Source: Macrostomum lignano (Eukaryota). From it: a stretch of 64,000 nucleotides of DNA. A program made the translations under genes and the position numbers. The notes under the pieces were generated by a model. That model had not been told where the DNA came from, made no database searches, and was given only the letters and a program-made list of their open reading frames with translations. The stretch is taken from contig NIVC01003166.1 in assembly GCA_002269645.1 (NCBI GenBank), forward strand, positions 62,001 through 126,000. The letters run 5' to 3'. Shown in pieces: positions 1 through 64,000 of this stretch (its first letter is position 1; every line of letters starts with the position of its first letter).

Positions 1-1960
1 CGAGTCGCGCTTGGACAACAGGGGTCGACTAGAAAAAGCAGACAGATAAAAAGTTTGTTATGTATATTAATTACGAGTAATTATTATAAAAAGTTATCGG
101 AGACAAAAACAGCTAGAAAAGTCGTTGTGGAACACGCATACTTAAACAAACATAAGTAGCATAAGTTGCGTGCAAGATAACGAGACAACTAACGAGACAA
201 CAATATAAAACATGGCTTTGATGACAGGATTTCACTGTACTGGGCTTGTGCGAAGAGTCTGATTTACATAGCGAACTCCAGTAACTGTGACAAGCGAAAT
301 TCGACAAATTCAGGGGTTTCGTCCATAGACATGTACTAAGTAGAAAGTCGCTTTGACATTTGCAGCTTTATAAAAGCTGTGTATTCAAGCCCGAGAAGGA
401 TACAGAGGCTGTCTTTAAAGCAAGTCTGTCTATAACATAGATCCTAAAATTGTGGCTTGTGGCCATAGATCTTATATTCCCTAAATAGGCCACTTTGTAT
501 GGCGGAGCAATAGGGAAAGCGCGACCGCTGTTTATCGCCAATTGTGCGAAAAGAGCCGACATGGGTTACTTAAATTTTGAATTTACTCGTAGTAGCTTAG
601 GGACATAGACGCTATTTTTTGAGAATTGAATAAAACTTCTGAATTAATTAAAAAGCTACTCAATTAAACTAAGAATGAAGAATTCACATGAATTCAATGC
701 AGAGACTACTGACGAAATTGAGTTCAGTAGTTGATTTTCTCGCTGTCGCCAGATACAATTTTTTTACCTTAGCTTCTATGGCCACATTAGCGGTTAATGA
801 GTGGTCCATCTTGTGTATATATGATCTTTGTTTATGGCTAGCTAAAGGCTGGATTGATTTCATAAGGTGTTTCATGGCCCCGTGTTTATGAAATCGGCCC
901 CTGATCAGACATGGTCATTAAGAAACACAACTCGGTCCTAGTAGGCAAAAAAGTCAAATCAACAAAAGAAAATAAAGACGTGGTGCGCAGTTTATCCAAT
1001 AAACACACTTGAAAAAAGCCACCCCAACTGACTAAAATCTGATTGTCCAGTACACACAACAAAAAGTCAAGACTAAAAATCACAAATATGAAACTTTAGA
1101 CAAATAAAATCGATTTGATAGAACAAAGAGTTGACAACATACTTAATCCGTGTACACGACTGGAATGATTGGGACAATGGCAAAACCTGCATTACAATAT
1201 TACAGATAAATATCAATAGTAACTTGACAAAAGGTTCTATTTCAAAGACACAGGTGACCACAAAGACGTTGGGGAATTGTAAACAGCAGGGCATTGAAGC
1301 CGCAGGGGGTAACTATATGGGATATAACAATTGGATAGGAGCATTTCTTTACTGATGCGTACAAAGCATTGTTGCTAGAAGACTGACAGATACCAACACG
1401 CCATAAGGTAGAGCCGGACAGACAAGCAAATACAAAATTTAGCCGACCTTACATTTTTGCACATTGCATCTTACAATACTCAAAAGTCTATTGAAATACA
1501 ACAAAAACAAGGTTAATATGACAGTGATAGCTTTATCACAAGTCGCCAGAAAGTCGTCATTTTGCATTTACCTCATCAAGTATTGTATAACAACTCTATT
1601 TAGACTACTTGAGTTAGTAGACAGTTAAGCACTAACACAACCTGAATTTTTTACGATTGACTATCTTGTAGATACTATCTGACTATCTTGTAGATAGTAA
1701 TCAAATTTAAAAAAAATTCTATATTGACCAGAAAATATGAGAAATACTGACGTGACAAACAGAGAAACGCAGATTCAAACAAATAGCTGTAAAAGCTGTA
1801 GTGTTCAGTTCGATAAAGCTGGAATGCCGTTAATAAAAAAACGCTACACACACACACACACACAGATACACAAACACACAGCCTTTGCTAACAACAGAAA
1901 CTAACACTAGATATGACTATTGCCGATATAATGATTGCTCGATCGGATGCTTGAACACAG

Positions 1961-3745
1961 TCACCAGCCGCCACCTGGGGACGGATAGGACAGCTGGCTG
2001 CCTAAATTTGATAGCGGCATTTCTAAACTGTTGCCAACCGGATGCACCGGCTGCTGCTGCTGATAACCTTGATGATGCCAATTAGATTGGTAATCAGCCG
2101 TATTGCCTGGATACTGACTGTACAGCTGCTGCTGCTGCTGCGGAGGCGGATGCGCCTGATATTGGCCGCTTTGATAATCCATCGGCGTCATCATGCCGCC
2201 CGGATGCTGCGCCGGATACTGATGATGATATGGCGATGCGGCAGGCATAGGGTAATGCGAACGATACTGATGCTGCTGGTTGTACGGATGCTGGGGTGTA
2301 CCGTAACTGTGATATCCGTGATACCCAGATCGGTTATAGTACAGGTGCTGCTGCTGCTGTTGCTGCTGCTGCATCGGAGGAGGCGGCGGAGGCGGCGGCA
2401 ATGATTGCAACAAGCTGCTACCAGCTGAAGAAGAAGAGTTTCCGCTAGTTGAAGAACTCTTCGGCTTGCACAGCTCCTGTTCTAGAGCTGGCATCAGAGA
2501 GGACACTGATGCGGCCGCTGTTGGACTCTGTTTCATTTCAACACCCGACTGGGTAGATTTTCTACCTGAACGACCAGCAGAAGGCTGCTGCTGCTGCTGC
2601 TGTTGTCGCTTCTTCGTGGATGATGGCGACTGCGGCGGCGGCAGCGAGGCGAGCAGAGACTGTTGCTGAGTTGTCAGAGCTTGAAATTGGCCCGAGTTAC
2701 AGTCGGGCATCTTCGGCTCGCTGTTAACCTGCTGTTGAGGATGACGGCACACCAGCGCTCTGCTGTCATATTCAGGAACCAGAATATCTTCTTCTGGCAC
2801 GCAACGAACTCGTTGAGTTAGCGGAGCAGCCGGCTGACAAAACTCGTCGAATTCAATGTCAGCATCAATCTTAGGCCGCTGACTGTCTAACAATTTCAAT
2901 TGCTCATCAAATCTATTAGAAGATTCAATCCAACGTTGCAGTCGACAATTTGAAGATTTTTCATCATTACTTTCGTCTTCGAATTCAGCTGTTGGATCGG
3001 CGGATTTTAGCGTTGATCGAAATCGCTTCAACAGCGGATGGGTTGGTGACGGAGGCGACGCGGAGGGCGGCGGCAGACGGGCAGGCCCGAGAATCTGCAT
3101 CAGTAGTCGATGATTGCGACGGTATCTGTCAGTGGCGGCTTGCCTGATTGATTCTGCAGGATCTGGCAGGTCTTCCCATTCGGACTCTTGAAAATGATGG
3201 TGAAGCAAGGACTGGTGTCGTCTGTGAGGATGCTGGTGACGCATCGGCTGATGCTGATGATGATAAGAGCTACGCTTCGAACCGCTTTGCTCAGGAAAGT
3301 CATACACTGATGAGCTGTTCATCTGTTGCTGCTGTTGTTGCTTCTGTTGCTGCTGCTGCTCTCGATTAGCCAACCAAGCTTTGTACTGAGGCGAGTTGTG
3401 ATAGAGCCTCATAGCCTCAGTGTGCTTGGCTTTCTCAACCTCGTATTCGTCAACCAGTTGCTGCTTTTCCGGCTCGCCAAGTTCTCGCCACATGTGGCCG
3501 ATAATTTTGCCAACTTCCCACAGTTTCAAATTGGGATTGTCGGCCTTCACGCGGTCCCATACTCTCCGGCTGTAGCGCATGTACGGCATCAGCGGTTTCT
3601 CTGGCGGTTTTGGTGGCTTGCCGCTGCGACTGCGCGGCTGCTGCTGCTGACCTGACTGCGGCTGCAGCGGAGGCGGCGAAGATGAGGGAGATAATGCTGA
3701 CTGCTGCTGCTGCTGATCATGATTCGGCTTGACTGATTGGCTCAT
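1961..3745 (-). CDS. SMARCE1: SMARCE1/BAF57-like SWI/SNF (BAF) HMG-box subunit, single coding exon, 594 aa
   Basis: HMG box PKPPEKPLMPYMRYSRRVWDRVKADNPNLKLWEVGKIIGHMWREL...EYEVEK...YHNSPQY closely matches BAF57. The downstream RYRRNHRLLMQIL corresponds to the BAF57 NHRLI motif. ATG at 3745; a 3' splice acceptor (tttctgctgcag) lies 10 nt upstream. Confidence 0.88.
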   Translation of the reverse strand: MSQSVKPNHDQQQQQSALSPSSSPPPLQPQSGQQQQPRSRSGKPPKPPEKPLMPYMRYSRRVWDRVKADNPNLKLWEVGKIIGHMWRELGEPEKQQLVDEYEVEKAKHTEAMRLYHNSPQYKAWLANREQQQQQKQQQQQQMNSSSVYDFPEQSGSKRSSYHHQHQPMRHQHPHRRHQSLLHHHFQESEWEDLPDPAESIRQAATDRYRRNHRLLMQILGPARLPPPSASPPSPTHPLLKRFRSTLKSADPTAEFEDESNDEKSSNCRLQRWIESSNRFDEQLKLLDSQRPKIDADIEFDEFCQPAAPLTQRVRCVPEEDILVPEYDSRALVCRHPQQQVNSEPKMPDCNSGQFQALTTQQQSLLASLPPPQSPSSTKKRQQQQQQQPSAGRSGRKSTQSGVEMKQSPTAAASVSSLMPALEQELCKPKSSSTSGNSSSSAGSSLLQSLPPPPPPPPMQQQQQQQQHLYYNRSGYHGYHSYGTPQHPYNQQHQYRSHYPMPAASPYHHQYPAQHPGGMMTPMDYQSGQYQAHPPPQQQQQLYSQYPGNTADYQSNWHHQGYQQQQPVHPVGNSLEMPLSNLGSQLSYPSPGGGW

Positions 3746-3949
3746 GATTGGACAGCTGCAGCAGAAATTATCATTGTTTTGTTTCGTATTGAATATTAAT
3801 TGGTAAAGTTGATAAAGTTGAATGATACTTGAATGTTATTTTCCTACTAATATTTTTCGCCTACACCTACTTTCATGGCGGCCACTGGGAGCATGATCAT
3901 TATCATTACCAGACAGCGAATTTTAATTGCCAACCCTAATTCATACCCC

Positions 3950-4365
3950 AAATCTTTCCTAAACCCTAACCTTTAACTTAAACCTTATTCCTAACCTAAA
4001 CTCCAACCCTAATCTATAACCCCAACCCTAACCTAAACCGCAACCCTAACCTAAACCGCAAACTCAACCTAAACTACAACCTTAGCCTAAACCGCAAACT
4101 CAACCTAAACTACAACCTTAGCCTAAACCGCAAACTCAACATAAATTACAACCTTAGCCTAAACCGCAAACTCAACATAAATTACAACCTTAGCCTAAAC
4201 CGCAAACTCAACATAACCTACAACCTTAGCCAACCCGAAAACCACAATCCTAGCATAAACTGCAACCCGAACCTAAACTACAACCTTAGCCTAAACCGCA
4301 ACCCTAACCTAAACCTAAAACCTAAACAGTAAACCCTAATCTAAAGCCAACCCCCAACCCTAACC
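3950..4365 (-). repeat. Degenerate telomere-like (CCTAA/CCCTAA-rich) array
   Basis: Runs such as aaccctaacctaaaccgca and aacctaaactacaaccttagcct. Confidence 0.75.
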
Positions 4366-5211
4366 AGTCAAAAGTCGGAAGCTCTAAGCAAATTCTATTA
4401 AAATAATAATTTCAAACCAAAAAATAGAACAACAGCAACCATGATTTCCACCCTAGTATAAAATGTCGCATTTGAAAACGCAAATTTTAATTTTGTTGTT
4501 TTAAAATTTTAACTTGGAAAACTAACTAAGCCTAACAAATGGTCGATACAAACAACAGTCAACGAAGCATTGGATTCACTGCGTTGAACAAATTTTACAA
4601 GCTAAAAATGAATTAAAGCAACTATTCAGTACTGATTAAGGTTAAATAACGTACATGATAATGTTGCTTGTTTTGTACAGTTAATTTAGTGATTAACGAG
4701 TGAAAACAAGTATATTAAAATGGGATCGAGCCGTGCACTTCAAATTGATGCGGAATAAACACATCATAAATTTATATAATAAAAGCTAAAATCACATTTT
4801 TATCGAGGTCACATTCAATAATTCTCGCTCAGATTGAATTTTCAACTAAAGGAAAAAGCTGAAAAATCTACACCAAACAAATAAAATTAGGGCAATATTC
4901 AGTTATGGGCGATTATAAGTAGCATAGTTTGCATATTACTAAACTAGCAAATTAACTAGTCAATACAAATTTCAATTATCAACCTGATTAAAACTGTACC
5001 CAGACCAAGCAGCGTCCCAGAATCACTGGAGTCGCCCCAGAGACAAGTCTAAAACAACGAGATGTCACGGTACAAGCCGCCAAAAAATTCGTCAAAGAGT
5101 CGCCTAAAAGTCAATTCGAGGCCTTTTATCGTCTGCGACTCTGGGTGAGACTCAAGTGACTGGGGCCTTTTAGAATCGCATTTATGACAACAACTCAATG
5201 TCGTATACTTA

Positions 5212-5581
5212 GGGGGGCGTAGCCCAGCGGTAGCGCAGCTGCTCTGGTGTGCCAGCGACCCAGGCTCGATTCCAAGTGCAGTCACATTAATTTGGGGCTG
5301 AATTGGAATCACGGCTTGGCTCTGCTCGTGCAATTAACGGCCTTGAGGCCAACCCCCCAAGGCGCAGTGAAGTGTACATGCCTAACGATAATATAAAGTT
5401 AGGGCCGCTGTACACTCCTGTGTGAGTGTGTGCCTGTGCGTATGACTGCGTACGTATCCGCGCGCTTGTATGCCTGCTCAGGGGAGTCGGCGGAATGGGC
5501 AGTAATGCCTCTCGCCGGTTGTGTGCCCATGTCGCTTAAAGTGCGCCAGGGTGCACACAACCCCCCTGCCTTTAATAAAAA
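5212..5581 (+). mobile_element. tRNA-derived SINE, full-length copy
   Basis: Head contains an A box (TAGCCCAGCGG) and a B box (GGCTCGATTCC). A-rich tail TTTAATAAAAAAA. 15-bp TSD AATGTCGTAT(A/C)CTTA at 5197-5211 and 5582-5596. Homologous copies occur elsewhere in the window. Confidence 0.85.
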
Positions 5582-5879
5582 AATGTCGTATCCTTACTTA
5601 AGTGAGTACAAAGTTAAGCGCTAACAGAACTATTCTTGGACGACTTTTGCGACTCTCTAACGATTCTACATCTCACGTGATGCGGTAGTTTGACTTGTTA
5701 ATAGGTTACAAGAGTCGAGCTACTAAGCTGTTTGAAATGACTCTTTAGACGAATCTTATCACGGTAACGTTTTCAACGGACAGGATCATCAACACAACAA
5801 AAAACATATTTTGTAAAGGAAAACATTTGAGTTAAATCATAATCCAGCTTGATTTGTTGAACTGTCAATTAATAATGAA

Positions 5880-8682
5880 TTAATTCTGACCGCCGCGAGC
5901 TCTCCTAGCCTTGTGCTTGTCAAAGCGAGCCTCCATCTCGTCCAACACCCTGGGTGTGTACCGGACCACCAGTTTCACTGTGCCCTGGGCAGCCTTCAAC
6001 AGATCCACAGCTTTCTCGTGGTGCTCGTTCTCAACTGACACGCCATTGACGCTGAGCAGCTGATCGCCGCGTTTCAGACTGCCCTCGCGGTCGGCCACGC
6101 CACCAGGGATGATCCGGCTGATGTAGATAGGCGAGTTCTGCTCTTTGCCGCCCATCACGTTGAAGCCAAGGCCTTCCTCAGTTTTTGGCAGTTCAACAAC
6201 CCGCGGATGCGCGTGACCTTCAGCGGCGGCGAAGGCAGCCACGGTGGCTTTGGCTGTGGCCGAGGCGCGAACCTCTGGACTGCCGCCAACGTCCACAGTC
6301 TCGTAGACGTGTTCGTACACTTCGCGAACCATGTTGCAGAAATCCGACTGTAGAATACGACTAAGAGCGGCTAGCTTCTCGTGCTGGACATCTGGGCAGC
6401 TTTGAAGCTTCTCAAGTAGCTCCACAGCGCGCTGGATGTCTGTCAGGGAGGAAGGTGGGGGTTACTATATAATTGGGATCACAGAGATGAAGTCATAGTT
6501 AAGAATGACTTTTTGGGACTTAACAATAGAGGTTTTGTCTAATTGCAATGGTAATATATAATGCATAAATGTCATAAAATATTTACATATAGGTCTAGTA
6601 AAGTAACTATGAGCAATTTGACTACCACAAATTAAGTATCAATCTAGTCCTAATCTAATCCTATACCTAACTCAAATAGTAAACCTTAATAATCTAAAAA
6701 CCTTAGCCTAACCTTAACAATTAGAAATAAATATGTAACAAAGAGTTAAGCCAACTTATAGCTTGTTAAACTAGTCTAGACTACTTAGACATTGTCAAGT
6801 TATATTGATATTTATCTGTAATATTGTGATGTAGGTTTTGCCATTGTCTTGATCATTTTAGTTGTGTACATGTATTGAGTATATAGTCAACTCTTTGTTC
6901 TTTCAAATTAATTTTATTTGTCAAAAATTGTATTTTAGAATCTATTTTTTCTTCATTTATAATTACTTACTTAAAAAAATTCAATTTTCAACTAGCATAA
7001 CGTTCTTTGCTGCTTTTAATTTTATTACAAAGTTAATACACAAATAAAAATAAATTACAATTCAGTTTAACTAGAAAATTGAACCATACCTGGCAAGAAA
7101 ATAGTTGAAATGTTAATTGTTAGGCACCATTAATGAAAATCTTAACTTCCATTACTAGCAAAAGTGTTAGCAATAAAACAAAAAAATCTTAACTTATAAA
7201 CTCTTAATTTCATTAAGTTAACTGATTATTGTTAATAAGCATTAATCTGTTAAAGTTAACCCAAAAAATACAGAAATCTTGCACTAATTTCCAAAGCAGA
7301 CTTCACAATGCACTGTCTTGCTTTTGCACCTTTTTAGTGAAACACAGAGGTCATATAAGCAATTTACAAGCTAAAAAGTAACAAATAATATTTAAAAACT
7401 TGTATGTATAATACTACTAAAAGTAAGCATACAATAAAATAATTAACTCAGCTATTTTAAACTTGAAAGCAGCGAAAGCTAATTAGTTAATCATAAAATA
7501 CAAATAGGAAGGTTGTTTTAGTAGCATTAACAGGCACAGCAGAAAGTTAAGAAAGATTGGGAAAGAACTGAATCAAACTGATCGATGCTTAAGTGCAACA
7601 ATAAAGTTTACATTTTAATTTATTATTAAAGTTCATTAGTAAGAAGTTGTTCATCCTTATAAACAAAGAGATTAATTAGGCATTAAGGTAAATTTGAATA
7701 CATTTGTAATGTTATAACTTCTCATCAGATTTAGATTTTTGTTTTTTCTTTGCATCTTTATTTGGTCATTGACATTCTCATTAACATTAACAATGAATTT
7801 GTCATTAACTTATACAATTATTAATGCAAATTCATTAATCCGTTAGTTTGAAAAAAATCTTAATGGCAGTCTATTAATGTTAATGAAAAATCTTAATGCT
7901 TATTAATGCTTATTAACAGATTAATGCTTATTGATTAATGGATTGGTGCCCAACATGGGAAATGTTAATTAATAAATGAATAGTTGCTAAATGAATAAAT
8001 GAATTATCATTAAGATATAGCATCAGTAGTCATAAATCTGCTTTGTTACCAAAGTGGCTATTACCAAAGAAAGCGGATTATATTTAATCAAAGGGTAAAT
8101 AAGTCATCATGTAATCATTTTAATATTGGTTTTAATGTTAGTAAAACCCATTGCCCAAAGTTATTTTTATTTTAAAACAGGGCCTTGGACATCATTATAT
8201 CCAAATTTATGTTTAAAAATATTTAAACATTCAAAACCAGAGGATTGACATTTAATTATGATAGCAATTTTTCAATGGCTATATGCTAAGCAAAAATTTT
8301 GTGCCTAAAAAGTTTTAATGTTGACAGAAACAAACTTTAAACAGTGCAAAATGATATAAACACATTTAAAGCTTTAATTAAAAATCATTTTATATATTTC
8401 TACTCTATTCTGGCTTTGTTCTCAGTTAGAGAAAAGTAGGTTTTAGACTCAACATTTAATATTTGTTCGATTTTCTAGACTATTTTGCTTCAAGTAGAAG
8501 AAAACAAAAATAATAAACTATTAAAAAGCAAAAATGATGCCAGCTTTATACAGGATCAGGAAAGAATTATCCGTAAAAAGGTCAAACTAGGCCAGGCCAG
8601 CAGGCCCTAGGCCCAATGTTTTGCCAATAGAATAGAATGAGTTGTGAGCCTCACCTTGTTGAAGGGTCAGTGGCTCCGCCAT
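5880..8682 (-). CDS. LIN7: LIN-7/Veli/MALS L27+PDZ scaffold; complement(join(5880..6439,8655..8682)), 195 aa
   Basis: Exon 1 encodes MAEPLTLQQ(G)|gtgagg. Exon 2 follows the acceptor ctccctgacag and gives [13 protein letters not shown] (L27), then [43 protein letters not shown] (LIN-7 PDZ). Phase 1/1 matches; total 588 nt. Confidence 0.95.
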
Positions 8683-9243
8683 ACTATTCGATTTTTTAAT
8701 GTAAAATATAGTAGTATAGTAGGGTAGTTATCGCACAGGTTAGATTTCTAGTATTCTAAAAATTCTTTTTACTAATTCTAGACTTCTATGCAGTAGGTTC
8801 GATAAAAAAGTTGTTTTCTTCCGAAGAAATAACAGGAAGGAAATATTGTTAAATTTTTAATATCGCTTTATAGGTTTTATATTAAAACAACTTATTAAAA
8901 TAACTGAATGTATTTTCTATATTTTAAAACTTCATTGATTTTTAAAAAAGTAGAATGTTTTTTTTATATTTGTTTTACTACTAAATGGCAGATTAGTTTT
9001 TTAAATGTTATCATTTCTAGAAAAACCAGAAATTAACAGTCACAATTCTTTTAATGAATGATATGAATAACATGAATAATTTTTCATATCTCGTCGCATC
9101 TGCATATTTCATTTCCACAAATCATTTAGGCCATATTATATTTTAGGCCTAATGTAATGTATTCACAGCAATCACTATATAATATACGTCATATGCATGT
9201 ATACCTACTAATATCCCAAAGCAAACAGAAACATTGCAACTAA

Positions 9244-9272
9244 TCCTATATACTAAAAATGGTCTGTCTGTG

Positions 9273-9305
<33 letters not shown>

Positions 9306-12300
9306 GTGATCGATTAGAGAAAAAATGGCTGGACCGATTTTGTTCAAACTTGCACTGTTCGATCAGAAATTTTCCCGTGACTGTACATGCATCGCGGCTA
9401 AGAAATTGCTCGATGCTAAAGGCATTAAATATTCGAAAAACATGCTTTTTTGCAAAGGTCAAGCAAACTTTTCGACTTGAAATGCATTGTAAGAATGCTA
9501 GAGAAAAAACTGACTGGTTGAATTCTGGTTCTGAAATAGATTGCATCATCACTGAATTGTAACTCCGACTTGAATTGAAAATGCAGTGTGGAAGCGTAGC
9601 ACCAGACTTGATTTAAATTGCGTAACCATATTGTTAACTGATACTGACTGACTGAGAAACTGATTATGTCATAACTGCTTCGTGTGATTTACTCTATGCT
9701 TGGATTTTAAACTGTTGAATTATATATATATATAAGTGCAAAATTTGATGTTATCAAAAAGATGAGAACTAGCCTAGAGGTGAACAGACTGAACTGCTAA
9801 ATGCAGCGACGATGGTTCGAATTTTCATAGAGTATAATTTTTTTAATTAAAGCTTTTCAACGTCAGGAAAACTAAAAGACTTTTTAAAAAGAAGCGTCAT
9901 GTAAAAATCATAGTAGCGTCATATAAAAATCATAGATGCATCATTTAAAAAATCATAGAAGCATCATATAAAAATCATAGATGCGTCATTTAAAAAACCA
10001 TAGAAGCATCATGTAAACAATCATAGATGCGTCATTTAAAAAATCATAGAAGCATCATGTAAACAATCATAGAAGCGTCATTTAAAAAAATCATAGAAGC
10101 GTCATATAAAAATCATAGATGCGTCATTTAAAAAATCATGGAAGCGTCATGTAAACAATCATAGAAGCGTCATGTGAAAATCATAGAAGCATCACGTAAA
10201 GAATCATAGAAGCGTCATGTAAACAATCATAGAAGCGTCATGTAAACAATCATAGAAGCGTCATGTAAAAAATCGTAGAAGCGTCATGTAAACAATCATA
10301 GAAGCGTCATGTAAAAAAATCATAGAAGCGTCATGTAAACAATCATAGAAGCGTCATGTAAACAATCACACCTAGAGGTGAACAGACTGAACTGCTAAAT
10401 GCAGCGACGATGGTTCGAATTTTCATAGAGTATAATTTTTTTAATTAAAGCTTTTCAACGTCAGGAAAACTAAAAGACTTTTTAAAAAGAAGCGTCATGT
10501 AAAAATCATAGTAGCGTCATGTAAAAAATCGTAGAAGCGTCATATAAAAAATTATAGAAGCGTCATATAAAAATCATGGATGCGTCATTTAAAAAATCAT
10601 AGAAGCATCATATAAAAATCATAGATGCGTCATTTAAAAAACCATAGAAGCATCATGTAAACAATCATAGAAGCGTCATTTAAAAAATCATAGAAGCATC
10701 ATATAAAAATCATAGATGCGTCATTTAAAAAAACCTAGAAGCATCATGTAAACAATCATAGAAGCGTCATTTAAAAAAATCATAGAAGCGTCATATAAAA
10801 ATCATAGATGCGTCATTTAAAAAATCATGGAAGCGTCATGTAAACAATCATAGAAGTGTCATGTGAAAATCATAGAAGCGTCACGTAAAGAATCATAGAA
10901 GCGTCATGTAAACAATCATAGAAGCGTCATGTAAACAATCATAGAAGCGTCATGTAAAAAATCATAGAAGCGTCATGTAAACAATTATAGAAGCGTCATG
11001 TAAAAAAATCATAGAAGCGTCATGTAAACAATCATAGAAGCGTCATGTAAACAATCATAGAAGCGTCATGTAAACAATCATAGAAGCGTCATGTAAAAAA
11101 TCGTAGAAGCGTCATTTAAAAAATCATAGAAGCATCATGCAAAAATCATAGATGCGTCATTTAAAAAATCATGGAAGCGTCATGTAAACAATCATAGAAG
11201 CGTCATGTAAAAAATCATAGAAGCGTCATATAAAAATCATAGATGCATCATTTAAAAAAATCATAGAAGCGTCATATAAAAAATCATAGAAGCGTCATGT
11301 AAAAATCATAGAAGCGTCATGTAAACAACCATAGAAGTGTCATGTAAAAAATCATAGAAGAGTCATGTAAACAATCATAGAAGCGTCATGTAAGCAATCA
11401 TAGAAGCGTCATGTAAACAATCATAGAAGCGTCATGTAAACAATCATAGAAGCGTCATGTAAGCAATCATAAAAGCATCATGTAAACAATCATAGAAGCG
11501 TCATGTAAACAATCACAGAAGCGTCATGAAAAAATCATAGAAGCGTCATGTAAACAATCATAGAAGCGTCATGTAAACAATCATAGAAGCATCATGTAAA
11601 AAAATCATAGTAGCGTCATGTAAACAATCATAGAAGCGTCATGTAAAGAATCATGGAAGCGTCATGTAAAAAAATCATAGATGCGTCATTTAAAAAATCA
11701 TAGAAGCATCATGTAAACAATCATAGAAGCGTCATTTAAAAAAATCATAGAAGCGTCATATAAAAATCATAGATGTGTCATTTAAAAAATCATAGAAGCG
11801 TCATGTGAAAATCATAAAAGCGTCACGTAAAGAATCATAGAAGCGTCATGTAAACAATCATAGAAGCGTCATGTAAACAATCATAGAAGCGTCATGTAAA
11901 AAATCATAGAAGCGTCATGTAAACAATCATAGAAGCGTCATGTAAACAATCATAGAAGCATCATTTAAAAAATCATAGAAGCGTCATGTAAACAATCATA
12001 GAAGCGTCATGTAAAAAATCATAGAAGCGTCATGTAAAAAATCATAGAAGCGTCATGTAAAAATCGTAGAAGCGTCATTTAAAAATCATAGAAAATCATA
12101 AAAATCAAAAATTAAATGCAGCTATAATGCTGTGCTGGGGAGAAAAACTGAGACGTAAAGGCTCTCAGAGAATAACTGCTAAGATTACGGGGGGGGGGGT
12201 TTCTGAGATGTCAAAGCAAAAGTCAGAAGCTACTTCAAAGTTCATGTACTTTACTCAATTTTTTTATTGCATTCTTTGTTGGCTCGCCACGGGAGGCGCT

Positions 12301-13227
12301 TATAGAAGAAGAGTCATGTAAAAAATAAAAGTAGCACTACGAGCGTATGTACGAGCTATACATAAAAGAAAAGTCATGTTCAAGTTAAAAGATTCATTTG
12401 GGAATTGCTACGATGTCAAAGCTTGGTGGAAATTGTTATAGTGCTGTGATTCTTAAAGAAGGAATCACTAAAATGTCAAGGCTTAGGGGAGAAGAATTGC
12501 TGAGATTTCAAGGCTTTAGGTTGGGTTAAAGTTAGGTTTAGGTCAGGTGTGGGTTGAGGGTTATATTTTATCGGGTTTCAAGGTTAACAGAATAACAGGG
12601 GATTTTTTAGATTTCAAGGTTTATGGAGGCCATCGCTGACATGTTAAGGCTTACGGGGGGAATAGCTGAGATGTCAAGGCTCACGGGGTGTAAATGAGAT
12701 TTCAAGGCTAAAGTCAGAAGCTACATGTAGTTTATTGAAAACTTTTTATTACATTATTTGATGCCTCCTCAGGGGAGGGATCGCTGATAAAAAAAGCGTA
12801 ATGTAAAAAATAAAAGAAGCTTCATGTTGAAGTTAAGAGATTCATTTGGGAATCCCTACGATGTCGAGGCTTGCAGGAAATCGCTATAATGCTGTAGTAG
12901 TGCTATAGTGACTCTTAGAGAGAATTACTGAAATTTCAATGTTAGGTGAGGGTTAGGGTTAGGGTTAGGGCTAGGGTTAGGGTTAGGGTTAGGCTAGGGT
13001 TAGAAGGTTGACAGATATTTTTAGATTTCCAAGGCTTATTGGGGGCATTGCTGAGATGTCAAGGGGGGAAGTTGATATGTCAAAGCTTGTGGGGGGGGGA
13101 ATTACTGACATGTCAAGGCTTACAAGGTTTGACAGGAGATTTTTTAAGATTTCAAGGATACATGTAGCTTATTAAAAAACGTGTATTGCATTTATTTGGC
13201 TCCCCAACGGGGGGCGTAGATTGCTAG
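9244..13227 (+). mobile_element. Non-autonomous Helitron-like element 1 with internal 23-bp tandem array
   Basis: The 5' end TC-CTATATACTAAAAATG follows a host A and is followed by a (TCTA)n microsatellite. The 3' end has a CCCC-AAC-GGGG hairpin about 9 nt before a terminal CTAG. No TIRs or TSD. Confidence 0.75.
9890..12100 (+). repeat. ~23-bp minisatellite (AATCATAGAAGCGTCATGTAAAC)n with a ~598-bp block duplication
   Basis: Direct reading of the monomer. The unique segment cctagaggtgaacag... occurs at 9773 and again at 10371. Confidence 0.95.
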
Positions 13228-13829
13228 TCCCATATACTAAAAATGAAATGTCTGTAGCTATGCGATAGATTTCAGAAAAAATGGCTCAACCGATTTTCTT
13301 CAAACTTGCACCATTCGATCAGAAATTTTCCTGGCACGGTACATGCATCTTGGCTAAGAAATTGCTCAATGTTAAAGGGATTAAATATTCGAAAAACATG
13401 CTTTTTTGCAAAGGTCAAGCCAAATTTTCGACTTTAAAATGCATTGTAAGAATGCTAGAGAAAAAACTGACTGACTGAATTCCGATTGTGATAAAGATTG
13501 CATCACAACAAGTTGAAAACAGTGCCGAAGAAATGCACACACGACTTGATTTAAATTGCGTAACCATATTGCTAACTTAAATTGAGACTGATACTGGCTG
13601 ACTGAGAAATTGATTATGTCATAACTTTTTACTCCAATTGACTTGCTGTAAGAATTGAATTATAAGGGCCACAATTCATGTTCTCCAATTGAAAAGAGAT
13701 AGCCCTGATGCGAACAGACTGGAATGCTAATGTAGCGACCTGGGTTCGAATATTAGTAGTGCAAAAAGATTTTTTTTTATTAAAACACCTTTAAAACACA
13801 ACAAAACTGCTAAACATCAAAGAAGCGCA

Positions 13830-15950
13830 ATGTCAAACATAGAAGAGCCAACATATCGAACATAAAAGAGTTACCATATCAAACATAGAAGAGCCACCAT
13901 GTCGAACATTAAAGAGCAACCATGTCAAACATAAAGAGCCACCCTGTCAAACATTTAGGAGCCACCATGTCAAACATTAAAGAGCCACCATTTCAAACCT
14001 TAAAAAGCCACTATGTCGAACATAAAAGAGCTATACCATGAAGAACATTAAAGAGCCACCATGTCGAACATAAAAGAGCCACCATGTAGAATATTAAAGA
14101 GCCACCATGTCAAACATTTAAGAGCCACCATGTCAAACATTTAAGAGCCACCATGTCAAACATTTAAGAGCCACCATGTCAAACATTTAAGAGCCACCAT
14201 GTCAAACATTTAAGAGCCACCGTATCAAACATAAAAAAGTTACCATGTAGAACAAAAAAGAGCCACCATGTCGAATAAAAAAGAGCCACCATGAAGAACA
14301 TTAAGAGCCACCATGTAGAATATTAAAGAGCCACCATGAAGAGCATTAAAGAGCCACCATGTCAAACATTTAGAAGCCACCATGTCAAAGATTTAAGAGC
14401 CACCATGTCAAACATTTAAGAGCCACCATGTCAAACATAAAAGAGCCACCATGTTAAACATTAAAGAACCACCATGTCGAACATAAAAGAGCCACCATGT
14501 CAAACATTAAAGAGCCACCATGTCAAACATATATGTGACTTTATGTCAAACATATATGTGACTTTATGTCAAACATTAAAGAGCCACCATGTTAAACATT
14601 AAAGAACCACCATGTCGAACATAAAAGAGCCACCATGTTAAACATTAAAGAACCACCATGTCGAACATTAGAGAGCCACCATGTAAAACATTAAAGAGCC
14701 ACATTGTCAAACATTAAAGAGCCGCCATGTCAAAACATAAAAGTGCCATCATGTCAAACCTAAAAGATACACCATGTCTAACATAAAAGAGCCACCATAT
14801 GGAACATTAAAGAGCCACCATGTCAAACATTAAAGAGCCATTATGTCAAACCTAAAAGAGCCACCATGTCGAACATAAAAGAGCCACCATGTAGAATATT
14901 AAAGAGCCACCATGTCGAACATAAAAGAGCCACCATGTAGAATATTAAAGAGCCACCATGTCAAACATTTAAGAGCCACCATGTCAAACATTTAAGAGCC
15001 ACCATGTCAAACATTTAAGAGCCACCGTATCAAACATAAAAAAGTTACCATGTAGAACAAAAAAGAGCCACCATGTCGAATAAAAAAGAGCCACCATGAA
15101 GAACATTAAGAGCCACCATGTAGAATATTAAAGAGCCACCATGAAGAGCATTAAAGAGCCACCATGTCAAACATTTAGAAGCCACCATGTCAAAGATTTA
15201 AGAGCCACCATGTCAAACATTTAAGAGCCACCATGTCAAACATAAAAGAGCCACCATGTTAAACATTAAAGAACCACCATGTCGAACATAAAAGAGCCAC
15301 CATGTCAAACATTAAAGAGCCACCATGTCAAACATATATGTGACTTTATGTCAAACATATATGTGACTTTATGTCAAACATTAAAGAGCCACCATGTTAA
15401 ACATTAAAGAACCACCATGTCGAACATAAAAGAGCCACCATGTTAAACATTAAAGAACCACCATGTCGAACATTAGAGAGCCACCATGTAAAACATTAAA
15501 GAGCCACATTGTCAAACATTAAAGAGCCGCCATGTCAAAACATAAAAGTGCCATCATGTCAAACCTAAAAGATACACCATGTCTAACATAAAAGAGCCAC
15601 CATATGGAACATTAAAGAGCCACCATGTCAAACATTAAAGAGCCATTATGTCAAACCTAAAAGAGCCACCATGTCGAACATTAAAGAGCCACCATGTCTA
15701 ATAGTAAAGAGCCACCATGTCGAACATGAAAGGGCCACCATGTAGAACATTAAAGAGCCACCATGTCGAACATTAAAGAACCACCATGTCAAAAATAGAA
15801 GAGCCACCATGTCAAACATAGAAGAGCCACCATGTCAAACATAGAAGAGCCACCATGTCTAACATTAAAGAGCCACCATGTCGAACATTAAAGAGCCACC
15901 ATGTCTAACATTAAAGAGCCACCATGTCTAACAGTAAAAAGCCACCATGT
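13830..15950 (+). repeat. ~23-bp minisatellite (AAAGAGCCACCATGTCAAACATT)n with a ~0.8-kb higher-order duplication
   Basis: Direct reading of the monomer. The variant block atatgtgactttatg... recurs near 14530 and 15335. Confidence 0.95.
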
Positions 15951-15954
15951 CGCC

Positions 15955-16272
15955 TGCTATCTGGGGGTGCTTGCTATCTGGGAGAGCCTGCTATCTGGGG
16001 GTGCTTGCTATCTGGGGGTGCTTGGTATCTGGAGGTGCTTGCTATCTGGGGGTGCCTGCTATCTGGGGGTGCCTGCTATCTGGGGGTGCTAGCTCTCTGG
16101 GGGTGCTTGCTATCTGGGGTGCTTGCTATCTGGGGGTGCCTGCTACCTGGGGGTGCCTGCTATCTGGGGGTGCTTGCTATCTGGGGGGTGCTTGCTATCT
16201 GGGGGGATGCTTGCTATCTGGGGGGTGCTTGCTATCTGGGGGGATGCTTGCTATCTGGGGGGATGCTTGCTG
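15955..16272 (+). repeat. ~17-20-bp G-rich minisatellite (CTATCTGGGGGTGCTTG)n
   Basis: Direct reading; it explains the artefactual ORFs at 15901-16540. Confidence 0.9.
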
Positions 16273-16612
16273 TCTTAGGATGTTTTCTTTTTGCATTGCA
16301 CTTTATCTGAGTAGTTTTTCTATTGACTATGTGAAGGCTTTGTTTGGCCATCTTATTGATACTTGTAGAGAACAGAGATTCTATCTAGATGTCCCCCATT
16401 GGGGGGCGAAGATTGCTAGTTTTTTACTAATTCTATATACTTGTCAAAATAGCCTCTTAGCTAAATTTTTAGCAAAAATATATTTGAATACTTTGCTAAA
16501 TACTTTGTTGTATGGATACCAATCTATGCTTGGAAGTTGAATACTTAAAAAGAATTATTTACTTGACACACACTTGTTATTTATACTTTCCTATACATCT
16601 ATTGTTACCATA

Positions 16613-18087
16613 CAAGGGATACTCCAAAAGTTTTGCAATTCAACCACTTGTGCAAGTCGCACATTTTTAAAAAATCAACCCTCTGTACAATAAACATGTA
16701 TATAGTTCCCATCTCAATTTTCAAGTGAATTTATATATGCCTACACAGCCCCTAGTCAAAGTCAATGACTCCTAAAACGTATAGCTGCAGCCATGGAATT
16801 GAATCGTGAGCAAAATCAGCTACTAATTTGGTACTGCCACAAGCAAAAGCTTATGGCACTTGAGACTCATGCCGAGCTACTGGCAACATTAGAGGCTCAA
16901 ACGCTGTCATATGCTAGGCCTACTGTTCCACACTAGTATTATGAGTTTCAGGCTGGCAGTGGCAGGACTAGCTTTTCTGACAACCTCTGGCCTAGGAGAC
17001 CTCCAACAGCAGTAACAGAGGAAAACATCGCTGTAGTGTAGGAGCTAATCTATCAGGATCTGCAAATCACCATAGACATATTAGCTATGAATGTTGGCAT
17101 TGGATTGGCAGTGGCCAATATGATTCTATATGATCACCTGAGAGTCAGAAAGCTTTGTGCCTGATGGATTCCCCACATCTTAACAGATGGTCAGAAACAG
17201 GCCCGCATGGAGTTCTGTCAGTTTCTCATCAATTGATATGAGTAGGAGAGCCATTAGTGCTACTCTAAAGTCATCACATTGGGGATGAGACATTTCTCTA
17301 TCATTTTGACATCAAGACAAAGTGCAGCAGTGCAGAGTGGGTGCCAGAAGGTCGGCAACAACCCCTGAAAGCAAGGTGGTCCCGGTCCTAGGGCAAGCAA
17401 ATGTTTGCAATCTTCTTTGACTCACAAGGCATGTTGGCGATCCTGATTGCAGCGCATGGGCATTTTGGCGGACAGCGAGCGGCGATTAGTACGGCGCGGC
17501 GCGGTACTAATTAGATGCCGAGGCATTTAGGCTTGATAAGACAGTCATAGTTACTGCTGCCGTTTACCCAAAACTGCGTTAATTTTGCTTTAGGGTTTCT
17601 TTTACAGGTAAGTCATTTCACAGCGTGGCGCAGGTTGTGTAGGCGTCTGGCGTACTTAAGCCATGCGCTGCAATAGGGTTGGCGATGGTGAAGCTGGAGG
17701 GTCAAACTATAGTCACTGCTTGATGGTACACTGAAGAGTGCTTACCAGTCATGATCCAAAGGGCACCAGGGAAGGGAATGCAAGGGCAGAAGGAAGTATT
17801 TCAATGCTACCACACCTGCCCTATCTGCCCTATTCACCAGACCTTGCCCCTTGCGACTTCTGGCTCTTTCTAGAAATCAAAAAGTCCAATGAGAAGCTAG
17901 AGCTGGTGACAAAGGAGGCAATTGATAGCATCCCAATTGAAGAGATCCAGGGCCCTATGACAAGTGGCTCAGATGAACGCACAAGCGTTTGTAGTTCCAA
18001 GGAGCCTACTTTGAAGGATTGTAATAGAAAAGTTTGGCTGAATTAACTTTAAATAGTTGATTTGCAAAACTTTTAGAGTATCCCTTA
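16613..18087 (+). mobile_element. Degenerate mariner (Tc1/mariner) transposon
   Basis: Imperfect ~30-bp TIRs (CAAGGGATACTCCAAAAGTTTTGCAA) are flanked by TA at 16611-12 and 18088-89. Transposase remnants with stops and frameshifts: WIPHIL (WVPHEL-like), GDETFLYHFD, MFAIFFD, PYSPDLAPCDFWLF. Confidence 0.92.
17442..17677. mobile_element. 236-bp MITE inserted in the mariner transposase
   Basis: TIRs CCT(G)ATTGCAGCGCATGG / CCATGCGCTGCAATAGG and a 9-bp TSD GTTGGCGAT (17433-41, 17678-86). Excision restores the transposase frame ...DSQGMLAMVKLEG. Confidence 0.85.
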
Positions 18088-19375
18088 TACATAATATGTA
18101 TATATATTTATATATAATAATTTCTTAGACCTTTTTTCTAAGTCATTTGGTTGATAATATAGAGGCCTAACAAAAGACAAATTTAACAAACAATTAAGAA
18201 AAATATTTGTGAATACTTTTTTGATACTATATATCATAGACCTAATAATTTATATTATTGCTTGGAGTATGAAGTGTCAAAATAAAAGTAGTAACAAATA
18301 TTATTTTAATGAAATGAAATTTAAATATAACTAAATGCAATTATAAAGTGCATTATTTCATCAATAGAGAGGTTATATAGTATACCATTGATCATGATCT
18401 CAAATTCTTACTTACACTTATAATCCTAAGGAAAATTAGATTCCCATAAAATCAAGATCTTGACCCTAGAAATAGGAATTTGGAATAGTTCTTTTAAGTG
18501 AACTTTTTACTAGTTTTTAGAATTAATGATTACTTGAATGCATTTCATTTTAACTTGTACTTTTTATATTATTATTTTATTAGTCTTAAAAATTTGTATT
18601 TGTTATAATATATTTTACTTATTCTCTAGTAAGTGTAAATCTAAGTCTATATTATAGACCTAAAAACTATAGTATACTAAAATACCTAATCCCAATAGCT
18701 ATTTTTCCCTATAACTGCATCTTTGATAGTCATGTATGCATAGATTTGAAACAAGCATCAATTGATCTCATTGGCTGGAATGCTATCTATTATTTCCTCT
18801 TTTTGCTCCTTTATTCTCTTCCTTCTTTTTCTGTCTTACATATAATCTTTCCTAGCAGTTTTCCTTTGTTCATTTTATTTTTGTACCTAATTTTTTAGCC
18901 TCAAGAGTAGTTTTTATATCTCTAGCTTTATATTCTTATTCTATACATACTACTGTTAGTACCTCTAATGATCATGTCTTATCTCTTGTCAAATTCCAAG
19001 TGCTAACTTTACTATGCCTTGGAGGTTGGCCCTCAAATGTGTTAATTGCATAAGCAGAACCAAGCCAAGATTCCAATTTAGCCCCAAAATTAATGTGACT
19101 GCACACTTGTAATCAAGCCTGGGCTGTTTGTACATCAGAGTTTCGTGCTAGGCCACTAGGTTATTGCACCCCTAACTATGGTACAAACAACCTAGCTAGC
19201 CAATGTCTGTTTGGGTACTTTAATGCTTTTTTCACTCCTACTTGTTACTAATAAATTACATTTCTTGTTATCTATCTTTACTGGTGTAAGAATTGATTTG
19301 TTAATCTGCAGCCTAGCAGTTCATTACTGATTATTGTAAGCCAAAGAAAAAACTTTTCTCTGCAATCAGAAAGCA

Positions 19376-22300
19376 ATGGGCTCAAATGTGAGCACCCTGT
19401 CTGAGCTAACAGGCCCAGTCAGAAATCCTCTACTTGAAAGATTCTGCTCAGCGGAGCCTCTGGTAGCTGTGGCTGACTTAGACGAGACTGAAGCTTTCTG
19501 GACAAATTTGTTAAGTCATCAGCTCTGTCCTCCCGTGACCTCTCGCGCCTCTCGCGACTTTGACGAATCTCTAGCGCTGCCTTACCTGGCCCACCTGGCT
19601 GTCAACAATCGAACTAGCGGCAATCTCAATGCACTACTTCGGAGAATCATTAAACTGACTGACGAGCTAGATGATGCTGTGCTGCAGCCGCTGGCTGATA
19701 GACAGCGCAGATCCCGGCATCTCAGCCAGCTGGGAGCTGCCCTGTTCATGGCCCGTTGTTGCATTAAATATCTGTTAGAATCGGAGAATGAGCGAAGCTT
19801 ACTTGAGCACATGGAATTCTGTCCTGTTGAGGATGACAATCAGGTGATTTGCTTTGTTATTGTGCAAACTGGCAGTCTGGTGTCTGTTTCAGATAAAATT
19901 GTCTGAAATTAAATCCTGTCAGCTATAAACATCCTACTGACAAGAAATCCTGTCAGCTATAAACATCCTACTGACAAGAAATCCTGTCAGCTATAAACAT
20001 CCTACTGACAAGAAATCCTGTCAGATATAAACATCCTACTGACAAGAAATCCTGTCAGCTATAGACATCCTACTGACAAGAAATCCTGTCAGATATAAAC
20101 ATCCTACTGACAAGAAATTCTGTCAGCTATAAACATCCTACTGACAGGAAATCCTGTCAGCTATAAACATCCTACTGACAAGAAATCCTGTCAGCTATAA
20201 ACATCCTACTGACAAGAAATCCTGTCAGCTATAAACATCCTACTGACAAGAAATCCTGTCAGCTGTAGACATCCTACTGAAATCCTGTCAGCTATAAACA
20301 TCCTACTGACAAGAAATCCTGTCAGCTATAAACATCCTACTGACAAGAAATCCTGTCAGCTATAAAACATCCTACTGACAAGAAATCCTGTCAGCTATAA
20401 GCATCCTACTGACAAGAAATCCTGTCAGCTATAGACATCCTACTGACAAGAAATCCTGTCAGCTATAGACATCCTACTGACAAGAAATCCTGTCAGCTAT
20501 AGACATCCTACTGACAAGAAATCCTGTCAGCTATAGACATCTTACTGACAAGAAATCCTGTCAGCTATAGACATCCTACTGAACTGACAAGAAATCCTGT
20601 CAGCTGTAGACATCCTACTGACAAGAAATCCTGTCAGCTGTAGACATCCTACTGACAAGAAATCCTGTCAGCTATGGACATCCCACTAGACTAGAAAAAC
20701 TCTCATCTAAAATCTTTACAGCGTCATAAATTAACCATCTCAAATTTTCGCAGGACAATGACGACAACGCATCCGTCATTGAGAAGAAGTCGTCATCTTC
20801 TGACAGCTCGCCGGACGCCTCTCAAAACTCGTCAGACAATGAAGACAATGCCGAGTCATCTTCTGCTGCACCGTCCTCGGTCGCTGCCGACTCTGGCACC
20901 ACAATAGAAGATTACGTTGAAAGTTTAGTCAAATTAGTCATTCTTCTACCTGTTGATGAGGAAGCATTTCCTGCTCTTCTAGAAGCAATCAACAGCTTGC
21001 TAGTACTGCTGAGCCTGAGAATGTACCACGGCTGCAAGTCAAGTGCCCAGCTGGCATTCTACCAGATTCTCTGTACTGGCAGATGCGCACCTTATGCCAG
21101 AAGGTTGGCGGCCACTTTAGTGCAGCAGTTTGTGGCGGCGCCGCCAGCTCCTGATCGATTGGTAGCTAGCGCGCCTCAAGCACCTTCTCAGGTAGATTAT
21201 ATAACAGGGGTATTCGTTCGGATAGTCTAATGTTTTGATTTCTCCGCTAAAGTGTTGCTCTGCGCTGATTGGCTGCTGTATATCTGTGTCTTTTTTAGCT
21301 GTGCGCTGATTGGCTGCTGTATATCTGTGTCTTTTGTAGCTGTGCGCTGATTGGCTGCTGTATATCTGTGTCTTTTGTAGCTGTGCTCTGATTGGCTGCT
21401 GTATATGTGTCTTTTGTAGCTGTGCTCTGATTGGCTGCTGTATATCTGTGTCTTTTGTAGCTGTGCGCTGATTGGCTGCTGTATATCTGTGTCTTTTGTA
21501 GCTGTGCGCTGATTGGCTGCTGTATATCTGTGTCTTTTGTAGCTGTGCGCTGATTGGCTGCTGTATATCTGTCTTTTGTAGCTGTGCGCTGATTGGCTGC
21601 TGTATATCTGTGTCTTTTGTAACTGTGCGCTGATTGGCTGCTGTATATGTGTCTTTTGTAGCTGTGCGCTGATTGGCTGCTGTATATCTGTGTCTTTTGT
21701 AACTGTGCGCTGATTGGCTGCTGTATATCTGTGTCTTTTGTAGCTGTGCGCTGATTGGCTGCTGTATATCTGTGTCTTTTGTAGCTGTGCGCTGATTGGC
21801 TGCTGTATATCTGTGTCTTTTGTAGCTGTGCGCTGATTGGCTGCTGTATATCTGTGTCTTTTGTAGCTGTGCGCTGATTGGCTGCTGTATATCTGTGTCT
21901 TTTGTAGCTGTGCGCTGATTGGCTGCTGTATATCTGTGTCTTTTGTAGCTGTGCGCTGATTGGCTGCTGTATATATGTGTCTTTTGTAGCTGTGCGCTGA
22001 TTGGCTGCTGTATATCTGTGTCTTTTGTAACTGTGCGCTGATTGGCTGTTGTATATCTGTGTCTTTTGTAGCTGTGCGCTGATTGGCTGCTGTATATCTG
22101 TGTCTTTTGTAGCTGTGCGCTGATTGGCTGCTGTATATCTGTGTCTTTTGTAACTGTGCGCTGATTGGCTGCTGTATATCTGTGTCTTTTGTAACTGTGC
22201 GCTGATTGACTGCCGCATCTGTCCCTCATGGTACTATCCAGAACTACTATCCAGAATGCATATTTTAGATATGCTTGAAATTATATACAAAGTTATTATT

Positions 22301-23440
22301 TACCTGAAATATTATACTCCAATTTATTAAGGTGTACAATGCGGCAGCGTCATTAGCAACCGGTCTATGGTACATGGTGACTCTTGGATACGGAAGTGGC
22401 AGTGGTGGCACTTCAGCAGCTTCAACCGTTTCTAAAACAGATGAGCCGGTAAGATGATAAGTCACGTGACTCAACACTGATTAAAATAAGTGATTAACTG
22501 TTTCCTCTAAATCTTTCCCATTCCCAGACTCGAGCTGAACTCAAACGCAATCTGTTGAGCCGACAGAGCCTGCTGCTCTGCCTCGCCCTCGCCCTCAGTC
22601 CCGGCTACTCTTCCAACGAAGACGAGTTGGACACGCCCTACCGTGACGCTCTGCTCGAATGCGACGCCAAGTTGCTAGGGAACTATGCCGGTCTGCTAGG
22701 CGCCATAGCAACTAATTTGCCTCAAGATGAAGCTCTGCTGCTGCTCTACCTGCTGCTCCACCCGGCCGGTTCGCACGCCCTTAGGAACCACCTGGCTTCA
22801 GCTGGGGCCAATAATCCTCAACTGTTAGCCTCGCTAACTCTGCCACTGTTGCAGTGCATTCACTCGGCTAACACTGAGCCGCAGTCGCATCGCCTGTACA
22901 TGGCTATGATCAACTTGCTCATGCTCACTGAGCAGCCCGACCTGTGCAGGGCTATGCACACCGCTCCCCTGCCTGGCGGGGCGTCGCCTGCTTGGCTAAC
23001 GGAGAGACAGCTGGGTCCGCAGGGCACTCTGGGCAGCCTACTAGTAGTAGTGCTAGCCAGATGCGTGCAGCTCAATCTGCATAAACTGGGCAGAGGCGGC
23101 GGCGGTGGTTACCTGCCGAGCAACTGCATGGCAGCGCTGGCCAATCAGTCTACTCAGGCCAGATCGCTGCATCCTTACGCCTGTCAGAAGCTGCTGGGCC
23201 TGCTGACTCTCATTGCGACTCGGATTGAGAAGCTGGAGCAGCAGAAATCGGCAACGTAAGTAGACAGCTTGAATTATTGAATGAGCATGTAGCCGCTAGC
23301 TGATAGACACTGACTCAGGCAGACAGGCAGACAGACAGACAGACATGCAGACAGACAGACAGACAGACAGACATGCAGACAGACAGATAGACAGGAAGGC
23401 AGACAGACAGACAGACAGGCAGACAGACAGACAGACATGC

Positions 23441-23492
<52 letters not shown>

Positions 23493-23530
23493 CGACAGAC
23501 AGGCAGAGAGACAGACTGACAGACACACAC

Positions 23531-23565
<35 letters not shown>

Positions 23566-23567
23566 GG

Positions 23568-23598
<31 letters not shown>

Positions 23599-23812
23599 GA
23601 AGGCAGGCAGGCAGGCAGGCAGACAGACAGACAGACATGCAGACAGACGGACATGCAGACAGACATCCAGACAGATAGACAGACAGACAGACAGACAGGC
23701 AGACAGGCAGACAGACAGGCAGACAGACATCCAGACAGACAGACAGACAGACAGACAGGCAGACAGGCAGGCAGACAGGCAGACAGACAGGCAGACAGAC
23801 AGACAGACATGC

Positions 23813-23845
<33 letters not shown>

Positions 23846-23852
23846 GCCAGAC

Positions 23853-23887
<35 letters not shown>

Positions 23888-24174
23888 GGCATGCAGACAG
23901 ACAGATAGACAGACAGACAGACAGGCAGACAGACAGGCAGACAGACAGGCAGACATGCAGACAGGCAGACATGCAGACAGACGGACATGCAGACAGACAT
24001 CCAGACAGACAGACAGATAGACAGACAGACAGACAGACAGGCAGACAGGCAGACAGACAGGCAGACAGACATCCAGACAGACAGACAGACAGACAGGCAG
24101 ACAGGCAGACAGACAGGCAGACAGACAGACAGACATGCAGACAGACAGACAGACAGACAGACAGACAGCCAGAC

Positions 24175-24224
<50 letters not shown>

Positions 24225-24262
24225 CGACAGACAGGCAGAGAGACAGACTGACAGACACACAC

Positions 24263-24313
<51 letters not shown>

Positions 24314-24315
24314 GG

Positions 24316-24346
<31 letters not shown>

Positions 24347-24572
24347 GAAGGCAGGCAGGCAGGCAGGCAGACAGACAGACAGACAGACAGACATGCAGAC
24401 AGACGGACATGCAGACAGACATCCAGACAGACAGACAGATAGACAGACAGACAGACAGACAGGCAGACAGGCAGACAGACAGGCAGACAGACATCCAGAC
24501 AGACAGACAGACAGACAGGCAGACAGGCAGGCAGACAGGCAGACAGACAGGCAGACAGACAGACAGACATGC

Positions 24573-24605
<33 letters not shown>

Positions 24606-24608
24606 GCC

Positions 24609-24668
<60 letters not shown>

Positions 24669-24682
24669 TGACAGACACACAC

Positions 24683-24725
<43 letters not shown>

Positions 24726-24727
24726 GG

Positions 24728-24758
<31 letters not shown>

Positions 24759-24848
24759 GAAGGCAGGCAGGCAGGCAGGCAGACAGACAGACAGACAGGC
24801 AGACAGGCAGGCAGACAGACAGACAGGCAGACAGACAGGCAGACAGGC

Positions 24849-24885
<37 letters not shown>

Positions 24886-26683
24886 GGAAGGCAGGCAGGC
24901 AGACAGACAGACAGACAGACAGACAGGCAGGCAGACAGACAGGCAGACAGACAGACAGACTGGCAGACAGACAGACAGACAGACAGACACAGACGGACAG
25001 GCCGCACCCCTCCCCAGCCCGCAGCAGTCCCCAAACGAGCTGGCAGCCCTAGAGGCGGCCAGCCGCAGCATCCTGGAGGTGGTTAACGGCACCCTGAGCC
25101 GGGTGAGCCTGGCCGCTAACCCGCACCTGGTGTACACCATGCTGCACCAGCGAGCCGCTCTGTTCAACAAGCGACTGCTGCAGAACCGCACAGAGCTGGC
25201 TGAGCTGGCGGCAAACCTGCTGACGGTGTCGCAGCACTTCGCCGCCGCTGTGGCGAGAGACTCGGCGGCCGGGTCAGCGGCAGCTCAGCAGCAGCAGCAG
25301 GCGGCGGATGGTGGCGAACTTGCCGCCCTGCCGCCGCCTTCGCAACTGTCCGAGGCTCGGATTATGCAGGTGAGAGGGAGAGCTCTGGTTTATTATGATG
25401 ATGTGGGCACTCAAAAGTCGGTGGATTATGTTCAGGCTTTATGTTTCGGTATTGCATTTTACGATCCCTCCTCTAATTGGCGTCGGTCAGTGTAATTAGT
25501 CACTGAGTTGAATTTTAGTCTGGGAAATCTTAGTTGTTGATACCGATATCCTAATTAGGAAAAAAACTCACGCTAGAGAAATCCCAGTTAAAGCAAACCC
25601 CAGTAATGGAAATCACAGCTAGGAAAATCCCAGTTAGGGAAATGTCGTTTAGAAGAACCACAGTTAAGGAAATCAGTTTTTTAATGAAATCCCGGATAGG
25701 TAACTTATAGTTAGGAAATTCCCGTTATGGATTTCCCAGTTAGGGAAATCCCAGTCAGGGAAACCCCAGTTATAGATATCCCAGTTAGGGAAACCCCATT
25801 GTTGTAAATTTCAGATTCGTAACTCCCAGTCAGGGAAATCCCATTGTTGTAAATCTCAGATAGGTAACTCCCAATACGAAAATTCTCGTTATGGAAATCC
25901 CAGTTCTGGAAATTACAGTTAGGGAAATCCCAATCAGGGAAATCCCAGTTAGGGAAATCCCAGTTAGGGAAATCCCAGTTAGGGAAATCCCAGTTAGGGA
26001 AATCCCAGTTAGTGAAATCCCATTGTAAATTTCAGATTCGTAACTCCCAGTTAGGGAAATCGCAGTTAGGGAAATTCCAATTAGGTAAATCCTTTTAGGG
26101 AAATTCCATTCAGAGAAACCCATCTAAAGAAATCATATTTAAGGAAATCCCAGTTAGAAAAATCCTTTTTAGGGGAATCATATTTGTAACAGTTCCAGTT
26201 GTTTGCGACATTTGAAATTATTGATAAAAAAGCATGGGTGCAAATGCTAGCTTAAAACCTTGCTTCAATCGCCTCACCAATTCGCAGGTAATCTCCTCAA
26301 GCTGCGCCAGCTTCAAACGCGAACGACTCCGCCAGTTCCCGGAGCCACGATTTAAATACGTTGAAGAGGCCAAGCCGGACGATTTTTTTGTGCCTTACAT
26401 CTGGGCTCTGGTCTACAAGCACTCGGGACTGTACTTTAACCCCGCTAGAATCACCTTATTGAAGCCGGCGGCGTCTGCTGCTTCTGCTTCCGCGTCTGCT
26501 TCCGCGTCTGCTTCCGCGCCTGCTTCCGCGCCTGCTTCTGCGTCTGCTTCCGCGTCTGCTTCTGCGTCTGCTTCCGCCGCCCGGTCTGGGACAGCAGCAA
26601 CAACAGCAGTAGCAAAAGCAGCCAAAGCCGCCACTTCCGCCTCAGTTGTTGCTTCCGCTCCAATGGAAACCACTGTTGTTTAA
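19376..26683 (+). CDS. DYM: Dymeclin; join(19376..19843,20754..21191,22528..23255,25018..25369,26288..26683), 793 aa
   Basis: Dymeclin-like segments occur in order: MGSNVS...FWTNLLS, NNRTSGNLNALL, LLSRQSLLL, NCMAALAN, LHPYACQKL, LEVVN...NPHLVYTML, and C-terminal FPEPRFKYVEEAKPDDFFVPYIW. All four introns are GT..AG with consistent phases (0,0,2,0); total 2382 nt. Confidence 0.92.
19911..20685 (+). repeat. 34-bp minisatellite in DYM intron 1
   Basis: (AAATCCTGTCAGCTATAAACATCCTACTGACAAG)n, about 22 copies. Confidence 0.95.
21262..22215 (+). repeat. 41-bp minisatellite in DYM intron 2
   Basis: (CTGTGCGCTGATTGGCTGCTGTATATCTGTGTCTTTTGTAG)n, about 23 copies. Confidence 0.95.
23320..24998 (+). repeat. 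(CAGA)n compound microsatellite in DYM intron 3
   Basis: About 1.7 kb of CAGA with CAGG/CATG interruptions and block duplications. Confidence 0.97.
25575..26170 (+). repeat. 15-bp degenerate minisatellite (AGGGAAATCCCAGTT)n in DYM intron 4
   Basis: Direct reading; best conserved at 25921-26010. Confidence 0.85.
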
Positions 26684-26804
26684 ATTTTTATAGGAAATGT
26701 TATGGTAAACAAATTAGTAAGACTGACCCGTACAATGAAACTGGCTAATTGATGATAGTAATGTTTTTTGTCAACGTTGGTTTTGGTCAAAACTGACTGT
26801 ACTC

Positions 26805-27617
26805 AAGTGTACACAGACATGTTTAGCTTCAGTATCTAGTACAGGTGTACACATTTAGCTTCAGTATCTAGTACAGGTGTACACATTTAGCTTCAGTATC
26901 TAGTACAGGTGTACACATTTAGCTTCAGTATCTAGTACAGGTGTACACATTTAGCTTCAGTATCTAGTACAGGTGTACACATTTAGCTTCAGTATCTAGT
27001 ACAGGTGTACACATTTAGCTTCAGTATCTAGTACAGGTGTACACTGACATTTTTAGCTTCAGTATCTAGTACAGGTGTACACATTTAGCTTCAGGATCTA
27101 GTACAGGTGTACACATTTAGCTTCAGTATCTAGTACAGGTGTACACATTTAGCTTCAGTATCTAGTACAGGTGTACACATTTAACTTCAGTATCTAGTGC
27201 AGGTGTACACTGACATGTTCAGCTTCAGTATCTAGTACAGGTGTACACATTTAGCTTCAGTATCTAGTACAGGTGTACACTGACATGTTCAGCTTCAGTA
27301 TCTAGTACAGGTGTACACTGACATGTTCAGCTTCAGTATCTAGTACAGGTGTACACTGACATGTTCAGCTTCAGTATCTAGTACAGGTGTACACTGACAT
27401 GTTCAGCTTCAGTATCTAGTACAGGTGTACACTGACATGTTCAGCTTCGGTATCTAGTACAGGTGTACACATTTAGCTTCAGTATCTAGTACAGGTGTAC
27501 ACTGACATGTTCAGCTTCAGTATCTAGTACAGGTGTACACTGACATGTTCAGCTTCAGTATCTAGTACAGGTGTACACTGACATGTTCAGCTTCAGTATC
27601 TAGTACAGGTGTACACA
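26805..27617 (+). repeat. 32/38-bp minisatellite downstream of the DYM stop
   Basis: (TTTAGCTTCAGTATCTAGTACAGGTGTACACA)n, with a CTGACATG-containing longer variant. Confidence 0.95.
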
Positions 27618-28074
27618 GATGCGCTGATTTTCTCCACATTAGTGTACACGTGTGTAAAATAAGTTGAACATCAAAAAATCCATTCCTTTATATTATTTGA
27701 TTTGCAGATATAATTTCGCTGCAGTTTCCATTTGTTTATTTACATTTATTGCTTTATTATCAGCTAGCTTTTTTGCAGAGCATTACCTGATTGAGACAGC
27801 AAATCTTGCTTTACAATTATTTATGTTTATTTTCATTATCCATTGTTAAATATTTGCTATTTATCACCTTATATCTCTTGATGTTTTCTGGTGATAGGTG
27901 AGCTATAAAACTAATATATTACTCATTCACGTATATTCTATCAGCGAGTTTCTGGCTACTACTGTGAGTAGGATTTTGTATGTTTTCATTATTCATCGGT
28001 TTTTTATTTAGGCTTTGTGAACTGTTTTGTAGGTTGTTATTGCAGTTTCCGATTATCTATTGTCGATTGTAATG

Positions 28075-28850
28075 CATTGTGAGTTGTTGGTTTTGTCCAT
28101 TGGGAGTTGTGGCTTTTGTGGATTGTGAGTTGCTGGTTTTGTCCATTGGGAAATGTGGCTTTTGTGGATTGTGAGTTGTGGGTTTTGTCCATTGGGAGTT
28201 GTGGCTTTTGTGGATTGTGAGTTGCTGGTTTTGTCCATTGGGAGTTGTGGCTTTTGTGGATTGTGAGTTGCGGGTTTTGTCCATTGGGAGTTGTGGCTTT
28301 TGTGGATTGTGAGTTGTTGGTTTTGTCCATTGGGAGTTGTGGCTTTTGTGGATTTTAAGTTGTGGGTTTTGAGGATTTTAAGTTGTGGGTTTTGAGGATT
28401 GTGAGTTGTGGGTTTTGAGGATTGGGAGTTGTGGGTTTTGAGGTTTGGGAGTTGTGGGTTTTGTGGTTTGGGAGTTGTGGGTTTTGAGGTTTGGGAGTTG
28501 TGGGTTTTGTGGATTGTGAGTTGTGGGTTTTGTGGTTTGGGAGTTGTGGGTTTTGTCCATTGGGAGTTGTTGGTTTTGTCCATTGGGAGTTGTGGCTTTT
28601 GTGGATTGTGAGTTGTTGGTTTTGTCCATTGGGAGTTGTGACTTTTGTGGATTTTGAGTTGTGGGTTTTGAGGATTGGGAGTTGTGGGTTTTGAGGTTTG
28701 GGAGTTGTGGGTTTTGTGGTTTGGGAGTTGTGGGTTTTGAGGTTTGGGAGTTGTGGGTTTTGAGGTTTGGGAGTTGTGGGTTTTGAGGTTTGGGAGTTGT
28801 GGGTTTTGTGGTTTGGGAGTTGTGGGTTTTGTGGTTTGGGAGTTGTGGAT
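28075..28850 (+). repeat. GT-rich compound minisatellite (GGGAGTTGTGGGTTTTG variants)
   Basis: Direct reading; it explains the ORFs at 28037-29043. Confidence 0.9.
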
Positions 28851-29204
28851 TCGTGGAATTTGAGAACTTAACAATCAAATTTGTTTTACTATGAAATGTT
28901 TCAATGGTTTCAATTTGTGCCTTAGCCTCCATTTTTGATCCAAAATAAAGCATTAACAAAGTTTTCACGGTTTTCTTGTTGCAAAAATTACCTAACATTA
29001 TTCTTTTTGCCTCATTAGATTTAGCGAATTCACCTTCGGACATTAACGACTTTTGTTGAAGTTTTCAATTTTTATTCTGAAATTTCGCACCTGAAAAAAA
29101 TAAATAAACTGTTTAATTGCTGACCAGCAGCGTCGCTTCTGTTGAAGCCGTTTCATTTTTTCGTATGAAAAACTGTGGGTTTTTTTGCTTTTTATTGCTA
29201 CAGG

Positions 29205-29855
29205 TTAGGGTCAGGTTTGGGTTAGATTAGGGTAGGGTTTAAGGCATTTTAGGTTCAGGGTTAAGGTCAGGTTTGTTTTAGGGTTTAGGTCTGGTTAGGT
29301 TTAGGGTTTAGGTCAGGTTAGGTTTAGGGTTTAGATCAGATTAGGTTTATGGTTTAGGTCAAATAATGTTTCGGGTTTAGGAAAGGTTAGGTTTAGGGTT
29401 TAGGTTAGGTTTAGGGTTTAGGTTAGGTTAGGTTTAGGGTTTAGGGTCTAGCTCAGGTAAGGCTTAGGGTTTAGGTCAGGTTAGGTTTATGGTTTAGGTC
29501 AGGTTAGGTTTAGAGTTTAGGTCTGCTTAGGTTTAGGGTTTAGGTCAGGTTAGGTTTAGGGTTTAGGTCAGGTTAGGTTTAGGGTTTCGGCCTGGTTAGG
29601 TTTAGGGTTTAGGTCAGGTTAGGTTTACGGCTTAGGTCAGGTTAGGTTTAGGGTTTAGGTCAGGTTAGGTTTAGGGTTTAGGTCAGGTTAGGTTTGGGGT
29701 GTAGGTCAGGTTAGGTTTAGGGTTTAGGTCAGGTTAGGTTTAGGGTTTAGGTCAGGTTAGGTTTAGGGTTTAAGTCAGGTTAGGTTTACGGCTTAGGTCA
29801 GGTTAGGTTTAGGGTTTAGGTCAGGTTAGGTTTAGGGTTTAGGTCAGGTTAGAGT
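29205..29855 (+). repeat. Telomere-like 23-bp array (TTAGGTTTAGGGTTTAGGTCAGG)n
   Basis: Direct reading; built from TTAGG/TTTAGGG subunits. Confidence 0.9.
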
Positions 29856-31304
29856 TTGCATTGAATTAGTACGCACTTGAAGTCTTGGCTAGCAAAGGTC
29901 GCAGCCCCAACCAAAATATTCATGTAGTGCAGTCCCAGAGCAACTACTTTTTCAGGCATGAGGTGCTTGGGTGAGTATCTGTATTCCCTTGGCCCTAATT
30001 AATTATTAACTGGTTTGTTAGATTAGATATATAGAGTGGCCCACTTCGTGGATATTGTTCGCCTTTATCTAAGGCACTAATGCATTATGGATAGTAGTTA
30101 GTGCCAGTGGTGGGTAGGCGTGACAGACAAGACAGCTCTTGCTGCTTTTGTTTTTGGTTGTTTAGCCTTCTTCTGACAGCTTTGCAGTTACTTCTGCTGG
30201 GCGGGCGGCTTCTCGGTCTGGTGCGAGATGTAATGCTGTAAAGCATTAGTGGCGCATGCTGAATTCCCTGCTGCTATTTTTCTGCTGTCGTGGGCTGAAT
30301 TTGTTTTCATCTCGTCAGCCTGAAATATCCCGCAGTTTGCCATCCGTCCCTGTCTCTGCGTTTGCCCTCCGACTTGCTTTTTGCGTGTAATCTGTTTTCC
30401 CTTCTAGTTCCCTCTTCTCACTGCCTGCTCTTCCTCTCAACCTTCTCCACCTTTTCACCCTCTACCCTCCCACATCTCTACCCTTTCCCTATCTACCTTC
30501 TCCTCTCTCTGCCAATCTTGTCTCCACCGTCTCCCCTCTAGCCTCTCCTTTACTTTCTTCCCTCAACCTTGACCCTTCAAGCCTAATCCTCTACCATCTT
30601 ATCTCTACTTCCCGGCCCCTATCTACTGTCTATTCTTTCATCGCTCTCGCTCTTCCTAATTCTTTCATTTTCCAGCCTGTCTCATTTTTAATTATGCATT
30701 GTATCAGTCTGTTGAAGCAATTGCAGAATCTCTTGATCCATTTATAAGTCACGGCTGCATCAGATATTCAACAGGCTTATTTATTGCCCAAGTCGCATCG
30801 GGACAAGCAGCTTACGTATCTTGTATCCTTACGAATTTAGTCCCGCATTTTCTCAATTTCTCAGTTCGTGACGATTTTGTAGCAGAGGGCCCCGGATACT
30901 GTTCCCCGATTGCGCTCTCAACGGCTCTCGAGGATTAGATGACTCTCCCCGACTGTTAATGGAGCAAGGCTTATTTTATGCTCGGCAAGAAGTTTATAAT
31001 TGCGCAGTCACGAGAGAAGCATTTTAAGTGCCTAAATATACACAGCAAAGAGAAGATCGGCTCAGTACTAATGCATTAGGCTGCGACCCCATTAATATTC
31101 AGTCAAGAATTGTGCGCGCGCGCGCGCTTCAGATTCGCATGGGTGAAGCGCGATCTTAATCTCTTTCTGTATTCCCTATTTGCACACGGAATCCACCATG
31201 CGCTGGACTGAGCCGAAGACTCCCCGAGTCAATAACTGGAGTACTTGTAGCAACTCACTCACCAAAATGCATTTCTGCGGATCATCTCTTAGTTAGAAGA
31301 TACT

Positions 31305-31565
31305 TATAGTCAGGCGAGGGGCTGTGTGCACCCTGGCGTACTTTAAGCGACATTGTCACACAATCGGTGAGAGGGATTACTGCCCATTCTGCCGACTCCC
31401 CTGAGCAGGCATACAAGCTATGCACAATCGCACACTTACACTTACGGCCCTAACGTTAAACAACACGAGCAGAGCCAGGCTGAGATTCCAATTTATCCCC
31501 AAACTAATCTGACTGCACTTGGAATCGAGCCTGGGCCGCTGACACATCAGCGCGCTGGGCTATTA
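31305..31565 (-). mobile_element. Second copy of the same SINE (internally deleted, reverse orientation)
   Basis: Reverse complement shares the head (tagcccagcg...cccaggctcgattccaagtgcagtc) and the 3' body (gagtcggcagaatgggcagtaat...cgccagggtgcacac) with 5212-5581. Confidence 0.8.
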
Positions 31566-33487
31566 GAACTTCAAGACTTCTATCAATTGTCGAATGTGAG
31601 TAATCTGTAAAGCATGGAGTCTGCAGATGACCTGCAACTTCTGTGGGTCATAGAGGCTCGGAACTGTAAAGGCTTGTAAACTAACTATAGGCTTGTAAAA
31701 GACGCTTCCAATCCAGATTCTACTTTAAGGAGGCCTTGACAGGGACAGCTGGGAGCAGCGTATCTAACGAATTCCGTTCCCTGATTTGCCGTCCCTCCCC
31801 GTTTCTACTTTCGTCTCCCTCCAACCCTCGCCCACCCCTCCCACAGCCGTCCAGATGCAGATATAAAATCCCTTGGAGAGAGAGATATATCATCAATTCA
31901 GAAAGCATTCTTCTTTATTTTCTTCCCATTTCCTTCATCATTTCCCAGTATATAACAGCTAAAGGAATCTTATAGTTTAGCAACCCGTATCCATATATTT
32001 ATCCATATTTAGCCAATGAAATATATCAGCGTCTATTTAACCAAAATTCTTCGTAGAAGCAGGTGGCTGAATTAAAGATTCAACTATTTTCATTAAATTG
32101 TGCGCCTTTAAAGGTGAGGAAATATTGAGGTTTTTTCTAGCACTTGCTTCGTCAAGTTTTTCATTTGCTGCTTAGCTCTCATTTAAGTATTCAAAGTAAC
32201 AACAGAGACGTTAAGGGAGAGGAGATAGAAATGAAAGAGGGGAAAGAGAGATAGAGATGAGAGAGGAGAGAGATGAGATACCTTAAGAGAGGGGAGAGAG
32301 AGGGATAGAGATGAGAAAGGGGGAGAGAGATGAGACAGGGGAAGAGAGATGAGACAGGGGAAGAGAGATGAGACAGGGGGAGAGAGATGAGACAGTGGGA
32401 GAGAGGGATAGAGATAAAACAGGAGAGAGAGGGATAGAGATGAGACAGGGGGGGGGAGCGACAGAGATGAGACACAGGAGAGAGAGAGAGAGGGATAGAG
32501 GATGAATAACAAAAAACAACTCGAAATGAATATCTAGATATCCGCACCAATCCATTCTGAGCACTGCAAATTTCTCTAGTGTGGTATTCAATCCAATCAA
32601 GGATTGCCATAATTAATCTGGGAATTGCATATTTCCCAACGGGTGTAATCTGATCCTAGACAAAAAAAAATAATCAAAGCGGGAAAAACTGATTGAATCT
32701 ATAAGCGTCGGACGCACGACGAAATCCTTGAATCTGATTTGTACTTTTAAGAATTTGGATAGTAAGATAAAAAATAGTCTTGTTCTCGAAAATAATTATA
32801 AAATTGGCTTACAATCACAGTTTCAGCAAGAATTTTTTTACAAGAGATGCTTATATGTTAAGACAATTAGGAAATTCACGCCACATTGCGTGCTCTGAGA
32901 CTCGCTCTATCTGTGTAGGATATTTGGGGTGGGACAGGCCGATGTCGGCAATCTATGCTCTACTCTGTCTACATTTTTGTAGAACTGTAATACGAGTATA
33001 TGCAATTCTAAAAATAGCCTTGCCGAAATGCAATCGCTAAATCCCGGTGGCTAACTGCAGGGACGGACAGTACTGCGACTGTTGGGTTAGCAGTGTGAGA
33101 TTCGTGGATCGATATAAGAAGAGTAGCATCTGGGGCAGTTGCATGGCATCTTCGCGCACGCAGCATCCGCCCTGTCGCGCGCAAGAGAGAGAGAGAAAGA
33201 GAGAAGGGACAAGAATAGAGAATGGGTAAAAACCAAGCTTGGGATAGAATGTTGTGCAGAGTGGGAGGGAGGGAGAGAAGAGGCTTGGTGGTCTAGAATA
33301 GGAGTTTCGACAGTTTACATGTACCTGATTGCGTACTTTCATGCTCTAATGTTTCTTAGATGCAAGTGGCTCTCACTGATTATTTGCTTGTAACGATTTA
33401 CGATTTACATTTTTACTTTGTTTTGACCGATTCGAACCGCTAAGTTACCCAAATCCCATGCCAGTGAATTTTGAAAACAAACTTTTC

Positions 33488-33695
33488 ACCAACCCCCCAC
33501 ACAGCCAGTTCAGACCCCTCACTATCGCACCAACCCCCCACAAAACCAGTTCAGACCCCTCACTATCGCACCAACCCCCCACACAGCCAGTTCAGACCCC
33601 TCACTATCGCACCAACCCCCCACACAGCCAGTTCAGACCCCTCACTATCGCACCAACCCCCCACAGCCAGTTCAGACCCCTCACTATCGCACCAA
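33488..33695 (+). repeat. 41-bp minisatellite, 5 copies, just upstream of the repeat-protein gene
   Basis: (CACCAACCCCCCACACAGCCAGTTCAGACCCCTCACTATCG)5. Confidence 0.92.
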
Positions 33696-33775
33696 CTACC
33701 CGCAGCATTCTCCTACTCCAATCAACCAAACGTTGCTGCATCCGGCAGCCCTAGCCGGCCTGCACAATAGCCGGA

Positions 33776-36700
33776 ATGGGCAACCGAGCTAGCAGTGGTG
33801 TCGCAAATCGTCAGAATCACCATCGGGGTCGTCGGCGTCGCGGCGGCCACACCGGACCTCTAGGCGACACGACACCGGCTGACTGGCTGATGATGCTGAG
33901 TCTGCGCGGCAGCAGCGGCCTCCAAGCCTGCAACTGCGACCCGGACACCGCGGCGCTGATGCAATCAGCTTTGGCTCAGAGCTACCGGCCCGGACTGAAG
34001 TGGTGCAATCACGATGGTCGACTGTGGACAGCGAAACTGCAGGGCCAGCCGTGGCACAGTCAGTGCCCCCGCGAGATCGACCAGATGGCTAAGCACGCTC
34101 TTAGTCAATTGTTGCAATCTTTATTTAGAGCCGGCTGGCGTCATCCAGTTGCTATGGAGACGTTGAGACGCTCGCAATTGTGCATCTGGTTATTGACGAA
34201 GCAATCGCCTCTGCCGGAGACTGAAGTGTTTTGCCTGGCGCCGAGCTGCTCTGATCGACTTACTTTGCTGGGCAGACCGCCGCCTGGGGCGTACGATGCT
34301 GTGGTTGGGGCTGTGCAGCGGTGTTGGCCAAAGGGACTCAGACCTGCGGCTGCTGGGGCCCCCGGCTGCTCTCACGGTGGGTTGAGAGTGTGAGAGACGT
34401 TGTGATTTAGACTGTGGTAGAGTGAGGCTGTGGTAGAGTGAGGCTGTGGTAGAGTGATGCTGTGGTAGAGTGAGGATGTGGTAGAGTGATGCTGTGGTAG
34501 AGTGATGCTGTGGTAGAGTGAGACTGGTAGAGTGAGGCTGTGGTAGAGTGAGGCTGTGGTAAAGTGAGGCTGTGGTAGAGTGAGGCTGTGGTAGAGTGAG
34601 ACTGGTAGAGTGAGGCTGTGGTAGAGTGAGGCTGTGGTAGAGTGATGCTGTGGTAGAGTGAGACTGTGGTAGAGTGAGGCTGTGGTAGAGTGAGACTGTG
34701 GTAGATTGAGACTGTGGTAGAGTGAGGCTGTGGTAGAGTGAGGCTGTGGTGGACTAAGACTGTGGTAGAGTGAGGCTGTGGTAGAGTGAGACTGTGGTAG
34801 AGTGAGGCTGTGGTAGAGTGAGGCTGTGGTGGACTAAGACTGTGGTAGAGTGAGGCTGTGGTAGAGTGAGGCTGTGGTGGACTAAGACTGTGGTAGAGTG
34901 AGGCTGTGGTGGACTAAGACTGTGGTAGAGTGAGGCTGTGGTAGGGTGAGGCTGTGGTGGACTAAGACTGTGGTAGAGTGAGGCTGTGGTAGAGTGAGGC
35001 TGTGGTAGAGTGAGACTGTGGTAGAGTGAGACTGTGGTAGAGTGAGGCTGTGGTAGAGTGAGACTGTGGTGGACTAAGACTGTGGTAGAGTGAGGCTGTG
35101 GTAGAGTGAGGCTGTGGTGGACTAAGACTGTGGTAGAGTGAGGCTGTGGTAGAGTGAGGCTGTGGTGGACTAAGACTGTGGTAGAGTGAGGCTGTGGTAG
35201 AGTGAGGCTGTGGTAGAGTGAGGCTGTGGTAGAGTGAGACTGTGGTAGATTGAGGCTGTGGTAGAGTGAGACTGTGGTAGATTGAGACTGTGGTAGAGTG
35301 AGGCTGTGGTAGAGTGAGGCTGTGATGGACTAAGACTGTGGTAGAGTGAGGCTGTGGTAGAGTGAGGCTGTGGTGGACTAAGACTGTGGTAGAGTGAGGC
35401 TGTGGTAGAGTGAGGCTGTGGTGGACTAAGACTGTGGTAGAGTGAGGCTGTGATAGAGTGAGGCTGTGGTGGACTAAGACTGTGGTAGAGTGAGGCTGTG
35501 GTAGAGTGAGGCTGTGGTGGACTAAGACTGTGGTAGAGTGAGGCTGTGGTGGACTAAGACTGTGGTAGAGTGAGGCTGTGGTAGAGTGAGACTGTGGTAG
35601 AGTGAGGCTGTGGTAGAGTGAGACTGTGGTAGATTGAGACTGTGGTAGAGTGAGGCTGTGGTAGAGTGAGGCTGTGGTAGAGTGAGGCTGTGGTGGACTA
35701 AGACTGTGGTAGAGTGAGGCTGTGGTAGAGTGAGGCTGTGGTGGACTAAGACTGTGGTAGAGTGAGGCTGTGGTAGAGTGAGGCTGTGGTAGAGTGAGAC
35801 TGTGGTAGAGTGAGACTGGTAGAGTGAGGCTGTGGTAGAGTGAGACTGTGGTAGATTGAGACTGTGGTAGAGTGAGGCTGTGGTAGAGTGAGGCTGTGGT
35901 GGACTAAGACTGTGGTAGAGTGAGGCTGTGGTAGAGTGAGGCTGTGGTGGACTAAGACTGTGGTAGAGTGAGGCTGTGGTAGAGTGAGGCTGTGGTAGAG
36001 TGAGACTGTGGTAGATTGAGGCTGTGGTAGAGTGAGACTGTGGTAGATTGAGACTGTGGTAGAGTGAGGCTGTGGTAGAGTGAGGCTGTGGTGGACTAAG
36101 ACTGTGGTAGAGTGAGGCTGTGGTAGAGTGAGGCTGTGGTGGACTAAGACTGTGGTAGAGTGAGGCTGTGGTAGAGTGAGGCTGTGGTAGAGTGAGACTG
36201 TGGTAGAGTGAGGCTGTGGTAGAGTGAGGCTGTGGTGGACTAAGACTGTGGTAGAGTGAGGCTGTGGTAGAGTGAGGCTGTGGTGGACTAAGACTGTGGT
36301 AGAGTGAGGCTGTGGTGGACTAAGACTGTGGTAGAGTGAGGCTGTGGTAGAGTGAGGCTGTGGTAGACTAAGACTGTGGTAGAGTGAGGCTGTGGTAGAG
36401 TGAGGCTGTGGTGGACTAAGACTCTGGTAGAGTGAGGCTGTGGTGGACTAAGACTGTGGTAGAGTGAGGCTGTGGTAGAGTGAGGCTGTGGTAGAGTGAG
36501 ACTGTGCTATAGTAAGGCTGAGACAATGGTGAGGCATTTTGAGAAGCTGACAGTACACTGTGGAATAGACAGACATGCACCTGCAACTTATAGAATAAAT
36601 TGTTTTATGGAAGACGGCCGCACCGTGTGAAATTTCCCCTACTCAGACAATCAGCTCAATGAGCAGCAGCAGGGAACTACCGAGCTGCGTCTTCGAGGTA

Positions 36701-38364
36701 ATCCGTGGAACGCCTACGAACGCGAACTGCGTGACGCGTCGCAGTGTCTGGCCGCCTGCGCAGCCGCCATTGGCGATATTAAAGAAGTCAGAGACGACAG
36801 AGCCGATGGAGTGAGATGGCGGCTGGCCATGGCCTGCTGCGTGAGAGCGAGCCAGCCCAGCTGTCTGTTTTTCTACTCGCGTTCGGTCAGGGGTGAACTT
36901 CTGGTTCGCAAGAATGGAGGAGAAAACGACGGCGAGATTGGAAATATTCATCAATCCAACAAAGGCGAAGGCGAGGGCGAGAGCAATGGGACTAGTGTGG
37001 CTACTAAGTTGGATTATCGCTATCGATTGTTGGGATTTTCGCCGCCAGATTATGTGCGACTGTTGCCGTGTAGGTTGCCTATCGAGCAGTACCTAGTGGG
37101 AGATGCGATAGGAGGATCGGGTGTAGAGGGAGAGGGGATCGAGAAAGTCGAGGGAGATGGGGTAGAGAGGAGAGGGGGTAGAAAGGGAAAGGGGGTAGAG
37201 AGGGAGAAGGGGATAGCGAGGGAGAGGGGGTAGAGAGGGGGATGGGGTAGAGAGGGAGAGGGGGAAAGAGAGGGAGAGGAGAAAGAGAGGGAGAGGGTGT
37301 AGAGAGGGAGAGGGTGTAGAGAGGGAGAGGGTGTAGAGAGGGAGAGGGGGAAACAGAGGGAGAGGGGGAAAGAGAGGGAGAGGGGAAAGAGAGGGAGAGG
37401 GGGAAAGAGAGGGAGAGGGTGTAGAGAGGGAGAGGGGGGAAGATGGAAGGTCAGGGACAGCTAGGGAGAGGGAAAGGGGTGTTAGTTAGAAAGAAAGAAG
37501 ATATATAAAGGTAGAGAGAGGCAGTTTTGGACAGTAGCTAATGTAAGAAGACTGCAAGTTGCACAAGGAAGAATAGAGACGGAAAGACAGTAAGAACAAG
37601 AGTGAAAGTCAAGGCCATAAGGCAGAAAAAAAACAGATTATAAAAATGCAGTAATTCAATTCCAATTACTTGCAGCGGACCAAGCCCTGCTTTCGGCCAT
37701 GTACCACCGACTCACCAAGTCTTCAAGGTCACCTTGCCAACAACAGCAACAACAGGAGCAGCTCCTAGAAGAGCAGCAGCGGCAGCCGCTTCAACAGCAG
37801 CACAAGCACCTTCGCCTTGGCGGGTCTCCATGGCGACCAGACACGCCTGTTGCTGCCCGCTCCGCCCGCCTAGCGGTTCTTGAACTGTTGAACGCGGCTG
37901 CATGGTCAGTTGGCGTCCCGGAATGCTGGCTACCCAGCCAGCCAATCAGAGCGTCTGGTCGGGTAACCGAGAAGCCCTATCTGCTGCTTAGCAGTGATTC
38001 CAAGCGCTCAGAATACGACAGTTCGCAGCGGCGTCAGCGTTTCGTCTGTCTGGCACCCTCCGGTAGCAGCGCCCTGATGTTGGCTGGAGCAACAAGAGCT
38101 GAGTCTCGATTGGTCCGCGACACCTTGGAGTCTGCTGGCGCCCTGGCAGACGAGGAAGAGTTTACTAACGCTAAAGCCTCGCTTGTTGTTGTCGGTTTCC
38201 AGTTGAATCGTCGGTTTTGGTCTACCGGAGGGTCCGGCGGCGGCGGCGGAGGCTTGGCTTCCGCCACGACCTGCTGCTGCTGCTGTTGCTGTTGCTGCGT
38301 GGCGGCGGAGGAGGTCAGGGAACAGCCGGTCATTGGCTTCTGCTTGCTTTGCTCACTAGACTGA
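33776..38364 (+). CDS. Uncharacterised protein of ~4 internal alpha/beta repeats; join(33776..34376,36647..37120,37676..38364), ~587 aa
   Basis: Three separate ORF pieces share repeat motifs (xxCLAPSxS..L.L; KLQGQPW / LRLRGNPW / LRLGGSPW) and join in frame through phase-1 GT/AG sites (cacg|gtgggt, ctactcag|, tcgg|gtgtag, ttgcag|). The exon 2 donor (gtgtag) is weak, so that boundary is tentative. Confidence 0.72.
34412..36510 (+). repeat. 16-bp minisatellite (CTGTGGTAGAGTGAGG)n filling intron 1 of the repeat-protein gene
   Basis: About 130 copies, interspersed with the variant CTGTGGTGGACTAAGA. Confidence 0.97.
37125..37480 (+). repeat. GA-rich polypurine tract (intron 2 of the repeat-protein gene)
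   Basis: Direct reading. Confidence 0.85.
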
Positions 38365-38613
38365 CTAGGAGCGAGTGCGGTTTCCGCCTGCTGTGCGCTT
38401 CAGATGTGGCGTCGCGTTTAGTGAGCAGATCGGACACGGTGCCTGAGGACTGGCCGACACTGTGGCTGGCTGCACCGGCTGTTGAGTCAGCCGATGAGGC
38501 CCGGCAAGATTTTGTTTGAAGTGTTTTTTGTTTAACTGTGTAGCTGGAGAGGGTGAGGCTGAGTTTGATTTGCGAGCGCCGTAGCCTAATGGATTCCCAA
38601 TGCTTGTGCAATC

Positions 38614-38745
38614 AAGGCCCTTGAGGGCCAACCCCCAAGGCACAGTGAAGTGTACATGCCTAACGATAAATAAAGTTAGGGCCGCTGTACACTCCTGTGT
38701 GAGTGTGTGCCTGCGCGTATCCGCGCGCTTGTGTGCCTGCTCAGG
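38614..38745 (+). mobile_element. Third, truncated copy of the same SINE (middle body)
   Basis: Near-identical to 5339-5482 (gccaacccccaagg..cagtgaagtgtacatgcctaacgata...tgcctgctcagg). Confidence 0.8.
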
Positions 38746-39594
38746 TGATTGCCAAACCCATTTATTTGGCTTTGAACGCCAAGCCCCCAAGGTCCTTGTG
38801 TACTTCCCTGAGCATGAGATGTTTTTTGCTGCTTTGTGATTGTCTCGTTGATTTTCCTTTCATTGCGAAAAAAAACTACAACATTGATTTTTGCGTGACG
38901 AAAATACTCCAATAAAGATTTTATTTCATTGTTCTTGTTTATGCTGCTTCTGATTGGATTTACCAATCGGTGGCATTGCGAGTCATCGGAAGTGTCTTGT
39001 CTTGTACTTATTGCTGACGTTGTAGTTATTTTTTAGTGCCATAGATAGAATATCAGGTATGTTTATTCGTCTCTATCTGCCTGTTTGTGATCTGATTATG
39101 CCCTATTTTTTCATCGCTAAAGTGTGAGCTGGAGCCGTTAAATGGATTTGAATTTATAGAAGTCTAATTTTCTAACCCTCCAACCGCGCTTCAGTAAGCT
39201 GCACTTTGGAATATAAAGCTTCCGTTTCCTATAGTATTGGACAACCACTTTATCAACTTGCTGCTGTTCTTCCTTCCTTTCCATCCTTATCGGCGATCTC
39301 CCTCCATCAAATCTTCAATTGACAATCCTGCCTCACCTTTATCCTAGGCAGCTGAAGCACTACTGTATAAGCGCTTCTATGCCGTGTTTATAGTAAAGTA
39401 CAATGGGGGGCTTACAGACCAGTTCTAGCCCTTGGCTCCTAAGCAAATACGAGCTATTTGAAGAATAAATTCTAAAGCAGCTTTTTAGTAAGTGCTTCAG
39501 TGCGCTGACAAATTCTAAAGAGAATTTGCTCAGGACTTTAAATTGGATTGACTCAAACACGACTCAAGATGGAGGGCTATTCACACGTGACTCT

Positions 39595-41024
39595 GAATAA
39601 AGCGATTCGGACACGACTCTAAATGGGGTGATTCAGACACGAGTCTAAATGGAGTGATTTAGACACGAGTCTAAATGGGGCGATTTAGACACGAGTCTAA
39701 ATGGGGTGATTTAGACACGAGTCTAAATGGGGCGATTTAGACACGAGTCTAAATAGGGCGATTCAGACACGAGTCTAAATAGGGCGATTCAGACACGAGT
39801 CTAAATAACGCGATTCAGACACGAGTCTAAATGGGGTGATTTAGACACGAGTCTAAATGGGGCGATTTAGACACGAGTCTAAATGGGGTGATTTAGACAC
39901 GAGTCAAAATGGAGCGATTCAGACACGAGACTAAATAGGGCGATTCAGACACGAGTCTAAATGGGGTGATTCAGACACGAGTCTAAGCGGGGTGATTCAG
40001 ACACGAGTCTAAATAGGGCGATTCAGACACGAGTCTAAATAGGGCGATTCAGACACGAGTCTAAATAACGCGATTCAGACACGAGTCTAAATAACGCGAT
40101 TCAGACACGAGTCTAAATGGGGTGATTTAGACACGAGTCTAAATGGGGCGATTTAGACACGAGTCTAAATGGGGTGATTTAGACACGAGTCTAAGCGGGG
40201 TGATTCAGACACGAGTCTAAATAGGGCGATTCAGACACGAGTCTAAATGGGGCGATTTAGACACGAGTCTAAATGGGGTGATTCAGACACGAGTCTAAAT
40301 GGGGTGATTCAGACACGAGTCTAAGCGGGGTGATTCAGACACGAGTCTAAATAGGGCGATTCAGACACGAGTCTAAATAGGGCGCTTCGGACACGAATCT
40401 AAATGGGGCGATTCAGACACGAGTCTAAATAGGGCGATTCAGACACGAGTCTAAATAACGCGATTCAGACACGAGTCTAAGTGGGGCGATTCAGGCACGA
40501 GTCTAAATAGGGCGATTCAGACACGAGTCTAAATAACGCGATTCAGACACGAGTCTAAATGAGGCGATTCAGGCACGAGTCTAAATGGGGCGATTCAGAC
40601 ACGAGTCTAAATAACGCGATTCAGACACGAGTCTAAATAGGGCACTTCGGACACGAGTCTAAATGGGCGATTCAGACACGAGTCAAAATGGAGCGATTCA
40701 GACACGAGACTAAATAGGGCGATTCAGACACGAGTCTAAATAGGGCGATTCAGACACGAGTCTAAATAGGGCGATTCAGACACGAGTCTAAATAGGGCGA
40801 TTCAGACACGAGTCTAAATAGGGCGCTTCGGACACGAGTCTAAATAGGGCGCTTCGGACACGAGTCTAAATAGGGCGATTCAGACACGAGTCAAAATGGA
40901 GCGATTCAGACACGAGACTAAATAGGGCGATTCAGACACGAGTCTAAATAGGGCGATTCAGACACGAGTCTAAATAGGGCGATTCAGACACGAGTCTAAA
41001 TAGGGCGCTTCGGACACGAGTCTA
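39595..41024 (+). repeat. 26-bp palindromic minisatellite (AGACACGAGTCTAAATGGGGCGATT(C/T))n
   Basis: About 55 copies; the core (T/C)AGAC-ACGA-GTCTA is an inverted repeat. Confidence 0.96.
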
Positions 41025-42462
41025 TTTTTTTCGTAAACGTTACTACTAAATTTGAAGCATTTTTGTGTAAAGCCGAAACTACGCTCGTGGTTCACTTTTT
41101 AATATATTTTCCAATCTCTTGGTGAGTGTGTAGTGCAGTGCAGTGTGTCATGTAAGTGAAGGCATATCAACTATTGTTGAAGTAGGTGTCTAGCAATAAA
41201 CAAGGCAATGTCCATAAAATTCCAAGAGGAACTGTTTAGAGAGGGATAGAGATGAGGCCATACTTATGTGGGGGCCACCATATAAGCCACTCAGCTTTCG
41301 TGCTTGGCGTGTGTTATAGACTGCCGTGCGACACCTTATTTTTCCGGCTTCGTTGCACTTTTATAACTGCCGGGCAATATTGGCCGTGCAGCAATTCTGT
41401 CGGTTGTGTGCACTCGCTCAAGTCTTCTCTCGTCTCTTTCTATCTTTTAGTCTCCCGCCATCTCTGCATGGTGCTCAATCAATACCAGCTAGCTAGGCCG
41501 CAACCCGATCCCCAGCCAAAAGACTTATGCTAAAAAAATTCTTTCAAAGCTGCATTTATGAGCCAATCTATCGTGCAGTGAAACATCTTTTTTTCAATTT
41601 AAGTCTCAATTAAGTATATGGCTGAGTGTATTCCCTTAGCTCGCAGCAGTTAAAACCTATGCTTTTAAATTTATTTATACTTGAAAGTCTCCAGGGACTC
41701 GAATTCATTTAAATTTTATTATTTAACCTCGCGTAACGCTGGGTGTTCAATCCGGAGGTTTTTTCCTTTCTTAATCAAGCTAAAATCATGTAAATTTATT
41801 CGATCCTCAATTTATTAAAATGCTACTATGAGTTACAACTTTGGGGCTTTGTACCTCAGTGCCTTGTGTCTCAGTGCCTTCCTCAGGTTCTGGCCCCCAT
41901 GAGGGGATCAATTGTCCCTCATGAGGGGGACGTGTTTACCGGCTCTCTACTACCCCCCCCCCCTAAACAAGAAATTGAGTTTGCCTTGTTCTTTCTCTTC
42001 TCCTTTGACCTGCATTTCGTGCTTCCGATACATATAGGCAGCTATATTTAGCTACCCCGGAAGTGCAAGCTGATTACGGGCAGAGGGAGACGTTGGCATC
42101 TCTGTCGGGAACGAATACAGCTGCTCGCTTTTTATCTTGTGTGTCCTAAAGCTCTCCTGCTTTTCTTACATTCATTTCCTGCTGTATAGCGGCGTCTTTG
42201 CTGCGACCCTATCGTTTCGCTGTCGGCAGGATTTCAGGAAATGAGATCAGTTGGGATAATTAAGCAGTAATTTCACCGACTCAATTGATCTATCTATGCT
42301 CAAGATTGAAGCTTCTGCATGTGCTAAGAAAAATCGAACTGTTTTCTTTTGCTGACTAGGTATAATCATAAATCATGTATTGTACTTCAGTTTTTTAAAG
42401 CCATTTCTCCTGTTTTTATTCCAGCCGATATATTGTCGTTTATTAACGAAACGGTCTTGCCA

Positions 42463-45400
42463 ATGAGTTCCTACTTTAGTCGTCTAACTAAACTGCTATT
42501 CGAACTCGAATCTGTTGGGGGAAATGTCTACAGGTCTATATTGATACCTGGGTGAGTGTCTTTGCCGTTGTCAAACATACGTGTCCTTAATGGCTATTAT
42601 TGAAGTGAGGTTAAAATGACGTTTCTGTCGAATTCTGTCGAAGGCCCACAAAGCATCTCTATCCGGCCCTCGGGTCCTTTTGAAACTTCTCAGAAGCAAT
42701 CCGGCCCCGCTCAGGGTTTGTGTCTCTTCTTAGCTCTCTTCTCTCACCTCTCTCTTCTCCTCTCCTCTCCTCTCCTCTTCTCTCTTCTCCTCTCCTCTCC
42801 TCTCCTCTCCTCTCCTCTCCTCTCCTCTCCTCTCCTCTCCTCTCCTCTCCTCTCCTCTCTTCTCCTCTCCTTTCGACTCCTCTCTCCTCTCCTCTCCTCT
42901 CCTCTCCTCTCCTCTTCTCTCTTCTCCTCTCCTCTCCTCTCCTCTCCTCTCCTCTCTCTCTTCTCTTCTCCTCTCCTCTCCTCTCCTCTCCTCTCCTCTC
43001 CTCTCCTCTCCTCTCCTCTCCTCTCCTCTCCTCTCCTCTCCTCTCCTCTTCTCTCTTCTCCTCTCCTCTCCTCTCCTCTCCTCTCCTCTCCTCTCCTCTC
43101 CTCTCCTCTCCTCTCCTCTCCTCTCCTCTCTTCTCCTCTCCTTTCGACTCCTCTCTCCTCTCCTCTCCTCTCCTCTCCTCTTCTCTCTTCTCCTCTCCTC
43201 TCCTCTCCTCTCTCTCCTCTCCTCTTCTCTCTTCTCCTCTCTCTCTCCTCTCCTCTCCTCTCCTCTCCTCTCCTCTCCTCTCCTCTCCTCTCTCCTCTCC
43301 TCTCCTCTCCTCTCCTCTCCTCTCCTCTCCTCTCCTCTCTCTCCTCTCCTCTCCTCTCCTCTCCTCTCCTCTCCTCTCCTCTCCTCTCCTCTTCTCTCCT
43401 CTCCTCTCCTCTCCTCTCCTCTCCTCTCTTCTCCTCTCCTTTCGACTCCTCTCTCCTCTCCTCTCATTTGGACTCCCCTCTCCTCTCATCTCCATTTTCC
43501 TCTCCCTTTCCTCCTCTCTCCTCTCCTCTCCTCTCCTCTCCTCTTCTCTCTTCTCCTCACCTCTCCTCTCTTCTCCTCTTCTCTTCTCTCCTCTCCTCTT
43601 CTCTCCTCTCCTCTCCTTTATTTCTTCGCCTCTCCTTTCTCCTATTTCATTTCTCTATTCTCTCTCTATCCTGTCTCCCCTCTTCTGGCCCGCAGTCCTG
43701 CTCTGGGTTCTCTATCTGGCCCTGGAGGTAAAAAGTTTGCCGACCCCTGAGTTAAATGATTAAATTTCTGTAGATTTAAATGATACATTAGAAATTTATA
43801 TAATATTTTATTAAATAAAGCAGTACAGATACAGATTTTTACTATCGCGACTTTTACAGATTTTTGACAAATTTAGAAAATAAATATACTTACACTCTAC
43901 TTATTTTAGTAGAGCATTGAGCTCGCATCGCACTCCCCACCCATTGACATTTCAGCAGCCAGCCGCTTTGGCAGGGCACTAGACGCGGCTTATTCGGCGG
44001 CCAAGTAGCCGCTCAGTGCCTCTCGGCTGCCTATAAAACCGTGCCAGAGGATCGGCTGTGTCACAGTTTTCACAGCTATTTTATCTCGCTTGGTAAAGCT
44101 TTATATCTTTTTTAAGTTGAAAAACATTTCGAGGGGGGTAGACAATTGTGAAACTAATAGAACGTTTGGTTAGGTGGCTGGGGTGGCTGCGAGACTGGAT
44201 ATTTTATTGCCGGCTAGCTTGTTGTACTCGTAAAATGTACGTTTGAGCGGGCTATAAAATTTATTGCCGCGGAGTGGGGTGGGCGCTGCCGCGTAGAATG
44301 TACACTGTGGTTTAGCTTTCGCAAAGGCCCAAACAACCTAATATGCAGGATCCGAAAAGCCTGTTGCTATTTTTAGAATAGGTAATTCCGTTTTCAATTT
44401 AATGACCTTCGGGGAACCCCTTGGGTAATAGAAGCATAAAAATCTACGGTTTTGGTTTAACAATCCGCCTCAGGAGATACAAATGTATGCGATTTTCATC
44501 AGTTTGCTAATGTTACTACTTGAACATTATATTAGTAGTAGTAGTAGTAGTGTAACATTTACTTATTCCTATAATGTTTAGGCGACCAAGCTCTGCCAGT
44601 GTACTATCACGTTAGTCAAATCCGCGACGGCCGCTCCTACACTAGTCGCATGATTGAAGGCGTTCAAAAGGACAAAACAATCTTCTCAATGATTGCTTCA
44701 TTCTCGAAACCCGAGGCCGATATAGTGCATATTACTCAACCGATGCCAAAGACTTTGCAGCCTGAGGACCTAGATCTGATGGGATTCTTGGCGGCCCTTA
44801 TTGCGTAAGTGATTATTTTCTGTGATAAATATACTTGTGAGTTTGGCACATTTAATTGAATTTTAATTCAATAAATTGACCGTTTTTTGTAAATTTGTAA
44901 ATTTCTCCACTTCAGCAATGAGGATCTGTCTCCAAATCTGCGCAAAGCTGTCAAACAGCGCGTGGAACAGTTCACCCATGTGCCAGTGGAGCTGCAGCCC
45001 ACTGATCCGCTGGTGTACTTTCGCGTCCGGCCGTCAGACGAGCCGACCGTCCATTCCTGGGTTCGGTTTCGAGAAGCTCAGGAGACTGAAGCTCAGGTGA
45101 GTAATATTTATTGCTCTAAATGCATGTCTCCGTGTGCTTTATTCTCAGATACCCAGTTCCAGATCCTCAGTTTCTGAGACGCCAGCCTCCCAGATCCTCA
45201 GTTGCTGAGACGCCAGCCTCCCAGATCCTCAGTTGCTGAGACGCCAGCCTCCCAGATCCTCAGTTGCTGAGACGCCAGCCTCCCAGATCCTCAGTTGCTG
45301 AGACGCCAGCCTCCCAGATCCTCAGTTTCTGAGACACCAGCCTCCCAGATCCTCAGTTGCTGGGCCAGCCTCCCAGATCCCCAGTTTCTGGGTCAGCCTC

Positions 45401-46377
45401 CCACATCCTCAGTTGCTGGGCCAGCCTCCCAGATCCTCAGTTGCTGGGCCAGCCTCCCAGATCCTCAGTTGCTGGGCCAGCCTCCCAAATCCTCATTTAC
45501 TATGCCATCAGTCTCCCAGATCCTCAGTAGCTGAGCCAGCCTCCCAGATCCTCAGTAGCTGAGCCAGCCTCCCAGAGTGTCAGTTGCTGGGCCAGCCTCT
45601 CAGATCCTCAGTTGCCGGGCCAGCCTCCCAGATCCTCAGTTGCTGGGCCAGCCTCCCAGATCCTCAGTAGCTGAGCCAGCCTCCCAGATCCTCAGTTGCC
45701 GGGCCAGCCTCCCAGATCCTCAGTTGCTGAGCCAGCCTCTCAGATCCTCAGTTGCCGGGCCAGCCTCCCAGATCCTCAGTTGCTGGGCCAACCTCCCAGA
45801 TACTCAGTAGCTGAGCCAGCCTCCCAGATCTTCAGTTTCTGAGACACCAGCCTCCCAGATCCTCAGTTGCTATGCCAGCCTCCCAAATCCTGGGCCACCA
45901 GCCTCCCAGATCCTCATTTACTATGCCATCAGCCTCCCAGATCCTCAGTTACTATGCCACCAGCCTCCCAGATCCTCATTTACTATGCCATCAGCCTCCC
46001 AGCTCCCCACCTGTTTCAACCTGCAGCTCAGCAGTCAGCAGAGCCACATCCTCACGACCTACCTGGCCGATATGGGCATCCTGGTCGCCGGTCTAAGCAG
46101 CGTTCGATTGCACAAAGCATTCGTCACCTCGCTGGATCATTCCGTGTACTTCCACGAGCCGATGCTTTCGCCCAGCGACTATCTTCTATCCGAGTCGCAC
46201 TGCCTCTATGGCGGCCGGGGCCGAACCAGCAACAAAGGCAACCTGTGGCGCAGAGACGGCTCTCTGGTGGCTACAATCTTTCAGGAGGGCCTGGTGCGAA
46301 TGCAAAGGCCAACGGAAAAAGAGCGGGCTAGCGGTGCTGCCAATGTTAGTGTCGGTGACGCTGGCGTGAAAGCTTAG
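42463..46377 (+). CDS. ACOT8: Acyl-CoA thioesterase 8 / TesB-type, paralog A; join(42463..42551,43956..44092,44582..44804,44916..45096,46027..46377), 326 aa
   Basis: Motifs [78 protein letters not shown]. Splice phases are consistent (981 nt). The exon 2 acceptor is NAGNAG-like (43956 or 43959). The protein ends GVKA, with no PTS1. Confidence 0.88.
42740..43640 (+). repeat. (CTCCT)n microsatellite in ACOT8-A intron 1
   Basis: Direct reading; it explains the SSPLL/ERRGE artefact ORFs. Confidence 0.97.
45165..46000 (+). repeat. ~27-30-bp minisatellite (GCCAGCCTCCCAGATCCTCAGTTGCTG)n in ACOT8-A intron 4
   Basis: Direct reading. Confidence 0.92.
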
Positions 46378-46409
46378 TGAAATGTTAATAATTAGTTCTA
46401 TATTGACAA

Positions 46410-47310
46410 TTGACGCTGAGATTAGATATACTGATGAGGTGAGAGATGCTGAGATTAGATACACTAATGATGAGGTGAGAGATGCTGAGATTAGATATAC
46501 TGATAAGGTGAGAGATGCTGAGATTAGATACACTGGTGATGAGGTGAGAGATGATGATATTAGATACACTGGTGATGAGGTGAGAGATGATGATATTAGA
46601 TACACTGGTGATGAGGTGAGAGATGATGATATTAGATACACTGGTGATGAGGTGAGAGATGCTGAGATTAGATACACTGGTGATGAGGTGAGAGATGCTG
46701 AGATTAGATACACTGGTGATGAGGTGAGAGATGCTGAGATTAGATATACTGATGAGGTGAGAGATGCTGAGATTAGATACACTGGTGATGAGGTGAGAGA
46801 TGCTGAGATTAGATACACTGGTGATGAGGTGAGAGATGCTGAGATTAGATACACTGGTGATGAGGTGAGAGATGCTGAGATTAGATACACTGGTGATGAG
46901 GTGAGAGATGCTGAGATTAGATACACTGGTGATGAGGTGAGAGATGCTGAGATTAGATATACTGATGAGGTGAGAGATGCTGATATTAGATACACTGGTG
47001 ATGAGGTCAGAGATGCTGAGATTAGATACACTGATAAGGTGAAAGATGATGAGATTAGATACACTAATGATGAGGTCAGAGATGCTGAGATTAGATACAC
47101 TGATAAGGTGAAAGATGATGAGATTAGATACACTAATGATGAGGTCAGAGATGCTGAGATTAGATACACTGATAAGGTGAAAGATGATGAGATTAGATAC
47201 ACTAATGATGAGGTCAGAGATGCTGAGATTAGATATACTGATGAGGTGAGAGATGCTGAGATTAGATACACTGGTTTTAAGGTGAGAGATGCTGATATTA
47301 GATACACTTG
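46410..47310 (+). repeat. 36/33-bp minisatellite immediately 3' of the ACOT8-A stop
   Basis: (GATGAGGTGAGAGATGCTGAGATTAGATACACTGGT)n; open in one frame as (DEVRDAEIRYTG)n. Confidence 0.95.
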
Positions 47311-48911
47311 TGAGAGATCCTATGGTGACGCAAATCCAAGATTCAATTTTCTGAGATAAAAGACAAAGTAAGATGCAAGCTAAAGTTTATTGAAATTAGC
47401 GCTGTGCAATCATTTTTTACCTTTTTAAAAGATACGTTAATCCTTAAGTAGTTACCTTTGTGTGTTTAGAAGTCTTCTCATACTTTTGCAGCGATGTTGT
47501 ACTTTAATATAATAAAGTTTTAGATTTCTTATTTTACAGTAGTAATGCGTTTAGTGAAATTATTATTTAATGCTCTTATAGTATTTAGTTTAAAATGTGA
47601 TCAATAAAGTTCTGCTTTTTAGTCTCGTGTTGTCTAAAATGCTTCGTCAGGGTATTGTCCTGTGCTCAATGACTTAAGCTACTTTTTTTCATTTTTTATA
47701 CTACTGACAATCTTCTCATTGTTAGTAGTAGCGCGTTTTTTATTTCAGCTTGATTTTTTTGTTTTTTGACGGTCTAATTTAAAACTGGGCTTTGAGAAAT
47801 CTCAATAAAATACACATGTCACACTTAGGATAAAACAAAATATTAAAAGTGTGACAAAGCCTCCATACCATCGCGCCATGGCTCTAAGCTTCTGTTTTGG
47901 AATTTAGTTTTCAAAAAAATCATTTAAAGCTTTTTTGACTTGACGTTAATTTTTAATTTAAAGTAATTCTAGAAAATTGTAAGAACTATAAATTGCCGAT
48001 ATGTACATGATCAAAATAGTCTTTTTATCTGAAGCTTTATGATTGATAGTTTCATAAAATTTACTTAAAAGCTCCGTCAATATGTATTTTTTCGATATTG
48101 TCTAATCCTTTAATTATCAACTATTTGCTAGTTGGGCCACTCTTCAACCATCTTTATGCATTTTTTTTCAGCGGAAACCATTGCTGTAGGGACAACAGAG
48201 ACAGGAAAAGATTTCTCACAATTTCTCACAAACGCCATGTCCTCTATTGTCAAAGTACCCACTGTTCTTAATTAGTGTCGCTTGTTTTAAGTACAAACAC
48301 AGTCTCTGTCTCGAGACAAAGAATTCTCCAGACAAAGGATTCTCATAGCTAATAAAAGAAACAACGAACGGAAACTTGTTAACAGAGATCACATTAGCGA
48401 TGCTTTGTCGAAGCTTTTCATTTCCTCAAAATTTATGATATTGAGATTGAAACGAAATCACTCCTGTCTGGTCTGTGTGATGACTTCTTCTCTAGCGGAA
48501 GACAGTGAGCCAAGACTTCTTAATTCTTAATATTTGCTCTCTTAACCGAGCGTCTTATTTCATGTTATCGTAACGTTCTTTTTTATTTTCCAACCTGGAA
48601 GCATTGCTTTTTTAGCTCATGGATGTGTGCGACTGAATCGTCTATGGCCACACCCAACAGTCTGTACATCCGTATGTATGAGTGCGTGACTGCGTTAAGT
48701 ATTGGCGAGCTAGTACATGTATGTGCTCAGGGTCAGCTAAATGGGCAGAATTGCCGTCAGAGCCGGTTCTGGGACCAAGTCGCCAGGATGCCCTCTGCCC
48801 TCCCCTGAATATAGGCCCAGCCTAGGTCTCAGGTGTCTTTGAAAAAGATCGATTTTAATAATGGATTTGCTTTTATAAGTAAAAATTAGCGGCTAAATTC
48901 ATTCCAGTCGC

Positions 48912-51900
48912 ATGCAAGCGTGGATGAAGGCCGCAGGGGCGCCGCTGTGGCGGGCAATCTTCGGTCTGACTCGTCAGGCTGATGGAGTTTTCCGTTCCTC
49001 AATTCTCAGTCGGTGAGTTGTTAAAATTAAATCCCAACAAATCTTCCCGGGTGGCTTAGCCCCGACATTAATTTCCGGGCTAAGCCTGATTTTTACGGAG
49101 TCTCACTTTTGCTTCATTGTTTTTCACCGATTATTTTCTGTTTCAAAAGCAATCAAACAAAATTGTTTTGTGTGACTAGTGGAATGCCATTGACGTTCTG
49201 CGTTTTTTCATCACATTTTTTAGTCCGATTTGTTTAATTTCATCTGTCTGCGTTCTATACAACGTTACAACGTTTACAACGTTTTAATTGAACTCTGTAC
49301 TTATTCAATTTAGTACACGTGTACTAATGTTTCTACCTACTTAATTTATAAATTTTTAGTGCTGAACTCAGCCAAGTGTGGCTGGGAGACAGCGAAGGCA
49401 GGTCAATGTACGGCGGTCTTCTTCTAGCTCAGGCGATGTCTGCCGCAGCTGCAAGTGCCGTCTCCGATGCCGAATGTCTCGCAGACTCCGGCTTGCGTTT
49501 CGACTCATTGAGTGCCTACTTTCTTAGAGCAGGTCTGGCTCTCTGTTTTTTTCACTGTTTTCCCGGAAAATTCAGTTGCTAACTGGTGTAAATTTTTCTT
49601 GAATAGCAAAAACTTGCATTTTTGTGTTCTTAACTGTCTGCCTAAATGTTTCTTAGCTCTTAGCGTGGGAATCTGCGCATTACTAATCAGAAAAAAGGAT
49701 CGTTTTCAAAGTTCGAAGGCTGTTTAAAAATTTTCCAAACTGTGTTTACCACAAGTCCTTGCGCATCTGCTGTATCGAATGGTAAGACCACCGAATATTT
49801 CACCCAGAATATGCTTATTCGGTCTCTCAGCATGAAAATCGCAGAGCAAAAAAGATACGCATTTAGCCTACTCTTCGGATGAAGAAAGCAAGTAGTACAA
49901 ACCATAGATAATCTAAAAGTAGCTACTTGCTCAATGCTTATTCGTTCATCGCTTATACTGAGTGACACTGAAAAATCAATCAGTAAGTTTTCTGATTCTG
50001 TGGTTTTGTCTCGCATAGAGGCGCCTAACCGCAGTACCTCTGTGAAACTTGTCTCTGCCTGGCCGAAAGCTTGTAATGAGTTAGTAGGCTGGGTTGGAGG
50101 GTAATAGTGGATCAGGAAGGGCTGTGGGTAGCTGTATAGGAAGGCAGGCCTATACCTGTTCCAGTTGGTGCTCTGACGGTCCCCCTCGGAGTGCCCTCTG
50201 AGCGAACAGCCAGCGACCCTATTAAAGCTGGAGTGTGCCAGAACCAGGACTGAGTCTGAGCAGGACGGGACCGTTGGCACGGTCACTATAGAAATGGTGG
50301 GTTGGCGAAGCAAAGGGTGAAACAGTCCCAGCGATTAGCCATCCTGCCGCTTTAATGATAAGAGACTGTCTTGGCAAGAGTACCCGGGGTCTGGTAGGTG
50401 GGGAGGCTCCTCCGGGTGGCCACGGCCGTGGGGAGGTCCTCGGACCACTTTTTGGCATATTCTAACCCAGGAGAAGGCACGGGCTGCCCCCGAGGTTCGG
50501 CGCCTAAGCCAATTGGGTTTGGGGTAGGCGTACGCTCTGAGGGTCGGGGGTAGGGCCCGCTCTCGGCCTGACTGGCGCCGCTTGCTCGGCTCGATGTACA
50601 GTCCTCTTAGCTCTAATTAGGATCTTAGTGTACATTAGTACACTCCCAACCTGGAATCTATATATCTCTAGTGGCGTAAGAGCCTGATCAATGGCTGAGG
50701 CGCCGAAAACACTTATCTCTCTCTCTCTCTCAATCAGTAAGTTTTCTGATTCTGAAAAAATGCCCATTTTTTCTAAATCTTTTTACAAAACGAATGCGTA
50801 CGTGTCTAAAATTGTTATAAGCTTTGCTCAGCATTTCGAATAATAGATAATAAAACGTGATAAAACTTGTTTATTGCAGGATAGTTTCTAGCTCTAAAAA
50901 TGCACAACAACAGTTCAACATATGGATCGTAAATAACACTCATAGAGTTCAGATCTATCTCGACTGATGAAAAGACATACAATAAATTGCGTTCGGGTAC
51001 TTAGTTCAAAACAAAGTTCACGCGCAGAATTCAATTAACACATGCATCGGTGTCGCTTCAGACCACGGAAACGTCAAATACGGGAAGTTGAATGAAAATT
51101 AGCATATGATTGACAATTCAGTGAAAGGTATAAGCTTGAGCTTTTAGTCGAACAAGCTATGAATTCAGTTGAAGTTAATCTGGCTACGAATACTTAATTG
51201 TTAGTTCTTACTTTAGTGCCCATCAGCCTCGACCCCTGCAACATACAGTTTTTTTACATTTTAAAGTTTCTATTTTCGAAGAGACGGTTAACTCGCAGAA
51301 AAGTTGAGTGCTTTAGCTTGTACTTTACCGAATTATGTATGCAAATTTACGGGATATGCAACAATTATGAATTATATTACACGACAATTACCAATTTTTG
51401 CAGCCGTTTTATCTAATACAAAGTAATAAGCCAGATAAAGCAATTATACCCATAGTCGAAAAGTGTTACAGAGGTGTGCTATGAGTAATCAGATGTCGAA
51501 TATCGTCTTCGTTCCCAGCCCAGTTGTCGCTGGGCGAGGACAAGGTGCAGCGCCCATTTAGGTGTAATAAATTTTCATTGCTATTGTTTGACTCGTCGCT
51601 TTCTTGTTCCGCGTCGTTTTGACTTCGCTGCCGGTGCCTCCGGGAGGCCACGTTGTTGCTGGATGCCAGCAGCGTCGCCGCTACTGTCGCGCTGCGCACG
51701 GCGGCCGTTTCTCCTACGCCTGTCGCTGCCGTCAGCGCGCCGCCGACATCTGCCCCGCTGCTTCGCTGGAATTTCTGTTTGAAGCCAAACAGCACGTGAC
51801 GATAGCTTTTGCGAACTTCTCGCATTCGGTGTAGAGAATGATTGGACTGGCCACTGCATAGCAGGTCGTTAGCGCATCTAAATACGGCTGGACCCACATG

Positions 51901-54900
51901 AAGTGGTACACCTCGTCGCGAATTATTTCACTGCCAGTGTGCAGCACCACCTGCACAAGCATGTACAGTTCAGTGAGCAGTCCGGTAGCATTGTTATGAT
52001 GAATGTCAGCAACAGTAGAAATATTGTGCAGGCGCCTCTGCGTCTGCTGGCGATTACGCGTCTTTGACCGCAAACCGGACGCAGGATGCGTCGAAATATA
52101 AGGGCCAAGAAAGTGCTGATTAGTAGCAAGCCAATCGCTGTGACAACAGTCTGCGTAGCATACCCGAAATATCTCGACATGTGCATCAGTATTGTGCCAT
52201 TCGATTGAGGCTGCGCTGGAGAACGTGGCGTAGAAATTGATAGCAGGTCATTGCCATGCAGCGGCACTGGTGGCAGCGGCGGGATGGTCACGGGAGTCCA
52301 ATTATTCCGCGTAGATGACGAGTCACGCGAACGTGGCAGGTACAACGGCGCCGAGATTTCCACGTAATTTGATGGAAGTGGCGGCAGGGTTATGTAGTTT
52401 ACCAGCTTCCAATTCTGCGGCGTGAATTTCAGAGGCGTTGCAAGTCCCGCTGATGTGTTGGAATGTTTTGTTACAAGTAGTTTGTCAATGTTACACTGGG
52501 CTCGCGCCTCTTGTACACTGTTTTCAGACTTGGCTAGTTTTACTAAAAACGACAATGCGCCAAGAAAGATGCCCAAAATCCAGTTGCTAGCGATGGTTAC
52601 ACTGGTAATTGGTCGCGAGTGGATCTGATACTGCAGGGAATGGTTCACTGTCAGGTACAAATCCAGGCTCAAGCTGCACAGGCCGAGTGTAATCAGGATG
52701 GTACCGCTTATCCTGATGTCTTCCACTAGCATGTCTGTCCATTTATAGCAGAACATGTTCGTTGCTGGCCTGTAGACAGCGGCTAGTAGACTTATCACGA
52801 CGCCTATAGCTGCTACGAGATTCGCTGCCGTGATGCTTACTAACAATCGCGCTCGGTTGGTGAGCTTTCGTTTGCCCCAGCTGCACAGCGCTACCATGGT
52901 GATCGAGTTGATGATCAGGCCATCACTGTGGCCACTAGTTCGATGATTTTGTCCTTTGTTAGCAGCATGGTCAGCCGATCTGAAACGAAGCAACATTATA
53001 AAAAGTACTAGTATCGCCTTGCAAGTGATGTTTTTGAAGCTCATTAGCGACTGACTGGGGCGATTTTGGCGTCACTCCTCGTAATCCCTTGTTGCACATT
53101 TTTGTCTTGCTTTATTCCTCGCTTCCCATCCCTTCGGCAAGGATAGGGAAAGGGAAAACGCGAGTGGGTGGGCTGTCACGCGACATGGCCGGAAGTTCGA
53201 CGCAGCTGTCACCGCAGTGGGAAACTTCTCCCCCGCCTCAATTTGTAGAGGGATACACACGACATTTCCAAAGCCAGATTTTTATTTCCACAATTCGTTC
53301 AAGATTCTGGACACGTGGGCGGTCCTGCTATGAAGGGTATCGCTGAATTATCATTTGTTATACTTTGTTCCTAATAAATTGCCTTGTTTAGTTCGAACCC
53401 GGCAAAGTATTTCCTTTCTCTTTTCTACCCCTTTTTAACTGACCTTTAAAAAGCCTCGGAACTCGGAATTCTTCAAAAGTTCAATTGGAACTTTTAGAAA
53501 TTGGAAAAAGAAATGGTATTCGAACTTTCCTATGCACTATCGGAAAAGAATTGCTTTCAGCTCAAGATTCTGAGTCGGTGGACTATCTAAAAGATATAAT
53601 TTCCGTTGATCTGCTTTGCACATCCTGCCATGCCGTCCTCTGGGGAATCTCTCGGTCCTCGATTTTTCTGCCTCTAACTGTATCAATATTGGGTCGCTAC
53701 CAGCACGGATAAAGAAGGAATTTCGCATGAAATCATAGCCGTAGCTTACCCAGTGATAAAGAAGTCGCTATCGCGTTAATAAAAGCGCCACTTTTTAGTG
53801 TTTTCTTCGAAAACAATTGTGGAAATTTCTTTGCTGCAAGCGAACCTTGACTTGACTTGCCAGCAACTTTATACGGCCTTGTTATATAGCTTGGCAGTCG
53901 CTATTGGATGGCATATTTTTGCCAATATTTCTACCGGCTCGGCTACCGACCAATAGCTAAAGTAGTCATGCCTCTGATTTCGGCTTTTCTACGCCAGCCT
54001 GTCTTATCTTGTTTTCGAATTCTGAGTATCGAATCGAATCGTTCATTATTATCTTCTTGATGCAGTCAGTCCTGGTCCGGTATTGTTATTTTTTCTCATT
54101 TAGCCTATCGCTTGTCTGTCTGTCTTTTCTTTGTGTCTAAATGCCTGCCTGCTTGTCTGTCTGTCTGTCTAAAAGTACAACAGTGCGATGTTCTAACAAA
54201 TTATATAACTTTTAGTCCATGTATTCGTCTCCGGAAAAAATTGCTAATTATACTAAATGAATTTTCTGTCCAAATCACCCAGGCGAGCGGCTCCCGTTTC
54301 GACGAAATTACCAAAATAACTGTGGCTTTGCGGTTGCAGCAGCAGCCTGTCTGTCTGCTCGTCAAAGCAGATGCTTGTTCCAAGCTAATTTGCTTTTGTG
54401 CGTTGCAATTCCGATTCAGAATACTGTAGGTTTAGAGATTAGCATGGAGCCTATTTGTTGGCTACTGGGTCCTATGATGTACTTTTATGTCCATCTGCTC
54501 TGGTCACGGTCAGTAGATTATCATATTAGCTCGCCAGAGACATATGGATCCGCATTGATATAATACTGTGTGCCATCATGCTTACCAATTTATTTTATTT
54601 GGCTATCTTTTATACCCGAAATTGAACTGTATCTGCGGGATTGATGAACTGAGGCGTGACAGCTGCGGCAGTTGCCAGGTGATCTGTTGCTGAAATATTT
54701 AATAAAAAGGCCAGACTGTTGAGTTCAGCCGGACTATATAGAGAATTCTAGAAAAAAATGTGCTAACTTGGACTTTTGGGAGACGGTGTGGTCCTATAAC
54801 GGAATATGAGGCTGTGCGATGCGGGGAAAAAGGGCCGATGTACACCATGTTTGAGCGTGTCCTCAGTAGTCGGCGGAGTTGACGTCAGCAGCGCTGGATT

Positions 54901-57900
54901 GTATGACGATCTCGCCGAAGACTTTGCGCCTGGGTGCCCGCAGCCCTCCTGCAAATATCTATTAATTTTTAAAGGAGGGAAATGAATAAAAGGGATTTGA
55001 GATTAAAGCAGGTTGAGCTGCTTCGAAAATTGAATACGAAGCGACCTAAGAAAGGGTTTGCGTGCGGCCTACAAAGGCAGATTAAAAAAATGCATTGACT
55101 TCAAAAAGTGCTAAATTTAGACGATTAATTATGAAGGAAACCATATTTCATATTTATAAAGGAAAATATGAAGATTAGCACTAGTTGGGACTGCGCGTTG
55201 AGCATCACATGTTGAAACCTCGCTGCCATTCTGCAAACAGTCTGCTTCAAATATTCTCCTCTACTTATCTGGAAGCTCGCAACGTTTTCTGCACTTAACG
55301 ATTTTGTTTATAGCCTGCAAACATTGCCTGTCTCTGTTGAGTGCTTTTCAATATCTGTATTGCCCGAGGAAAATTTGGTTTTCTACAATGCGTCTTAGCG
55401 AGCTTGGCAAATGTAATTTTGATAGCTGTCTTCGGCAAAAAGACAGTTCAAGTTTCGCTCTGAGAGCCTTTAACTCCGATTGGTTTGCTACAGTACATGT
55501 ACATGTGTATGATACTGCCATATTTACTACACGTGCACATTGCTGTTTCAGGTGCGCACACGGAGTCTGTTAGATACCTGGTTGAATCACTGTCTCGTTC
55601 ATCCGGTTATAACGGCTGTCACGTTCTCAGGGTGACCGCTTTTCAAGCTGGGCCCACGTCGCCTATCCTTCTCTGCCAGATTGCTTTCACTCGCAGCCAG
55701 CCAATCAGCGCCTTCGGGGCAATAGACCCTCAGGATGAGTCATCTAGCAGCCAGCCAATCAGCCCCGTCGGGGCAATAGACCCTCAGGATGAGTCATCTA
55801 GCAGCCAGCCAATCAGCGCCTGCCCACTACCAGAAGTGCTTCCCAAACAAGAGTCATTTCTTGCAGCCCAGCTCCACTCTACTAATCTGCTCAGCCAGAA
55901 GCAGCGCAACTACATCGAGAAACGACTTTGCGAAGCTCGCACCTCAGCCATCGAACTTCGACCTTGCAATCCATTCGAGTTTTTTCGCTTATCTCCTGCA
56001 GCTCAACCTTCTGTAGAGTTTTGGATCCGATTAAAAGCAGAATTTTTGCCAACAAACACGCTGCACTAACGCCGCTGCAAAAGCAGATTTTAATGGTATT
56101 CCTAAGCGACAAGGGTCTGCTTAGAGGCGGCGAGGTGACGCGACCGGACGAGCGATTCCATCGGAAGGTTTCTCTGGATCATAGAATTGCGTTTCACGAA
56201 CTGGACGTTGATCCGTTCGAGTGGAGTTTGTACAGGGCGAGCTGCATCAGAGCTGGTGAGCGCTGGCTGGGCTGGGACGGTGGGACGATGATGCGAGGCT
56301 ACAACACCAGGACTCTAAGACATCAAGACAATATGACACTAGGACAATAGGACACTTGGACACCAGGACACCAGGACACTAGGACACCAGGACACTAGGA
56401 CACTGGGACACAAGGACACCAGGACAATAGGAAATCAGGACACCAGGACACTAGGACACCAGGACAATAGGAAATCAGGACACTAGGACACCAGGACACT
56501 AGGACACCAGGACACTAGGACACCAGGACAATAGGACATCAAGACAATAGGACACTAGGACAATAGGACACTAGGACACCAGGACAATAGGAAATCAGGA
56601 CACCAGGACACTAGGACACCAGGACACTAGGACACCAGGACAATAGGACATCAAGACAATAGGACACTAGGACAATAGGACACTAGGACACCAGGACAAT
56701 AGGAAATCAGGACACCAGGACACTAGGACACCAGGACACTAGGACAACAGGACACTAGGACACCAGGACACTAGGACACTGGGACACTAGGACAATAGAA
56801 CACCAGGACAATAGGAAATCAGGACACTAGGACACCAGGACACTAGGACACCAGGACACTAGGACACCAGGACAATAGGACATCAAGACAATAGGACACT
56901 AGGACAATAGGACACTAGGACACCAGGACAATAGGAAATCAGGACACCAGGACACTAGGACACCAGGACACTAGGACACCAGGACAATAGGACATCAAGA
57001 CAATAGGACACTAGGACAATAAGACACTAGGACACCAGGACAATAGGAAATCAGGACACCAGGACACTAGGACACCAGGACACTAGGACAACAGGACACT
57101 AGGACACCAGGACACTAGGACACTGGGACACTAGGACAATAGAACACCAGGACAATAGGAAATCAGGACACTAGGACACCAGGACACTAGGACACCAGGA
57201 CACTAGGACACCAGGACAATAGGACATCAAGACAATAGGACACTAGGACAATAGGACACTAGGACACCAGGACAATAGGAAATCAGGACACCAGGACACT
57301 AGGACACCAGGACACTAGGACACCAGGACACTAGGACACCAGGACACTAGGACACCAGGACACTAGGACACTGGGACACTAGGACAATAGAACACCAGGA
57401 CAATAGGACACCAGGACACTAGGACACCAGGACACTAGGACACCAGGACACTAGGACACCAGGACAATAGGACACCAGGACACTAGGACACCAGGACAAT
57501 AGGACACTAGGACACCAGGATACTAGGACACCAGGACACTAGGACACCAGGACAATAGGACACCAGGACACTAGGACACCAGGACAATAGGACACTAGGA
57601 CACCAGGACACTAGGACACCAGGACACTAGGACACCAGGACACTAGGACACCAGGACAATAGGACACCAGGAAAATAGGACACCAGAAAAATAGGACACC
57701 AGGACAATAGGACACCAGGAAAATAGGACACCAGGAAAATAGGACACCAGGACAATAGGACACCAGGACACTAGGACACCAGGACAATAGGACACCAGGA
57801 CAATAGGACACCAGGACACTAGGACACCAGGACAATAGGAAATCAGGACACTTGGACACCAGGACACTAGGACACCAGGACAATAGGAAATCAGGACACT

Positions 57901-60900
57901 TGGACACCAGGACACTAGGACACCAGGACAATAACTCTAAGACAACAGGCGACAAAGTAAATGATTAAATTAATGCAAAAGTTTTTGAGTTCAATAAATT
58001 TTATTTAATTTATTTAATGGACTCAGTCAGTGCCTCAGACTATCACTCCACTTTCGTGCTTGTCACGGTAACGAATGTTAGTTTTTTTCTGGTTAGCGCA
58101 GTATTGAACTTCAATACTGCGGTCTGGTTCTGCAGTTTATTGTCTCTAATTAAAGACCTTTTAAACTACTTTTCTCAAATCCTCACGTTTTCAACTGTGG
58201 CAGCTTCTCAGGTTTTTTAGTTTTAATGAGCGCCCGCCATGTTTCTTGAGTAAGACTGGCTGGAAGTTCAGGGTAGAAGGCAGGGAGAGAGGCGGGGTCG
58301 GATGCAGAGAGAGAGGCAAGGAGAGAGACAGGGTCGGATGCAGAGAGAGAGGCGAGGAGAGAGGCAGGGTCGGATGCAGAGAGAGAGGCAGGGTCGAAGG
58401 GAGGGAGAGAGGCAGGGTCGAAGGGAGGAGAGAGGCAGAGTCGAAGGGAGGGAGAGAGGCAGGGTCGAAGGGAGGGAGAGAGGCAGGGTCGAAGGGAGGG
58501 AGAGAGGCAGGGTCGAAGGGAGGGAGAGAGGCAGGGTCGAAGGGAGGGAGAGAGGCAGGGTCAAAGGGAGGGAGAGGGAGGCGGGGTCAAATGGGGAGAG
58601 AGAGGCAGGGTCGAAGGGAGAGAGAGAGGCAGGGTCAAATGCAGGAGAGAGGCAGGGTCAAAGGGAGGGAGAGGGAGGCGGGGTCAAATGGAGAGAGAGA
58701 GGCAGGGTCGAAGGGAGGGAGAGAGGCAGGGTCGAAGGGAGGGAGAGAGGCAGGGTCGAAGGGAGGGAGAGAGGCAGGGTCAAAGGGAGGGAGAGAGGCA
58801 GGGTCAAATGGAGAGAGAGAGAGGCAGGGTCAAAGGGAGGGAGAGGGAGGCAGGGTCAAATGGAGAGAGAGAGGCAGGGTCAAAGGGAGGGAGAGGGAGG
58901 CAGGGTCAAATGGAGGGAGAGAGGCAGAGTCGAAGGGAGAGAGAGAGGCAGGGTCGAATGCAGGAGAGAGGCAGAGTCGAAGGGAGAGAGAGAGGCAGGG
59001 TCAAATGCAGGGAGAGAGGCAGGGTCGAAGGGAGAGAGAGAGGCAGGGTCAAAGGGAGGGATAGGGAGGCAGGGTCAAATGGAGAGAGAGAGGCAGGGTC
59101 GAAGGGAGGGAGAGAGGCAGGGTCAAATGGAGAGAGAGAGAGGCAGGGTCGAAGGGAGGGAGAGAGGCAGGGTCAAATGGGGAGAGAGAAGCAGGGTCGA
59201 AGGGAGAGAGAGAGGCAGGGTCAAAGGAGGGAGAGGGAGGCGGGGTCAAATGGGGAGAGAGAGGCAGGGTCGAAGGGAGGGAGAGGGAGGCGGGGTCAAA
59301 TGGAGAGAGAGAGCAGGGTCGAAGGGAGGGAGAGAGGCAGGGTCGAAGGGAGGGAGAGAGGCAGGGTCGAAGGGAGGGAGAGAGGCAGGGTCAAAGGGAG
59401 GGATAGGGAGGCAGGGTCAAATGGAGAGAGAGAGGCAGGGTCGAAGGGAGGGAGAGAGGCAGGGTCGAAGGGAGGGAGAGAGGCAGGGTCAAAGGGAGGG
59501 AGAGGGAGGCGGGGTCAAATGGAGAGAGAGAGGCAGGGTCGAAGGGAGGGAGAGAGGCAGGGTCGAAGGGAGGGAGAGAGGCAGGGTCGAAGGGAGGGAG
59601 AGAGGCAGGGTCAAAGGGAGGGAGAGGGAGGCAGGGTCAAATGGAGAGAGAGAGGCAGGGTCAAAGGGAGGGAGAGGGAGGCAGGGTCAAATGGAGGGAG
59701 AGAGGCAGAGTCGAAGGGAGAGAGAGAGGCAGGGTCGAATGCAGGGAGAGAGGCAGAGTCGAAGGGAGAGAGAGAGGCAGGGTCAAATGCAGGGAGAGAG
59801 GCAGGGTCGAAGGAGAGAGAGAGCAGGGTCGAATGCAGGGAGAGAGGCAGGGTCGAAGGGAGAGAGAGAGAGGCAGGGTCGAATGCAGGGAGAGAGGCAG
59901 AGTCGAAGGGAGAGAGAGAGGCAGGGTCGAATGCAGGGAGAGAGGCAGGGTCGAAGGGAGAGAGAGAGAGGCAGGGTCGAATGCAGGGAGAGAGCAGAGT
60001 CGAAGGGAGAGAGAGAGGCAGGGTCGACTAACTAACAGCTTAGCGGGGCGTACAGCCAATCCGCACAAGTCTATCAATATTTACCAAAGTGAAAGCAAAT
60101 CTCCTATTGAATACAAACAACCAGCAAGATATGAATTAATTAATCATAAATCGCTGGGGCGGCTTCCGAGACACAGAGCAGAGTTTGATGCGAAGCGACT
60201 CCGCTCTATCCACATAGCCGAGGAGGTGTAGAGTACACGTAAATATTTTTGCGTGCCGGATTTTTTCTTCAAATAAGATACCCCTAATCTGATAATCCCT
60301 ACCCCCCCATTCTCATCTGAAGCTTCCTAGTGCACCGTGAAATCTGCTTCTCAGTTAAGCTCAAGGCACTTCCGTAGAAACACGTGATAAATAAAAGATA
60401 AAAGTACTCGATTTATAGTACTAGTGGGAGTGGGTACTATTTCCCTGTTCAGAAATATTTTGACTTTATGAACAGATCCGTCATTCCCCATCTCCCACTG
60501 ACTCTCCTCTCCCACTGCCATCTCCCACTGACTCTCCTCTCCCACTGCCATCTCCCACTGACTCTCCTCTCTCACTGCCATCTCCCACTGACTCTCCTCT
60601 CCCACTGCCATCTCTCACTGACACTCCTCTCCCACTGCCATCTCCCACTGACTCTCCTCTCTCACTGCCATCTCCCACTGACACTCCTCTCCCACTGCCA
60701 TCTCCCACTGACTCTCCTCTCCCACTGCCATCTCCCACTGACTCTCCTCTCCCACTGCCATCTCCCACTGACTCTCCTCTCTCACTGCCATCTCCCACTG
60801 ACTCTCCTCTCCCACTGCCATCTCCCACTGACTCTCCTCTCTCACTGCCATCTCCCACTGACTCTCCTCTCCCACTGCCATCTCCCACTGACTCTCCTCT

Positions 60901-61745
60901 CTCACTGCCATCTCCCACTGACTCTCCTCTCTCACTGCCATCTCCCACTGACTCTCCTCTCCCACTGCCATCTCCCACTGACTCTCCTCTCTCACTGCCA
61001 TCTCCCACTGACTCTCCTCTCTCACTGCCATCTCCCACTGACACTCCTCTCCCACTGCCATCTCCCACTGACTCTCCTCTCTCACTGCCATCTCCACTGA
61101 CTCTCCTCTCCCACTGCCATCTCCCACTGACACTCCTCTCCCACTGCCATCTCCCACTCTCCTCTCCACTGCCATCTCCCACTCTCATCTCACACTCTCA
61201 TCTCCCACTCTCATTCCCACTCTCATCTCCCACTCTCATCTCCCACTCTCATCTCACACTCTCATCTCCCACTCTCATTCCCACTCTCATCTCCCACTCT
61301 CATCTCCCACTCTCATCTCACACTCTCATCTCCCACTCTCATCTCACACTCTCATCTCACACTCTCATCTCCCACTCTCATCTCACACTCTCATCTCCCA
61401 CTCTCATCTCACACTCTCATCTCCCACTATCCATTCTCCTTTCCCTTTTCGCTCCTCCCCCACCTCTCCTACCGCTTCCATCATCTCTCTATTCTATTTT
61501 TCAGTACCCTCTCGTCCTTCATGCGCCCAGCTATTTCCTGCAGCAGTCCAGCTTTGCCTTATCCAACTTTGGAACTCCATCCGCCATTTTCAGTCATCAC
61601 CTCTTCCCGCTCGCGGCCCACGCCCCCGTTCCACTTTCCTTCACAATCCCCCTTCTATCCCCCAGCTGCTTTCAGCTGACCCCGTTTTTATTATTTTCTT
61701 CTAGAAGTAACTTTTCAGCTTGCTAATTTGAAATTTGGATCCCTT

Positions 61746-61805
<60 letters not shown>

Positions 61806-62261
61806 GCTACGCTTTTGGCTGTCAACTCACTGTCAACAGGAAGTCATCTGATATTTGATTTGCATAAAAATATCATATAGCTCTAAGAGAGAATTATTTA
61901 TAATTTAAAGGTTTATAATTACATCACGCGATCAAGGTTAGGGCACTTTTTTGTCATCAATTTTCGATTGTTGACTGACAGAGCAAATTGCTGAGTAAAT
62001 GTACTTTTAACCTACTAGTAGTAGTTCAGGCTTGGGAAATGTTAGTGTTTGGAATATAACAAGTCGTTTTGGAAGTTTCTAAACAACGCAATTATTGACT
62101 ATTTTAACACCTCTGCTTCAGCTCGGTCGCATCGTCTCAATGTTGGTCGACTTTGGTCGTTGACTGGTCGGCAGATTATAACGGCCAGTCAGCAGAGTTT
62201 CACTGCTACTACTGCTGCTGATGCTGTACGCAATTCATCTACTGAAAGTAGCAAGCTGTGA
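48912..62261 (+). CDS. ACOT8: Acyl-CoA thioesterase 8 / TesB-type, paralog B; join(48912..49012,49360..49532,55552..56255,62122..62261) with one apparent 1-nt deletion near 56032-56047; ~372 aa if restored, ending -SKL
   Basis: Motifs [33 protein letters not shown]...LRVTAFQ, FWIR, then (other frame) [17 protein letters not shown], and in the last exon GRLWSLTG...SQQ...SSKL*. Exon 1/2 phases equal those of paralog A. The summed length of 1118 nt is one short of a multiple of 3. Confidence 0.78.
50001..50729. mobile_element. 0.73-kb insertion flanked by a 25-bp direct repeat, with a (CT)n tail; likely retroposon fragment
   Basis: TCAATCAGTAAGTTTTCTGATTCTG occurs at 49976-50000 and 50730-50754. 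The interior is GC-richer than the flanks and ends in (CT)n. Confidence 0.6.
51732..52968 (-). pseudogene. Class A (rhodopsin-like) GPCR, intronless, nested antisense in ACOT8-B intron 2; two apparent 1-nt deletions (~52920 and ~51983). Pseudogene or assembly error.
   Basis: Restored reading: [16 protein letters not shown][G][11 protein letters not shown] (TM1), [12 protein letters not shown] (TM2), [18 protein letters not shown] (TM3, DRY-like), TM4, long ECL2, TM5, [21 protein letters not shown] (TM6), then shifted [21 protein letters not shown] (TM7/H8). 1237 nt + 2 = 413 codons. A third shift may extend the tail to 51466. Confidence 0.75.
56325..57935 (+). repeat. 8-bp satellite (AGGACAC[C/T])n with higher-order blocks, ACOT8-B intron 3
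   Basis: Alternating AGGACACC/AGGACACT/AGGACAAT, with recurring aggaaatc and gacatcaag variants. Confidence 0.96.
58270..60027 (+). repeat. GA-rich ~20-24-bp minisatellite (GAGAGGCAGGGTCGAAGGGAGG)n
   Basis: Direct reading; it explains the ORFs at 58246-60231. Confidence 0.95.
60487..61430 (+). repeat. 30-bp array (CCATCTCCCACTGACTCTCCTCTCCCACTG)n grading into 13-bp (CTCATCTCCCACT)n
   Basis: Direct reading; transition near 61160. Confidence 0.95.
61745..61803 (+). repeat. (CT)n microsatellite
   Basis: Direct reading. Confidence 0.95.
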
Positions 62262-62323
62262 ATTTTAGTAACATTTTTGACAAATGTATATTTAATATTT
62301 TTGAAGGTGTACGTATAGCGCTG

Positions 62324-63320
62324 GGTGTGGGATAGGACAGGGTGTGGCAAAGGACAGGGTGTGGAAAAGGACAGTGTGTGGGATAGGACAGGGTGTGGGA
62401 TAGGACAGGGTGTGGGAAAGGACAGGGTGTGGGATAGGACAGGGTGTGGGAAAGGACAGGGTGTAGGATAGGACAGGGTGTGGGATATGACAGGGTGTGG
62501 GATACGACAGGGTGTGGGATAGGACAGGGTGTGGGATAGGGCAGGGTGTGGGATATGACAGGGTGTAGAAAAGGACAGGGTGTGGGAAAGGACAGGGTGT
62601 GGGATAGGACAGGGTGTTTGATAGGACAGGGTGTGGGATAGGACAGGGTGTGGGATAGCACAGGGTGTGGGATAGGACAGGGTGTGGGATAGGACAGGGT
62701 GTGGGAAAGGACAGGGTGTAGGATAGGACAGGGTGTGGAATAGGACAGGGTGTGAGATAGGACAGGGTGTAGGATAGGACAGGGTGTGGGATAGGACAGG
62801 GTGTGGGATAGGACAGGGTGTGGGATAGGACAGGGTGTGGGATAGGACAGGGTGTGGGATAGGACAGGGTGTGGGATAGGACAGGGTGTGGGAAAGGACA
62901 GGGTGTGGGATAGGACAGGGTGTGGGATAGGACAGGGTGTGGGATAGGACAGGGTGTGGGATAGGACAGGGTGTGGGATAGCACAGGGTGTGGGATAGGA
63001 CAGGGTGTGGGATAGGACAGGGTGTGGGAAAGGACAGGGTGTAGGATAGGACAGGGTGTGGAATAGGACAGGGTGTGAGATAGGACAGGGTGTAGGATAG
63101 GACAGGGTGTGGGATAGGACAGGGTGTGGGATAGGACAGGGTGTGGGATAGGACAGGGTGTGGGATAGGACAGGGTGTGGGATAGGACAGGGTGTGGGAT
63201 AGGACAGGGTGTGGGAAAGGACAGGGTGTGGGATAGGACAGGGTGTGGGATAGGACAGGGTGTGGGATAGGACAGGGTGTGGGATAGGACAGGGTGTGGG
63301 ATAGCACAGGGTGTGGGAAG
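62324..63320 (+). repeat. 17-bp G-rich minisatellite (GGGATAGGACAGGGTGT)n
   Basis: About 58 copies; begins about 60 bp after the ACOT8-B stop. Confidence 0.97.
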
Positions 63321-63665
63321 GAGCGATAACGCTACTTATAATGCAGGTATGATTTAATGTTTTTATGAAATTCATTAAAACCCAGTGTACTAACTTTTCT
63401 CATCATATAAGCTCACTAAGAGGTAGAAATTCAGCACAAGAAGCATCTCAAAGCAAATAAAATGATTAAAAGTCAATATTTGAGTAAATCTGGGCGGCTC
63501 GTAATGCTTATGAGCCGAAGCAGTGGAAGGTAGCATCTGAGTTTGTTTGCTTAATTATCGGGCTTAAGATTCTCGGTGGGTTGATGATGACTCGTGACTT
63601 TAAAAGAAGCTTTCGCAGCAGCGAGAAAGACAACAGAAACCCACGTGAGGCTGAGTCAGGAAACC

Positions 63666-63856
63666 ATGCTGAAGCTGCACGCGGTTGAGAGGAACTGGCG
63701 CACCCTGCTGGAGGCGCTGGACTCCATCGGTGAACACCTGCGAGATAATTTCGCTCACTATGACACCGTGTTCAAGCGCTGCGACCGCTACTTCATGCAG
63801 AAGCATGGGAGAAAAGCTGACACCCTGCATGACATTATTGTCATTCTCAACTGCAG
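63666..63856 (+). CDS. Probable first coding exon of an unidentified gene continuing beyond the window
   Basis: ATG at 63666 (aaaccATG) starts MLKLHAVERNWRTLLEALDSIGEHLRDNFAHYDTVFKRCDRYFMQKHG..., with GC3-rich codons, and ends at the strong donor cag|gtgagc. An acceptor-like tttcgcag lies at 63618. No family recognised. Confidence 0.55.
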
Positions 63857-64000
63857 GTGAGCTGTTGCTGGGTGAGGGGTGAATTGGAATAGAATGGATT
63901 GCTAATCTAGCCAATCACAAATCAATTGGAATAGAATGGATTGCTAATCTAGCCAATCACAGATCAATTGGAATAGAATGGGTTGTCAATCTAGCCAATC

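What the first reader, a model, noticed from the sequence alone, without database searches (positions are those of the whole stretch)
33776..38364. Hidden 3-exon gene for a putatively lipid-anchored protein with four copies of an unnamed alpha/beta repeat
Seen: three ORFs that look unrelated in the track splice in frame across a 2.1-kb satellite. Repeats: R1 MLSLRGSSGLQA...KLQGQPW...LLQSLFRAGW; R2 FCLAPSCSDRLTLL...QRCWPKGL...LRLRGNPW; R3 LLGFSPPDYVRLL...LRLGGSPW; R4 VCLAPSGSSALML...FQLNRRFW. The N-terminus MGNRAS fits N-myristoylation, and a Cys9 run lies near the C-terminus. From memory, a similar repeat ([hydrophobic]-S..D.LRL...W..GI...KL.G.PW) occurs in uncharacterised fungal and invertebrate proteins; I know no function for it. 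Inference: a membrane-tethered tandem-domain protein of an unstudied family.
Basis: partly seen in the sequence, partly recalled or inferred. Interest (0 to 1): 0.75.

Follow-up and report, generated by a model that had tools for sequence, protein, structure and literature searches.

The report
Lipid-anchored four-repeat flatworm gene, frameshifted
The three open reading frames are exons of one real flatworm gene: a fast-evolving copy of a widespread, unnamed family of probably membrane-anchored proteins made of four repeats of a fold so far solved only in a trypanosome protein, though this copy has a frameshift near its end.

Summary
The window is Macrostomum lignano DNA. The three ORFs are exons of one gene. 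The second donor is 37069, not 37120.

The four repeats are real. A repeat model built from relatives finds them at aa 38-142, 149-280, 326-440 and 462-526, in the same order as in the canonical four-repeat proteins.

The family is broad: cnidarians, nematode, rotifers, arthropods, many fungi and a diplonemid. All members are labelled 'hypothetical', with no Pfam or NCBIfam model. In the sequences fetched here:
- 71 of 77 long members that start MG begin MGxxxS.
- 37 of 85 carry a C-terminal PPxY, against about 9 in shuffled tails.

AlphaFold gives a ββαββαββ module. Its best solved match is Trypanosoma cruzi Q4D6Q6 (TM 0.70), a homotetramer of unknown function.

This copy lacks 28 bp in a (TGC)n tract. 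The conserved second half of repeat 4 therefore lies in another frame and ends at 38519. The Cys run is a translated microsatellite in a loop.

Most likely function: a myristoyl and polybasic membrane-tethered scaffold. This is inferred, not shown.

The parts
33776..34376 (+). Exon 1: start codon, MGNRAS myristoylation-type motif, polybasic stretch, repeat 1 and the first half of repeat 2 (aa 1-200 plus 1 nt)
   Evidence: In-frame model. No indels against the two paralogous loci, and the GT donor is conserved. The family profile matches aa 33-277 across this exon and the next.
33776..33850 (+). N-terminal membrane-targeting candidate: M-G-N-R-A-S (33776-33793), then HHRGRRRRGGH (33818-33850), in a segment predicted to be disordered
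   Evidence: M1 and G2 are invariant in alignment A3. 71 of 77 long MG-starting members are MGxxxS. Residues 1-27 have pLDDT below 50 in the paralogue model. Myristoylation itself was not tested.
34377..36646 (+). Intron 1 (GTGGGT...CTCAG), almost filled by a 16-bp satellite, CTGTGGTAGAGTGAGG x132 (34412-36520)
   Evidence: The intron is about 2.6 kb in L001 and about 0.8 kb in L002, so array length varies.
36647..37069 (+). Exon 2: second half of repeat 2, a variable acidic/Gly linker, and the first strand of repeat 3. It ends at donor GTAGGT (37070)
Evidence: Paralogue models P0001 and P0002 read ...DYVRLLP|S|DQALL.... No indels between copies.
37070..37675 (+). Intron 2 (GTAGGT...TTGCAG) with a 17-bp purine-rich satellite (37150-37438)
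37676..38519 (+). Exon 3 coding part as defined by the intact paralogue: rest of repeat 3, repeat 4, and stop at 38517-38519. In this copy the frame breaks at 38299/38300, so the uninterrupted ORF stops at 38362-38364
   Evidence: Three-way DNA alignment and three-frame translations. Profile match of the alternative frame.
33887..34201 (+). Repeat 1 (aa 38-142), the best preserved module
   Evidence: Repeat HMM 50.8 bits, E 9e-18. pLDDT about 95 in the paralogue model. Scores best with the R1-specific HMM.
34220..36885 (+). Repeat 2 (aa 149-280), split by intron 1. Coding parts are 34220-34376 and 36647-36885
   Evidence: Repeat HMM 26.5 bits, E 3e-10. pLDDT 80-95. Scores best with the R2-specific HMM.
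37021..37971 (+). Repeat 3 (aa 326-440), split by intron 2, with a Gln-rich insertion replacing the W..GIQ loop. Coding parts are 37021-37069 and 37676-37971
   Evidence: Repeat HMM 12.5 bits, E 7e-6. pLDDT 70-86. Scores best with the R3-specific HMM.
38035..38229 (+). Repeat 4, first half (aa 462-526: ...VCLAPSGSSALML...FQLNRRFW)
   Evidence: Repeat HMM 6.9 bits, E 4e-4. Family profile positions up to 415.
38230..38300 (+). Low-complexity loop encoded by (GGC)n and (TGC)n tracts (GGSGGGGGGLASATTCCCCCCCCC). The 28-bp deletion relative to both paralogues lies at 38299/38300
   Evidence: L001 and L002 both carry TCTGCTGCTCCTGCGGTGGCAACAGCGC here. L002 reads through in frame.
38310..38489 (+). 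Repeat 4, second half (GHWLLLALLTRLTRSECGFRLLCASDVASRLVS..VPEDWPTLWLA). In this copy it is in a different frame from the upstream CDS
   Evidence: hmmsearch of the family profile against the translation of 38217-38519: 18.7 bits, E 3e-8, profile positions 416-475.
38669..38674 (+). AATAAA, a candidate polyadenylation signal 150 nt after the family-frame stop
   Evidence: Pattern search. Not verified by transcripts.

Best explanation
This is a real three-exon protein-coding gene of Macrostomum lignano. It is a lineage-specific, fast-evolving paralogue of a widespread but unnamed eukaryotic protein family.

Canonical members are about 500 aa long. They start MGxxxS, contain four tandem modules of about 110 aa, and often end in a disordered Pro-rich tail with PPxY. 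Shorter versions with two modules also exist. Each module folds as ββαββαββ, the topology of the T. cruzi protein Q4D6Q6, which forms a propeller-like homotetramer. The four tandem modules therefore most likely form a single-chain pseudo-tetramer.

Proposed mechanism (inferred):
- Gly2 is N-myristoylated.
- Together with the adjacent Arg-rich stretch, this tethers the protein to the cytosolic face of a membrane.
- The four-module body acts there as a rigid binding scaffold.

Canonical relatives probably also recruit NEDD4-type ubiquitin ligases through PPxY. This flatworm paralogue has lost that tail and has gained Gln-, Gly- and Cys-rich microsatellite-encoded loops.

As assembled, the copy in this window carries a 28-bp deletion in its (TGC)n tract. 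This puts the last half-module out of frame. The copy is therefore either a defective duplicate or allele, or mis-assembled. A collinear paralogue (L002) reads through to a 630-aa protein.
For: Gene and species:
- The only close hits are M. lignano proteins (93% and 89% identity).
- Their loci are collinear with the window over at least 20 kb.
- Those models derive from RNA-seq assemblies (PMC5730564) and share junction 1 and the 37069 donor.

Family membership:
- An exhaustive profile search found 44 distant homologues (E 1.5e-14 to 8e-4).
- The reverse family profile hits the model at E 7e-29, colinearly. hhalign gives 99.5%.
- There are four repeats, and each scores best with the same-ordinal repeat model.

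Fold:
- The canonical member has pLDDT 90.3 and pTM 0.89, with ββαββαββ four times.
- The flatworm paralogue has pLDDT above 90 in R1-R2.
- Foldseek's top hit is Q4D6Q6 (TM 0.64-0.70).
- The same PDB entry is the best or second-best sequence-profile hit. hhalign gives 68%.
- The tetramer and topology are described in PMC10899635.

Membrane link:
- MGxxxS in 71 of 77.
- Some members have a PH domain in its place.
- PPxY in 37 of 85, against 8.8±2.4 in shuffles.

Selection:
- Domain codons show 17 synonymous and 15 non-synonymous changes, omega about 0.29, p=5e-4.
- Linkers show omega about 2.

Frameshift.
Against: - There is no transcript or read evidence for this particular copy.
- Two of the three copies have frame breaks in exon 3.
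- Repeats 3 and 4 are very degenerate (12.5 and 7 bits, against 70-128 in canonical proteins).
- Many family-conserved residues are replaced.
- The protein has no PPxY tail.
- Myristoylation, membrane binding and any partner are untested.
- The closest solved structure has no known biochemical function.
- The structure prediction was made on the 93%-identical paralogue, not on the window's own spliced product.
Confidence: 0.7

Rival explanations
1. Decaying pseudogene. The locus is a redundant duplicate of the canonical family gene (P0004 type) that is drifting. It is filling with microsatellite-derived low-complexity sequence and frameshifts, and no longer makes a functional protein.
For: - 28-bp frame-breaking deletion in the window copy, and several 1-bp indels in L001.
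- Repeat scores fall from 51 to 7 bits along the protein.
- Linker omega is about 2.
- There are no orthologues between the near-identical M. lignano copies and the distant family.
- The genome is known to be highly redundant (PMC5730564).
Against: - Exons 1-2 have no indels and keep their splice sites in all three copies.
- Domain codons show an excess of synonymous changes (omega 0.29, p=5e-4).
- L002 has an intact 630-aa ORF that ends with the family-conserved half-module.
- Paralogous loci are transcribed and spliced.
- AlphaFold folds R1-R2 with pLDDT above 90.
- Frame breaks could be assembly errors in repeat tracts.
Confidence: 0.2
2. The protein ends at 38364, and its Cys9 run close to the C-terminus is S-palmitoylated. 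The protein would then be doubly lipid-anchored, with myristate at the N-terminus and palmitate at the C-terminus.
For: - The ORF as assembled does stop at 38362-38364, about 20 residues after the Cys run.
- Cys clusters can be palmitoylated (general knowledge).
- The Cys-rich tract is kept, in variable form, in the paralogues (CCCCCCFCCVCCSC).
Against: - The residues after the Cys run in this frame have no counterpart in the family. The other frame encodes the conserved helix-strand-strand of repeat 4 (E 3e-8).
- Both paralogous loci have 28 extra bp that restore that frame.
- The tract is a slippage-prone (TGC)n repeat whose length differs between copies.
- In the intact form it sits in an internal loop.
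Confidence: 0.08
3. Three unrelated ORFs that only appear to splice in frame by chance.
For: None beyond the fact that satellite arrays separate the ORFs. Pairwise self-similarity of the repeats is weak.
Against: - One family profile runs colinearly through all three ORFs, with modules split by both introns.
- The same exon structure and junctions appear in transcript-derived models of two paralogues.
Confidence: 0.02

Closest known systems
Unnamed eukaryotic 2x/4x-repeat family. Examples: Nematostella vectensis LOC5517127 (XP_001637156.2), Acropora and Oculina 'uncharacterized proteins', Plectus sambesii A0A914WAG5, Cryptococcus neoformans CNAG_00144, Allomyces AMAG_01311, M. lignano BOX15_Mlig033074
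   Same: Same four modules in the same order. Same MGxxxS start. Same motifs ([h]-S..D.LRL, W..GI, KL.G.PW, GW.L, D.S...D..FF). Same predicted ββαββαββ fold.
   Different: - Much more divergent: 7-51 bits per repeat against 70-128.
- A 20-residue polybasic insertion after the myristoylation motif.
- Gln-, Gly/acidic- and Gly/Cys-rich insertions in loops and linkers.
- No Pro-rich PPxY tail.
- This copy is frameshifted in repeat 4.
- The family itself has no name, no Pfam model and no studied member that I could find.
Q4D6Q6 (T. cruzi; PDB 6XYB/6XYD) and its T. brucei orthologue Q586B2
   Same: One module superposes on the Q4D6Q6 monomer (TM 0.64-0.70, rmsd 3.3-4.6 A) with the same ββαββαββ topology. 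There is a weak but consistent sequence signal in the helix-GW-strand...D..lFF part. Q4D6Q6 forms a homotetramer, and there are four tandem modules here.
   Different: - Q4D6Q6 is a single module of about 115 aa, reported as restricted to trypanosomatids and bodonids.
- Q586B2 is reported as a secreted IL-10-inducing virulence factor (PMC10899635).
- It has no lipid-anchor motif or PPxY tail that I know of.
- Sequence similarity is not significant on its own (E about 1).
- Homology is plausible but not proven.
Myristoyl plus basic-cluster membrane anchors (Src, MARCKS and retroviral MA type); for canonical relatives, myristoylated PPxY proteins such as arenavirus Z and some retroviral Gag, and PY-motif NEDD4 adaptors (Ndfip, ARRDC)
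   Same: It works alike in principle. An N-terminal MGxxxS followed by an Arg-rich disordered stretch is the classic two-signal membrane anchor. Canonical family members add a PPxY tail, the ligand of NEDD4-family WW domains.
   Different: There is no sequence or fold relationship, so this is an analogy only. The window protein lacks a PPxY in a disordered region. Its only PPDY sits in the first strand of repeat 3.

Membership tests
Unnamed MGxxxS / 4x ββαββαββ-repeat family (Nematostella LOC5517127, CNAG_00144, Mlig033074 type) | Significant, colinear sequence match to the family profile | tested here: met
   - Library-wide hits at E 1.5e-14 and below.
- Reverse profile 110.7 bits, covering aa 33-277 and 368-527.
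- hhalign 99.5%.
- BLASTP against P0004, E 6e-17.
Unnamed MGxxxS / 4x ββαββαββ-repeat family | Four tandem modules in the canonical order | tested here: met
   Four repeat-HMM matches. Each scores best with the same-ordinal model R1-R4.
Unnamed MGxxxS / 4x ββαββαββ-repeat family | N-terminal Met-Gly-x-x-x-Ser | tested here: met
   MGNRAS at 33776-33793. The family has 71 of 77 MGxxxS, with M1 and G2 invariant in A3.
Unnamed MGxxxS / 4x ββαββαββ-repeat family | ββαββαββ fold of each module | tested here: met
   AlphaFold of the 93%-identical paralogue P0001: R1 and R2 are complete with pLDDT about 90, and R3 is partly formed at 70-86. R4 was not modelled.
Unnamed MGxxxS / 4x ββαββαββ-repeat family | Complete last module in frame (...GW.L..SADVS...D..SWWF) | tested here: not met
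   In the window it lies in another frame because of a 28-bp deletion. It is in frame in paralogue L002.
Unnamed MGxxxS / 4x ββαββαββ-repeat family | Disordered C-terminal tail with PPxY (present in about 44% of members, so not strictly defining) | tested here: not met
   The tail is ...APAVESADEARQDFV. The only PP.Y is PPDY, inside repeat 3 strand 1.
Q4D6Q6/Q586B2 family (PDB 6XYB, 6XYD) | ββαββαββ topology and structural superposition | tested here: met
   Foldseek probability 1.00. TM (target-normalised) is 0.70 for the canonical member and 0.64-0.68 for the flatworm paralogue. Topology as described in PMC10899635.
Q4D6Q6/Q586B2 family (PDB 6XYB, 6XYD) | Significant sequence similarity | tested here: inconclusive
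   6xyb_A is the best or second-best of only two PDB sequence hits, at E 1-1.6. hhalign gives probability 68%, pairwise E 4.6e-5.
Q4D6Q6/Q586B2 family (PDB 6XYB, 6XYD) | Propeller-like tetrameric assembly | not testable with these tools
Four tandem modules and pTM 0.89 are consistent with a single-chain pseudo-tetramer, but this is inference.
N-myristoyltransferase substrates | Gly2 after the initiator Met, small or uncharged residues at positions 3-5, Ser/Thr at position 6 | tested here: met
   M-G-N-R-A-S-S. I recall from memory, not verified here, that calcineurin B begins MGNEAS.
N-myristoyltransferase substrates | Covalent myristate demonstrated | not testable with these tools
   Needs metabolic labelling or mass spectrometry.
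C-terminal Cys-cluster palmitoyl anchors | Cys cluster at a conserved, terminal, membrane-proximal position | tested here: not met
   The Cys run is a (TGC)n tract of variable length in a loop of repeat 4. It ends about 72 residues before the C-terminus in the intact paralogue, and canonical family members lack it.

The most novel reading that the evidence does not exclude
The 'kinetoplastid-specific' Q4D6Q6/Q586B2 fold is not kinetoplastid-specific. It is the building block of an ancient, pan-eukaryotic, still unnamed superfamily found in animals, fungi and diplonemids. There it occurs as two or four tandem copies that mimic the trypanosome homotetramer in a single chain. These proteins are N-myristoylated (or fused to a PH domain) and carry PPxY tails. 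That would make them a previously unrecognised class of membrane-anchored NEDD4/ESCRT-linked adaptors. The flatworm gene is a degenerate offshoot that has lost the ligase-recruiting tail.
Probability: 0.4. Interest if true: 0.65.

Novelty: new variant of a known kind. Interest (0 to 1): 0.5.

Why it matters
- It shows that a domain family present from fungi (including Cryptococcus) to corals, rotifers, nematodes and flatworms still has no name, no Pfam model and no studied member.
- Its conserved features are MGxxxS, an occasional PH domain instead, and an enriched PPxY tail. Together they point to a testable role at membranes with NEDD4-type ligases.
- It links that family structurally to Q4D6Q6/Q586B2. 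That fold was described as kinetoplastid-specific and is discussed as a trypanosome virulence factor. The link gives both sides an evolutionary context.
- For genome annotation: in this satellite-rich genome, exons separated by kilobases of tandem repeats can be joined reliably by family profiles. Microsatellite tracts inside coding loops create frame differences between copies. All three copies of this gene are incompletely or wrongly represented: P0001 is truncated, P0002 starts at an internal Met, and the window copy is frameshifted.

Tried and rejected
- Pfam, NCBIfam and PDB sequence searches with the spliced protein and with family members gave no family.
- Pairwise self-alignment of the four repeats was only marginal, so the repeat claim was tested with an external family HMM instead.
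- The spliced protein could not be submitted to the exhaustive search or to structure prediction. Paralogues P0001 and P0002 and exon translations were used instead.
- The profile submitted lost the exon-3-only columns (446 positions), so repeat 4 was not part of that search.
- Literature searches for the locus tags (Mlig032275, Mlig028875, Mlig033074, CNAG_00144, CNA01320, LOC5517127) found nothing relevant.
- Foldseek against viral structures gave nothing meaningful.
- Foldseek matches to MurA/EPSP synthase and to aspartokinase ACT domains were rejected: TM 0.1-0.14 or rmsd 15-20 A, low probability.
- The UniRef name 'HET domain-containing protein' for a cluster member (P0175) is not supported by Pfam.
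- Intron positions do not match between this gene and the canonical M. lignano member P0004. They neither help nor hurt the case for paralogy.
- I tried to identify the T. brucei assemblosome chains 6SGA FQ-FU that share the fold. Three papers did not resolve it.
- Rfam found no RNA family in the window.

Full report
**Source and gene structure**

A word-seeded search found only two close relatives. Both are 'hypothetical proteins' of the flatworm Macrostomum lignano: P0001 (93% identity) and P0002 (89%). Their loci, L001 (NIVC01000438.1) and L002 (NIVC01000437.1), are collinear with the window over at least 20 kb at 88-98% identity. The window is therefore M. lignano DNA, and the three loci are segmental, homeologous or allelic copies. 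This fits the documented redundancy of that genome (PMC5730564).

The GenBank models come from genome-guided RNA-seq assemblies (StringTie/TACO plus TransDecoder), so their junctions are transcript-derived.
- P0001 confirms junction 34376/36647 exactly (...GCSH|DNQLNE...).
- Both models use an earlier exon-2 donor...LLP|S|DQALL..., which is 37069 with GTAGGT at 37070.
It would insert 17 residues that have no counterpart in relatives.
- The corrected model is 570 aa.
- Intron 1 is almost entirely a 16-bp satellite (132 copies). Intron 2 holds a 17-bp array. Intron lengths differ between the copies.

**Is it a family?**

Pfam and a PDB sequence search returned nothing for the spliced protein, and NCBIfam returned nothing for the paralogue P0001 and three relatives. 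An exhaustive profile search of 1.84 billion representative proteins found 44 distant homologues (E 1.5e-14 to 8e-4). They are about 250 or about 500 aa long and match the query's repeat 1-2 region at one, two or more places.

Two further profile searches and cluster look-ups gave the taxonomic range:
- corals, Nematostella and a jellyfish;
- the nematode Plectus;
- bdelloid rotifers;
- a springtail, a copepod and Bradysia flies;
- many fungi (Allomyces, Catenaria, Rhizophlyctis, Mortierella relatives, Cryptococcus including CNAG_00144, Kwoniella, Pleurotus, Rhodotorula, Cryomyces);
- the diplonemid Lacrimia.

M. lignano also has a canonical 501-aa member, P0004. Every source name but one is 'hypothetical', 'uncharacterized', 'predicted' or 'unnamed'; the exception, a UniRef 'HET domain' label on P0175, has no Pfam support. 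None has a Pfam hit. I found no paper on any locus tag.

**The four repeats**

Pairwise self-alignment is only marginal. A 111-position repeat HMM built from 80 repeats of 20 canonical members (19 of them from other organisms) finds four modules in the window protein:
- aa 38-142 (50.8 bits);
- aa 149-280 (26.5 bits);
- aa 326-440 (12.5 bits);
- aa 462-526 (6.9 bits).

Canonical proteins score 70-128 bits per repeat, so this gene is a very degenerate member. The full-length family profile aligns colinearly (hhalign 99.5%). Each repeat scores best with the model of the same-ordinal repeat. The protein therefore descends from a four-repeat ancestor.

The in-frame match to the family stops at profile position 415, right after FQLNRRFW. 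Positions 416-475 form the helix-GW-strand...SADVS...D..SWWF part of repeat 4. They are encoded in the frame of ORF 38217-38519 (GHWLLLALLTRLTRSECGFRLLCASDVASRLVS..VPEDWPTLWLA; 18.7 bits, E 3e-8).

A three-way DNA alignment shows that L001 and L002 both carry 28 bp (TCTGCTGCTCCTGCGGTGGCAACAGCGC) after window 38299 that the window lacks. With them, L002 reads through to a 630-aa protein ending ...DFV.

Three points follow:
- The Cys run is the translation of a slippage-prone (TGC)n tract, next to a (GGC)n tract, in the loop between strand 4 and helix 2 of repeat 4.
- The tail VAAEEVREQPVIGFCLLCSLD is a frameshift product.
- L001 has additional 1-bp indels, which explains the truncated model P0001.

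Whether these breaks are real or assembly errors cannot be decided without reads.

**Is it under selection?**

Among the three copies, codons in the predicted modules show 17 synonymous and 15 non-synonymous changes (omega about 0.29; binomial p=5e-4). Tails and linkers show 3 and 19 (omega about 2) (earlier pairwise estimates). Exons 1 and 2 have no indels and keep their splice sites. The lineage has therefore been a functional coding gene at least until recently.

**Fold**

AlphaFold2 on a canonical member (P0039, 74-sequence alignment) gave mean pLDDT 90.3 and pTM 0.89. It shows four modules of ββαββαββ and a disordered tail.

The flatworm paralogue P0001 gave pLDDT above 90 for R1-R2 and 70-86 for R3. 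The N-terminus (1-27) and the linkers are disordered.

Foldseek against the PDB ranks Q4D6Q6 of Trypanosoma cruzi (6XYD/6XYB) first for the canonical model: TM 0.70 normalised by target, rmsd 3.3 A, probability 1.00. The same entries are among the top hits for the flatworm model (TM 0.64-0.68). Both searches also hit several T. brucei mitoribosome-assemblosome chains that contain the same module.

Independently, 6xyb_A is the best or second-best of only two sequence-profile hits in the whole PDB. The E-values are non-significant (1-1.6), but the family's GW.L...D..lFF motif aligns. hhalign gives 68%.

PMC10899635 describes Q4D6Q6 as a ββαββαββ monomer that forms a propeller-like homotetramer of unknown function. 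It reports its T. brucei orthologue Q586B2 as a secreted IL-10-inducing virulence factor, and the family as restricted to trypanosomatids and bodonids.

Four tandem modules with a high pTM suggest a single-chain pseudo-tetramer. I could not verify the arrangement because coordinates are not exposed.

**Mechanism (inferred)**

- Of 106 family members of 440 aa or more in the set, 77 start MG, and 71 of those are MGxxxS, the N-myristoyltransferase pattern.
- The window protein starts MGNRAS. Uniquely, a disordered HHRGRRRRGGH stretch follows. This is the classic myristate-plus-basic membrane signal (established for Src, MARCKS and MA-type proteins; analogy only).
- Two members carry a PH domain instead of the MG start. 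That again points to membranes.
- PPxY occurs in the last 80 residues of 37 of 85 MG-starting members, against 8.8±2.4 in shuffled tails. The usual context is PPPSY[SD]EA. PPxY is the ligand of NEDD4-family WW domains (established knowledge).

I therefore propose that canonical members are membrane-anchored pseudo-tetrameric adaptors that recruit such ligases. The flatworm paralogue keeps the anchor and the body but has lost the PPxY tail. None of this has been tested experimentally.

**Verdict**

One junction and the C-terminus are wrong, and the C-terminal Cys anchor idea falls.

The gene itself is an ordinary, degenerate and possibly defective paralogue. The more interesting result is the family behind it and its structural link to Q4D6Q6.

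Noticed in passing
window 19376-25495 (+): A dymeclin gene (Pfam PF09742), also starting MGSNVS. It is split into exons at 19376-19906, 22555-23259 and about 25100-25495. Its introns are filled by satellites: a 34-mer at 19911-20697, a 41-mer at 21253-22213 and (CAGA)n at 23316-25000. Satellite-filled introns are therefore general in this region.
   Followed up: partly
window 1961-3745 (-), 5880-6425 (-), 51923-53044 (-): Other coding pieces: a Gln-rich HMG-box protein ORF (PF00505, E 3e-14), a Lin-7-like L27+PDZ exon, and a rhodopsin-type GPCR-like ORF (7tm_1, E 6e-6, below Pfam's cut-off).
   Followed up: partly
window, whole length (e.g. 9890-12093, 13812-15951, 39573-41024, 56335-57930, 58269-60027, 62323-63322): About twenty long tandem arrays with periods of 4-46 bp occupy a large share of the 64 kb. 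A 41-mer x5 array (33487-33696) ends about 80 bp before the start codon of the gene studied.
   Followed up: no
L001 10001-15300 and L002 8434-12191: Both GenBank models of the paralogues are incomplete. P0001 is truncated by 1-bp indels in exon 3. P0002 starts at an internal Met, although an intact exon 1 lies upstream (L002 8434-9034). A full 630-aa ORF can be read at L002. Intron 1 is about 2270, 2612 and 784 bp in the window, L001 and L002. Intron 2 is about 606, 1061 and 1081 bp.
   Followed up: yes
family members P0031, P0170 (ENA assemblies): These relatives have a PH domain (PF00169, E 1e-10) N-terminal to the repeats instead of the MGxxxS start. This is an alternative membrane-targeting device in the same family.
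   Followed up: partly
PDB 6SGA chains FQ-FU, 9HNY chains FQ-FT: Several Trypanosoma brucei mitoribosomal small-subunit assembly-complex chains contain a domain with the same fold as the repeat module (Foldseek probability 0.8-1.0, most at least 0.9). I could not establish which assembly factors they are or whether they are paralogues of Q4D6Q6.
   Followed up: partly
family members P0191, P0266, P0267 (Bradysia odoriphaga, B. coprophila): Two-repeat proteins of the fungal/rotifer type occur in fungus gnats but were not seen in other insects in these searches. The patchy distribution could reflect loss, horizontal transfer or contamination.
   Followed up: no
cluster of P0004, member P0175 (UniRef A0A1I8G0T3): One source names it 'HET domain-containing protein'. 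A Pfam scan finds no HET domain or any other domain in it.
   Followed up: yes
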